A DNA stretch of 64,000 nucleotides from Marsupella aquatica (taxonomy: Eukaryota; Plantae; Marchantiophyta). Location: contig OZ316892.1 in assembly GCA_973895155.1 (NCBI GenBank), forward strand, positions 23,413,168 to 23,477,167, given 5' to 3'. Position 1 is the first letter of the stretch. Every line of letters begins with the position of its first letter. A program made the translations under genes and the position numbers. The notes under the pieces were generated by a model. That model worked only from the letters and a program-made list of their open reading frames with translations, ran no database searches and had not been told where the DNA came from. Below, piece after piece: positions 1-64,000 of the stretch.

Positions 1-49
1 TCATTAATAGAAAGCCTTGATAAATCCTTAATAGTGTTATTGCACACAT

Positions 50-2413
50 CTAATCTAACAACATATCATTGAGTTCCCCATCGTCCGGTGTTCTAGGTAG
101 CTCTTCTTCAATGTTTGGCTCATTTTCTTTAGGCTCCTCCTGGTCATCAGTATCCACATAAATGCTAGTACCAATGACTCCCAACTGCCCACCAACCGGA
201 GGCTGAACTTCTTGTCCCTGGCCACCTTCACCGGACACTTGTGCTTCATCGTATAGAGTCCAGACAGATTCCAATGTCATAATCCGACTCCTCAAAAATT
301 CTACCTGAGTCTCACCTTTGTCAACAGCACACCCATTCCGAGAGTTGAGAAGTGCAGCCACCAATGTTGACCCAGTTCCACAACAAAGGTCTGCCACCCA
401 GTCCCCTTTCTCACTGAAATGATTAACAAACCAATCACCCAATGCAATTGGTTTTTGGTAAGGGTTTACAATAAACCCTAATGGACTCACAGACTTTGTA
501 GTAACACAGGGAACTTTCACAATGTTCACCCTGCTTTCATCAGGAGCAAAATTGTACATCTCCTTCTTTCGGACTCCATCCTCACTGTAATAACCAATTG
601 ACCAGTTCTCAAAGGCCCAAGCTAGCCTTGGCCCAGAAGGGTGCTCATGGATGTTTGTCTTCTCCCATATACCGGCCTCAACTCCGCAATTGCAAACCTT
701 CTCAAGTGCGCTCATAACGCTATTTGTCTGCTGCAAGGAATGGATCACAACAAACCTCCACATTGGAGAGGTGGTGATTTTAGCAAAATTAGTAACCATC
801 TCATTTACATCCTGTTCAGTGAAAGGTTCCTCGTCAAACTGAGAACCAGGGGCATTGAAACCGTATAGGATGTCTGCAATTGCCAAAGTGAAATGTTTTG
901 GCTCTAGAAAGGTTTCTAGTTTCCGAATATCTCCAACATGAAGAGAATATGAGAATGCGTCTCCATTTGCATTCTTCCATTGATGTTGAGATGAAGCTGT
1001 AGCAATTGATGAGATATTTAGTCTCCGATTGTGTTTTTCAATTGCTTCAAGAACATAGTTCTTGAAGACGTAGGGGATGTCGCATGAAGGAATCTCAACC
1101 TCCACGCCCTCGTCAAATTCATTTCCAAAAATGACTTTTTTCTTCCTCTTTGAACTGATTTTGAACTGCACATTAAACAAAACTCTTTGTAAGATTTCCA
1201 AACACAAATTTTGAATGCCACCAGTGATACAAGTAACACTACCTGCATTCAATATCTCAAATATTTGCTTTGAATATATATAACTGAAAACAAAGGGACA
1301 TAAGGACATTGTGCTTACTGCTTCTGTGAGCTTTTCGCACCAAGTTGAAAGGACTTTCACATCGGTTTCCTGGGGAAACATTTCCCGGCATGTTGCCCAA
1401 TCTTTTTGACCAGAAATCTGCAGGAACAATTTCTTTACCTTTGCCAACTTCTTAAGTGTCTCACCTTCTTTGAACATTTGTTCTAGAGTGATTTTCTTTC
1501 CAATTACTCTGTTTAGGAGTCGCTTCACATGCTCCTGATTGGAAAGCCCCTGGAGAGCTCTGAAGACCCTCAAATTGAAATGCCCAGAGAGCTTGTTCAT
1601 TTTGATTTCACTTACACTCAGCGGTTTAGGTTTAGCTTTTGATTTACCTTTTGATGTTGCTGATAGCTGCTTGGCCATGATTGGCTTTGTTTGACCAAGG
1701 ATCTCAAACTTTTGCCACATAGAGAAAATTTTATCTTGGAGCTCCCAAATCTCCCCAGATTGAAAGGCAATCTGAAATGTAGGGTCATGTTTGGCCATTG
1801 AGTCACGAACACCTGGAGTGTAATCAAGCATACATTCCTTACAACAAGCTTCTTGCAACTCTTTAGTTGACCCCACATTCATTTCCATGAAAATATTGTG
1901 ACAGGCACGAACTTTGTCAATCGATGTCATGGTTTTCCGGTACTCCTGGTCGTAGTTATGCTGGAAAGCCAGCATCCTGATCTCATGTCTCGTTAGACCA
2001 GAGTAAACCCATGCCTCAATCTCACCGTACACTTGCTTTCCATACATTTTGAAAAGTTCAGCCTTTGCACGAGCTCCATGATTACCGCCAATCACTCGAT
2101 ACTTCCATACCCTAGATTTAGTAATGTCCCACTCATGAATTGTGGGACAATCTGTTGGATCAACTACAACAACAAATGGAGCCGTGAAGTTGGAAGGGTT
2201 TTTCATGAGCAACATTTTGATGTTCTCTACATGTAGCCGATCTACAGGTCTAACTAAAGTTGAATTCTCACCCTCATCTTCAAAAATGAGATTATTGACA
2301 TGCAGAAGCACGCTGGTCCTCTGGACTCTGCGTTCAAGCATGAGCTTTGCAAGTTCAGCCTTGATGGCATCTGTCTCAAATGAAGCCAACGGCGTCTCTT
2401 CTTCCTCATCTCC
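50..2413 (-). CDS. Uninterrupted exons 2-3 of the ParB-like/DNA amino-methyltransferase gene (the 804-aa ORF, which reads through an in-frame 153-nt intron)
   Basis: Open from 2413 to the stop at 50 and carries all ParB-like and MTase motifs. The AT-rich 51-codon stretch VSTMSLCPF...LFNVQ is bounded by GTAAGC...TGCAG. Confidence 0.75.
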   Translation of the reverse strand, partial: GDEEEETPLASFETDAIKAELAKLMLERRVQRTSVLLHVNNLIFEDEGENSTLVRPVDRLHVENIKMLLMKNPSNFTAPFVVVVDPTDCPTIHEWDITKSRVWKYRVIGGNHGARAKAELFKMYGKQVYGEIEAWVYSGLTRHEIRMLAFQHNYDQEYRKTMTSIDKVRACHNIFMEMNVGSTKELQEACCKECMLDYTPGVRDSMAKHDPTFQIAFQSGEIWELQDKIFSMWQKFEILGQTKPIMAKQLSATSKGKSKAKPKPLSVSEIKMNKLSGHFNLRVFRALQGLSNQEHVKRLLNRVIGKKITLEQMFKEGETLKKLAKVKKLFLQISGQKDWATCREMFPQETDVKVLSTWCEKLTEAVSTMSLCPFVFSYIYSKQIFEILNAGSVTCITGGIQNLCLEILQRVLFNVQFKISSKRKKKVIFGNEFDEGVEVEIPSCDIPYVFKNYVLEAIEKHNRRLNISSIATASSQHQWKNANGDAFSYSLHVGDIRKLETFLEPKHFTLAIADILYGFNAPGSQFDEEPFTEQDVNEMVTNFAKITTSPMWRFVVIHSLQQTNSVMSALEKVCNCGVEAGIWEKTNIHEHPSGPRLAWAFENWSIGYYSEDGVRKKEMYNFAPDESRVNIVKVPCVTTKSVSPLGFIVNPYQKPIALGDWFVNHFSEKGDWVADLCCGTGSTLVAALLNSRNGCAVDKGETQVEFLRSRIMTLESVWTLYDEAQVSGEGGQGQEVQPPVGGQLGVIGTSIYVDTDDQEEPKENEPNIEEELPRTPDDGELNDMLLD

Positions 2414-3535
2414 CTGAAAAATAACATGGCTTGCAATGAATTTTAAGAAGAATTCAAAATGCAAACCATTTTCATTATTTCAATGCAATTATGCGCGATA
2501 CAAGTATCGCTCCCAACATTCATTGCTAGACAAATAAACTTACCAGGGGAATGCTAACGACAGCTGAGGTTGGACCTGAGGTAAGGGGTAATCGTTCTTC
2601 GGATTGATGCATTGACACAGCTGGAGTGCTTATTGCACCACTTGAATCTGCAGCTAGAGCTACTCCTGTGCCTCCAATCCAACCTGTCCTCTTCTTCTTT
2701 GCAAGTGAAGTTGATGGCGATGGAACCTCTGCCTCGACAGGTACCAATTCATCCACAACTCCCCTTCCATGACCTCTTCCACGACCACGACCTCAACCAC
2801 GACCAACACTTGAGTAGCGCCTGGGCTTGCCTCTACAGATTGAGGTGCTTCACCTAGAATCACTCTCATGGTAGCTTCTACTTGGGAATTCCCTTTCCCA
2901 TGTCCCCCGCTCCCACTAGCACAATCAACTCCTTTTGCAACTGAAGATGCGCCACTCCCGCTAATGGTTGGCTTCCTTACTTTGATCCTTCGTGTGGGTT
3001 TAAACTCTTCACCCACGAGTCTCTTATACTCTTTCTGGACAAATGGCAGCATCAAAGGACTCGAATCATCCACAACATTAGCAACCTACTCAGGCTTGAA
3101 GATCTCCATCTCAATTGTACTCGCGACTTCCTTCACAATAGGATCTTCGGGAAATTTGTCTAATGTTGAGAGATCATACAAATCCATGTCCACTACAAGG
3201 GCCACAAAACCCTTGCTTCCACACATTGTGAGGAAGCTCAATCCAATAGCGACAGATTTTTCCTTCCCATGACCCTTCTTAAAGTCACATGCGGCAACCC
3301 CAATTACTGGACCAAAGGAGAGTGTAATCTTCTCTGTTTTCTTCACTTGAACCCAAAGAACGGGTGTCTCCCAGTCAGCTGCTTCCTTGGACAGCATTTG
3401 AGTATCTCGAAAGTACCAAGGTCTCCTCACAAACTTTTGTTCATCACAAATATCTTCTATCGTCTAGATCACATTACACAAAGTTGTCATGAGGTTCTCG
3501 GTCTCAGCAGACCCTGTCCTTGCACTTCCTTCCAT
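50..3535 (-). pseudogene. Spliced ParB/Srx-like domain + beta-class N6-adenine/N4-cytosine DNA methyltransferase fusion gene. Reconstructed exons 3535-2544, 2413-1319, 1165-50; exon 1 is damaged
   Basis: C-terminus has beta-class amino-MTase order: LHVGD...LAIADILYG (DPPY-like motif IV), IWEK, NPYQKP, then VADLCCGTGSTLVAA (motif I, FxGxG-like). N-terminal VRPVD...PFVVVV...YRVIGGNHGARA...AFQHN resembles ParB/Srx. GT-AG phase-0 introns at 2543-2414 and 1318-1166 join the frames. Exon 1 (ATG 3535) has stops at 3464-66, 3086-88 and 2793-95 plus a frameshift near 2810. Confidence 0.8.
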
Positions 3536-3743
3536 TGTTTTCCTTTGGCAGATCAAATTTGAGATCTACACTGCTTGATCAATCCCACGAGCGATACAAG
3601 TATCGTACTTTGCTTTCTTCTGAATACGGCATCCAAGTTGTTTTCTACTGGGTCCAAGAACCTTGAGCAGGGGCGTCTGTTGGGAGCTGCTATTGATTCT
3701 CATGCGGTTCTTGTGATGCCTAGACAGGAATCACTCGGCCGGT

Positions 3744-6700
3744 TAAGTGGGTAAAGCAGGAAGGCACCCTAGGAACACCTTAGTATAGTGACAAAACAAG
3801 GAAAATATAAACAATTAGGGGCAACCATGGAACCCGGGCAGAGGCCGGAGGTAAGGCTAAGGGTGAAAACCCGATTAGGGTTAGGGCGCGTTAAGCGTCG
3901 GCGGCTAGGAAGGATCAACGGGAAGAAGGACCGGCAGAGGAGAGGGGTAAGGAGCGCTTGCAGGAGATGGTGGCTCATTTGCGAGCACGAACTAGGCAGA
4001 CGACTACGGGAGGCCAACTACTGTCAGCTGCTTAGGCAAGCACTCGGGGAGAGAATTGATACCGACGATCAACCTAAGGAGGGTATGAGCAACGTCAATC
4101 AAGCGGCACATTTCTAGGGATGCCTGTTCGAACGGGCAACTGAGTACATCAAGACTTACGAGGACGAGGAGTCAGAAAGGGCAGCTCGAGAACGGCAGGA
4201 GCTCGCTCGATTGTGGGAGCTGTAGAAGACGGCTTTCTTAGGAGGCGAACTCATCAAGGACGAGTTCCTGTGGACGCCTACTTCCAATCAACTCGACGAT
4301 CTTCTGTTTTGCAAAGACAGCGTCGTCGGCATCCGAGAGGCCATCAAGAACTGCAACGACATACACTGGGAATTAAAGGGTAGCACGGAAAGGTGGACCC
4401 AGGCAACGGTGCTAGGAGAAACCTCCACGGCAGCAGAGATGAAGAGGAAGGGAGCCGTCAACGATGAAGCCACCCGGCAAAAAGAACGAGGTCGGCGGCA
4501 CCAAAGAAGCCAGCCGAGCAACAGAGCAGGAGGCAGGGAGAAGCCAAAGAGGAGGAGGTCGATCCCATCAAGGCCATTCCAACCAGGGATGACACCTGGA
4601 AGGGCTGGGCGGCAACCCTACCGGTGGAGGTGCAACTACATTTTGCACGGGAGGAGGATGCATGCTTTACGGCCATGCAGACCAAGAAGTACCAAGGCTT
4701 CATGGCCGGATCCGGCTTGGAGGCCTTTGTAAGATTACCATGGCTGAAGCCGGAGGTACCGGAGTCAGACCTATTAGAATTCGTGGGGTCATGGGAACCC
4801 GAGACCAATTGCACGAGGATATATGGGAAGGATTTCTATCTTACTCCCAAGGTAATTGCCGAAGTGTTTGGCCTGCCGATAGGCAATAAGACCAAAGTTG
4901 ATACCAGGAAGACCTTGCCTGACAAGGAGTTCCGGTCGTTCCCCGGGCCATCAACGAAGAATGGCTTCTTCCGGAACACCTGCACCAACCCGCACATAGG
5001 AGAGATGATCGACTTCTTGCGGGTGACCATGCATTGTAACTTGCCAAGGGCAGAGATCGGCAAGGCACAGGTCTATCTGGCAGAAAGGCCAGGCCCAAGC
5101 CGGGACTACAACGGGTACCTCCTCAACCAATTGAAGAAGATCTTAAAGGAGGAGCAGCAGGTAATTGGCATGGGGAGCGTGTCGCGGCTTGGCTATCACA
5201 TGCCGCTGTTGTGCCGGTATGCCAGAGGTCAGACTTTTGCCCCGGTACTTCCCCTGCAGGTAAGGGCACCCGAGGAAGCTCCAACGCCGAGGCCGTTGGC
5301 TGAGAAGCCTCCACCACCTGTTAGTCCTACGATCGAGCAGGTGTTTAGGCCCAGGAAGGAAGACTTGCCGATGCAGCAACCAGGCATGCAGAGTCTGCTG
5401 AAACTACTGGAGAAAGAAAAGAGATCGGCATCGGCAACAACAACGGCAACAGCAACAATGCAGGACACTACTACAGAGGTAGGCCTACACCGGCTCACAA
5501 GAGAAAACCCCTTTGCTGGAGACAAGGAGAGAATCAGGCCGGAATCCAAGCCAGGTGTTCGAATGTACGTGGGAACCTCAAGCTCCGAATCTGAGGCAGA
5601 ATTGCCTGAAGCTCCTATCGACGAAGAGGAGAGGGAGAAGCCGGACGTCCAAGAGGTAGAGGAGGCAGTGGAGGACTGCAGCCATGATAATTCCGGCTAT
5701 GGGTCGGACCATCACGTTCCAGGAGTAAGGACCTGTGGCCGGTTTGTCCCCACACTTCCAAGGGTAGTGCGAGGGGACCCCAACCAGCAGAGTAGCCCTG
5801 AGTCTCCCCCACCAGATGTTGCTCCCCCGAGCTTCGACGGCATAAAACAGACGGTGCAGGAATTTCAGCAGCGAATCAAGCAGGAGGAAGAGGCCGCCCT
5901 GGCTAAGGAAAAGGATTTACCAAGAGGAGATTGGCCGGAGGACATCAGGCGGCTAGCCAAAAAAGGAAGCAAACCTCTAGCCACGATTGAAGAGATCCGC
6001 AGGACGGCTTGGGAGCAGAGGCCACGATGGGCGATGCCGATCACTTCTACTTACTCCACCTACGCTAAGAATAGAGCCATGGAGTATGGTGAGATGTGTG
6101 GGGAACTTGCGCTCGGCATCTTTGGAGAGGAGTTGGAGATAGGACCCTTTTTCCATAGGGAGCAGTTGGAGAAGCACCAATTAGAAGAAGCGGTGGCTTT
6201 AGAGAGAAGCAAGAAGGACGAGGTCATTCGGCGGCTTAGGAGGATGGAAGCCGAGATTGAAGATCTAAGGGCGGCCAAGAAAGCCCAAGATGAACTGCGG
6301 ATTAAACGACATGAGCTGAACATCATGCAGGGGCAGTTGGACACCGCGCAGGCTGATAATCAGAATATCAAGGATAAACTGACTCAGACGCAGGAAGAGT
6401 TGGCCGACACGATCAAAGAAAGGGAAAAGTGGAAGCAAGAGCTGAAGAATACAGAGGAGGCCCACATAACAGCCAACAGCCGGGCCATGGCGGAAACCCA
6501 AAGAAAGGAATGGGCGTTGAAAGGGGAGCTCGAGAAAATCCGCGGAGCCCTTGAGCAGAAGGAGGTCGAGTTAGGGAAATCCTATCAAGGGATTATGGCG
6601 CTGCAGCAGGAGCTTGCGTCCCTGACGGCCAGCTTCAAGGCCGACCTAAGGGAGAAGGACGAGATGCTCGAACAGACTTACGCCAAGATGAACCAGATGG

Positions 6701-8418
6701 AGTCTGTCATCATTGCAGAGCTCGACAAGGAGCTAAGAGCAACCCAGGAGGAGAGGGCTACCTTGAAGAAGGAATTGGAGGAAGCCCACAGGGAGCAGGA
6801 GGAGGCCAAAAACGAGCTGGAGGGGGCACGTAAGGACCTGGATGAAACCCAAGAGGAGTTGGAGGAAATCACGAGGAAGATGGAGAACCTACAGCGGCGG
6901 GCCGACAACCAAACAGAGCGGCTAAAGAAACAAGCCGCAGTATTTAAATGCTTAGCTGCAGCAGGTCCATCTCCCGTTGGGACAAACCAGTTACCAGGGG
7001 TGGTAATTGCCGAAGGACAAGCCGCGTCAACTGCACCAGTGCCGGAAGTAAGTGGGAAGGGGAAGGGACCAGCTGCCGAGCCACCAACGAAGAAGAAGCG
7101 GAAACCTTCAGGGTCAAGGAGTAATACGACTTCACAGGCCATGGTGATCAAGGAGGTAGACCCAGCACCGACCCCAGATAGGGTCACGGCTAAGGATCCA
7201 ACTACCCTAGGGGAAGGGGAGGCCGAAGCCGAGGGAGTGGCTGAAGCCGAAGCCGTGGGAGTGGCTGAGGCCGAAGCCGTGGGTATTGCCGAAGCCGGTG
7301 TCGAGGCTGAAGCCGAAGGTGGACCCAGTCAGGCCGATGGAGAGTTGACTCGGTCAAGGGCAGGTAATCTGTCAGTAGGCGGGCCAACGGCAGTGGCTGA
7401 GGAGGAAGTGTTGGGGGCGTCCATTGAGGATCCACCACCGGTGTCGTGACGGTGCAAGGGCGCCGTTCCTTTTAGGGAGGGCGGACGTGGAGGGAGGAGG
7501 CGTGAGTGGGCAGGGCGAGCACGGATCTCCACGTTTAGGATTAGGATCAGAACCAGGAGCGACCCTGACACTTAGCTTAGTGGGATTGCGGTCCCACTGG
7601 TAGGAGCAACACTTGTGCTCCTGCCTTGCTGTACATAGGTAGATTCAGGCAAGTAGATTACTGTTAAGTAGATTAGGCTTACGATGCAAAGAATGGCGGA
7701 TCCACTACCAGGATAAGTACCTGGGCAGCGGGGAGCTCAGGGCCTCTTCTTTAGCAAGTTTTTAGTTTGCACCAGCCGGGCTGGGATCAAGTAGTACGAG
7801 AAGCTCTCGGTTAGTCATACAGTGACCCTTGTGTATATTCATGTTTCCTCATGCCTAAGAGCTGAATAGAGTTGGCCTCACGGCTTAGTTCGCAGAACTT
7901 GTGTATGAGACGTACTGTTTGTATGGCAAGTGCATGGTATGACTCAGTCAGAATGAGTCATTTTGCTATTTGTGTGTCGCATTAACTTGTGTGAAGAGTG
8001 CCCACATCAACAGAAGGAAGGAAAGTAAGCAGGGGAGTGAGAGTTGGATGTGTCGAGCTGAGAGAGGTCTTAGCGGCTTAACCAAGCCTATTGGGGATCA
8101 TTCCGGCGGCGGAATCCAAACATACCTAACAAGAAGACAGGGGAAGACAGGGGAAGGCCTATATTAGGCCGGCTACGTATCTCATGACCCGATGAAGGAT
8201 CTGTCCAGTATATGTGTGTAAAATGTTAATAGTAGTAGTAGAAGGTTAGCAGCATCCCATGCCGCTAAGCCGCGGAAACGGCCTCGCCAAGCACGAAACC
8301 TGCGGGAATCGGCTTGAGCTGGGGGGTTTCTTGGGTTTAGGGAGCCATGGGACGCACCACAGTTCTAATCCAGCAAGGGTCAAGGCTATTGTTGTCCATC
8401 TGCACAATGACATGTAGT
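3744..8418 (+). mobile_element. Retroelement-derived insertion (no pol seen) flanked by GCCGGT direct repeats
   Basis: Abrupt shift to GC/purine-rich composition; GCCGGT at 3738-3743 and 8419-8424; carries a long TE-like ORF; purine tract at about 8130-8158. Confidence 0.55.
4624..7449 (+). CDS. Retrotransposon accessory-type protein (plant-mobile-domain-like N-terminus, long coiled coil, acidic Ala/Glu tail); 3' part of a longer decayed ORF starting near 3826
   Basis: 941-aa open frame. AFVRLPW...LLEFVGSW...LTPKVIAEVFGLP resembles the extra ORFs of plant Gypsy (Tat/Athila-like) elements. E/K/Q heptads and AEAEAVGV repeats are present. The upstream part has TAG stops at 4115 and 4222 and a frameshift. 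Confidence 0.6.
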   Translation: MEVQLHFAREEDACFTAMQTKKYQGFMAGSGLEAFVRLPWLKPEVPESDLLEFVGSWEPETNCTRIYGKDFYLTPKVIAEVFGLPIGNKTKVDTRKTLPDKEFRSFPGPSTKNGFFRNTCTNPHIGEMIDFLRVTMHCNLPRAEIGKAQVYLAERPGPSRDYNGYLLNQLKKILKEEQQVIGMGSVSRLGYHMPLLCRYARGQTFAPVLPLQVRAPEEAPTPRPLAEKPPPPVSPTIEQVFRPRKEDLPMQQPGMQSLLKLLEKEKRSASATTTATATMQDTTTEVGLHRLTRENPFAGDKERIRPESKPGVRMYVGTSSSESEAELPEAPIDEEEREKPDVQEVEEAVEDCSHDNSGYGSDHHVPGVRTCGRFVPTLPRVVRGDPNQQSSPESPPPDVAPPSFDGIKQTVQEFQQRIKQEEEAALAKEKDLPRGDWPEDIRRLAKKGSKPLATIEEIRRTAWEQRPRWAMPITSTYSTYAKNRAMEYGEMCGELALGIFGEELEIGPFFHREQLEKHQLEEAVALERSKKDEVIRRLRRMEAEIEDLRAAKKAQDELRIKRHELNIMQGQLDTAQADNQNIKDKLTQTQEELADTIKEREKWKQELKNTEEAHITANSRAMAETQRKEWALKGELEKIRGALEQKEVELGKSYQGIMALQQELASLTASFKADLREKDEMLEQTYAKMNQMESVIIAELDKELRATQEERATLKKELEEAHREQEEAKNELEGARKDLDETQEELEEITRKMENLQRRADNQTERLKKQAAVFKCLAAAGPSPVGTNQLPGVVIAEGQAASTAPVPEVSGKGKGPAAEPPTKKKRKPSGSRSNTTSQAMVIKEVDPAPTPDRVTAKDPTTLGEGEAEAEGVAEAEAVGVAEAEAVGIAEAGVEAEAEGGPSQADGELTRSRAGNLSVGGPTAVAEEEVLGASIEDPPPVS

Positions 8419-8639
8419 GCCGGTGAGTCAAATCTGAAGCTCAAAAAATGAAGAAAGGCCGACGATACTGGCAATCAATGTAAACTATCAGTTTGATCAC
8501 TTAATCTGCTTCTCAAAACTCAAAATTGCAGAAGAATTGCCAATGCCCGTAGCAATGCAAAAGAGCAACTTACAAAACAATTGGAACAAAAGGAAAGATA
8601 GATTGACAGACATGACAAGCTGCAACTCCTTCTCTGCCG

Positions 8640-9575
8640 ATGGTGACTACGATCAACTCACTGTCCTCTCCTTTGTCGCCCTTTGGCTGCATCAATTTGA
8701 GCGAGTACTATGTCATGATTGTTATTGTGGGAACGGCCAAATCGACAGCGATGAATTCTAAGTCCTTCAGACTTGCAAGTCTTCCTCCGCTCTTTGGGAA
8801 TGTTGCCATTGAGCAAAGAGAGAAGAACGAGAGAACAAGCTTTGCTTTCTTAACAAGCCAACACCTTACAAACCCCCAAGAGGATCCATGAATCCACGAT
8901 CGGGCTACAGATACAAGATTGCTGGCTCTAATGGAGTCTCTAGTTTCTGATGTTTTAACTGGGATTACTGAATTCAGCTTAATTTTGAGAACAACATGAC
9001 TCAATCCCAAGAGAGATACAAGCACCGCAATTTGCTTTTGGATTGGGCCAACACTTTCCAATCCATCCGCCGATTCCTCTTTAGATGACAAAACACAAAG
9101 ACTCCTACTCGAAAGCAATACGACTATCTCATATGTCTTTCACAAGCCACACGGAATGCCTCAAAAACTATTTGTGCAAAACCAACTAAGGGAAATGACT
9201 CAAGAAGCAGACCAAATCCTTTTCACAGTACAAACCATGGTTCGCACTGTCTTCATTTGCGCCGCCTCTAGAACTTGTTTTGGTGCTGCCTACAGGGTAA
9301 AACTATTTCTTTTTGAATCAGCCAGGCCACACCACCTCCTCAGTCTCCTCTCTAGCCAAACAATGCTCCTTTCCAAAATCTCTCACACGAGCTCTCACAA
9401 AGACAAGAAAAAATGGGAAACATTGTATGGGAGAGGATATAGACATGAGGCCGTCACTCTTTGGGCACTCAAAAGATTGTCGAGCCCAACTTTTGCTGGG
9501 CACATTTTTGCTTGTAAGCGAACGGAACAGAGTATTTGTGTTTGTTTAGGTGGGGTTTTGTCAGGTCCACCTTAG
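8640..9575 (+). pseudogene. Decayed ORF of unknown function, divergent partner of the MTase gene
   Basis: ORFs 8640-8891 and 9156-9575 are in the same frame and separated only by two TGA codons (8889, 8997) consistent with CGA>TGA. Confidence 0.45.
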
Positions 9576-10319
9576 AGGTCACGAGTGACCCAGTCCAATG
9601 ATCTTTGCAGCGCAGTCCGTCCTAAATCTACACTACTCAATCCAAAGAGTGATACAAGTATCGCTATTGGCTTTCGGATCCGACCAACAACTACCCAAGA
9701 GAAAATAAGGGCCCCAACATAATATGAAGAACTGCGAGATGAGCAGCAGACGGCTTTACAATCTTCAAGAGACAGAATCTAAACCATGATTGAAGTATTT
9801 TCACTCCTGCACCATGAGACTAATTGAGTTGGCTCAATGCACCAAGCAATACCTGTATTGTTGAGGGTTTGAAACTTAGGTTTGAATGCAACTTACGATA
9901 CAAGTATCGCAAGTTTCTTTCTACAAAGCTGATTACGATACGAGTATCACAATTTTCTTTGGAAAGTGGAAAGCTTACTCTTAAGACCAGAATGCGCATC
10001 TGTATGGAGAGGAGGTTTTCTTTGGGTTGGGTGAGAGCTTGATTGTGAAAGAGGACTTGAAAAAATGAAACTTCTTTCCATGAGCGGGCAGTCATATTTA
10101 TACTTTTGGAGGTAGTTATGGTTAATTTCTAGCTTAACCCTAGTTAAACTTAACCATAGTTAGAGCCTACTGCGCGGTTATGCACAGTTTCACCATTTCT
10201 GTAAATTTCTGATAACCAAAGAATTTACAAATGCAAAGGTTGATACCCGTATCGGTGTTTGCATTCCTCCTAAGCATGGATGACTATTTTTCTGGAATGC
10301 ACAATTTGTATCGAGTTTT

Positions 10320-13300
10320 ACATGCCTTAGAAAAAAAATTGATCATGAAAAACGAGAAGGGTGGTCACCCTTCTCAATAGGTCCGACATCATGTTCACTA
10401 AATGATTAATCTTTGAGAAGAGGATGGGTGTGGTGTTCTTGGCCAAATACTCATCATAGATATGTGCCTTAAGAACATCCATAGAAGCTATCTTAATCAA
10501 AGGCTCAATCAGATCCAAAGATTGAGTGATACTGAGTTGGAGAGCATGCTCAAGTTCATTCTTCTTCTTACTCTTTTCCAGATGCTGTACGTTTGAGTTT
10601 GGATATCTTCTTCTTGAGGAACTCATTCTCCTTCTCCATCTTCTTCTTATCTGTGGCATCACTCATAGTGGAGATCTTTTCAAGGATCTGCCCTGGTTTC
10701 ACTCCTAGTTTATGAGCAATATCAGTAATGGCCTTCTCCATCACAAAGGTCTTCCTCTTCACCTTCTAAAATGTTTCTGAAATGATCTGGAAGTCATGTA
10801 GGGTGTCTTGGAAGGCATGGTCGAGTGCATCCGGAAAATGAGTCGGGTCGACAAAGGCCAGGTCAGAAAAGTCCGGGCAGAAAACCAGGTCTTTCGAGGA
10901 TTCAACTCTGGTGGTTCCTCATCCTCACTGTTGTCAGAGGTGGCTTGAGTGATATCCGGATCTGCTTCTCCATACTTTATGAAGCTAAACTTGGCTACCA
11001 GTATTTTCTTCTCTTCTTTGAACAAGACTCCTTCAAAACTATACAGATATACCAGGTAGCAAGAGAGAGGAGTAGGCCCTTATTGGAAAGATTCTATACT
11101 AGCTTCCTCATTAGATCAAAGATGAGCTTGGCCCAATTGACCTTCCTTTCCCCCTTATAAGCAACAACAATGGTAGAGCCAACTCCAACAGTAACTCTTC
11201 TTGGCTTCTCAGGATACAGCAAAGGTAACAGGAAGCTGAAGACTCATTTCAGGTCAGGATCCACACACTTGGAAACATTGAATCCGTCCTTATTGTTGAT
11301 GGCTCCTTTGAAGTAAGGGAGAATCAGATTAACAGCTCTTCCTACTAGACCTTCTCCTTCATCCTCCAAGACAAAGGCTCCTACAACCATCATCTGTGTC
11401 CATCATTTAGGTCGGCCTCGGGAGGTATCTTTAAACTCAGTCGGACACTCCTTGGATCGTATCTCTCTGATCATGTCTTCATTCTGATAACTCTAGGGAA
11501 ACTCCATCAGAGACTCACAACCCATTTTGAGCAAAGACTCTCTTAGTTTGACCTTCTCAGCTTCACTGTCCGGAATAGCTGGCTTAAGGATTTCATGGCA
11601 ACAGGGACCTCCTTCCCCTTCGATCATCTCACATGGGCTTTAACCGGCGTGGGTGCAGGGGATATCAAGGTTGAATGTCCCTTGGAAACTCAAGAAGTGG
11701 ACATTTTAGCTTGACCTGTCTTTGATCCATACCCGATCCATAGAGTTGATGCAAGCAATGGATTGGTTTCTATCGAATGATATGCCTACTCTGTAGTGAG
11801 CTCTACAATTGTGCAACCTCAAACAATTCAATCTCTTTAGCGTCGTAAGATGATAGAGATGTTCGGGTCGACCTGGCTACAACTTTTTTGATCAGGTGAC
11901 AACCTAATCTTCACAAATCCATCAAGATTCCTTCAATCACGGTGCAGGTCCATCAAACGTTGGTGGAAATCAGACTCAATCCGGCCTTCAGTAGCGGCAT
12001 CCGGGTCGACCTGGCTGCCCTTTTCATAACTGACTTGTCCACGATCAGGATCTCAAACTTCTTGCCTTCACCTCCAGCGTAGGAGTAGGCATTCTCCTCA
12101 CAACAATTTAGTCAGTACCCTCATATCCAGGCTCTCATCATGCAATGGAAGATTGGTCCTATAATCCGGACCCAGGATCCTCTAGAACCAAAAGGGTAGA
12201 GCCTCCTCACTCTACTGCTTATACAGCCAAATGCGTTTGGGAACTCAAAACCTACTAGGTTTGGCTTCGAAAGGTGTGAGAAGCCGGATTGACTCTCCTT
12301 CCTTATATCCAGATTCTGCTATAGTTCGGCCTGTGATTTACTTATGGTTTTAAAACTTTGGCAGGGGATAGTTGATGTACAACACAATCTAGTTTCAAGA
12401 TGTTCTATCTCATTGTTGGCTGTAGTGCAAAGTTCTGGGTCGATCCTCCAACTCTCATATCAGTCCAGGTTGACCTCAGATGGGCTTGAAAGTCGTACAA
12501 CACTTCAAAGTAATCTTCAGGTCCCTCTTCAGCCTCATTTGATATCTTAAACTTAAAAATTTAAAAATTTATGGTTAGTTAACCCTTTTCTCATAAATAT
12601 CCACATCTCACAAATCTAGTCCTACATGCTTATAGTACTGGTGCCCCTAGAGCGCATGCTCCTCAGCCTTTTTCAATCCAAATTGTAAATACTGTTATGC
12701 TTCTACCCTAGTCTTAAAGGATTTATAAACCTGGTCACTATAGCCTCGGACCTGAGGCTCACAATATTCCCATGACTCATAGATGCCAAGAATAAATCCT
12801 CTTATCACAACATAGTACTTCCTCCGCGTGGTTGAATCTGTAAAATATTGTGATACTGGCTTTAAGGGTTGCCGTGCCCCTTTCCCATGATGTATAACTC
12901 CAGAAGGGGTACTTGACTCCCTTCCCCAGCTCTTGAATCACCTTCAATCGTCACTAAGCTTGCCGAGGTACTCGCTGCGCCAGCCATCATCATTGGATCT
13001 TCCTTTAGTTCTCTGTTCCCAGCGATGTGCTCATTCGTGTGAACGGACTGGAGATTGCTGCTATCAATTACCATTGTCTTCTCCATCTTTGGTGGATTCA
13101 TACACCTGTTCAAGCTACGCAGGCAACTCTTGAACAGGTTATGGAGGTAATCTGCAAGCTTACTTCCTACCACCAATATCGACATTACAAGCAAGAGAAA
13201 TATCCAGGCCAACAATCGTTTCACATCCATCACGCTTCTCTCTCAATCTCTCTCCTCCGCAACTTTGGATGAGAAGGGGTATTAGGATTCAGCATCTGAC

Positions 13301-13900
13301 GTTGCAATGCTTGCCTTGTATCAGGCCACCACTAGCTGTAGACTTGTCGTTATTCACCATGTACATAGGAACGTTAGATTTAGGGCTAATATAGGTTTAT
13401 GGGTCAGATTAAGACCCACTTCCGTCTATTCCGCTGCGATGTAATCGGCCCAAGTTGATTAGTGGCCAGTCTTCCACTTTCACTTATCATTCTTGTTTTG
13501 CCCCTAACCACAACATAATACCTTCCCTCTTTGACAATTACAAAATAGGTTTACTAATGCTATTCCAACAACTAGGTCATAGGCATGCATATGTTTATTC
13601 CACCAAATTTAATACCCATTGATACACCAAAGCAAACAGCCATGAACAAATTTCATGCACTCTTGGTAGAAATTATCGTTTAATCCTTAGACAGTGATTG
13701 TTAATTCACCGTCTAAACCTAAGCAAGCTAAAACTTTCGAGAAGACTTTCATAGGGTGTAAAACTTGTTAAGTGCTCTGAACGTGCCGATCAACAGGAAA
13801 AAATTCATTCAGCCCCTAAGGGTTTAGTGCATACGAAGAGGGTTTTTTCAAGTGTGGGCTACCCTAGCTACCGCCAAGGATTTTTCCCGGGATTTTACAA
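10320..13900 (-). mobile_element. Degenerate LTR-retrotransposon relic (accessory ORF fragments and LTR/UTR-like sequence)
   Basis: Broken minus-strand frames 10327-11700 (e.g. NWAKLIFDLMRKL, K/E-rich coiled-coil pieces) resemble plant Gypsy accessory ORFs. Many stops; boundaries approximate. Confidence 0.4.
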
Positions 13901-14191
13901 GGGAACCCAACAACCACATTGGATTTGCTACCAAATATGCATGTTCAGAACCTAAAGCTCTTGACTCTTCCTACTGACTGCATTCCATGTGAACCCTCTC
14001 ACAAGTTTTTGCGCGCTCATACGGCTTTGGCATTCTAGCACAGTGCATGGGCTCCATCGCTGCTCCATCCTTTTTCCGGCCCATTCTCTCCGGTAGCTTG
14101 ACTCGCTCGAAAGATCATTGCTTGTCATGTCCAATCCTGTTTGAGCTCCTACCATAAGCGTCAAGACTGAAGATTTACTAATGCGCAAGCT

Positions 14192-14563
14192 GTGTGGGAG
14201 GCGGAAAGGGCAACGCTGAAGACACTGAAGGTTGATGGAGCCGCACCACATGGTGGGCATATCCCACCCTCCTTTGTAGGTAGACCAACAACACATACCC
14301 ACAGCACAGGACCAGGTCAGGTTAGAGCAACCCCATGCAGAGATGGGTACACTGTGGTGTATGGAGTACCACCAACACACAATGCACCCTCTCAGGGGAG
14401 AGCAGCCCCACAAGTGGATGGGTATGGACCACCACCACCTGTCGGGCACACTGTTGCATATGTTACAGGTCCACCACCACCACACACTACACAGGGCCAA
14501 GGTAGACCAACACCACATACTGAGCAGTATGGAGCAACAAGACACAATTGGAGATGTGAGTAG
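14192..14563 (+). other. Pro/Gly/Thr/His-rich reading frame, possible gene fragment
   Basis: Repetitive GPPPP/YG/GRPT peptides (VYGVPP, DGYGPPPPVG, YVTGPPPPH); no ATG start found. Confidence 0.3.
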
Positions 14564-15039
14564 GGATCGCCCTTCAATTGTGGCATATATTTACATAATT
14601 TACTTGGGAAATAATGGGTATGCCAGTGTGATGTTAAAGTCCTAAAACTATGTTGCTTAATTATGTGACTGCAAATTCTGCCCATCCTGATTGAGGAGTA
14701 ACTGACAAGGAGGTTTACTATGAACCTGAAGTAGAGACAGGACAAGGAACTAGTGTAGCCTATGCTTATGAGCAATGGGTAGAGCCTGATTGGTTGTTTG
14801 GTGGGGAAGATGTACAGGTAGTTGAGTCTGCCTCTTATCCACACAGTGTCAGGAGAGCATGTGGTAAGTTACACTCATGAAACAATAAACAATATTTGGT
14901 TGGGAAATGGGCATTCTGTGAAGATGGTCAGGTTGCAAGTTAGATTGCAATTGGTGTCTACTATTTGACATATATAAAGGTATTGATGTTACTATTGTAT
15001 GATGTGCCATGGATGTGGGATGATCATGCACCAAGGACA

Positions 15040-15930
15040 AACTCGGGTCTGGTGATTTCAGTTTCAGATTAGTTTGGGTTAATATGGAAACGACATTTGA
15101 GTAACGATGATGACACGGCCATGCAAATGAACGCCTGCCTAACTTACAACACACGAAGGCTTCTGTTTTGTCACTTCTTGGTTTTCGATCTTGTATTTGT
15201 CGAGCGGGAACTTTTTATGAGTCTATCATTTTTCGTTAACAACGTAAGTTAGCTATGTTGACAAGAGAACTCTGCACATATCCGTTAGCTAGTGGGAAAG
15301 TCACTCATGTATGGAGAAACGAGTAAGATCAGAGTTGGGTGTTATACGCACGACCCCAATCGAGTATTCAGCTGCAAAGGAACAACTCGAGCCTGGCTAC
15401 ATATATAGTTTCAATTGATTACCCTGGATTGTCGAAAAGGCACTCGGGCGACAATGATGACCACGTTTCTTACAAGACACGCTTAATATATTAATTTTCG
15501 TCCCACATTCTAGCTACGATTGGAATCTGGCACTTCTTGTGTGGCCACGGGATCCATTCACACCTGAAGCTGGAGGTCCTTTGCCGGGAACCTTTGTTAT
15601 TTCTCTGTTTTGTGTCTTTTGCTCTAGATACAAGATGAAAAACTTTTAGACAATTCCAAATTTCTGTTTACAAGTGGCTTCCCATGTAGTGATGTTGTGT
15701 TTCATTGGTATGAACTAACAAAGAGCATCACCTATGCTCAAGTTATATATGGCTGTCACTTGTGAATTAGTATTATTTGGTTCGACAATGTTCTAAGTCT
15801 TTTATTTAAATAGATCAACTGAACCTGGCGAGGCCAATTCCACCAATTGCAAACCCAAAGAGCCCATTCTCCGGAGCCAAGAGGTACGTTAGTATTGGGT
15901 TCGGAGTGTTCAAAGTCATTATATAATAGA
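15040..15930 (+). repeat. Dispersed duplicated segment (copies at about 39310-40320 and 59440-60470)
   Basis: Colinear blocks shared by all three, e.g. gacaaactcgggtctgg...aacaacgtaagttagctatgttgacaagagaactc...gatccattcacacctgaagctggaggtcc. Confidence 0.85.
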
Positions 15931-18439
15931 TCAACAAAACCGAAAATGAATGAAGCCACCACGTTTGACAAAATTCCCCCATGGACTTTTGCAACCCTGA
16001 TGGACTTCAATTCAATGTTTTAATTTGTCAGATTTAGCTACGATCGATAGCAAGATTGACAGTCCTCACTGAAATATAACTTGTAAGTGGGTGGTCACCG
16101 GCTACAGCCAGTACTCTGTTCATTGCAGTGGGTTGCCAGTTTTGAGACTCTTTGTTGTTTGTCGACAAAGTTTAAGCGGTATGAAGATACTCCAATCCGA
16201 GATACTTCAATCTTAGAATTGTTGTCTGTTCTGTGAGTTTTCATTTCTGCACCACCACGAACTGCAATTTTGCCATTACCCTCTCCGTGATTGCAGAATT
16301 AGGCTAGCCTGTTCCTTTTTTGGCAAAACCATTCAGACAATTGTTGAGCCATATGTGAGCTAGGGGGATTTCTGAACAAATTTGAGCATTGTTTCTTGCT
16401 GGACTGTCCAGACAAGTGTCAGTCAGCTTTTGTTCGTCTAGAACATTCGCATGACATACTAGAATTAGACTAAAGTTATCCCATCCGATCAACCTAATTC
16501 TTTGATTCACCCCTGCATAGATAGGATATCAGAGTGCGATAGTTCCACTAGTCCTCTGTCTTAAGTCCAACCTAATCTTTTGAGCTCAGCTTCGTGGGGT
16601 TTTATTCGAATCGAGACGTACATTCGATTGATTAAATTTGAGTTACTTTCAATTCCTTGTTTGGTTCTTTCTTTGTCAAAATGTTCTCACACTCCATCAA
16701 CGTAATTCCTAGAGACTCCTTGCATAGAGTCGCTGTTGATTAGATTTATTGATTCAATCGATTCCATGTTATTTTCAGTTAACAGTTAAATGTAATGTAT
16801 GAAATTGAGAGTTCATTAGTTTCTATCTAAACTCTCTACTCAAGACTTTATTTAATTAGTCAAACGGCTGTCGGAGACATTTCTGATCAGTTAGCTCACC
16901 AAGAACACATTTGCCTCAGCATTTTCGACATTGTGAGCTTCTCAGCTGGATCGAAATGCTCCACTTTTTTTCTTCCCGTATTAATGTCTTATCGATTTGA
17001 CTTAGCAACTGAATGAAAAATGACCTTCAGGCCTTCCAGAAGACCTGCCCCAGCCTGCATCACACTTTGCAACGGTCCGGAAAGAGACTTGACATCGTAG
17101 GATGAAGTGTGCAGATGATGTACTTTTGATACCTCAATTGCTGTCCCTTCCCTTGCAATGATTTGGCATTAGTTGGAAGAAAAGTTAGAGGAGACCAATC
17201 CACCTCTTGCAAACCCAAAAACCCACTGTCCACAGTCAAAGCCAAAGCGGAGGCCAAACAAACAAATAGTACTTTGTCCACTAGAACCTCCCTCGCCTCC
17301 CTGCAACATAGATGGTTCAAGAGTTCATTTTGATTAGCCAGGTACTGAAGCTCATATCTAGAGAAACCAAAGCTGGTTAGATTAATTTTGTTGTTGTCAA
17401 TAGAACAAATAAAAGAACAAGTAGGAAAAGTTAACAAAAAGGTATTTAACCAATTACTTTGGTCATCCGAGTTATCCTTGGAATGGAAAACTTATTGAAA
17501 ATAAGAGTAAATTTGAAAATGAGCTAAAAGCATAGAAGAGCATTAATGTTTTTGTTAGTATATTTGTTTATTTATTTATGTGACGTAAACAATAAAATAT
17601 TTTGAGTGGTGACAACACAAAAGCTTGGTTCTCTAACCCGAATTGTTGCAACAGGAATTCTTGTTCTGTTCTGTGTCTTGAATGCAAAAATGGAATGTGA
17701 ATACCTGGCATGAACGGCTAGAATTAAGCTGCCCTCTATAGGGACCCTTTAATTAAAGTTCCAGGCTGCGCTTGCCTTTCATATGGAAGTCTATCGAAGT
17801 CACTGAGGCTAGTAGCTCTATTGCTCAATCTTTGAGCGGAGCAGAAGTCTGATTGAAAAGCACCGTGAATTTGTAGTATGACTCGATCACATCCTCAGCA
17901 ACGCGACTACACTGAGAAAATAAAATGCAATGGTCAGTTTAAGGTGATCGGCAACGGAATGAATTGATTTATGGCAGATGTTATTCGTTGTGAGGTTTAT
18001 TTCGGTTCACATAGCCTGGAGAAGTGAGAGTCAACTGTAGCTTCTTTCTATAACCATTCATGTAATAAATCTTTGACGTACGCCATTTTTCTATGCATTT
18101 TTCTGAACATCCAAAACGAATCGTTGTAAATCTCACTTGTTGTCTCAATCCTGTTTATCCAAGCTAGACAGTCAGACCTATAAATATATCTGTAAGGATA
18201 ATGCCTTGTGTTTAACGGCAGCATCCATATACTATTGAAGTTATAACTACTATATACTACGATTCTTGACTGGTTGACAATGTTCATGCAGCACAAGAGT
18301 AAGTTTCAATAACTAATACATTCTCTATCTCTGAGAAAAATTGTATTCAGTTTTCCCACCAGCCTTGGGTGGCAGGCCGTAGTTTCAATCTCTAGTACTG
18401 GAACCTTGGAGTGACTTGTATTGTTTCATAGCTTGTGTA

Positions 18440-18824
18440 CACTGTCCACCTTAATTAATTAGTGTGACACCAAAATTATTTAGTGTAAACATTTTCTTTT
18501 ACTTCAATCACCTGCCAATCACACTAATTAAGTGTGTTAAGTCACACTATTTACCGTGTATTGAGAGTCCCTTGAGTCTCAGTTTTATGCTCACACTAAT
18601 TAAGTGTGTTAAGTCACACTATTTACCGTGTATTGAGAGTCCCTTGAGTCTCAGTTTTATGCCTCGATTCTCAGTGGTGAAGTCTTAAGGGGAACACCTC
18701 CATTAATGGGACCAAAAGTGCAACTTCTTGTGAAGTCTAGTAATTAGTGTAACACCTGAAATAACGTTTATTTGAGACGTAAAATTGTGACTAAAGGTGT
18801 CTAACACTAATTGCGTGGACAGTG
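18440..18824. mobile_element. Tc1/mariner-type (Stowaway-like) MITE
   Basis: TIRs CACTGTCCAC...AATTAGTGT...GACACC at both ends, TA on each side (18438-39, 18825-26), internal 72-bp tandem duplication at 18519-18662. Confidence 0.8.
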
Positions 18825-20161
18825 TACTAGTGTACTATGCAATCGATGTATTCTTTGCGTTCACAATCACACAGTTTTTCTATTATCGACAACTAAGTGA
18901 TGTATGGACCAATCGAGTACTCTAAGTATCCATAGATTTGCATTCAACGATGGATGTGACAAATTGAGTCAAGTACCTTACGGACACAGGGGAAACAGGA
19001 AGTACTGTAATTTACGAGCCTGAAGGTATACATATTTCGAGCTGTAGGCAAAATTTCAGCCGAGTAGACTTCATCTCATCTTCAATGGAGAAAACGGGAT
19101 ACAGCCAAAGTTTAGTGTTCAAAATAATGGAAAGCAGTTGCAGACGAGGTTTTGAGCCATTTAGCCGAAAGCCCTGTCTCCAGAGGACCGAACGTCTGAA
19201 CTCAGTAGGTGTCTGAAAATTTCTCAGCTCCTCTGTTTCGAGTCTTTTTGAGCGTGCTTAGTTCGTATATGGTATAAGGTATATTTCATCAACCCTGATA
19301 TCCCTCCATGCACGAAGGCCCCGCGACCGGATATCGGGCTGCTCTCGATATCGAGTATCTCCCCCTTCTCTTTCAATCCAGGTTTATCGTTTCACTGCTC
19401 CCGTAAATCGAATCTCGAACCGCTCTCAACAACAACAAACAATTCAGAGTCAGCCTTCGAAAATCTAAAGAAGTCGTCTCTCCTCTTGCTTGTTCAACAG
19501 CCTAGGGTTTCCGTTCGAGCGGTTACTTAACTCTTCGCGCGAATTGCAAGTCTGAGAAAATCACGAGTATCAAAACTGAAATCTTCTGATATCGATACAG
19601 ATGAAGTTATACTTGCGCATGGACATTTGCGAAGTTAGTTAGAGGCAATCCGCAAGGCATTGATTTCCATAATCGAACATCGATCATTCAGTCCTAGGCG
19701 GTGAAACACCGAGCCCTAATTTCGATGCAAAATTGAGGATTCATCTGCGCGATTAGAAATGCTGACGCGAGAAGCTAAGGAAAACCGGAATCGCATTCTT
19801 GGACAGCTGCATCTCATCTGGTGGATTCTCGATGGAATATCTGGTGTGTAATTCGTTTCTGGATCTAACCCGGCACAGAAATCGCGCACAAGACGCTTGG
19901 AATCTCGATTCCGTGAATAAGTTAACTCATTGCTGGGAAGCAAGATTATATTCTCGCCAGTAGAACGACTTTGGTCTGCCTTTCTTCATCGTGGCTCGAT
20001 CTCTGTTCTCTTGATGCAAGCGAATTGAAAGCAAGGAAGATCGGAATACTGAGGATTCCGTGCTGTTTCTGCTGCTCGCAGTGAATTGTCAATCTGTCTA
20101 ACGCTCGGTTAACTTTGATTGGTTTCTTGATGTATTGGGCGCCATCCACACGTACTTCAAG

Positions 20162-20299
20162 CGATCAGTTCGGTTAATTGAGTTGAATCTCCTATGATTG
20201 TGGCAGGCAATGGATCGGCCTCCCCGCGCCCGATCAGTTCGGCTAATTGAGTTGAACCTACTATGATTGTGGCGGACAATGGATCGCCTCCCCGCGCCC
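20162..20299 (+). repeat. ~69-bp tandem duplication upstream of the ZIP gene
   Basis: cgatcagttcgg(t/c)taattgagttgaa...ctccccgcgcc occurs twice. Confidence 0.8.
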
Positions 20300-21152
20300 G
20301 TCCAGTTTTCTGCAGCAGATAATATCGAGTGTTCTTAGGTCTTCTACGTACTCTCCGAATAGTGCTGGAGGTGAAGCATGTTGAGCAGTTTTGAATCCTA
20401 TTGCCAGTAAAAAGCTGGAAGTTCAAATAACAGTCGAAATGTGTATGGCGACATAAACAGAACTGATAATGTTCTGGAATAACGGTCCGTCGACGGTGTG
20501 AAACAAGGGCGACGATATGGTCAGGTCTCATCTCATCCAGAAACATTGCGTGGCCGCCGATGGAATCCGACGATCAAGTCTTTTTTTTCGACTCTCACGG
20601 CAATGATATCTGCCATCCCTTCCATCACACGAAGGTAATCAATTTTTATTATACATATCAGCACCGTCAGCGGAAACGGACTCCGTCGTGTATTGTGTGG
20701 TGAGAGCTCTAGTCTGAAGGATGCTGTAAAAAACCTCATGCACGTAACTACAACTCTTTACTGAAATCTCTACGAAACTAATTGTAACCTAGTATAGGGT
20801 GCCATGCATGCACAGGGGATAGTGTTGTCATTATTTTGCCCTTCTCTGCGGCAATGATTAATACAATAGAGGACCGAAAATTGATGCGGCAGGAGGAGAA
20901 GGGTAGCGCAACATACAATACCATGGTGTGGCTGGACAATCGCAGGATTCGGTTCACTGAGGTGGTAGAGGAGTGAGGCAACGGTGAATTTATGGTACGT
21001 ACAGGGCACAGGTTAGGATTTTCGGAAGGTCGTCAACTCGTGACATTCAATTCCGTGACGAAGAAGAACGAGAAGAAGTTGCGTTTGCATAAGCTGAACG
21101 AACACCTGCACACAGATCGAGGCGGCTGATCCAGGCAGCTCCAAGTTCGACA

Positions 21153-22367
21153 ATGGACGACTGTTCTCAAACGGTCGATTCGGCTTGCAGAAACAAAACT
21201 ACAGCGTTACACCTGAAGGTCGGCGCTACAGTGGCGATCGCCATTGCCAGCTCCATGGGGGTGCTGATCCCTCTAGCGGGGAAGCGAGTGAAACATCTGA
21301 GAACGGATGGGAATTTCTTCTTCGTAGCCAAAGCATTTGCTGCTGGGGTTATCTTGGCGACGGGGTTCTGCCACATGATCCCGGATGCCGTGAGCGCCCT
21401 TACCAACCCTTGCCTGCCGGAGAGCCCATGGGCCAAGTTTCCATGGCCAGGATTCATCGCTATGCTGGCGGCTCTCGCTACTCTCGTGGTGGACTTCGTG
21501 GGGACGGAGTATTACGAGAGAAAGCACAGCTTTGCAGCTCATGGACACGGGATGATCCATCACCACGGCGTTGCAGATGGCACAGAAAGAATCAACAAAG
21601 ACGGTCCTGTCGAGGATCATTCGCCTGCTGAGGCACATGGGCACGGACCTGGACTAATAGAGAAGGGGGGAGATGTTGAAAGCAAGCAACACCACCAACC
21701 GGATCGGAACAAAGAGAGCAACAACAGCAACGGTGGACCAATGCACATCGTCGGCATGAGAGCTCACGCTGCTTCGCATAGCCATAGCCATCCTGATGGG
21801 CAGCACGGTTCTTTGGACTCTGGAGGAACTCACCACGCAGGGCACGACCACGGACCGAAAGATGCCAGCCAGGTAACTGAAGCGTCTCTTCGGCATATAG
21901 TCATCTCACAAGTGCTAGAGCTGGGAATCGTTGCGCATTCCGTAATCATTGGACTTTCACTGGGAGTATCTCAGAGTCCTTGCACCATTCGACCACTGAT
22001 GGCAGCGCTCGTCTTCCATCAATTCTTCGAGGGCTTTGCGCTGGGCGGCTGCATTTCGCAGGCGGGATTCAAGAAGATGTCGGCTGGAATCATGGCGACG
22101 TTTTTTGCAATTACAACTCCGTTCGGGGTATGCTTGGGCATAGGAATTGCCTCCGGCTACGACCAGAACAGCCCTCATGCTCTGATTATCGAGGGCGTGT
22201 TTGACTCGTTATCTGCAGGAATTCTCATTTACATGGCCTTGGTTGACCTCATTGCCGCCGACTTCTTGAGTAGAAGACTACGCTGTGACCGCCAGCTGCA
22301 AGTAATCTCATTTATCGCTCTATTTGGAGGAGCCGGGGCCATGGCTGCGATTGCCATTTGGGCATAG
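21153..22367 (+). CDS. ZIP (ZRT/IRT-like) zinc/iron transporter, ZIP4/ZIP9/IRT3-like clade, intronless
   Basis: KAFAAGVILATGFCHMIPDA, CLPESPWAKFP, His-rich loop with [67 protein letters not shown] and terminal AIWA. Confidence 0.96.
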   Translation: MDDCSQTVDSACRNKTTALHLKVGATVAIAIASSMGVLIPLAGKRVKHLRTDGNFFFVAKAFAAGVILATGFCHMIPDAVSALTNPCLPESPWAKFPWPGFIAMLAALATLVVDFVGTEYYERKHSFAAHGHGMIHHHGVADGTERINKDGPVEDHSPAEAHGHGPGLIEKGGDVESKQHHQPDRNKESNNSNGGPMHIVGMRAHAASHSHSHPDGQHGSLDSGGTHHAGHDHGPKDASQVTEASLRHIVISQVLELGIVAHSVIIGLSLGVSQSPCTIRPLMAALVFHQFFEGFALGGCISQAGFKKMSAGIMATFFAITTPFGVCLGIGIASGYDQNSPHALIIEGVFDSLSAGILIYMALVDLIAADFLSRRLRCDRQLQVISFIALFGGAGAMAAIAIWA

Positions 22368-22704
22368 TCAATTTTCTCTTCGTCCCTTTACATACTCACC
22401 CACATAATTAAATTAATTGACCATCCATTGGAGAATTGTGAACCGGTGCGCCTTAAATTGGCACAAGGGAGCTTACCCCGCAATAAAAGACGCCTTAAAT
22501 TCTTTGCACCGTTTTTACTTCTAGGTCGCGGACGACAGAATAAGTAGCGGTCGGGAGAGCCTAAAATGGAGGGAGATCAATGGACAAAATTGCTGACCTA
22601 AATCTATAAGCTAATTACACTCCCGTAAAGCAAGCACAACAGACGTGCGGCGCCTGAACTACAAAGAATCCTAAGGTCATATATTTGCGTGCTGTCACCA
22701 GTAC

Positions 22705-22892
22705 TTCGTCTACCAAGCTTACTAGTAACGCGGAGGTTTCCAACAGGTTCCGCATGGGATAGTTGTGAGTGTTCGATACTTTTCGTCTACCGAGCTTACT
22801 AGTAGTTTTCGTCTACCTAGCTTACTAGTAACGCGCGCGGAGGTTTCCAACAGGTTTCGCTTGGAACAGTTTTGAGTGTTCGATAATTTTCA
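22705..22892 (+). repeat. ~77-bp minisatellite (about 2.3 units) upstream of BTB copy A1
   Basis: Units ttcgtctacc(t/a)agcttactagtaacgcggaggtttccaacaggttccgc...gagtgttcgata. Confidence 0.85.
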
Positions 22893-23027
22893 GTCCTGAG
22901 AAGGAACTCAACCATTCTAAAGTAGTGCAGGGAATCTCGTTCGCGATCTTGTTTGGAAATATTCATTGCCAAGCTGTAATACATGCGAAACAAAACGGAA
23001 GTCCTTGTTCACTCAATGCCAATCGAT

Positions 23028-23717
23028 ATGTCGGAGAATTAGACATGTGCCAGCGAAAGCTGAGGTTATTAGGTTACCAGTTTGACAATGATGCAGGGGA
23101 GCAAACAGGCGATATGACGATCATAGTCGGAGGCAACAGAGATGAGCCGATATTTGCTCACAAATCAGTACTGGTGTGTGATCCAGGCGCCCAATCCTCT
23201 GACTATTTGCACGTTTACACTTTCCTCTTTCAAGAAGCAAAATAGTTTCCAAATCGCATGATAGAATGTTGTACTCAATAGCTCTTCACAGCATGTAGCG
23301 TAGAAGTAGATGAAGTCCTCCAATCCAAGTTACACCCTAAAATTGATTTATATTGCATTGACGTTTTTTCCGGGCTGAGAAAATTGGCAGACAAGCGAAT
23401 CAACCGTACTAAGTAAAATGTTCCAAGCCAAGACGGGGGAACAGCAGATAGGAGCAGTTTATATCAATGATGCTTCTCTCAAACCAATACGCACAATGAT
23501 TAGATTTTTCTACGTCGATGAAGTAGATTTCAATGAAGCTCCTGCCGAAGAGGTACTGGAAGTCGCGACGCTCTTAAATATGATGTTGTCCGTCTCCGGA
23601 TGATATGTAGTAACATCTGGCAATAACAATTAACCTAGAGAACCTGGGAAAGAGGATGGTGTTTGCTAAGAAGTTTGACTCCTCTATTATCCGGGCAGCA
23701 GCCAGGAAGTTCTGATG
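23028..23717 (+). pseudogene. BTB/POZ protein type A, copy A1, disrupted
   Basis: Homologous to A3/A4 (AHKSVL, intron 23174-23390). A 4-nt deletion after ATGTCGGAGAAT gives TAG; a 5-nt insertion near 23566 causes a frameshift and stop at 23603. Confidence 0.8.
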
Positions 23718-25047
23718 GCGGAATTTTGTTAGCCGCTGTTTTGAAGGCATTTTACGATCACAATGGCGTTTTGTATGTTTCTTAGTAGCACTTTGCTCGA
23801 AGATTCTCATGAGACCATTAAGACTAGACCTTTCTTAGTAGCCACAGCTTCTATATAGATTAGACACTTGGATTTGCAGTTCTACTTGCGGATTGTGAAC
23901 AGTTGCTTCAGCATTTGCATCTCCTGAGTTTATATCGTAGTAAAGCGGGATGTACGGACAAAATGATGCGAAAGCAACTGGTTTGAACTTGTTTGTACAC
24001 CGTGTGGGCCTAAATTTTTTATTGTTTTTGCCCATTAAAAATTCTGACCCAATAATCTTGCCAAACTTTTTTTTTCCCAATATTCGCCATGTAGCATTGC
24101 CACAAGTGTTCAATTTGTGTCCGCCAATGCATTTTTTTCTCGCGAATTTATGGCTGACTGCTACAGAAGGCAGAAAGGAAAAGATTGAGACTCGCTAAAA
24201 CTCTGGTGCGACTGACTGCTACCGAAGGCAGAAAGGAAAAGATTGGGACTCCCTAATACTCTAGTGTGTGCACCCTCAAGTGTCCGGAACAGAGTCCGGA
24301 ACATTATTGAAACCGAAGGTTGTGAATCTACCCTAGCAATTGGTCATGTGGGATTCTGATAATAACTCAAACACAAAGCAATATAGTTTAGATGGCATCA
24401 TGGAAAGTATTCTTAAATGAGGGGCAAACACAATTGTTATAGCCCATTTGATTTCATTCACAGCCCTGGATACTCTCCTCGTGCCGCGTACTGTAGAGTC
24501 CTTTAAACAGAGGAGGCCCTGCTTTCGAACGCCACAGTCCTCCAAACTCAAAACAGCAAAGAGGGGATCAACGTTCAGGGAGCGGTGCCACGCAAGCCGG
24601 CCACTTGGTAGGAAACAAAACCTTACACCCGCGCCACTTTACAGCAAGTAAATGAAGCATAAAACAAAACTAAGAACAAGTCCTACGTTTATTAACGATG
24701 ATTGCTTACTCCCGCGGAACTTTACACAAAGTAAAGCGTAAACGAAAACTGACAACGAGTCCTACGTTTAACGATTACTGCTTACACCCGCGCCACTTTA
24801 CACAAAGTAAAGCGTCCACAAAACTGCGAACGAGTCGTACATTAGACGATGACTCCGACCAAATGACGAAGGAAACACCTTCACAGGGATCTTTCACATC
24901 CCTTTCAGCAAACAGACCCAACTTGTCTTTGAAGCGAAACGCAATTCTTCCGCTCTGAAGTCCACACTACTGTTTCGTTTGGGGATAGTATTTGTGGTCG
25001 ATAGATGCCACTCTTGAGAGGAAACTTCACCATTCTGACTCCGTGCC

Positions 25048-25853
25048 ATGGAAGCTTGTTTAAGAGTGGCTGACTGGAAAATCTGTGCTATATGCACAAG
25101 AAGCTATCTCAAAAGGTCCACCTCAATTTCATCCCGATCACGGTCCCGATCACGGTGTCTTGAATGCTTAGAAGTTGAACTGAGGAAGCAGGAGCCTCAG
25201 CTAGATATGTTGAAGCGAAAGCTGAATTTTCTAGGCTATCGGTTCGACAATGATGCAGAAAGGGGCGATATAAGGATCATAGTGGGAGACAGAAAGGATG
25301 AGCCCCTATTTGCTTACAAACTGATACTGGTCTGTGATCCAATCCTGTGATGATATGCTCATTTTGTGGTTTTCTCATTTTGCGCTTTCAAGAAGTAGAA
25401 TTAATATAGCTTGAAGTACATGAGGCCCGATGTTGATTTATAATTAATCTCCTGACTTTTTTTTCGTGACAAAAATGGCAGTCCAGCAAATCATCCGTAC
25501 TCGATAAGATGTTCAAGTCCAAGATGCTGGAGGAGCTGACAGGAACAATTCGTATTGAAGATGCTTCGCTTGAAGCCATACAAGCAATGGTTACGTTCTG
25601 CTACGTTGCTGAAGTAGATTTCACTAAGGCGCCTGCCGAAGAGGTAGTGGAAGTCGCCCATAAATATGACATTTCTATTCTCCAAGACATATGTGAGGAC
25701 CATCTCGCCAGAACACTTAACAGAGAGAACCTGCCAAAGAGGATGGTGATTGCTAAGAAGTTTGACTCTCATGTTATCACAAGAGCGGCCTCGAGGTTTT
25801 GCAGCGAAAATCATGACAACAGTTTTCAGGATAATACGTCGACATTTTCTTAG
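25048..25853 (+). CDS. BTB/POZ protein type B, copy B1; join(25048..25329,25482..25853)
   Basis: N-terminal CxxC...CxxC, DIRIIVGD...AYKLIL|SSKSSVLDKMF, IRIEDAS, FCY, AHKYDI...CEDHL. GT-AG phase-0 intron. Architecture resembles the At1g01640/At3g56230-type BTB proteins. Confidence 0.85.
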
Positions 25854-26610
25854 CCACAGGTTTAAGAAATTTTACGATGAGGAGAGCCTTTTGTATGTCT
25901 CTTGTTGTGTCGACGTACTTCTTATGCGACATAAGACAAACATCGCTCCCTCTCTCACAATACCTGCCATGTATCTCCAACTAAACCTCTCGTGAAGGCA
26001 TACTTGTACTTGTCTGAGATGAAAGGGTGCGCATGCAGGTAGTGTATGTATATTCAAAATGGCTTTGTTATGGAAATGTTACAAAGATTACGTACCCAAG
26101 TTGCCCAGACCCTGCGGTCAGAAAGCACTGGGACTTTTCAGATTCCGATCACTAATTTAGATTCGCGGTCACAACTTATACATGCATGTTTTCAGCAAAT
26201 TGTAAGAGCCCTTAAGCAGGTTCTAAATTGAGCCCAGCGACCAATTTTATGCACTGTCAACCATCTCCGGAAGTCGGGTCCACTCCACAGAGAGAAAGGT
26301 GTCTCGTTAATAGATCAATTTGGGAGAACTTTTCACCTGAATGGTCGCGGCCTGGCACTCTTGCAGCCTAGAAGTAGAAACGGTGTTTGCAGTTGTTGGC
26401 TTTATTTAGAGTGCCGCGGACGACGACAGAATAAGTACGTAGCGGTTACGAGAGCCTAAAATGGAGGGAGATCAATGGACAAAATTGCTAACCTAAATCT
26501 AAGAGCTAATTACACTCCCGTAAAGCAAGCACAACAGACAACAGACGTGCGGCGCGCGCCTGAACTACAAAGAATCCTAAGGTCATATATTTGCGTCCTG
26601 TCACCAGTAC

Positions 26611-26770
26611 TTCGTCTACCTAGCTTACTAGTAACGCGGAGGTTCCCAACAGGTTCCGCATGGGATAGTTTTGAGAGTTCGATAGTTTCGTCTACCTAGC
26701 TTACTAGTAACGCAGAGGTTTCCAACAGGTTTCTCTTGGGATAGTTTTTGAGTCATCGATAATTTTGAGT
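26611..26770 (+). repeat. ~77-bp minisatellite (2 units) upstream of truncated BTB copy A2
   Basis: Same unit as at 22705 and 34463. Confidence 0.8.
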
Positions 26771-26903
26771 CCGGAGAAGGAACTCAACCATTGTAAGGTA
26801 GTGCAGGGAATCTCGTTCGTGATCTTGTTTGGAAATATTCATTGCCAAACTGTATTACATGCGAAAGAAAACGGAAGTCCTTGTTCACTCAAAGCCAATC
26901 GTC

Positions 26904-26977
26904 ATGTCGGAGAGTGTGCTAGCTAGATATGTGCCAGCGAAAGCTGAGGTTGTTAGGTTACAAGTTTGACAATGATG
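26904..26977 (+). pseudogene. Truncated exon 1 of type A BTB gene (A2) fused to the type B upstream region
   Basis: atgtcggagag...gtttgacaatgatg runs directly into acgaaggaaacaccttcacag, which is type B upstream sequence (compare 24862). Confidence 0.75.
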
Positions 26978-27124
26978 ACGAAGGAAACACCTTCACAGCG
27001 AACTTGTTTTTGAAGCGAAACGCATTTCTTCTGCTCTGAAGTCCACGCTACTGGTTTTGGGATAGTATTTGTGGTGGATACATGTCACTCCTGAGAGGGA
27101 ACTTCACCATTCTGACTCCGTGCC

Positions 27125-27915
27125 ATGGAAGCTTGTTTAAGAGTGGCTGACTGGAAAATCTGCGCTACATGCAGAAGAAGCTATCTCAAAAGGTCCGACT
27201 CAATTTCATCCGTATCACGGTGTCTTGATTGCGTAGAAGTTGAACTGAGGAAGCAGGAGGCTCAGCTCGATATGTTTAAGCGAAAGCTGAATTTTCTAGG
27301 CTATCGGTTCGACAATGATGCAGAAAGAGGCGATATAAGGATCATAGCGGGAGACAGAAAAGATGAACCCCTATTTGCTCACAAACTGATACTGGTCTGT
27401 GATCCAATCCTGTGATGATATGCTCATTTTGTGATTTGCTCATTTTGCGCTTTCAAGAAGTAGACTTATAGCTTGAAGTACATGAGGCCCGATGTTGATT
27501 TATAATTGATCTCCTGACTTTTTTTTCGTGACAAAAATGGCAGTCCAGCAAATCATCCGTACTCGATAAGATGTTCAAGTCCAAGATGCTGGAGGAGCGG
27601 ACAGGAACAATTCGTATTAAAGATGCTTCTCTTGAAGCCATACAAGCAATGATTCTGTTCTGCTATGTTGCTGAAGTAGATTTCACTAAAGCCCTTGCCG
27701 AAGAGGTACTGGAAGTCGCCCATAAATATGACATTTCTCTTCTCCAAGATATATGTGAGGACCATCTGGCCACAACACTTGACAGAGAGAACCTGCCAAA
27801 GAGGATGGTGATTGCTAAGAAGTTTGACTCTCATGTTATCACAAGAGCGGCCTTGAGGTTTTTGAGCGAAAATTGTGACAATAGTTTTCAGGATTTTTTG
27901 TCCACATTTTGTTAG
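27125..27915 (+). CDS. BTB/POZ protein type B, copy B2; join(27125..27394,27544..27915)
   Basis: Intact paralog of B1 with AHKLIL|SSKSSVLDKMF and a GT-AG phase-0 intron. Confidence 0.87.
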
Positions 27916-28659
27916 CCACAGTTTCAAGAAATTTTAGGATGAGGAGAGCCTTTGTATGTCTTTTGTTAGTACTTTGCCTGTAGCTTTTGATGAGACTACC
28001 GAGATCTCGACCCTTCTGAGCAGCCATCGGTTCCCAGCTTCTGTTGGAACCATTCGAATACAAGCAAATGTACATAGCTCTATCGAAGTTGTTCAATTTT
28101 CCCCGCCAAGTCTATACTCCCTATACGTGTTTCCAATTGCCATAGGAAGACGGACGCGTCACGAGCATCTTCCTGTTGTTGTAAGGATATATATGGTGAA
28201 CACCCCATGGTTACCGTCAGTTTGATTTTCCTCTGGTCTACCATTGCTGTCGGGCATTTTGAAACTCTTCACCCGGATGGTGACCAATGGCTTCAGCATT
28301 TGCACGTCATCTGACTTCATGGTTTAATTCGATGATTTTGCCCTCAATTAGGATAGCAGATTTTGAGGTACTCGAGTTTGGATAGATATATATTTTACGT
28401 TGCAAGTTTTGGCTTAATTGATATGATCCAGAGAATTTAATTTACAATCAACTGGTTTCAAGTTGTTTTACACCATTTTGGTCAAATATTGTTGTCAATT
28501 TAGAATATCAGCGGAGTCGTACAAGAAACATGTCAGTAGAGTCCTATAAGAAGTAGGTCGACTGTCCAAGAACTAATCCGATTTAACGTCGCATAACATT
28601 TGCCCTCTTCCAAAGGTAGTGTCCAATCTCTCACCGTTTTGACCTCTCATATATCAAAC

Positions 28660-28824
28660 GCTAGATTTGCTTCCAAGCTTGCCTGGAGCAGAGGAAGGGA
28701 AGTGGCGGCTTCAACTAATCGTGTTCAGAGGTCGAATTCATGCTAGATTTGCTTCCAAGCTTGCCCGGAGCAGAGGAAAGAAATTGGGGGCTTCAACTAA
28801 TCGTGGTCAGAGGTCGAATTCATG
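28660..28824 (+). repeat. 82-bp tandem duplication
   Basis: gctagatttgcttccaagcttgcc...gaggtcgaattcat occurs twice; single copy in the paralogous region near 32223. Confidence 0.8.
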
Positions 28825-31387
28825 CGAAATTGCTTCAGAGTGACCAAGTAGCGACACCATTACAGTTTTGGTGCTGTTTCCACCCCGGAAAATTTCTTAG
28901 ATCAACCTTTAGAACTAGCTTCACCACAGGTCTGCTTCGACCCTCATGGTGAGAAAGTAGCCAGCACCTCTCGAGTTTTTTTGGTGGAGGCTAGATCTAG
29001 GGTGTCAAATGTTTGCACCTAGCCCCGTTCTTCATTTTTTCGATATGTTTAGTAAAGTCAAGAATCATCAATTCGTCGTACTTCGGACAATTGACCAAAG
29101 CCCGGGCCCGCGTGGCTGTGATACCCTGCAGGATGCTGGAAGGTTCAGATTGCCGAGTTCGTCTGGTTGATCGTCTTTCGGTTTCACGGCACAAAAACCA
29201 AAAAACAAAGTAAATTAACGATTGTTCGATCTCGAGGTTTACGAGAAACCTGTTGCTGCCAGAGTCGAACTCATTTTATTCGAACAAAATCTTCTTATTT
29301 TAGGTCCATGTTTTCCGGCATTGTAACGTGCCACTGAAAATGAAGGTTCAGAAAATAAAACATATCTACACATCTTGGCATCTTTTTGACGTGTACGACC
29401 TCTTTTCCACTGTTGGATCAAGCTGCGGGTCCCTAAATGTTGCTTGTGTGACTTTTCAAATATTAATAATTACTTGCCAATGCAAATACAAACTATAGAG
29501 GGTGTGAAATTCAAAAGAGAATAGAGTTCTTGATAACTGGCAAAATAATATGTGACTCATGATCGATGTATTAGGTGCATGCTACAAGGACAGAGTTTCA
29601 GTCCTTTGGTCAAGTACACAAGCAGAAATTAGTTCGTGGACCCCTTGGCTAATAAAATCCGGGGAAGAGTCTATCTGAGTCCTCTTCATTTCTTATCTTC
29701 GGAAATCTCGTCCGTCCATCATAATGGCCAATCTATGGCTCAAAAGAAAGATTTCAAACAGATCTATGGATGGGATCTGTCCGTTTTGCAAATGAGTTAA
29801 TTAACCCCATTCTCACTCATTTTCTCACCCTCTCCCTTTTACAAAGAACTCTATTATGTAAGGTGTAATTATAGTAAGTTTTCTATTTGGAGAACAGTCT
29901 TACTAAAATAGGAAATATTCTATAGAGAACAATAAGATTAGGGTTAGGGTGATTGTGGTCACATTTATTTTCTTTTTGTAATCTCTGGATTTTGTGTCAA
30001 TAAACATTATTACAAAACAGGAGGAGGAGACTAATATTAATATCAAAATTCCCCCCAAGACCATACATAGAGTTTCTTAATTCTATTATTTTTAGCGGGG
30101 AGCTATTCCCTCTTTGCTCTGTTTTTTTGTGAGGGTAGTTTTTGTGGGGATTGGTTGTTGTGTTGTGACAGAATGGGGGAGGTGTAGGGGAGTCATTATT
30201 TAATATGTTGCTTCTTTACATCTTTGCTTAAATTTCTTCCCTTGGATTGGGCCAAGCCCAATTCTGGATATAGTTTTCTATGCTTTTCCAATGTTTTCCC
30301 CTCTCTCTTATCTCTTTAGTTTTTCAACATATTTCCTGCACAACGTCTTTAATTTCCACTTGACACAGTTTTTGCTTGACATGTTTTTTGACAACTTACC
30401 CACCAAATCACACTTTTGCTCTACATCTTTTTCACATCAGACAGTTTCTCCACTTGGCATCAAGTATAATAATGTGTGATCCAGCCAATTTGCGCAAGGG
30501 GGATGGTAAATTTATAAAAAAAAAGGGACACGATCCTGATCATCCCCTACAAATATATTTGATTCCACTGTTGGATCAAGCTCAAAGACCGGGTCTGCGT
30601 CCCTTCATGTCCTGCCTTGACAAGACATGAAACAGTTGCTAGCCTCAAACTTCTTCTCTTTTTGCCCATTAAAAATTCTGACCTATTATCTTGCCAATTT
30701 GTTTTTCCCAATATTCGCCATATATCATGGCCACAAGTTTTTGAAACTACCATAGTAATTGGTCAAGTGGGGTCAGTACCCAAAGACAAAGCAATATATT
30801 TTAGATGGCATCATGGAAAGTATTCTTAATTGAGGGCAAACACACTTGCTCATAGCCCATGCTTTCGAACGCCACCGTCCTCAAACTCAAAACCGCTAAG
30901 AGGGGATCAACGTTCAGGGAGCGGTGCCACGCAAGCTGGTCACTTGGTGGGAAACAAAACCTTACACCCGCGCCACTTGACAGCAAGTAAATAAAGCATA
31001 AAAAAAAACTAAGAACAAGTCCTACGTTTATTAACGATGATTGCTTACTCCCGCGGTACTTTACACAAAGTAAAGCGTAAACGAAAACTGACCACGAGTC
31101 CTACGTTTAACGATTACTGCTTACACCCGCGCCACTTTACACAAAGTAAAGCGTCCACAAAACTGCGAACGAGTCGTACATTAGACGATGACTCCGACCA
31201 AATGACGAAGGAAATACCTTCACAGGGATCTTTCACATCCCTTTCAGCAAACAGACCCAACTTGTCTTTGAAGCGAAACGCATTTCTTCCGCTCTGAAGT
31301 CCACACTACTGGTTTCGTTTGGGGATAGTATTTGTGGTCGATAGACGCCACTCCTGAGAGGAAACTTCACCATTCTGACTTAGTGCC

Positions 31388-32166
31388 ATGGACTCTTGTT
31401 TACCAACGGCTGACTGGAAAATCTGTGCTACATGCACAAGAAGCTATCTCAAAAGGTCCGACTCAATTTCACCCGGATCACGGTGTCTTGAATGTTCAGA
31501 AGATGCACTCAGGCAGCAGGAGGCTCAGCTAGATATGTTCCAGCGAAAGCTGAATTTCCTAGGGTATCGGTTCTACAATGATGCAGAAAGAGGCGATACA
31601 AGTATCATAGTGGGAAACAGAAAAGATGAGCCCCTATTTGCTCACAAACTGATACTGGTCTGTAATCCAATCCTGTGATGATATACTCATTTGGTGATTT
31701 GCTCGTTTTGCGCTTTCAAGAAGTAGACTAATAGCTTGAAGTCCGTGAGGCCCGATGTTGATTTATAATTAATCTCCTGACTACTTTTTTTCCTGACAAA
31801 AATGACAGTCCAGCAAATCCTCCGTACTCGATAAGATGTTCAAGTTCAAGATGCTGGAGGAACCGACAGGAACAATTCGTATTGAAGATGCTTCTCTTGA
31901 AGCCATACAAGCAATGATTAGGTTCTGCTACGTTGCTGAAGTAGATTTCACTAGAGCGCGTGCCGAAGAGGTACGAGAAGTCGCCCATAAATATGACATT
32001 TCTCTTCTCCAAGATATATGTGAGGACTATCTGGCCACAACAGTTAACAGAGAGGATGGTGATTGCAAGAAAGTTTGACTCTCATGTTATCACAAGGGCG
32101 GCCTCGAGGTTTTTCAGCGAAAATCATGACAACAGTTTTGAGGATAATATGTCGAACATTCAGTTA
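31388..32166 (+). pseudogene. BTB/POZ protein type B, copy B3, frameshifted; exons 31388..31657 and 31809 onward
   Basis: Paralog of B1/B2. A 14-nt deletion (aacctgccaaagag) between AGAG microhomologies near 32052 shifts the frame to a stop at 32078. Confidence 0.8.
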
Positions 32167-34462
32167 GCAACAGGTTTAAGACATTTTACGATGAGGAGAG
32201 CCGTTTTGAGCTCTCATCAAACGCTAGATTTGCTTCCAAGCTTGCCTGGGGCAGAGGAAAGGAATTGGCGGCTTCAACTAATCGTGTTCAGAGGTCGAAT
32301 TCATGCGAAATTGCTTCAGAATGACCAAGTAGCGACACCATTACAGTTTTGGTGCTCTTTTCACCCCGGAAAATTTCTTAGATCGACCTTTAGAACTAGC
32401 TTCACCACAGGTCTGCTTCGACCCTCATAGTGAGAAAGTAACCATCACCTCTCGAGTTTCTTTGGTGGACCCTAGATCTAGGGTGTGCAATGTTTGCAAC
32501 TAGCCCCGTTCTTCATTTTTTCGATATGTTTAGTAAAGTCGAGAATCATCAATTGGTCGTACTTCGGACAATTGACCAAAGCCCGGGTCCGCGTGACTGT
32601 GATACCCTGCAGGATGCTGGAAGGTTCAGATTGCCGAGTTCGTCTGGTTGATCGTCTTTCGGTTTCACGGCACAAAATTAACGATTGTTCGATCTCGAGG
32701 TTTACGAGAAACCTGTTGCTAGCTGCCAGGGTCGAACTCATTTTATTCTAACAAAATCTTCTTATTTTAGGTCCATGTTTTCCGGCATTGTAACGTGCCA
32801 CTGTGAATATGAAGTTTCAGAATATAAAACATATCTACAAATCTTGGCATCTTTTTGACGTGCGACCTCTTGACGTCACGGTACTCTCACTTGAGTCTCC
32901 TTCTTTATCATGATATTATCAGACTTCCTAACAGGCTCAGTTAATTTTTCCCCTGTTCTAGCTAAGTGCGTTTTGCTTGTCATATCTTTTCTAAAGTATT
33001 GCATATATCTAAGAAGGGTTCTCAGCCTTGTGTAGTTCGGTCAGCGGATCGGATCATGTACGTCTGATCGACTCAAGATAGCAAGAATGATTTTGTCACA
33101 CAAGTTTCCGGAAATCATTTATACCTGTGGGAATGATACGCAGATCTAACAGTTGCTCATGCACGAAAACTACGGGTATTATCTCGATCTTAATAAGACA
33201 AACATTGCTCCCTCTCTGTCGCAATACCTCCCATGTATCTCCAACTAAATCTCTCGTGAAGGGATACTTGTACTTGTCTGAGATGAAAGGGTGCGCGTGC
33301 AGGTAGTGTATATATATTCAAAATTGCTTTGTACTGGTGAGGCTTAAGCGGTTAGACGTCCGAAAGAGAGGCAATTTAAAGCGAGCTTGGAGTTTGCATG
33401 AGTGATCGAAGATTTATTCTGATAAAATGGCGTGTAAAGAGAGAAAATTTTAACTTAAATGCCATGGGTCGTTAGAGTTGGATTGATAGAGTCCGCTTTT
33501 CCGACTAGCGGTAGGTGCAGAGTACTTGGAGTTTCTGTCACCAGATTTCGAAGACTTTTTGAAAGGATCTACAGGTGGAAAGCGAAATAGCTGTAACATT
33601 CTATCCTATGTCGATCACTAGCTAGAATCATGATCGAGGTATATCTCTTTCGCCTGACAACTAGTAGCCACACGCAGTAGCATTTTTACATCTGAATTCA
33701 CATATCAGCGGAGCAACACTGACTGCTTGCCATCGAATGGGCCGCAGTCTACATGACTGATCGACATGTTAGTGTTGCCAACAATACTAGCAACTTCAAC
33801 AATACCAGCAACTGTGATATCTTCACCGCAACTTCAAATAGTGCTTTGTTCTTAGTTTAAAAGAAAAGAGCCTTTTCTACAGGCCGGCCTTTCATCTGGC
33901 AGGTGGCTCCAGGTGTTTCGTCGGGTGGAAACGTTACAAAGATTACCCAAGTTGCCCAGACCCTGCGTTCAGAAAGCACTCAGACTTTTCAGATTCCGAT
34001 CACTAATTTAGATTCGCGGTCACACCTTATACATGCATGTTTCAGCAAAGTGTTAGAGCCCTTAAGCAGGTTCTAAATTGAGCCCAGCGACCAATTTTAT
34101 GCACTGTCAACCATCTCCGGAAGTCGGGTCCACTCCACAGAGAGAAAGCTTTCTCGTTCACAGATCAATTCGGGAGAACTTTTCACCTGAATGGCCGCGG
34201 CCTGGCACTCTTGCAGCCTAGAAGTAGAAACGGTGCCTAGAGTTGTTGTCTTTGTTTAGAGCGCCACGGATGACGACGGAATAAGTACGTAGCGGTCAGG
34301 AGAGCCTAAAATGGAGGGAGATCAATGGACAAAATTGCTAACCTAAATCTAAGAGCTAATTACACTCCCGTAAAGCAAGGACAACAGACAACAACAGACG
34401 TGCGGCGCACGCTTAACTACAAAGAATCCTGAGGTCATATATTTGCGTCCTGTCACCAGTAC

Positions 34463-34782
34463 TTCGTCTACCTAGCTTAATTACTAGTAACGCGGAGGTT
34501 TCCAACAGGTTTCGCTTGGGATAGTTTTGTGTGTTCGATACTTTTCGTCTACCTAGGTTACTAGTAACGCGGAGGTTTCCAACAGGTTCCGCTTGGGATA
34601 GTTAAAATGAGTGCTCGATACTTTTCGTCTACCTAGCTTACTAGTAACGGAGGTTTTCAACAGGTTCCGCTTGGGATAGTTTTGAGTGTTCGATAGTTTT
34701 CGTCTACCTAGCTTACTAGTAACGCGCGCGGAGGTCCAACAGGTTTCGCTTGGAATAGTTTTGAGTGTTCGATAATTTTCAG
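34463..34782 (+). repeat. ~77-bp minisatellite, 4 units, upstream of BTB copy A3
   Basis: Units start at about 34463, 34544, 34624 and 34699; each has palindrome TTACTAGTAA and a GCGGA...TCCGC-like stem. Confidence 0.9.
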
Positions 34783-34934
34783 TCCTGAGAAGGAACTCAA
34801 CCATTCTAAGGTAGTGCAGGGAACTCAACCATTCTAAGCTAGTGCAGGGAATCTCGTTCGCGATCTTGTTCATTTCCAAACTGTATTACATGCGAAACAA
34901 AACGGAAGTCCTTGTTCACTCAAAGCCAGTCGAT

Positions 34935-35687
34935 ATGTCGGAGAATGTGCTAGATATGTGCCAGCGAAAGCTGAGGTTATTAGGTTACCAGTTTGACAAT
35001 GATGCAGGGGAGCGAACAGGCGATACGATGATCATAGTCGGAGGCAACAGAGATGAGCCGATATTGGCTCACAAATCAGTACTGGTGTGTGATCCAGGAG
35101 CCCAATCCTCTGACTATTTGCTCGTTAATTCGCAGTTTCCTCTTTCAAGAAGCAAAATAGTTAATTTCCAAATAGCATGATAGAAGTCTCCATGTTGTAG
35201 CAATAGCTCTTCACAGCATGTACCGCAGAAGTAGATGAAGTCCTGCAATCCAAGTTACAGTCTAAAATTGATTTTTATGGCATTGACGTTTTGTCCCTGA
35301 GAAAATTGGCAGACAAGCGAATCAACAGTACTAAGTAAAACGTTCCAAGCCAAGACGGGGGAACAGCAGATAGGAGCACTTTATATCAATGATGCTTCTC
35401 TCAAAGCCATACGCGCAATGATTAGATTTTTCTACATTGCTGAAGTAGACTTCACTGAAGCTCCTGCCGAAGAGTTAGCGGAAGTCGCTCTTAAATATGA
35501 TGTTGCCCGTCTCCGGATGATATGTGAGGAACATCTAGCAAAAACAATTAACATAGAGAACATGACAAAGAGGTTGTTGTTTGCTAAGAAGTTTGACTCC
35601 TCTATTATCCTGGCAGCGGCTATAAAGTTCTTTAAAGCAAACTTTGACGATGCCCTTCCGGGTTTTATGTCGGAATGTTGTAAGTAG
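34935..35687 (+). CDS. BTB/POZ protein type A, copy A3; join(34935..35084,35313..35687)
   Basis: MSENVLDMCQRKLRLLGY...AHKSVL|TSESTVLSK...INDASLKAIRAMIRFFY...LKYDV...CEEHL; GT-AG phase-0 intron; open throughout. Confidence 0.82.
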
Positions 35688-36329
35688 TAGTTTTGAAGAA
35701 ATTTTATGATCAGAATAGCGTTTTGTATGTTTCTTAGTACCACTTTGCCTGTAGGTTTTCACGAGACCACTCAGATCTAGACCTTTCTTAGTAGCCATCT
35801 TCTAGGTTAGACAGTTGGATTTGCATTTCTACTTGCGGATAGGGAACAGCTGCTTCAGCATCAATTTCCATTTCAATCACCTGGCTTGATGTCGTATTCA
35901 TGTAAGGACAAAATGATCGAAATGATAAGTTTCAAATCCGAGAAACAATATTCTATATTGCAGGTTGTCGTGCCTTGAAACCTATTTTGGCCTAATTGGT
36001 ATGGTCCAGAGTACTTTCCAATCAACTGGTTTGAATTTGTTCTAAATTGTCAAAGTAGTTCCACTCAAACTCTCTATTGATTCGGAAACAACGGGTTAAT
36101 TTGAACTTGTTGTACACCTTCCTCTTTAACTCTGTTTCTGTTAGAAAACAACTGGTATTTACACATTGTGTGTCAACTACTTCATCTTGAGCTATGTTTT
36201 GATTTCAAATTTGCAGAGTTGGAGAGGAAGTACTTGGCCCACAAGGTACTTCCTGCACTTTGCATCAACGGACCATGATGACTAGTTTTTTCAAGTAGTT
36301 CAATGATTTTACTAATACATCTCAAATGC

Positions 36330-36958
36330 CCCCTAAGGCCACACACACTTTGCCCTAACGCTGGCCTCCTACAAACCGGGAGGGCAAGCCCCCACTCCTT
36401 GTCCCGGACTGCCCCACGCCTAGCTTGCCTCCTACAAATCAGGAGGGCCCGTGTCCTACCACACAGCAAGCCCCCACTCCTTGCCCCGGACTGCCCCACG
36501 CCTACCACCAATATATTTTAGGCTCACTAACCCATGCCTCCCACAAACCGGGAGGGCCCGTGTCCCGCCACGCAGCGAGCCCTCAATCCTTGCCCCGGAC
36601 TGCCCCACGCCTACCACCAATATATTTTAGACTCACTAACCCATGCCTCCTACAAACCGGGGCCGGGGGCCGTGTCCCACCACACATCAAGTCCCCACTC
36701 CTTGCCCTAGATTGCCCCATGCCTTCCACCAATAACCTACCACCAATATATTTTAGGTGCACTAAACCCATGCCTCTTACAAACCGGGAGGGCCCGCTGC
36801 ACACAGCAAGTCCCCACTACTTGCCCCAGACTCCCTCACATCTCGTACCAATATATTTTAGGCGCACTAACCCAAGCCTCCTACGACATGGGAGGGCCCG
36901 TGTCCTGCCCCACGGCAAGTCCCCACTCCTGGCCCTGGACTGCCCCACACCTACCACA
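36330..36958 (+). repeat. C-rich tandem repeat, about 5 diverged units of ~110-130 bp
   Basis: Repeated caatatattttagg-cactaacccatgcctc-acaaaccgggagggcccgtgtcc-ccccactccttgccccggactgccccac; absent from the paralogous block near 57720. Confidence 0.85.
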
Positions 36959-39900
36959 GTGCCATGCGACCATGGCCAAGTGGTTTCTGTTCATCACTTG
37001 TACTTGTCTGAGATATATTTAACACAAGGCAGAATTGACACACTCCCATGTTGGGAAAACTCCCACTTAAGCACCTTTTTTCCTAGCATGCTAACACTAA
37101 AGTGGGTAAAAGGGCAAAGTGTGTAAAGTGAACAAAATCCCACATTGCATGATAGGGAACATTCCTCACTTTGAATATAGGAATTTGACAAGTAGGAAAA
37201 ACTCCAAGGAGAAATAACAAATGTGTACTTTGATTTCTTTTGTGTGCAACTTCATTTTGTAGATAGAGTGCAAGCATCCATGTCATGCATAGTACCCATT
37301 TAGAACTCATTGACACTGCTTGGAAGCCCAAAATTGATGCTTTGATTAAAGATTATGCCTTCGGCAGTTCTAGTGACTGTTTGGAGGTAAGTGTACAAAC
37401 CCCCAGAGGAACAGGACAGATTTGGCAAACCCCTCTACATATCCTTTAACATTGTTTTTTTTTGTAAAACATACAAATCCTTTAACATTGTTTTTTTTTG
37501 TAAGTAGGGTTTAAGAATACCAACATTAAGCTAGGGCAAAAGCCCCACATATGGTAGGATAAATTTGATTTCCTACCTAGGAACGTGACGTGACAGTTTT
37601 GCCTTGTGTAATTTCTCGTTCTACATTATCGAGGCTGATGAGAATCGCATCCACTAGCTAGGCCTTCCCCATATTTCTCGTTGTACATTATCCAGGCTGA
37701 TTAGAATCGCGTCCACTGGGCCGCCCCCACCCTTGATCGAGGGACTGCTGCCAGCACAGCTTCGGAATCTAGTCCTACCAATGTCCTCTCTACTTCAGTT
37801 TCAATGGAATGAATCAGTCAATTAATCTGCTGCTAGCATTTCCAAGGCGTCTGTGCTAGCGAGCTGAACACTCCCTACCCAACTACCTCAGGTTGAGGCT
37901 CGTGCTGCACTGGCCTGGAGTGTGATGTGACAGAATATATCTAATTCTACCGATGTCCTTCCTCTTTCATATACTTGAAATGGGATGAATAAGTCGATCT
38001 GTTGCTAAAATTGTCGATCAAGGCGTCTCTTCTAGCGAGCTGAGCACTACCTCCCGAATTACCTGAGCAGGTTGATGCTCCTGATTCACTCACCTGGCCG
38101 GAATGTGATGTGACAGAATTGGGTTCCTTGCCACTTTATATGAAATGCAAGACTGTGGTACCCTGCAGGATGCTGGAAGATTCAGATTGTCGAGTTCGTC
38201 TGGTGGATTGTCTTTCGGTTTCACGGCACAAAACTTAACGATTGTTCGATCTAGAGGTTGACGAGAAACCTGTTGCTGCCCAGTATCGAACTCATTTTAT
38301 TTTAGCAGAATCTTCTTGTTTTGGGGTCCATGTTTCCCGCATTGGAACGTGCCACTGTCAATATGAAGTTTCAGAAAATAAAACATATCTACAAATCTTG
38401 GCATCTATGCGACGTGTACGACCTCTTGACGTCACGGCACTCTCACTTGAATCTCCTTCTTTATCATGATATTATCAGACTTCCTAACAGGTTCAGTTAA
38501 TTTTTCCGCTTTTCTAGTTAGACGTCCGAAACAGAGGCAATTTAAAGCGAGCTTCGAGTTTGCATGAGTGATTGAAGATTTATGCTAAATAAAATGGCGT
38601 GTAAATAGAGAAAATTTTAACTTTATGCCATGGGTCGTTAGAGTTGGATCGATAGAGTCTGATTTTCCGACTAGCGGTAGGTGCGGAGTATTTGAAGTTT
38701 CTATCACCAGATTCCGAAAACTTTTTGAAAGGATCTACAGGTGGAAAGCGAAATAGCTGTAACATTCTATTCTATGTCACTAGCTAGAATCATGATCGAG
38801 GTACATCGTACATCTCTTGCGCCTGAAAACTAGTAGCCACACGCAGTAGCATTTTTACATCTGAATTCACATATCAGCGGAGCAACACTGACTGCTTGCC
38901 ATCGAAAGGGCCGCAGTTTACATGACTGATCGACATGTTAGTGTTGCCAACAATACCAGCAACAACTCTGATATCTTCACCGCAACTTAAAATAGTGCTT
39001 TGTTCTTAGTTTAGAACAAAAAAGCCTTTTCTACAGGCCGACCTTTCATGCCAAGGTGGCTCCAGGTGTTTTGTCGGGTCCTGTTTTTTCAAAAAAATTA
39101 TCATCTAGGGAGCCTTGGATTAATTACGCCTGCCATCCTTCATAAAAAAGGTAATTCATATGTTATCATGTTCAGGACAGAAGTCCTGGCCTCTGAACGT
39201 TTGAATCAGGGAAATCTAAGTACTCTACGCCTATCCATATGTCGGCTATCTGAGAGAAAGTTACGCACAAAACACCTTTTCATGTGCATGCATCCACTTC
39301 AGTAGCCAAAACGACAAACTCGGGTCTGGTTAGGTGATTTCAGTTTCAGATTAGTTTGGATTAATATGGAAACGACATTTGAGCGAACGTTTGAGTAACG
39401 ATAATGACACAAGCCCTGCAAATGAACGCCTGCCTAACTTACAACACACGAAGGCTTATGTTTTGTCACTTCTTGGTTTTCGATCTCTTAATGTGTCGAG
39501 CGGGAACTTTTTATGAGTCTACCATTTTTCATTAACAACGTAAGTTAGCTATGTTGACAAGAGAACTCCTGGAATGCGAGATTTTTTAAGAAATTTAATC
39601 ACCCTGCACTTATCCGTCGTTAGCTAGTGGGAAAGTCACTCATGTATGGAGAAACTAGTATGATCAGATTTGGGTGTGATATGCACGAACCCAATCCACG
39701 TTCAGCTACAAAGAAACAACTCGAGCCTGGCTACATTTATTATAGTTTCAATTGATTACCCTGGATTATCGAAAAGGCACTCGGGCGACAATGATGACCA
39801 CATTTAGTACAAGAAATATGTTAAGTAACTTCCGTCCCACATTCTAGCTACGATTGGAATATAGTACCTTCTTGTGCGGCCACGGGATCCATTCACACCT

Positions 39901-42779
39901 GAAGCTGGAGGTCCTTGGCTCCTTGCCTAGGTAGAATTGCCCCGTCAACAGTAAGTCTTCACTGTCTCCCCGAATCTTTGCCGGGAATCTTTGTTAGTTT
40001 CTCTCTTTTTTGTCTTTTTGCTCTAGCTAGATACAAAGATGAAAACCTTGTGACAATTCCAAATTTCTGTTTACTAGTGGCTTCCCATGTAGTGATGCTG
40101 TGTTTCTTCGGTATGAACTAACTAAGAGGATCACCTAAAGTATGCTCAAGTTATGGCTGTCACTAGTGATAGTGTTCTCAGTCAGTTATTTAAATTATAG
40201 ATAAACCAAACCTGAAGAGGCCAATTCCAGCAATTGCAAACCCAAAAAGCCCATTCTCCAGAGCCAAGAGGTTAGTATTGGATTCGTCGTGTTCAATGTC
40301 ATTATATAAATAGTTCAACAAAGCCCATATCAAAGAGGTGGAGAAGTCTACAATGTATGCGGATGTGAAATGATTGAGATGCGCGATGAAGGGGCACGTT
40401 GATGAATGACTTCATAGGACGAATAAATTCCTCTTCAAAGGGTTATCTGCCTCAAGGAGAATTGGGTATGTCATGAATTAAGATGCATACTCTGGGGCGG
40501 CTCCATGATATTTTGTTGGGATAAAGTGACCCTGCCTTGGCGCAGAGCTTTATCAGCGCAATTCTGAATTTCTGAAACCTCAATTGTTGGATCGTCGTTA
40601 ACCATTATTGCTGGAAACCGGTTAACTACTTGCCTCCAACCAGTCATGCAGCACCGCAAACCCTTTCCTGCCACCGTAATCAGTCTGCAACAGATGCCCC
40701 GTGTTCTCCAACAAGGTTCACCAATTTACGTACGCCCAAAAACCCTTGAGACAATGCAATCAAGATCGAATAACTCGTCCCAAAATTACCTCAGAAACTG
40801 TCGTTGCTCTGTTTTTGCTCTATACAGTTTGTTAGGGTCGGGTTAATACTTCAATGTAAACGAATATACAGAACACACCGGCGCACATTTGAAGGTTTTG
40901 TTTAAGTTTTGCTATGCGCAGCTCTTAGTGCTCTTTTGATAAGGTCTCTGACTGACCACTCCAACCGCTCAATTCCTCGCGCGTTGACCAAGCTATGCAG
41001 ATAGCAGATTAGCATGCAGGACCAAAAGGTCCATCAGGACCTTTTGAGTAATAGGCTCCAGAAGAGGTATTCTATAATGCGAGCAAACATGAATTTTGTT
41101 AGCCAAGGAGTATTGTTAGCTAGACACTTGTGTTTTTTAATGTCTTTTTCGTTTCGTTGCCTTTTTCAATTTTTGGTGTGTTTTATATGACTCCAGATGG
41201 CTAGCGAGATCAGTAGCAAAGCGAGGAGTCCCCAAAATGGATATTATCAATCAGATGAGTCCCCAAAATGGATATTATCAACCAGGTTATTATCAACCAG
41301 GTTACTGTCTCACAGACAATTGCATATAGAAAAATTGGGAGTCATGTGAGTAAAAAATTTTGCTCATGCGAGGAAAATTTCTAGTGTTTTCTCGCAGGCT
41401 ACAATGACCCTGCTCCAGAATAGCTGTAGGCACAAGAAAATGAAGACGGACTGGGATTTTGAGAGAGCTTTGTCTTAGCTCTTGTGGGTATTATGGTTGG
41501 ACTAGTTGGGTGTTTTCTTGTGTGCTGTCTTGCCCAGCCCCTTTTGCGCCGTTCCCGTTGCCTGGCGGCTTCCATCCCCTGGCTTGGTACTGACAGGCCC
41601 TGCGTCCCCCCCTTTTTCAAAATTCCCACAAAAGCAAACAAAAACTAAAAACCTAGGCAGGTCGCACTTGTCCAATCATATGGATATTCCCAAGCTTCGT
41701 ACTCCTCCCCATCAGGAAGTGTCTCCCAAGGAACTATACTTCCAATGTAGCCGGCTCTGGCCATTTCGCTTCAGAATCAAGTGAGAACATGGAAGGGATT
41801 AAAGTTATCAACGGCGAGATTGAGTGTCCAGAAACAACACAATGTGTGATAACTCCAGAGCAGTACCCTGAGATGGCGGTACATACAGCAGTTGTGACAC
41901 TCGACTCAGTAGCACTTGTGGTGGATACGGATTGATGCTGGCTAGGAGTAACGAGAGACTTTAAAATATGATGCTAAAGGGGCACTGCGGCACCTGGGTC
42001 CAGATCTGTGCCGGGTACCTGGGCATCCTGCAGATGTGCTTTAGCCGAGACAGATCTAACATCATCAGTGGGGAAATTATATCCGAGTAACATAAATACA
42101 CAAAATCAGTTCAAGATCCCAAGGGAAAGGAGATGTGTCTGTGCCACACGTTGAGACCCGCACCAGTCAGTAGCAGGCACATTCTATGGTCAAGTTATCG
42201 ATTTGTCCTTGGCATGTCCTACATGTTTTTCGTACCAAGTTTTGACTCCCATCACATAGGAACACATGTATATCTGGATAAATATTGTTGGTGTACCAAA
42301 AGATTAAAAAGCTTGGACCGTGGCCGAGATTGGCCTGGAGTCCACACAATAGGAATCGAAAATTCAAGTAAGCAATTTTCACTGTGGAATGTTGATGCGT
42401 ACAAATCAAATTATGATAATCTAATGCTAATTGAGAAAATTCTCGTTGGAAACAGCATTTTAAGTTTCGTGAATTGTGTGGGTGGAGGTGTTAGGCAATG
42501 TACTTATATCGCTTTCCACTTCGTCATTGACTCTTTAAATTAATAGAGGAACTGCAGCCTCTACTTTGGAGATTTCTGATACAGCTCGTGACCTACCAGA
42601 CTGTTTGAATCATTCGAGGTCTTTAGAGCAACGTGAAGTTTCTAAATTGTACTGTTCCCTCTGATTCATAAATTGCTGCATACTGCAAGTGAGCTACTAG
42701 TCCGAGTCATTCTTCCAAATTCCTCTTAAATAATGAGATGTTCAATTCTTCGTCGAGTAGCTATTCTACCCCTTTTGAA

Positions 42780-43901
42780 TTATACTAGAGAGCTCAACTT
42801 AGCTTGGAAAGTCACCACATCGTCCACAGGAGTAAACTTCTCGGGATACGGTACCCAGCTCCATGAATTAGTCAAGAAGTTGAAGATCACAACGGAGAGT
42901 CCTGAAGAGCAGCGGGAGATGAAGTACATCAAATGTTCGAGCCCAGCACACTTGAAGTCTTGAATTCCATCTCCCAAGGTAGCCACAAACTTGTTGTGAA
43001 TGTCTTCAGGCATCCTCCCGATTTCTACCCACACCAAGTTGGTTTGGTCGAGCTCCCAAATGCGCACACTCTGCGGTTTCAAAAAATTCCAGCCCTGCCT
43101 CCAGTATTTGTGAACTCCTCCAACCAGGAGCAGGCTACCATTTCTCTCCACCAGCCGAGGGCGCACAAGGAAACGAGGTAAGGGTGCTTCGAGCTTACGC
43201 CAAACTCCATCCTCTACATTCACCAGCATCACTTTGATGGACCAGCCAGCCATCATGTAGTAAACGCAACCATTGCAGACCAGACCGTACGACCGAAAAT
43301 CCACATCCTGCGGTATTGCACCACCCACTTTCATCCAAGAATCCGTGCACGAGAAATATATTTGAGTTATCCGAAACCAACCAGACGCTGCATTACCCAC
43401 CACAATAATTTTGTACTGCTGTCGAGCCTTCTCAAACACCATGCAAGTAGCCAAATCGAAGTGGTGCCCAAAGGAAACCCGAGGTAGCAGCTTCAGGGCT
43501 GGAGAAGGTAGCTGCCTCCATGACCTGGTGGTGGGATTGCAGACGAAGAAAGCAGCAGCTTGCTTGATCGTAGCAGCAAAGCAGAGCAAGCCCCCAGCTG
43601 ACGCTGCCAAGTAGACTCCCCGTCGAAGATGAGGGACTGGGAAAGCCAGAAAGAGATTATACCAAGTTGGCGACTCAGGATTATAGCCTACAAAGATCTC
43701 GCAATCAGGACTGGTCCCAAGCAAGCAGGGGGTCGGACAAGGATCTCCAGTGCAAAGATTCAACAGGTTGCGGGAGACAACGAGAGAGTTCCATGTTCTG
43801 CAGGTGGAGCGCAGATTTAATATGGTCGGGAGAGGCAGCCTAGACAGCACTTTTTCCACAAGGTCTTCTGGCAGATCACTCCATTGTACGCATTCACCCA
43901 T
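42780..43901 (-). CDS. F-box protein with kelch-like/F-box-associated beta-propeller, intronless CDS
   Basis: WSDLPEDLVEKVLSRLPL...LRSTCRTWN F-box; LAASAGGLLCF, VCNPTTRSWRQLP, RPRLVERNGSLLLVGG and IWELD...WVEIGRMP typical of plant F-box/kelch proteins. Confidence 0.93.
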   Translation of the reverse strand: MGECVQWSDLPEDLVEKVLSRLPLPTILNLRSTCRTWNSLVVSRNLLNLCTGDPCPTPCLLGTSPDCEIFVGYNPESPTWYNLFLAFPVPHLRRGVYLAASAGGLLCFAATIKQAAAFFVCNPTTRSWRQLPSPALKLLPRVSFGHHFDLATCMVFEKARQQYKIIVVGNAASGWFRITQIYFSCTDSWMKVGGAIPQDVDFRSYGLVCNGCVYYMMAGWSIKVMLVNVEDGVWRKLEAPLPRFLVRPRLVERNGSLLLVGGVHKYWRQGWNFLKPQSVRIWELDQTNLVWVEIGRMPEDIHNKFVATLGDGIQDFKCAGLEHLMYFISRCSSGLSVVIFNFLTNSWSWVPYPEKFTPVDDVVTFQAKLSSLV

Positions 43902-45655
43902 ATTCCACAGGTACTCCTCACGTTACGACCGGAAGCTTCAACCAAATATTACGGACAACAACCAACCGAAACTAATGTCAAAAGCGAGGAAGAAAGATAA
44001 GAGACTAAGTAATAATAGGGGTTTCTTCTCGCAGTCTAATTTCCATCTATTTATCACATGGAGGAACAATTCTCGAGTTCCAAGCAAAACATTGCATTAT
44101 ACGGAGCTCGAATAAATCGGACCCAAACCAAAACATAGAAATTTCAGGAAAATTTAGACATCTAGCCAACACCCTTGCAATGAAAAGCTGAAGCTAAAGC
44201 ATTTTTCAGGAGAATTAAGATTCCAATACTCCCCCATACAAAGCGTTCCCTTCAAAATTTCATCACACATCTGGGTACTAAAAATATCAACCAGAATATG
44301 ACAAAAAGATTTCAAAACAACTATACCTAAAACACAAGCCCTAGTCATAGTTCCCAGCAGCAGGCTGGATTCCCAAAAGTACGGAGCGCACCTTCACTGC
44401 ACCTGCCAGTATGAAGAGGAGAACGGCGACCGACATATGGCATTTATCTGCCTTCTCAATGCGAAGGGAACCAAGAAGGATGGAGCGCTGTTGTAGGTCA
44501 ATCCATGATACCACCACCCCCAGCCAGAACGTGATTTCTTACCACAATTATGCAAAAAACACTACGTTGGCATCACAAGGACAGCGTTCAGACAATCCCA
44601 CAGTTGGAGAACAGATTACTAGACACTAGGAAAACAGCAATGACTGGAGTAACACGTAATTACAAGAACCTACTCTAATTCCTCGCGACACAATTGCTGC
44701 AGGTCAGGAGGGTTACAAACGCAACAAGTACAGGAACTAAAATGCAGCGACGCTCAATGCGGTGACACAAAAGGAAAAGCAAAGATTGATCTCCAACACG
44801 CAAATAGAAACCCAAACGCATACATTCATGCAAGGAAACCAAAGAAAGCAAACAAAGAGACAAACAAACAAAACCCTGTTCGGGGAACTAACAGTGCTCG
44901 TAACTGTCCGAACGATCTCAGATGCACGAGGACGGTACAGTAAAAGCGAGGAGCTCAAGGAAAGACGGGAATTGGCGAAGGCTTACCCCTGTGCAGAGAG
45001 GAGACCTCCCTCTATCACCAATCCAAATGGACACGAACAATGCACCGCAATGCAACTCAATCAAACGAAATGCAACGGTGTCACCCGAGCTCGAGCAGCT
45101 CCAAAAGGAACGAGAAACCAGAGGAAAGCGAGCGAAACTCAGCAGAATGGTGGGCGATTACGATGTCGATCGCAGAATTGCAGAATTGCAACAGAAAAGA
45201 ATGATCAAACGATAACAGTCAGATGCGAGCATTCGAATGTCGAGTGCCGAATTGCCGAATTGTGAATGGCTTCTGTGACATGACAGAGAGAGCGAACGTT
45301 CACGTTAGCATTGAGCAGCGAGAACCAAAAGGGAGGGACAGGTGGCGAAGAAACAATGGCCGCACAAGCGACTGGATTCGCCTGACAGTTATTACACAAG
45401 ATTCTTTTTACACCCCTGTCAACGGAGGTGTTTCGTTCGATGGCCGCAAACACTGCCGTCGATTCTCGAGTAAAGAGAACGACGTTTTTGTTATTAAATG
45501 GTAAAAGAGTACCAATTTAATTTTTCAGCTTTTTTGCCACCTGTCCCCCAAACTGTCATTTTATTAAGATGTACTCCAAACAAAATTTATTAGTCCCCCG
45601 AAACAAAATGAATTAACAACTCCTCTCCATTTCATACACGGGATACATGATAGTA

Positions 45656-46129
45656 TTAACTCATGACCCCGGGTTCCCATTGCCATGTGGCAAGTTGGCA
45701 CTGGCTAGCCTTAACTTGCCGCCACCCCCCTTCCCCTTCCCCTTCCACGTTGTGGGGCACAGTTGCAGGCCCAGGAGGAGAAAAACCATGTCAGGCTGAG
45801 TCTGAGGCCAATGGGTCCCTCCTCTTTTGGCCCAATCAGATTCTTGCATGGGCAAAAAAATGGCAACATTCTGCATCTTTTTGCATGAAAAAATGATGGG
45901 GCAAAAAATGAGGTTTTCCTGCATTTCGCTGATTAAAAGTGAGGATCAAGAATATCAGGTTCTCGTGAGGGGAGTGTGGAGCAAAAAATGACGTGTTTTT
46001 GCCCCTCCTTGGCCTGTGACTGTGCCCTGCAATGGGGCCTGCAAGGGGGAAAAGGGAAGGGGGGTCACAGCAGGCTAAGGCTAGGCAATGATGCCTTGCC
46101 ACATTGCAATGGAACCCAGTCTCAACTTA
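45656..46129. mobile_element. Foldback/MITE-like element with long imperfect terminal inverted repeats
   Basis: gggttcccattgccatgtggcaag pairs with cttgccacattgcaatggaaccc; inner arms gggcacagt/actgtgccc and ggaggagaaaaaccatgtca/tgacgtgtttttgcccctcc also pair; TTAA at both outer edges. Confidence 0.7.
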
Positions 46130-47892
46130 ATAAGTCTAACATTGGGTAGTTTGGGGGCAGGTTGGTAAATTTTGTTGATTTTTAAAGGCCAAACAAAGCA
46201 CAGTAGAGTAAGTTAAAGCAAACGAGGTCCTAAGAGGACAACACTACATACTAAAAGCCAGGGCAAATGCAAACTCCAAACTAAGCAAAATGATGAGAGG
46301 AAAATAGACCATAATAATAGTGTGATTTGCTCATGATAGTTTGGCTTTTGTGAAGGAAACCAGTCTGCTTTGGAAACAATCCTGCAAAAATCTGCATTTT
46401 GTAATAAAGTTGTCCATAGTGTGGCAAAATTGGGGTGAGTTGACTCTTATTTAGGAAGGGACTCAATGATGAGTTAAGTGTTATCTCTCCGTTTAGCTAC
46501 AGTACTCAAGATTTGAGACTACAACTGTGTCTGAAGTTAAGAGGGTCTGAAACTGTCAGTTTTGGGATGTGCTTTTTCTAAGTCACATGCAATTCTTTTG
46601 GAGTGGAATGAGAAAACCAGAATGAGACAAGTTTGAGTTCATAACACTGGTCCCCCTCACTGGTCCACAGCCTCAGTCAGAGTTTGATTAGTCAATCTGT
46701 GTAAGTGTGAGAATATCCTGTTATGTACTTTTCGAGCTTAACTGCAATGATCATCCTTCATTTCACCCTGGCAGATAATTGTAATGTACGATATTTCCTT
46801 TAAACCGCAAATACGGGTATAAGGGGCTCTGGGTTACCCGGAGTCCTCATTCTCAACTGCATCCAACACTTGAAACAGCGGAAAGCACAGCAGCGCCTCT
46901 CTTGAGCCATTTGATTTGCATTGAAAGCTGCACTTACCCTCAGCCATCAGATCAGATCTATGGCTCAAATCGTAGGTCTCATTGAGATCTACATCTGTGA
47001 TAAAAAGCAGGCAAAATGGTTGAACATTTTGCGAGAAATAACAAAAAAACAAATGGGGCAATCTGATTGGCCAAATTTGAAATTTGAATTTCAGGGGGAA
47101 GGGCCGATCTGAGCCGTCTCCATTTGTTGTCTCCATAAATCTCGTCCGTCCATCATAGTGGCCAATCTATGGCTCAAAAGAAAGATATCAAAGAGATCTA
47201 TGGATGGGTTTTGTCCGTTTTATAAATGAATTAATATTTTTCAAACAAAAAATAAAACAAATCCAAGCCTTCCTAGCCGTCGATTTCGTTAATTTTCAAT
47301 CTTTGTCGTCCATTTTGTAATGCCTCTAGAAATCTTATTCATCCATGTTAGAAGGCGATCTAGGGTGCAAAATAAAGATCTCAATGAGATCTACCACTGG
47401 GTATTTTTTGTTTTGAAAATAAGTAAATAGTTTTGAGTATAAAATTCGCTGAACTTTCAAGTTTCCAGCCATTCCTCCTCCCCGATCCTGGGTTTCTATG
47501 CGCCGTACAATACAAGAGGTCCTTATATACCGGGAGTTGTGGTTTAAATAAAATCCAGTTGTTTGTGGGGGGGGGGGGGGGGGGGGGTGCTCCCACCCAT
47601 TTCAGTGAGAACTTCAAAACTCTCATAACACTATTGAAACTTGAACAAAGCAAGAAACTTTGTTTCAACCAGACGGCAAACTTGGGTTTTATATTGGGTT
47701 GCCAGGGAACTCAGATTTTTCAGTACCTTTCTCGTATGAAGTACACCTGGTAGAGTGTAGTGCTCTCCATATAGTACAATCATGCATACAAAAGTGCACA
47801 TCATATTCTGGGGAACTTTTGAATGCCATCTCATTAGTTCAGCACAGGGGGCGATGAATGGCTCAAAACATAAAGCCCACTGACAGTTACTT

Positions 47893-48028
47893 TCCAGAGG
47901 AATTCACGTCTCAGAAAAGTTTCTAGTACTCGTTTACATTCCAGAGAAACTCACATCTCAGAAACGTTTGTAGTGTTCATTTACATTCATGAGAAACTCG
48001 CGTGTCAGAAAAGTTCATAGTATTTACG
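47893..48028 (+). repeat. ~47-bp tandem repeat, 3 units
   Basis: tccagagaaactcacatctcagaaa(a/c)gttt...tttacat repeated. Confidence 0.75.
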
Positions 48029-51000
48029 AAATCACCAGAAAATCATTTTTATGGTAGGGAGGTCCTTTGATGGGAATACTTATGAACTTTTCTGAGTTGT
48101 GAGTTTCCAAATTCACGTACCCTGGCAACCCAGTAGTACATCTGCAGTAGATAAAATCCACGATTTGTTCTTGCTTGACCATTAGTTCTGGATGTCTAGC
48201 TGACAAAATTCGATTTCCCACTTTCTTTCCATATTTTGCGGTTTTCAGCTGCAGGTTGTGCAAAGGTTCCGTGCCTACAAGATCTAATCCTGTACCTTGC
48301 TGGATACACATGAAGTGGTTTCTACAGACGAAACCCCCGTAAATGTTTATTATAATCTGAAGTTTTGTGGTAGTACCTGGACTCCAGCCCATAACCCTGT
48401 GCAAATGCCAATTGCCCATCTAACTATCTGAGTATAATATAGGCCTACATTGAATGATTCGTGTCATTAATTTTGACATGACTTCACATCACATTCGGAT
48501 TTTATCAGATCACGCAATACGCAGATTTCGCACTAATCAGATTCCGTACTCTGGTGGAGTGCAGTACAGATCGACGACAGAGCTTCATTCAATTAGTTGA
48601 TTCCGTCATTCACAATGATCCAGAAGAAGTTGGATCCCGATCGATTCATTCTTCGTGAGCATCCATTAAGCTTTTTGTTCCCCCGTCTCATGTTCTTATT
48701 GAGAGATTTCAAATGCAGGTCATCAACACTTCCATTTTTTTCACTCTGTCCAGTGCTATACAAGTAGATGGCCCCCTGAGCTACACCGACTCCGTCAAAT
48801 GGCACGAAGTCACATTGAGACAAATCAGTCAAATTAATACTCTGTTATTTGCGTCCTGTCAACTCTGGAAATATTCGAGGCTGTTAGCAGTCGAGCCACG
48901 ATGGTCCAATACATTCGGTTTGCTGCATGTGCATGCAGAAAAGAGAAAGTACGGACAGCAATTTGCAATGCAAGGACGCTACAAGAGCCTCAACGTACTC
49001 CAGTTCCCAATTGCATCTTCTTCATAATTCTACATTTGACCAAGGACAGGTTGTATTAAACCACAGCTCCGGGTATTAAACGAATGCAGACAGTAGTACA
49101 ATCACGGGGTTCACTCTCGGTGTCTGGGGTCAACGAAAGAGTAATCACAGATCTTGCATGCATTGGTCTTCCAATTGAACCTCATGAGCACGATTGGCTT
49201 CTTGGACACTCATGACTCATCTTCATCACTACGTTACAACTTTCCAAGAAGACTCGATCAGATTCTTGTGGTGAGCATCATGACAAAGGGAGCCTAGCCT
49301 CACCTAAGTGAAGCTCAAGCATGGAATTTGGCTCAGGTGGGGGTTGAAATGTAGAGGTTATTGACCTTGCCTATCAAACTTGTCTTCCTCGTAATCTTGG
49401 TCCATGGTCAACTTTCACCACCAGGTACCACTACTTTAGGAAACCATTATGATGACTCGCCCTACCGTTCTCGCTTTGTATTACAGTAGTCACGAGGCAA
49501 CATGACTGTGATCACATGGTTCTAGTCTCGGTGGAATCACATTGAAAGGCCCATCCCAGCTATAGAAGCCATCTAGTACACAAGGCCGAGAAAAGGAACA
49601 TTCTCTCAGATTAATTTTCCTGCCACCTACCCCACCCAAGAAATAGGAGCCAATGGCATTGGCCCTTTCTTGAGGGAGGCACAAGCCATTAATATATATC
49701 TTCCATTTCAGCATATGAGATTAGATTTCTAAAATTTATAGGCCCATGGTACTTCAAGGTTCTTGGGTGTTGTAGCTAGACTAGTATGTGAGCACAATGA
49801 GGTGCTCCTCCAGGGTATAGGTCCTCTTCAATCGTCTGACCTCAGCATCTCTTAACTATGGTGAAGCTGTGTTTTTGTTAACCTAGCCGGACACTAGAAA
49901 GTATCAACAAGAAGCTCATGCTGCTGCTAGTAGCACCTCCTTTCTACCACCCTCCATGTTGAGGTATCTTCTTGGACTTGAGGGTATTACTTAGTGTCTT
50001 GGTGGAGTCTCCATTGTGCAATTTCTGTGCTAGTGGGAAAATAAACCACTTAAGTTGTGTCAAAGAGCATGCCAAACACAACAGTTTTTGAGTTTTGATT
50101 TGAAACACACTAGCCCATGCTTGCAATATTTGGTTGGAACTTGGTGCCCCCCCCCCACACACACACACACATGCAACGTTTTAAAAGCTTAGACCAAAAA
50201 TGACGAAATACAATGGACTTTTTACCCGTTATTATTATTCATTTGGAATCTTCTTGGAATGTTTAAATATCTGGTTAAAACAACCTTATCTTTCTTATAA
50301 GGCTCAAAATTGGATCTAAAATAACCTATTATTCTGGTAAGGTCAAAATGAGATTGGATCTCCACAAAACTTCTCGACAAATTGGAGGACGGTCGTTTTG
50401 AAGAAACCCAATGTTCACTCAATAGGCCGGCCAAGAATGGCTAGGAATAAATAATTTAGAAGCTCTGACTTAAAGTCTGAGCCCAGGGCACTTTACTCCA
50501 AAAGCATAGTGACAGCCCTTATAGGTGATGTACCTAACATTGCACATAGGCAGGGCCACACAGTCAAGAGAAGAGGACGTCTTCCTTTGGTATTGTTGAT
50601 TCCAAACTCATGTTATCGTACTGAAAACACATGTTTGAATAGATGCATAATTAGGAATCTCACATGGGCAAAAGGTTCCCTCAAAAAGTAGAAAAAATAA
50701 GGAGGATAAAATACCAATTAGAGTCCTGGAATGTAGTGTTTTTCCAGTTACAGTAACCTGAAACTGACCATGTGGATGCATTGCCTCCTGCGAGGCCCAA
50801 GGCAACGACGATATGCGGTGGCACATGATATTCATGTGGACTTATTAAAGATGAACTGCTACAATATTCTCCTTGCGAACCACGAGCGTTCTCCTCAAAC
50901 CCAACTAGTGACCGAAAGGTATAATACCAGTGAGAAGACTCTCTTAGGTAAGGGGTCGGGCCTTTCTCGAGCATGAGACAACTTCACAAATGAGTCCGTT

Positions 51001-54000
51001 AAATAGGCCTAAATACAATGCACACGTACACAACGGGCCTTTGTGTTCTCATGCTTTCTCCCCTGGCAGAGCGTCGATGAGCTGTCTACACAAAATCATT
51101 TTAATTCCGACCTATTAATCTTGCGTCTCAGTTTATTACCGTTTTTCTTTAGACTTAGTTCCTTCCTGTCTTTGCAGGCTATTTCTTTCCATAGCTGCCG
51201 CAGCCCCATGTTGGATTCGAACTCGAAGCTGAAATCCATGCATAGGATCAAAGCGAAGCGATCCGTGCTTTCTATTGTAATTTATCGAGGTTCAACACAA
51301 GTTGAAAGAATGTTTTCCTATCGAAAATAAAGGGGAATATCTGTCCCTCTTTCCTACAAAAGCGAAAATGAAAAGGGGGAATAATGCCTGGGCAAAGTTT
51401 AAGGGCTACACGTACTTCTCTTCATCGATTGCCGATTCTTCCCGATGACTATTTCATCTTCTGTTGACTTTGCCACATGTAATGCAAATGATTGTGCATG
51501 GAACGATGATTTCGACTTGGAGATCAACATCGATCACATTGTTCAATTGCATAAGATTAAAGGCACCCAGTTCTCCCACCAGTGTAGCGGGTATTCCTCG
51601 GCTATCCTGATTGAGTACATGTCTTTAAAATGCCTTCGAATATATTTTTGTCTAGTACACGGGTTTGAGCAAAGGTGAACTGTTCTGGCCCATCGACTAT
51701 CAACGGATGTAGCTCCAATCTTCTTGGACGTGGTGATCTTACTTCATTTGCTCTTAACTTGTCTGTTGCTTTGCTTTTTCCTTCTGAATTCTCTGCATAG
51801 CTGGAGTCAATTCTGTATGGCAATTCAACGTGGACTGGGCACCCGTGTGCACACTCTCCTCACAAAATTCAACTATCGCAGTCTGTGTGCAACGACGTAT
51901 ATTATGGCTAGTCTATTAAGCTTCAATCAAGAACAGCGAACGAATGCCGTTGTGATCAGACCCAAAAGCATGATCGATCGCCAATCCTTCGTGGCTGTAA
52001 ACTTGTGAACTTGATGATCACCGCCCCTGAAGTTAAGCGCGGAAGCACATTCCCTGACAAAGCGTGCGAATGCGGATCGCAAATGTTGCGAAAGTCGTGT
52101 TGACCAGACGACAGAAGTACGGCCACTGTATGTCATAATTATGCAGTCCCGCTTCATGACTGCGATTCGTGGAGCTTTCAATTCCCCTCACCTTTCAATT
52201 CCCAATTTCCCATGCTCGAGTCTTTTAAGAACGACGCCTACTAGACAAAAAAACCCAAACATGTCTCAGGATGAACATCTCTTCCCGAGAACGGGGAGGT
52301 TGTGATTAAACTGAGTTATTGTAATACGTATAACGAGCAAAACTGAATTTTGGCCACTAAATTCAAATCACATTTCCGGCCCACTCAGTAGACTAATACA
52401 GCGAGGATACAGCTTTCTCGATCTAGTCAATAAGACAACCCATTAGGATTCACACCCCCTAAAATAGAACTACTTTCAAATATAACACTTGGGCCCACTA
52501 TCCACTCTCTAACATCGACTGTAGCAATAGCCTCATTTGAAATTTAAATCGAAACCTGTAGATGTGGACCAATCTCAAATTGGCAAACCGCAAAGTGCAT
52601 TCGACAGAGTGCTGCATGGAGGAATCGTCTGCTTAAATCAATGTTTCCTATTCTATTTTTGGGACCGAGCCAAGGTGGCAACTGCCACAACGGCCCAGGA
52701 GGAGCAGGGCAGGACACCTACGTAGTTTCTGATAAATTTCCTACACAATTGGATCCTCCCAAATCTAATGAACTGTAGTGTCGATTCCGCCTTACCGCAT
52801 GCCAAATTTTGGTGAATTTACCCACTTTTCTTCTCAATTTTTCCTCAGTGCCATCCCGCCAAAACCTGTCTGATAAGATTTTGACGGACATTTGCCGAAC
52901 TGAGGTCAGCTTAAATGGCACGTGCTGTCTAAACTAGATTGTAGTGAATCCAAAACTGTTGATTGAACCCAAAACTGTCTGAACCGACAGTAGTGAAGTG
53001 AAGTGAAGGAGTGAACTATTGTAGTGAATCCACAACTGTTGGTGTTATTAAGAATCAGAACTTGCTGGTGCTCTCTTCGTGCCACATTGTCATCGCCCCT
53101 GAACCAAGATTGAAAGCTATCCTAGCCAGAAATTTGCTTGGTGAGATCCCATTTGACCACTTCAGGTACATATTCTACTACCGTAATTGGCTGGGCAGGG
53201 CGCCAGGGCTAGTCCTATACTAGTCAGAGACATTAGGGAGTTTCAAGCTTCAGAGAATAATGATGGCTTTTGCCATAGCTTTTTCACAAGGTGACGTAAA
53301 AGTATTTAATTTTTTCTTTTGGCTAGCCTGTACAGTGACTTATGGTCATGGCACTGACAAATCTTTAAGGCAAAAAGTTGTGGATTATGAATTGGGTAGT
53401 CCATACCTTTTTCTGTCAGTAACCTTAATTAACTACTCACTTATGGTCCATCAAATTTGAAGCCTTGAGATGTCCTATTGGAGTTTATGGTCCAGGACAT
53501 CTGAACCCATTAGCTGGACCCAAAGCCAAAGTTTTCTGAGGTGGACAGAAAAATGGTGAGGGCCAGTGTTGTTTGGCCTCTCTTCTGAGTAACAGAGTCA
53601 CTCGGGCTGCTGGGCAGCAGCTGACTGGCCCAGGGGAGAAGTGAGGGTGAGGAAGTGAGAGAGAGTTTGGAGTTTAGGGTTTCCCAACTTGACCCTCTCA
53701 ATGGCAGCCAAACACAATTTGAAACAAAAATGAGGAGATTCGTAAGACAAGCCGGATCCATCATGGCACCTAGCACTTGGAGCTGTCATATTTAGGGTTT
53801 AAGGTTTACAACTGTGTATATATAACAGTGCAAAAGAGCAAAAGACACCAAACGGGAAGACAGGATCCCAGAGGCACGAGCGCTGATAAATGGGGGACAA
53901 AAAGGGAAAGGTCCATGAAAACCAAAAAGCCAAAGAGCCAAAAAAGCCCCAGAGCCAAATGGCCAGAGGGTCCCATGAACAGCAAAAGAATTATGTACGT

Positions 54001-54911
54001 GCTTGATTGTGGAACAGTTTGCGTTGTAGTTTTCAAATACTGAACTATGGCAGGTAGAAAAGGTACACTACTCATAAGAAAGAGGTATCAACTTGCTGAA
54101 CCTAGGGGCAAACAGCAACAGAAATATACTAGTGCAGTTGAGCAACGAACCTACGATTCAAATATCTTCAGATTTGCTTTTTATTTATTCCTAAACACAC
54201 ACCAGGCCACAAGGTCCAAGACAACTTCAACTTAAAATCCAAACAATCTACTGACAGTAAGTGCGTAATTATTTGAACTAAATGCACGTCATCTGGTCAC
54301 TAAAATCAATACTTCAACCCACTTTACCATAGATAAGTGCTGCCTGCGTATATAAGTGCAGTCTGTGGTTAAGTGCAGGACAGCCCGGACGGCCATCTTG
54401 GCCCCTAGTATTACAGCAGTTTCCCTTGAAAATGTACAGTATCTACATAAATGCAGATAGACCTCAGTAAACAACCAAATATGGCAACTGCAGGATCAAT
54501 ACATAAGTGCATTATCATCTATAAGTGTACACATGCATCCATGTGAAGCATTTATTGATAAGTGGAACAGACATTACATACATAATGAGTTTCATGCACT
54601 TTTCCAATTGCATAGTGCAGGCTTGGGGTACGAGGAGTTGGATGTATGTGATCTGACAGTACATAAAAGAAAATGCAAGAACGATAATTTTCCATGCACT
54701 TATTGGGTAGTGCAATCATGCTCATATGGAGAAGTACATAAAGGATATCCAGTGCATTTATAACATTGTGCATATTAAGGTGGATAATTAAGTGGAGGCT
54801 TGAAGCGTTTTTCCAGGCGCGTGCACTTAGGCTCGGTACTCTTGGATGTTGAGTGGGTTCTTAAGCTATCTCCATCCTCACATGAAAGTCTCAAATGTCT
54901 ATAAATCTACA

Positions 54912-55664
54912 TGAGGCACATGGGCACGGACCTGGACTAATATATAGAGAAGGGGGGAGATGTTGAAAGCAAGCAACACCACCAACCAGATCGGAACAAA
55001 GCGAGCAACAACAGCAACGGTGGACCAATGCACATCGTCGGCATGAGAGCTCACGCTGCTTCGCATAGCCATAGCCATCTTGATGGGCAGCACGGTTCTT
55101 TTGGACCCTGGAGGCACTCACCATGCAGGGCACGACCACAGACCGAAAGATGCCAGCCAGGTAACTGAAGCCCCTCTTCGGCGTATAGTCATCTCACAAG
55201 TGCTAGAGCTGGGAATCGTTGCGCATTCCGTAATCATTGGACTTTCGCTGGGAGTATCTCAGAGTCCTTGCACCATTCGACCACTGATGGCAGCGGTCGT
55301 CTTCCATCAATTCTTCGAGGGCTTTGCGCTGGGCGGCTGCATTTCGCAGGCGGGATTCAAGAAGATGTCGGCTGGCATGGAATCATGGCGACGTTTTTTG
55401 CAATTACAACTCCGTTCGGGGTATGCTTGAATGGGCATAGGAATTGCCTCCGGCTACGACCAGAACAGCCCCCATGCTCTGATTGTCGAGGGCGTGTTTG
55501 ACTCGTTATCTGCGGGAATTCTCATTTACATGGCCTTGGTGGACCTCATTGCCGCCGACTTCTTGAGTAGAAGACTACGCTGTGACCGCCAGCTGCAAGT
55601 AATCTCATTTATCTCTCTATTTGGAGGAGCTGGGGCCATGGCTGCGATTGCCATTTGGGCATAG
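54912..55664 (+). pseudogene. 5'-truncated, frameshifted ZIP transporter duplicate
   Basis: Near-identical to 21629-22367 but lacks TM1-3; small insertions near 54940, 55100, 55376 and 55430 split the frame. Confidence 0.92.
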
Positions 55665-56005
55665 TCAAATTTCTTTTCGTCCCTTGACCTACCCACCCAC
55701 AAAATTAAATTAATTGACCATCCATTGGAGAATTGTGACCCGGTGTGCCTTAAATTGGCACAAGGGAGCTTACCCCGCAATAAAAGACGCCTTCAATTCT
55801 TTGCACCGTTTCTACTTCTAGGCTGCGGACGACAGAATAAGTAGCGGCCGGGAGAGCCTAAAATGGAGGGAGATCAATGGACGAAATTGCTAACCCAAAT
55901 CTAAGAGCTAATTATACTCCCGTAAAGCAAGCACAACAGACGTGCGGCGCACGCCTGAACTACAAAGAATTCTAAGGTCATATATTTGCGTGCTGTCACC
56001 AGTAC

Positions 56006-56326
56006 TTCGTCTACCTAGCTTACTAGCTAGTAACGCGGAGGTTTCAAACAGGTTCGGCATGGGATGGTTTTGAATGTTCGATACGTTTCGTCTACCTAGC
56101 TTACTAGTAACGCGAAGGATTCCAACAGGTTCCGCATGGGTTAGTTTTGAGTGTTCGATACTTTTCGTCTACCTAGCTTACTAGTAACGGAGAGGTTTCC
56201 AACAGGTTTCGCTTGGGATAGTTTTGAGTGTTCGATAGTTTTTATGTACCTAGTTCACTAGTAACGCGCGCGGAGGTTTCCAACAGGTTTCCCTGGGAAT
56301 AGTTTTGAGTGTTCGATAATTTTCAG
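56006..56326 (+). repeat. ~77-bp minisatellite, 4 units, upstream of BTB copy A4
   Basis: Same unit as at 34463-34782. Confidence 0.88.
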
Positions 56327-56495
56327 TCCTGAGAAGGAACTCGACCATTCGAAGGTAGTGCAGGGAACTCAATCATTCTAAGGTAGTGCAGGGAATCTCG
56401 TTCGCGATCTTGTTTGGAAATATTCATTGCCAAACTGTGTTACATGCGAAACAAAGCGGAAGTTTAGGATTTAGGTTTACTCAAAGCCAATCGAT

Positions 56496-57248
56496 ATGTC
56501 GGAGAATGTACTAGATATGTGCCAGCGAAAGCTGAGGTTATTAGGTTACCAGTTTGACAATGATGCAGGGGAGCAAACAGGCGATACGATGATCATAGTC
56601 GGAGGCAACAGAGCGGACCCGATATTTGCTCACAAATCAGTACTGGTGTGTGATACGGGCGCCCAATCATCTGACTATTTGCTCGTTTGCACTTTCTTCT
56701 TTCAAGAAACAAAATAGTTTCCAAATCGCATGATAGAAGTCTCAATGCTGTAGCAATAGCTCTTCACAGCATGTATGTACGCAGAAGTAGATGAAGTCCT
56801 GCAATCCAAGTTACACCCTAAAATTGATATATATTGCATCATTGACGGTTTTTTTCCCTGAGAAAATTGGCAGACAAGCGAATCAACAGTACTAAGTAAA
56901 ATTTTCCAAGCCAGGACCGGGGAACAGCAGATAGGAGCACTTTATATCAATGATGCTTCTCTCAAAGCCATACGCGCAATGATTAGATTTTTCTACATTG
57001 CTGAAGTAGACTTCACTGAAGCTCCTGCCGAAGAGTTAGCGGAAGTCGCTCTTAAATATGATGTTGCCCGTCTCCGGATGGTATGTGAGGAACATCTAGC
57101 AAAAACAATAAACATAGAGAACATGACAAAGAGGTTGTTGTTTGCTAAGAAGTTTGACTCCTCTATTATCCTGGCAGCGGCTATAAAGTTCTTTAAAGCA
57201 AACTTTGACGATGCCGTTCCGGGTTTCATGTCGGAATGTTGTAAGTAG
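56496..57248 (+). CDS. BTB/POZ protein type A, copy A4; join(56496..56645,56874..57248)
   Basis: Near-identical to A3; open reading frame with GT-AG phase-0 intron. Confidence 0.83.
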
Positions 57249-60200
57249 TAGTTTTGAAGAAATTTTACGATCAGAATAGCGTTTTGTATGTTTCTTACTA
57301 CCACTTTGCCTGTAGGTTTTCACGAGACCACTCAGATCTAGACCTTTCTTAGTAGCTATCTTCTAGGTTAGACAGTTGGATTTGCAGTTCTACTTGCGGA
57401 TAGGGAACAGCTGCTTCAGCATTTGCATTTCAATCACCTGACTTGATATAGTATGTAAGGACAAAATGATCGAAATGATCAAGTTTCAGATCCCGAGCAA
57501 CAGTATTCTATATTGCAGGTTGTCGTGTCTTGATTATTTTGACCTAATTGGTATGGTCCAGAGTACTTTCCAATCAACTGGTTTGAATTTGTTTTAAATT
57601 GTGTGGGTCAAGTATTTACTCTCCAACTCTGTATTGATTCAAAAACAACTGGTTAATTTGAACTTGTTTTAAACCCAAGTCAAGTATTTCCTCTTTAACT
57701 TTGTTTTGATTTGAGAACAACTAGTTTCTTGGGCGTCTGCTGAGACTCAAGAGTCATGAACTATTGTTCTAGCGAGCTGAGTACTAGCTACCTCCCGAAA
57801 TACCTGAGCAGGTTGAAGCTCATGATTCACTCACCTCGCCGGAATGTGATGTGACAGAATTGGGTTCCTTGCCACTTTATATGAAATGCAAGACTGTTTT
57901 ACCCTGCAGGATGCTGGAAGATTTAGATTGTCGAGTTCGTCTGGTGGATTCTCTTTAGGTTTCGCGGCACAAAAACAAAAGAACAAAAAAACAAAATTAA
58001 AAAAAATCGAACTAGAGGTTTACGAGAAACTAGTTGCTGCCAGAGTCGAACTCATTTTATTCTAGCAAAATCTTCTTATTTTAGGTCCATGTTTCCGGCA
58101 TTGTAACGTGCCACTGTCAATATGAAGTTTCGGAAAATAAAACACATCTACAAATCTTGGCATCTTTTCGACGTGTACGACCTCTTGACGTCACGGTACT
58201 CTCACTTGAATCTCCTTCTTTATCATGATATTATCAGACTTTCTAACAGGTTCAGTTAATTTTTCCCCTTTTCTAGCTAAGTGCGTTTTCTTGTCATATC
58301 TTTCTAAAGTATTGCATATATCTAAGAAGGGTTCTCAGCCTTGTGTAGTTCGGTGAGCGGATCGGATCATCTACGTCTGATCGACTGAAGATAGCAAGAT
58401 TTTGTCACACAAGTTTCCGGAAAACGTTTATACCTGTGGGAATGATACGCAGATCTAACAGTTGCTCATGCACGAAAACTACGGGTATTGTCTCGATCTT
58501 AATAAGACAAACATTGCTCCCTCAACTAAATCTCTCGTGAAGGGATACTTGTACTTGTCTGAGATGAAAGGGTGCGCATGCAGGTAGTGTATATATATAT
58601 ATATTCAAAATTGCTTTGTACTGGTGAGGCTTAAGCTGTTAGGCGTCCGAAAGAGAGGCAATTTAAAGCGAGCTTGGAGTTTGCATGAGTGATCGAAGAT
58701 TTATGCTAAATAAAATGGCGTGTAAATAGAGAAATTTTCAACTTTAATGCAACGGGTCGTTAGAGTTGGATCGATAGAGTCCGCTTTTCCGACTAGCGGC
58801 AGGTCCAGAGTACTTGAAGTTTCTATCACCAGATTTCGAAAACTTTTTGAAAGGATCTACAGGTGGAAAGCGAAATAGCTGTAACGTACATTCTATCCTA
58901 TGTCACTAGCTAGAATCATGATCGAGGTATATCTCTTTCGCCTGAAAACTAGTAGCCACACGAAGTAGCATTTTTACATCTGAATTCACATATCAGCGGA
59001 GAACCACTGACTGCTTGCCATCGAAAGGGCCGCAGTCTACATGACTGATCGACACGTTAGTGTTGCCAACAATACCAGCAACAACTCTGATATCTTCACC
59101 GCAACTTAAAATAGTGCTTTGGTCTTAGTTTAGAACAAAAAGCCTTTTCTACAGGCCGGCCTTTCATCTGGCAGGTGGCTCCAGGTGTTTTGTCGGGTCC
59201 TGTTTTTTCAAAAAAATTATCATCTAGGGAGGCCTTGGATTACGCCAGCCATTCCCTCATCAAAAAGGTAATTCATATGTTATCATGTTCAGGACAGAAG
59301 TCCTGGCCTCTGAACGTTTGAATTAGGGAAATCTAAGTACTCTACGCCTATCCATATGTCAGCTATCTGAGAGAAGTTACGCACAAAAACACCTTTCGGA
59401 TTTGCATGTGCATGCATGCACGAATCCACTTCAGTAGCCAAAACGACAAACTCGGGTCTGGTTAGGTGACTTCAGTTTCAGAATAGTTTGGATTAATATG
59501 GAAACGACATTTGAGCGAACATTTGAGTAGCGATGATTACACCAGGCCTGCAAATGAACGCCTGCCCAATTTGCAACACACGAAGGCTTCTGTTATGTCA
59601 CTTCTTGGTTTTCGATCTTTTAATTAATGTGTCGAGTGGGAACTTTTTATGAGTCTACCATTTTTCATTAACAACGTAAGTTAGCTATGTTGACAAGAGA
59701 ACTCCTGGAATGCGAGGTTTTTTAAGAAATTTAATTACCCTGCACCTATCCGTCGTTAGCTACTGTAGTGGGAAAGTCACTCATGTATGGAGAAACTAGG
59801 AAGATCAGCATTGGGTGTGATATGCACGAACCCAATCCAGTATTCATCTACAAAGGAACAACTCGAGCCTGGCTACATTATAGTTTCAATTGATTACCCT
59901 GGATTATCGAAAAGGCACTTGGGCGGAAATAATGACCACGTTTCTTACAAGACACGCTTAATTAATATGTTCAGTAACTTTCGTCCCACATTCTAGCTAC
60001 GATTGGAATTTAGCACCTTCTTGTGCGGCGGGATCCATTCACACCTGAAGCTGGAGGTCCTTGCCCAGGTAGAATTGTCCCGTCAGCAGTGAGTCTTCAC
60101 GGTCTCCCCGAATCTTTGCCGGGAATCTTTGTTAGTTTCTGTATTTTGTGTCGTTTGCTCTAGATATATACAAGATGGAAACTTTTTGACAATTCCAAAT

Positions 60201-61837
60201 TTCTGTTTACTAGTGGCTTCCCTTGTAGTGATGCTGTCTTTCTTCGGTATGACCTAACTAAGAGGATCACCTATGCTCAAGTTATGGCTGTCACTTGTGA
60301 ATTAGTATTGGATCGATAGTGTTCTAAGTCATTTATTTAAATTATAGATCAACAAAACCTGAAGAGGCCAATTCCAGCAATTGCAAACCCAAAAAGCCCA
60401 TTCTCCAGAGCCAAGAGGTTAGTACTGGGTTCGTAGTGTTCATTGTCATTATATAAATAGTTCAACAAAGCCCATATCAAAGAGGTGGAGGAAGCACTGA
60501 AACTCGTACGTACTGAAACTCGTACGTGATAGATACGGTCTACAATGTATGCAGATGTGAAGTGATTGAGATGCGCGATCATAGGACGAATAAATTCCTC
60601 TTCAAAGGGCTATCTGCCTCAAGAAGAATTGGTTATGTTATGAATTAAGACTGCATACTCCGGAGCTCCATCATGATATTTTGTTGGGCTATAGTGACCC
60701 TGCCTTGGCGCAGCGCAATTCTGAATTTCTGAAACCTCAATTGTTGGATCGTCGTTAACAGTCATTGCTGGGACCAGTTAACCACTTGCCTCCAACCACT
60801 CATGCAGCACCGCAAACCCTTTCCAATCAGTCTGATCAGACTCAGAAACTTGTAGTTGCTCTGTTTTTGCTCTATACAGTTTGTTAGGGTTGGGTTAATA
60901 CTTCAATGTAAAAGAAAATGCATAACACACTGGCGCACATATGAAGGTTTTGTTTTAAGTTTTACTATGCGCAGCTCTTAGTGCTCTTTTGATAAGGTCT
61001 CGGATCGGACTGACCACTCCACCACTCAATTGCTTGCGGGTTGACCAAGCTGGCCAGGTAGCATGCAGGACCATCGGACCTTTTGAGTAATGGGCTCCAG
61101 AATTGCTCTAGGCACAAGAAAATGAAGCCGGACGATCAGGTAAGGGGCTCCAGAATAGCTGTAGGCACAATACAATAGAGCGGGACTGGGATTTTGACAG
61201 AGTTACTTCACTTTGTTGCGACTCTTCCGGTATCATGGCCGCGCACTAGTTGGGTGTTTAATTGTGGCCCAGCTTGCCCCGGCCCCCTTTGCAAAGTCTG
61301 TTCCCTTGCTGGGTTCGTCCCGTTGCTTGGTATTTACAGACCCTGCATCCCTCCCTGTTTAAGAAACCCAATAAAAACAACCAAGAAAAAAAAACTAGGC
61401 AGGTCGTTGTGGAGTCATATGCATATTTTCAAGCTTCCTACTCCTCCCCCCTCAGGAAGAGACTCCCCACGAACTATAATTGCAAACTAGCAGGCTTTGG
61501 CCATCTCCCTTCAGAATCAAGTGTGAATGTGGAAGGCGATTAAAGTTAGCAACTCTGAGATGGAGTCTATTAGAGGTTAACATGCTTGGCTTTCACTAAT
61601 CCACAAAATGCACTTATCCACGCTACACTTATGCCCAAGTTCAATGCAATAAACATTCATTATTCAAGAAATAATATTCCACTACCAGTACGCAAACTAA
61701 GGTGTATCCGTCCAGCTCCATCCAGCTCCCATAACAAACATTCATTCGCTCACAGCCTGATATTGTGAGAGATCAGCCATTTTACTGCTCTACTGAACTT
61801 GGGACTGCGCATAATTACCTTTGATTTGTCAGAATGG

Positions 61838-62902
61838 TGGGATCATGTTCTTGATGCTTCAAATCTTTCCTCCACTCTGGGCAGTCCATCAATCTCTCGC
61901 GCATGTGCAAAAAGAAAGCATCTAGGGAAGGGAAGCCGGTTTGCTGCGAGGACCACAAAGCTCGAGTCAAGCCTCAATTTTCTCCGTCTTGCTTTTGATA
62001 ATGCACCGATAGCTGGAGTTCTTGGAAGTGATTTGATCCTTGTAATTCAAGGATTAAGTGATCAATTTTCTCCACGCCCACAAAATGATTCTGGTTTGTG
62101 ACACTATGCATTTTGTTAGTTTACTAGCTACTTTTGTCGAAGAGGTTGAAGTTGTTGCTGCTTTGTCCAAAATTGTCATCCCATAGTCCTTGGACAACTT
62201 CAATCTCTTCGGCAGATTGGCATGGGTCATTGTCGTAGTCAGTTCCTTCCTGCATACGTCTTTGAGGAAATCTAGTTGATACTTGTGAGCAACTTGCAGA
62301 ACATCATCTAGAGTTACCGTGTCCATGAATTCTATTTGGGCATCATAACAGAACTTAACAACTGCTCTCATGACGGGTAGTGTGATGTCATCGATCCTCA
62401 AAATACTTGTCTCCTTCTCCAACATGTTTGTATCAAACATTGTGTGGAACACGGGTGATTTGCTGGCTTGCGTAATTTTTGTACAAATAAGTTTAAGTTT
62501 CAAGGTAGGCGGATGACTCAAAGAACAAAACTAGCTAGTAAACTAACAAAATGCATAATGTCATGAACTGGAATCACATTATGGGCATGCAGATGACTCA
62601 AAGAACAAAAGTAGCTAGTAAACGAACAAAATCAATAGTGTCATGAATCAAAATCATTTTGTGGGCGTGGAGAGGCTAATCACTTAATACTTGAATTACA
62701 AGGATGAAATCATTTTCAAAAACTCTAACTATGGGTGCATTATTAAAAGCAAGACGGAGAAAATTGAGGCTCGACTCAAGCTTTGTGGTCCTCGCAGCAA
62801 ACTGGCTTCCCTCCCCTAGATCCTTTCTTTTCACACATGCGCAGGAGATTGATGAACTACATAGAGTGAAAAAAGATTTGAACCATCCAAAACATGATCC
62901 CA
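61838..62902. repeat. ~300-bp inverted repeat (61838-62137 and 62605-62902) of a BTB exon 1 plus intron start
   Basis: Plus arm tgggatcatg...ctcaattttctccgtcttgct...cacgcccacaaaatgatt...tagctacttttgt is the reverse complement of the right arm. Confidence 0.85.
62138..62902 (-). pseudogene. Divergent BTB/POZ gene (type C), disrupted
   Basis: Exon 2 ASKSPVFHTMF...LRIDDITLPVMRAVVKFCY...VAHKYQLDFLKDVC; exon 1 ends in HAHKMIL but has stops and frameshifts; 3' end runs into the inverted copy. Confidence 0.75.
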
Positions 62903-63453
62903 GGTTAGTAAACTAACAAAATGCATAGTGTCATGAAGCAGAATCATTTTGTGGGCATGGAAATCTAGTTGATACTTGTGAGTAACTTGCAGAACATCAT
63001 CTGGAGTTACCGTGTCTGTGAATTCTATCTGGACATTGTAACAGAACTTAACAATTGCTCTCATGACGGGTAGTGTGATGTCATCGATCCTCAAAATTGT
63101 TTGCCTGGCTGCTTGCTTGATTGTAGCAGCAAAGTAGAGCAAGCCCTTGGCTGATGTTGCCAAGTAAACTCCCCGTCAAGGATGAGGGACTAGGAAAACC
63201 AGAAAGAGATTATACCAAGTTGGCGACTCAGGATTATAGCCTACAAAGATCTCGCAATCAGGGCTGGTCCCAAGCAAGTAGGGGTCGAACAAGGATCTCT
63301 AGTGCAAAGATTCAACAGGTTGCGGGAGACAACGAGAGAGTTCCATGTTCTGTAGGTGGAGTGCAGATTTAATATGGTCGGGAGAGGCAGCCTAGAAAGC
63401 ACTTTTTCCACAAGGTCTTCTAGCAGATCACTCCATTGTATGTATTCACCCAT
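62903..63453 (-). pseudogene. Truncated F-box duplicate fused to BTB fragments
   Basis: 63453-63108 copies the first ~115 codons of 42780..43901 with frameshifts, then joins ILRIDDITLPVMRAIVKFCY...HKYQLDF and HAHKMIL. Its upstream region to 64000 copies about 43900-44340. Confidence 0.85.
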
Positions 63454-63550
63454 ATTCCATAGGTACTCCTCACGTTACAATTGGAAGCTTCAACCAAATA
63501 TTACGGACAACAGCCAACCGAAACTAATGTCAGAAGTGAGGAAGAAAAAC

Positions 63551-63710
63551 AAGAAACTAAGTAATAATAGGGGTTTCTTCTCCCTTCTCCCAATCTAGTT
63601 AAGACAAGAAACTAAGTAATAATAGGGGTTTCTTCTCCCTTCTCCCAATCTAGTTAAGACAAGAAACTAAGTAATAATAGGGGTTTCTTCTCCCTTCTCC
63701 CAATCTAGTT
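63551..63710 (+). repeat. 55-bp perfect tandem triplication in the duplicated F-box 5' region
   Basis: aagaaactaagtaataataggggtttcttctcccttctcccaatctagttaagac at 63551, 63606 and 63661 (last copy partial); single copy near 44000. Confidence 0.92.
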
Positions 63711-64000
63711 TCCATCTATTTATCACATGGAGGAACAATTCTCAAGTTCCATGCAAAACATTGCATTATACGGAGCTCGAATAAATCGGACCCAAACCAG
63801 CACAGAGAAATTTTAGGAAAATTTAGACATCTAGCCAACACCCTTGCAATGAAAAGCTGAATCTTAAGCATTTTTCAGGAGAATTAAGATTCCAATACTC
63901 CCCATACAAAGAGTTCCCTTCAAAATTTCATCACACATCTAAAATTATCAACCAAAATATTACGAAACAATTTCAAAATGACTATGTCTAAAACACAAGC

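Follow-up and report, generated by a model that had tools for sequence, protein, structure and literature searches.

A broken ParB-methyltransferase gene of a likely Sola-type transposon in Marsupella aquatica and the palindrome arrays that accompany it

The closest described counterpart of the gene considered here is found in the Ectocarpus transposon Sola1-1_Ec32, where the product of a gene encoding a ParB-like domain and an N4C/N6A methyltransferase (MTase) has been suggested to bind the element carrying it and to modify that element (PMC12477816, available text). The likeness, as judged from the description, consists of the ParB-amino-MTase fusion, the length of the product (approx. 1000–1100 residues) and the location on the strand opposite to the Sola transposase. 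The design is therefore already published for algae and cannot be called an undescribed system, as a preliminary description of the present DNA had done; our copy differs in residing in a land plant and in being broken, and the palindrome arrays in introns and leader reported below are not mentioned in the main text of PMC12477816. In red-algal Plavaka transposons, PAG2 and PAG3 likewise provide a PF01555 methylase and a ParB-like domain, with tandem inverted repeats adjoining the ParB gene, but there two different genes of EnSpm/Plavaka elements are involved, one combining the methylase with SET and the other ParB with a 2OG oxygenase (bioRxiv 10.1101/2025.02.11.637652, available text). MpDN4MT1 of Marchantia and N4CMT of bdelloids are also beta-class amino-MTases that eukaryotes derived from prokaryotes and that have introns; they differ by the SPPY motif, proven 4mC formation and their status as host genes, and the available text of neither paper mentions a ParB domain (10.1101/2021.02.12.428880, PMC8885841). 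An N-terminal ParB fused to an amino-MTase is also known from phage and prophage ParB-terminase loci and, as ParB-HTH, from chlorophyte-type Dam enzymes, which, however, belong to group 2 (EcoKI/TaqI-like), whereas the present family is permuted beta-class, and which are said in the accessible part of the source to be absent from land plants (PMC4738411).

In the window, by which we mean the whole 64,000-nucleotide stretch of M. aquatica DNA analysed, the gene is made of three exons on the minus strand (table 1) separated by GT-AG introns, so that the two spliceosomal introns of the preliminary description are confirmed. Both have a GC content of 32% as opposed to 43% of the flanking exons, and the second occupies the same codon position in all five close relatives that span it, being bridged without a gap by the protein P0293. 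The copy is a pseudogene and no mark can be written by it, contrary to the earlier suggestion of a non-canonical DNA mark: it is dead because of two nonsense codons in exon 1 (TAG at 3466–3464 and 3088–3086), a frameshift near 2800 to which the exon length of 992 nt corresponds, a further stop (TGA at 2795–2793), a Leu in motif IV and the approx. 5-kb insert upstream. The alignment places both TAG codons opposite Trp codons of the relatives L001 and L003, ruling out an origin from CAG, and rescue by RNA editing was rejected in view of the nuclear context and the frameshift. Exon 1 is approximately 33% identical to the first exons of L001 and L003, and a profile of its N-terminal region found no match in the protein set or in Pfam. 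The previously noted GRGRGR tract is present, but it sits in the broken part of exon 1, where it contains the TGA, and it is absent from L001 and L003, which have zero and two GR/RG pairs. The low CpG observed/expected ratio of the copy (0.41–0.46 versus 0.79–0.83 in five relatives) is read as decay.

Table 1. Coordinates of the broken gene, its motifs and its upstream region in the window.
Feature	Position	Strand	Remarks
Exon 1 (broken)	2544..3535	-	ATG at 3535; conserved ~190-aa N-terminal region, then low-complexity linker
Intron A, 130 nt, GTAAGT...TTTCAG	2414..2543	-	equivalent intron in L001 and L003
Palindrome copy in intron A	2495-2510		
Exon 2 (open, 365 aa)	1319..2413	-	ParB/Srx-fold domain, HTH-like helical region, helical linker (predicted)
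Intron B, 153 nt, in frame, GTAAGC...GTGCAG	1166..1318	-	position kept in relatives
Degenerate palindrome in intron B	1226-1237		
Exon 3 (open, 371 aa)	50..1165	-	beta-class amino-MTase, acidic tail
Motif IV DILY	874-863	-	exon 3
NPYQKP	466-449	-	exon 3
SAM-binding DLCCGTG	from 391	-	exon 3
Proximal 5' leader	3536..3640	-	palindrome copy at 3592-3605
GC-rich insert (~55% GC) dividing leader	3640..8900	+	approximate limits; 993-aa coiled-coil ORF at 4468-7449
Distal leader/promoter side	8975..10260	-	~70-bp repeat units
Palindrome copies in distal leader	9016 (degenerate), 9650, 9847, 9896, 9936, 10241		
TATAAATA in distal leader	10102	-	context resembles that of L001
Candidate element end	10170..10380		two alternatives, AACCG or 22-bp palindrome

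The motifs ADILYG, NPYQKP, DLCCGTGSTLVAA and YRVIGGNHGARA share one minus-strand frame (50–2479), in which Pfam N6_N4_Mtase (PF01555) exceeds its cut-off (E = 4.8e-7), as found for 26 of 47 family proteins; the beta-class motif order proposed earlier is borne out. In the profile alignment to 8urk, MboIIA and RsrI, catalytic motif IV is N-terminal to SAM motif I, and the D-x-P-Y of the family lines up with DPPY. The best matches of the family profile were 8urk (E = 2e-19), DpnA, CcrM, RsrI and MboIIA, with N4CMT (8e-8) and PvuII (1e-3) far below these DPPY enzymes. The D-type motif IV is likewise retained as DILY in the window, where an intact (D/N/S)PP(Y/F/W) is not found: the second Pro is kept in 43 of the 49 relatives with a residue there, none of which has Leu. 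Asp (45/48) and Tyr (36/50) of the motif are also conserved in the family, as are QKP and the D..G.G SAM loop (46–48 of 52–53 rows, very distant members included), whereas the full DPPY is present in only six of 61 relatives and SPPY in none of 62 rows. Synonymous sites of exon 3 are saturated (pS, 0.75–0.86 in 14 of 15 pairs; pN, 0.13–0.25; for L004/L005, dS 0.79 and dN 0.06), substitution patterns that indicate purifying selection. Intact copies are probably active methyltransferases, and 6mA would be a somewhat likelier product than 4mC. Motif IV itself leaves the target base undecided because the amino-MTase domain has repeatedly exchanged 6mA and 4mC specificity (PMC8885841, available text).

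The exon 2 product is modelled as a ParB/Srx-fold domain (residues approx. 26–161, with motifs LVRP, GGNH and HN) followed by a predicted HTH-like helical DNA-binding region (approx. 161–245). With the AF2 model (pLDDT 89), the top Foldseek matches were Noc (E = 4e-6) and ParB, 13 of 268 matches being at E ≤ 0.001, and structure comparison returned PadC (Z 10.2, rmsd 2.9, 100 aligned), KorB (Z 9.1, rmsd 13.0, 174 aligned) and pNOB8 ParB (Z 8.3, rmsd 5.3, 209 aligned); the KorB and ParB DNA-binding domains match residues 143–350 weakly (Z 5.1 and 4.1). The single-sequence fold of the 788-aa frame had a pLDDT of 34, Pfam ParB matched neither the window nor any of 47 family proteins, and a ParB-side alignment profile found no ParB chain among PDB sequences. 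Thus, of the checks suggested in the preliminary description, Foldseek sustains the ParB/Srx-like domain, and Pfam profiles recover PF01555 but not ParB. Homodimer prediction for exon 2 gave a score of 0.59 versus 0.00 for the best control, with contact agreement of at least 82% and pLDDT of at least 69 in the runs, a mark that 21 of 30 one-chain pairs of solved structure reach, whereas none of 23 single chains does so (in eukaryotes, 17/29 and 0/30). A ParB-like homodimer is accordingly a prediction of the model, which may reflect its memory, since ParB/Noc dimers are already solved. ParB CTPases carry GERR, the arginine patch, and EN for CTP binding and hydrolysis. At the putative corresponding sites, the family has G-G-[NGT]-H and H-N, which makes a CTP clamp doubtful.

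A full HMMER scan yielded 585 homologues, including those of Chara, Riccia, Adiantum, Ginkgo, a sea cucumber and abalone; in 14 proteins ParB and MTase motifs occur in that order. L003 is open through all three exons in phase (approx. 1000 aa), and others are broken as well (L001 by a stop, L004 by a frameshift). The family is one of transposon accessory genes spread over streptophytes, animals and other eukaryotes, which replaces the separate acquisition by plants initially envisaged. In a quick-search tree of 58 of 59 rows (P0053 dropped; labels of P0022, P0039 and P0081 guessed), the streptophyte rows fall on one side (SH-aLRT 86) along with 13 further rows and the bacterial outgroup attaches via a long branch, so that we name neither a donor nor a succession of events. 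A search of viral contigs for the MTase, the transposase and the paired palindrome found none, leaving a giant-virus origin without support.

The mobile-element setting was correctly anticipated. A DUF7869 (Sola-like) transposase adjoins the gene in three of six close metagenome loci: a convergent ORF lies 323–476 bp downstream of the MTase exon in L002, L004 and L006, matching DUF7869 in L006 (E = 9e-50) and L002 and assigned by likeness to these in L004, where it lacks a Pfam match. Three Asp columns are kept in 20, 22 and 22 of 22 rows, and the transposase profile had no meaningful match in the PDB. L001, L003 and L005 end 305–460 bp past the stop and do not show a transposase. In Riccia, three of five genes have a DUF7869 gene one or two locus tags away (P ~ 4e-6); for the other two, the closest transposase listed is at a distance of 101 and 326 tags. 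The fusion opposite a transposase is encountered in L002, L004 and L006 (for the MTase exon) and among the Riccia tags. The window, with just 49 bp beyond the stop, contains no visible transposase, which very probably lies tail-to-tail just left of position 1. The label Sola for DUF7869 is our assumption, in line with the Ectocarpus parallel, and PPa in the element name Sola1-1_PPa is presumed to stand for Physcomitrella. That element is the best match of the Sola1-1_Ec32 transposase (PMC12477816, available text). A Sola-type cut-and-paste DNA transposon is the likely design.

What is new here is the arrays of a palindrome, GCGA[T/G]AC-NN-GT[A/C]TCGC, in introns, leader and spacer, together with a variant in L003. 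The window and five loci have 48 matches in 8,131 non-coding bp versus three in 19,155 coding bp, for a pattern derived from the very sequences counted; one match occurs in the window's remaining 53.6 kb. The pattern is absent from L003, for which 15 copies are listed of a variant that keeps the CGA...TCG frame, all 13 position-checked ones being non-coding.

The explanation that we consider best, at rather better than even strength, is that the locus is a broken accessory gene of such a transposon, the intact product of which would bind, as a ParB-like dimer, the palindrome repeated through the non-coding DNA of its element and methylate a nearby exocyclic amino group, more likely at N6 of adenine than at N4 of cytosine. 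The transposon would thereby recognise its own DNA and modify it chemically, as appears likely for intact forms because relatives adjoin a likely cut-and-paste transposase and have the repeated palindrome in non-coding DNA.

Subterminal repeats are common in cut-and-paste transposons. The palindromes may be such transposase sites, since they are found in the transposase-side spacer and once inside the ORF span of the transposase (L006), and copies cluster toward the presumed element end (9650–10241); the ParB-MTase of the same transposon would then act without them or non-specifically. This alternative is unlikely, although the strongest: the leader of the ParB-MTase gene and its two introns hold the palindromes at high density, kilobases within the element, a 14–16-bp palindrome suits a ParB/Noc-type dimer, and the Bostrychia ParB gene PAG3 has adjacent inverted-repeat arrays in the available account. 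On balance, we lean towards the ParB-MTase as the palindrome reader. Less probable still is that the MTase domain is catalytically dead, or a reader, family-wide, and that the protein is a site-specific binder which hinders methylation by the host or turns the element on by steric means. Replacement of the first motif-IV Pro in most members, degenerate-looking motifs in several (DMPQ, DVWY, DLPR) and Haliotis members with ParB and a Tudor-like domain but no MTase match fit this idea, as does the reported likely inactivity of DIRS-borne N6A-MTase domains (PMC4738411, available text), but the motif-IV Asp, second Pro and Tyr, QKP and the SAM loop are kept across very distant members. A domesticated host gene writing a genome-wide non-canonical mark, for which Marchantia and bdelloids offer precedents and to which introns and conserved exon structure would be suited, is very improbable, given a broken window copy, multicopy, often broken and transposase-linked relatives, a D-type motif and the low rank of N4CMT. 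Bacterial or phage contamination or misassembly is most improbable, despite the prokaryote-type domains and the identical ParB-HTH-MTase order of the prokaryote-like P0302, in view of the spliceosomal introns, whose positions are conserved, of the depletion of CpG, of prokaryote-genome loci that match only the C-terminal 21–61 residues (10/10) and of the lack of any relative in viral contigs. The neighbouring genes (ZIP transporter, F-box with KIB1-4 propeller, BTB) are those of a plant and, together with the named relatives, point to a plant host.

If self-marking by the ParB-MTase is accepted, the mark may perhaps act by analogy with VANC, the anti-silencing proteins of Arabidopsis VANDAL transposons, either as a shield against silencing by host 5mC or as a regulator of the element's genes. 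VANC is unrelated to the ParB-MTase, and VANDAL elements are Mutator-like. Both are accessory proteins, with element-specific, fast-diverging non-coding target repeats, and the likeness in mode of action is hypothetical; VANC strips silent marks, whereas the ParB-MTase is predicted to write one (PMC10398659, available text). More speculatively, and with the odds against it, land plants might hold a Sola-borne writer of 6mA (or 4mC) that remains active, targets its own element and shields it from host 5mC silencing, through a ParB-type dimer that reads an element-specific, CpG-flanked palindrome in its own introns and leader and methylates there, site and protein diverging between lineages; this would amount to a VANC-like arms race using a bacterial DNA mark, and plant genomes would have a source of amino-methylation that is defined and can be mapped. 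Being spread across streptophytes and some animals, the family is a candidate enzymatic source of the disputed plant amino-methylation. The window copy, although inert, points to intact relatives (L003) and to a named candidate target sequence, so that the published guess that transposon ParB-MTases bind and modify their own DNA becomes directly testable.

As for the borders, the insert of approximately 5 kb shows no LTR, TIR or TSD and no strict palindrome copy. Sola elements have TIRs and a 4-bp AT-rich TSD (PMC3627910, PMC12477816 supplement; available text). One candidate element end is AACCG at approximately 10180 on the minus strand, like the termini of Sola1-1_Ec32; the other is a 22-bp palindrome at 10354–10375 followed by AATA.

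The copy of the ParB-methyltransferase gene in the window is a pseudogene. The locus is real and its domains had been correctly recognized in the preliminary description, all the motifs of which were found within a single minus-strand frame (50-2479). The two proposed spliceosomal introns (2414-2543 and 1166-1318) were confirmed as GT-AG, both at 39% T and with a GC content of 32%, whereas exons 2 and 3 have 43%. Because the 153-nt intron at 1166-1318 is in frame and free of stops, independent support was required. The five close metagenome relatives with sequence across it, L001 to L005, all place a GT donor after the same codon and a CAG acceptor before the same F-x-K...KRK exon start, with intron lengths differing among them, and the junction is traversed uninterrupted by the family protein P0293.

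As for decay, L001 and L003 have Trp aligned with both TAGs of exon 1, so that the stops break a conserved coding exon; the GRGRGR tract remarked on earlier is without conservation. Motif IV reads DILY, with Leu at a site that is Pro in 43 of the 49 relatives with a residue there, and Leu in none. With this motif, and with the stops and frameshift of exon 1, the idea that this copy writes a DNA mark has to be abandoned. The CpG observed/expected ratio is 0.41-0.46 in the window exons versus 0.79-0.83 in five relatives, as would be expected from long methylation by the host. The leader is divided from a TATA box at 10102, the surroundings of which are like those in L001, by a GC-rich insert of approximately 5 kb that includes a purine-rich stretch near 8130. 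Neither Pfam (above cut-off) nor PHROG matched this insert, and no LTR, TIR or TSD was found; it is probably a retroelement fragment. Among the relatives, the three exons of L003 are open and in phase (approx. 1,000 aa), exon 2 of L001 is interrupted by a stop, and L004 is frameshifted. Comparison of the copies shows purifying selection on exon 3.

Coordinates of the decayed exon and of other features of the window
Feature	Position	Strand	Remarks
Exon 1	ATG 3535 to donor 2544	minus	992 nt, frameshift near 2800
Exon 1 stops	TAG 3466, TAG 3088, TGA 2795		TGA within GR tract
GC-rich insert	3640-8900	plus	ORF 4468-7449, 993 aa, coiled coil, Ala/Glu repeats
Dispersed repeat family, ~1 kb	15033-15941, 39310-40325, 59442-60472		copies 78-82% identical
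ZIP transporter	21093-22367		single exon
BTB/POZ gene copies	31400-32100, 34900-35700, 62054-62530		at least one apparently frameshifted
F-box/KIB1-4 gene	42780-43922		

The amino-methyltransferase assignment is borne out by N6_N4_Mtase, found over its curated cut-off in the C-terminal part of the frame (E 4.8e-7), and the best matches of the domain profile are DPPY-type beta-class enzymes (8urk, E 2e-19; DpnA, CcrM, RsrI, MboIIA), with N4CMT (8e-8) and PvuII (1e-3) lower. The D-type motif IV held in so far as the family mostly has D-x-P-Y, the full DPPY being present in only six of 62 rows and SPPY in none of the 62. Motif and profile matches would favour 6mA as the target only mildly, because repeated switches of specificity are reported for this domain in PMC8885841.

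The exon 2 model, obtained from an alignment of 53 sequences, is confident (pLDDT 89, pTM 0.75), and its top Foldseek matches, Noc (E 4e-6) and ParB-CDP structures, agree with the ParB-like domain, which Pfam left undetected in 47 of 47 family proteins. VIA comparisons of the model gave Z 10.2 with PadC (rmsd 2.9, 100 aligned), 9.1 with KorB (13.0, 174) and 8.3 with pNOB8 ParB (5.3, 209); likeness of the helical part to the KorB and ParB DNA-binding domains is weak (Z 5.1 and 4.1). A homodimer of exon 2 through the ParB domain was predicted with a score of 0.59, whereas none of three controls scored above 0.00; 82% or more of the contacts recur between runs, and pLDDT is 69 or higher. In a benchmark, 21 of 30 solved one-chain pairs reached the mark set for dimers, and none of 23 single chains did (for eukaryotes, 17 of 29 and 0 of 30). 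Since ParB/Noc dimers have already been solved, the prediction may reflect model memory. The family conserves the Arg of LVRP (28/33), the His of GGxH (43/46) and HN (38/45, 41/45). ParB CTPases have GERR and EN in place of GGxH and HN, which makes hydrolysis of CTP by the family appear doubtful.

The non-coding DNA of the locus contains a repeated palindrome. GATAC-NN-GTATC, with at most one mismatch, has eight copies in the window versus 0.93 expected (eight being reached in 0 of 100 shuffles), and seven lie within 1226-10253, spread over the leader, the two introns and the promoter side. The version in the relatives is GCGA[T/G]AC-NN-GT[A/C]TCGC, often lengthened to 20-22 bp. Counting a 14-bp pattern with up to two mismatches in window 1-10400, L001, L002, L004, L005 and L006 gave 48 matches in 8,131 bp of non-coding and three in 19,155 bp of coding DNA, the pattern having been derived from the sequences counted with position unused in its definition; the remainder of the window has one match. 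L003 has none of the GCGA[T/G]AC type and at least 15 listed copies of CGATCC-NN-ACATCG, with unchanged outer CGA/TCG and spacing and a different core; all 13 copies checked for position are non-coding. Each palindrome arm contains CpG, the methylation target of the host. A perfect 22-bp palindrome at 10354-10375, GAGAAGGGTG-GT-CACCCTTCTC, followed by AATA, is a possible element end.

A metagenome scan returned 30 loci: L001-L006, which share one assembly prefix and are 60-70% identical to the window methyltransferase exon, three short distant pieces and 21 matching only C-terminal motifs. A convergent ORF ends 323-476 bp beyond the methyltransferase stop in L002, L004 and L006; the sequences of L001, L003 and L005 stop 305-460 bp beyond it. 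Pfam detects DUF7869 in the ORFs of L006 and L002, while that of L004 is a C-terminal piece without Pfam match, yet similar to both. D180, D258 and D300, conserved in 20, 22 and 22 of 22 rows of this ORF family, form a DDD-like triad, and the ORF is a putative Sola-type transposase, a label given by analogy with an Ectocarpus element. In Riccia, three of five named ParB-methyltransferase models lie 1, 2 and 2 locus tags from DUF7869 models (P about 4e-6, 47 DUF7869 models listed), and the other two 101 and 326 tags from the nearest of those listed. The window holds only 49 bp past the ParB-methyltransferase stop and no transposase was found in it, so that for this copy we infer the linkage. 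The transposase C-terminus (L006 966-1300 and L002 1945-2300, both minus strand) has a conserved aromatic-rich domain (FWLAKV...ITWY), by eye like a chromatin-reader barrel and with no Pfam match.

What had been put forward as a candidate for an undescribed system is a dead copy of a transposon accessory gene of a described kind. According to PMC12477816, Ectocarpus Sola1-1_Ec32 carries a 1104-aa ParB + N4C/N6A methyltransferase gene opposite the transposase, and binding and modification of its own element are proposed, citing Iyer 2011 and a Bostrychia paper. The latter describes a ParB-oxygenase gene with inverted-repeat arrays alongside (bioRxiv 10.1101/2025.02.11.637652) and gives VANDAL/VANC as precedent (VANC: PMC10398659). 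No account of the gene or palindromes in land plants was found in the open literature searched, but subscription papers and Repbase entries such as Sola1-1_PPa may already annotate them. The lineage-variable palindrome array and the intact relative set the locus above the ordinary, and make the published guess of self-binding and self-modification testable.

Most likely, the intact protein would dimerize through its ParB domain, as modelled, its helical domain would read the palindrome of its own element, and an adenine within or close to that site (or the N4 of a cytosine) would be methylated, marking the element; shielding from host 5mC would be the natural purpose, yet is the weakest step. 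It is rather unlikely that the palindromes are read by the transposase instead; a methyltransferase domain that is dead or acts as a reader module is somewhat less probable again. That this is a host gene is very improbable, and contamination is scarcely credible, the ZIP transporter, F-box/KIB1-4 and BTB genes of the window being consistent with a land plant.

A HMMER scan returned 585 homologous proteins (E<=0.001). The 30 looked up for organism names, among at least 150 matches listed of the 585, include six from Chara braunii, five from Riccia sorocarpa, four from Adiantum nelumboides and two from Ginkgo biloba, besides one cluster from Holothuria leucospilota and one from four Haliotis species. 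In ten loci from prokaryote genomes, the match to the methyltransferase core is confined to its final 21-61 residues, and no homologue of ParB-MTase was found in viral contigs. A quick tree, with streptophyte rows and 13 other rows on one side (SH-aLRT 86), does not identify a donor lineage. The Haliotis proteins (P0116, P0283-P0285) combine the ParB-like domain seen here with a Tudor-like domain at the C-terminus and have no methyltransferase match, and their conservation across abalone species makes a domesticated gene possible. In P0069, a SAM (sterile alpha motif) domain is fused N-terminally to the helical region of the family. P0004 (Chara braunii CBR_g41648) contains two tandem ParB-methyltransferase units within a single gene model, likely two neighbouring or nested element copies merged during annotation.
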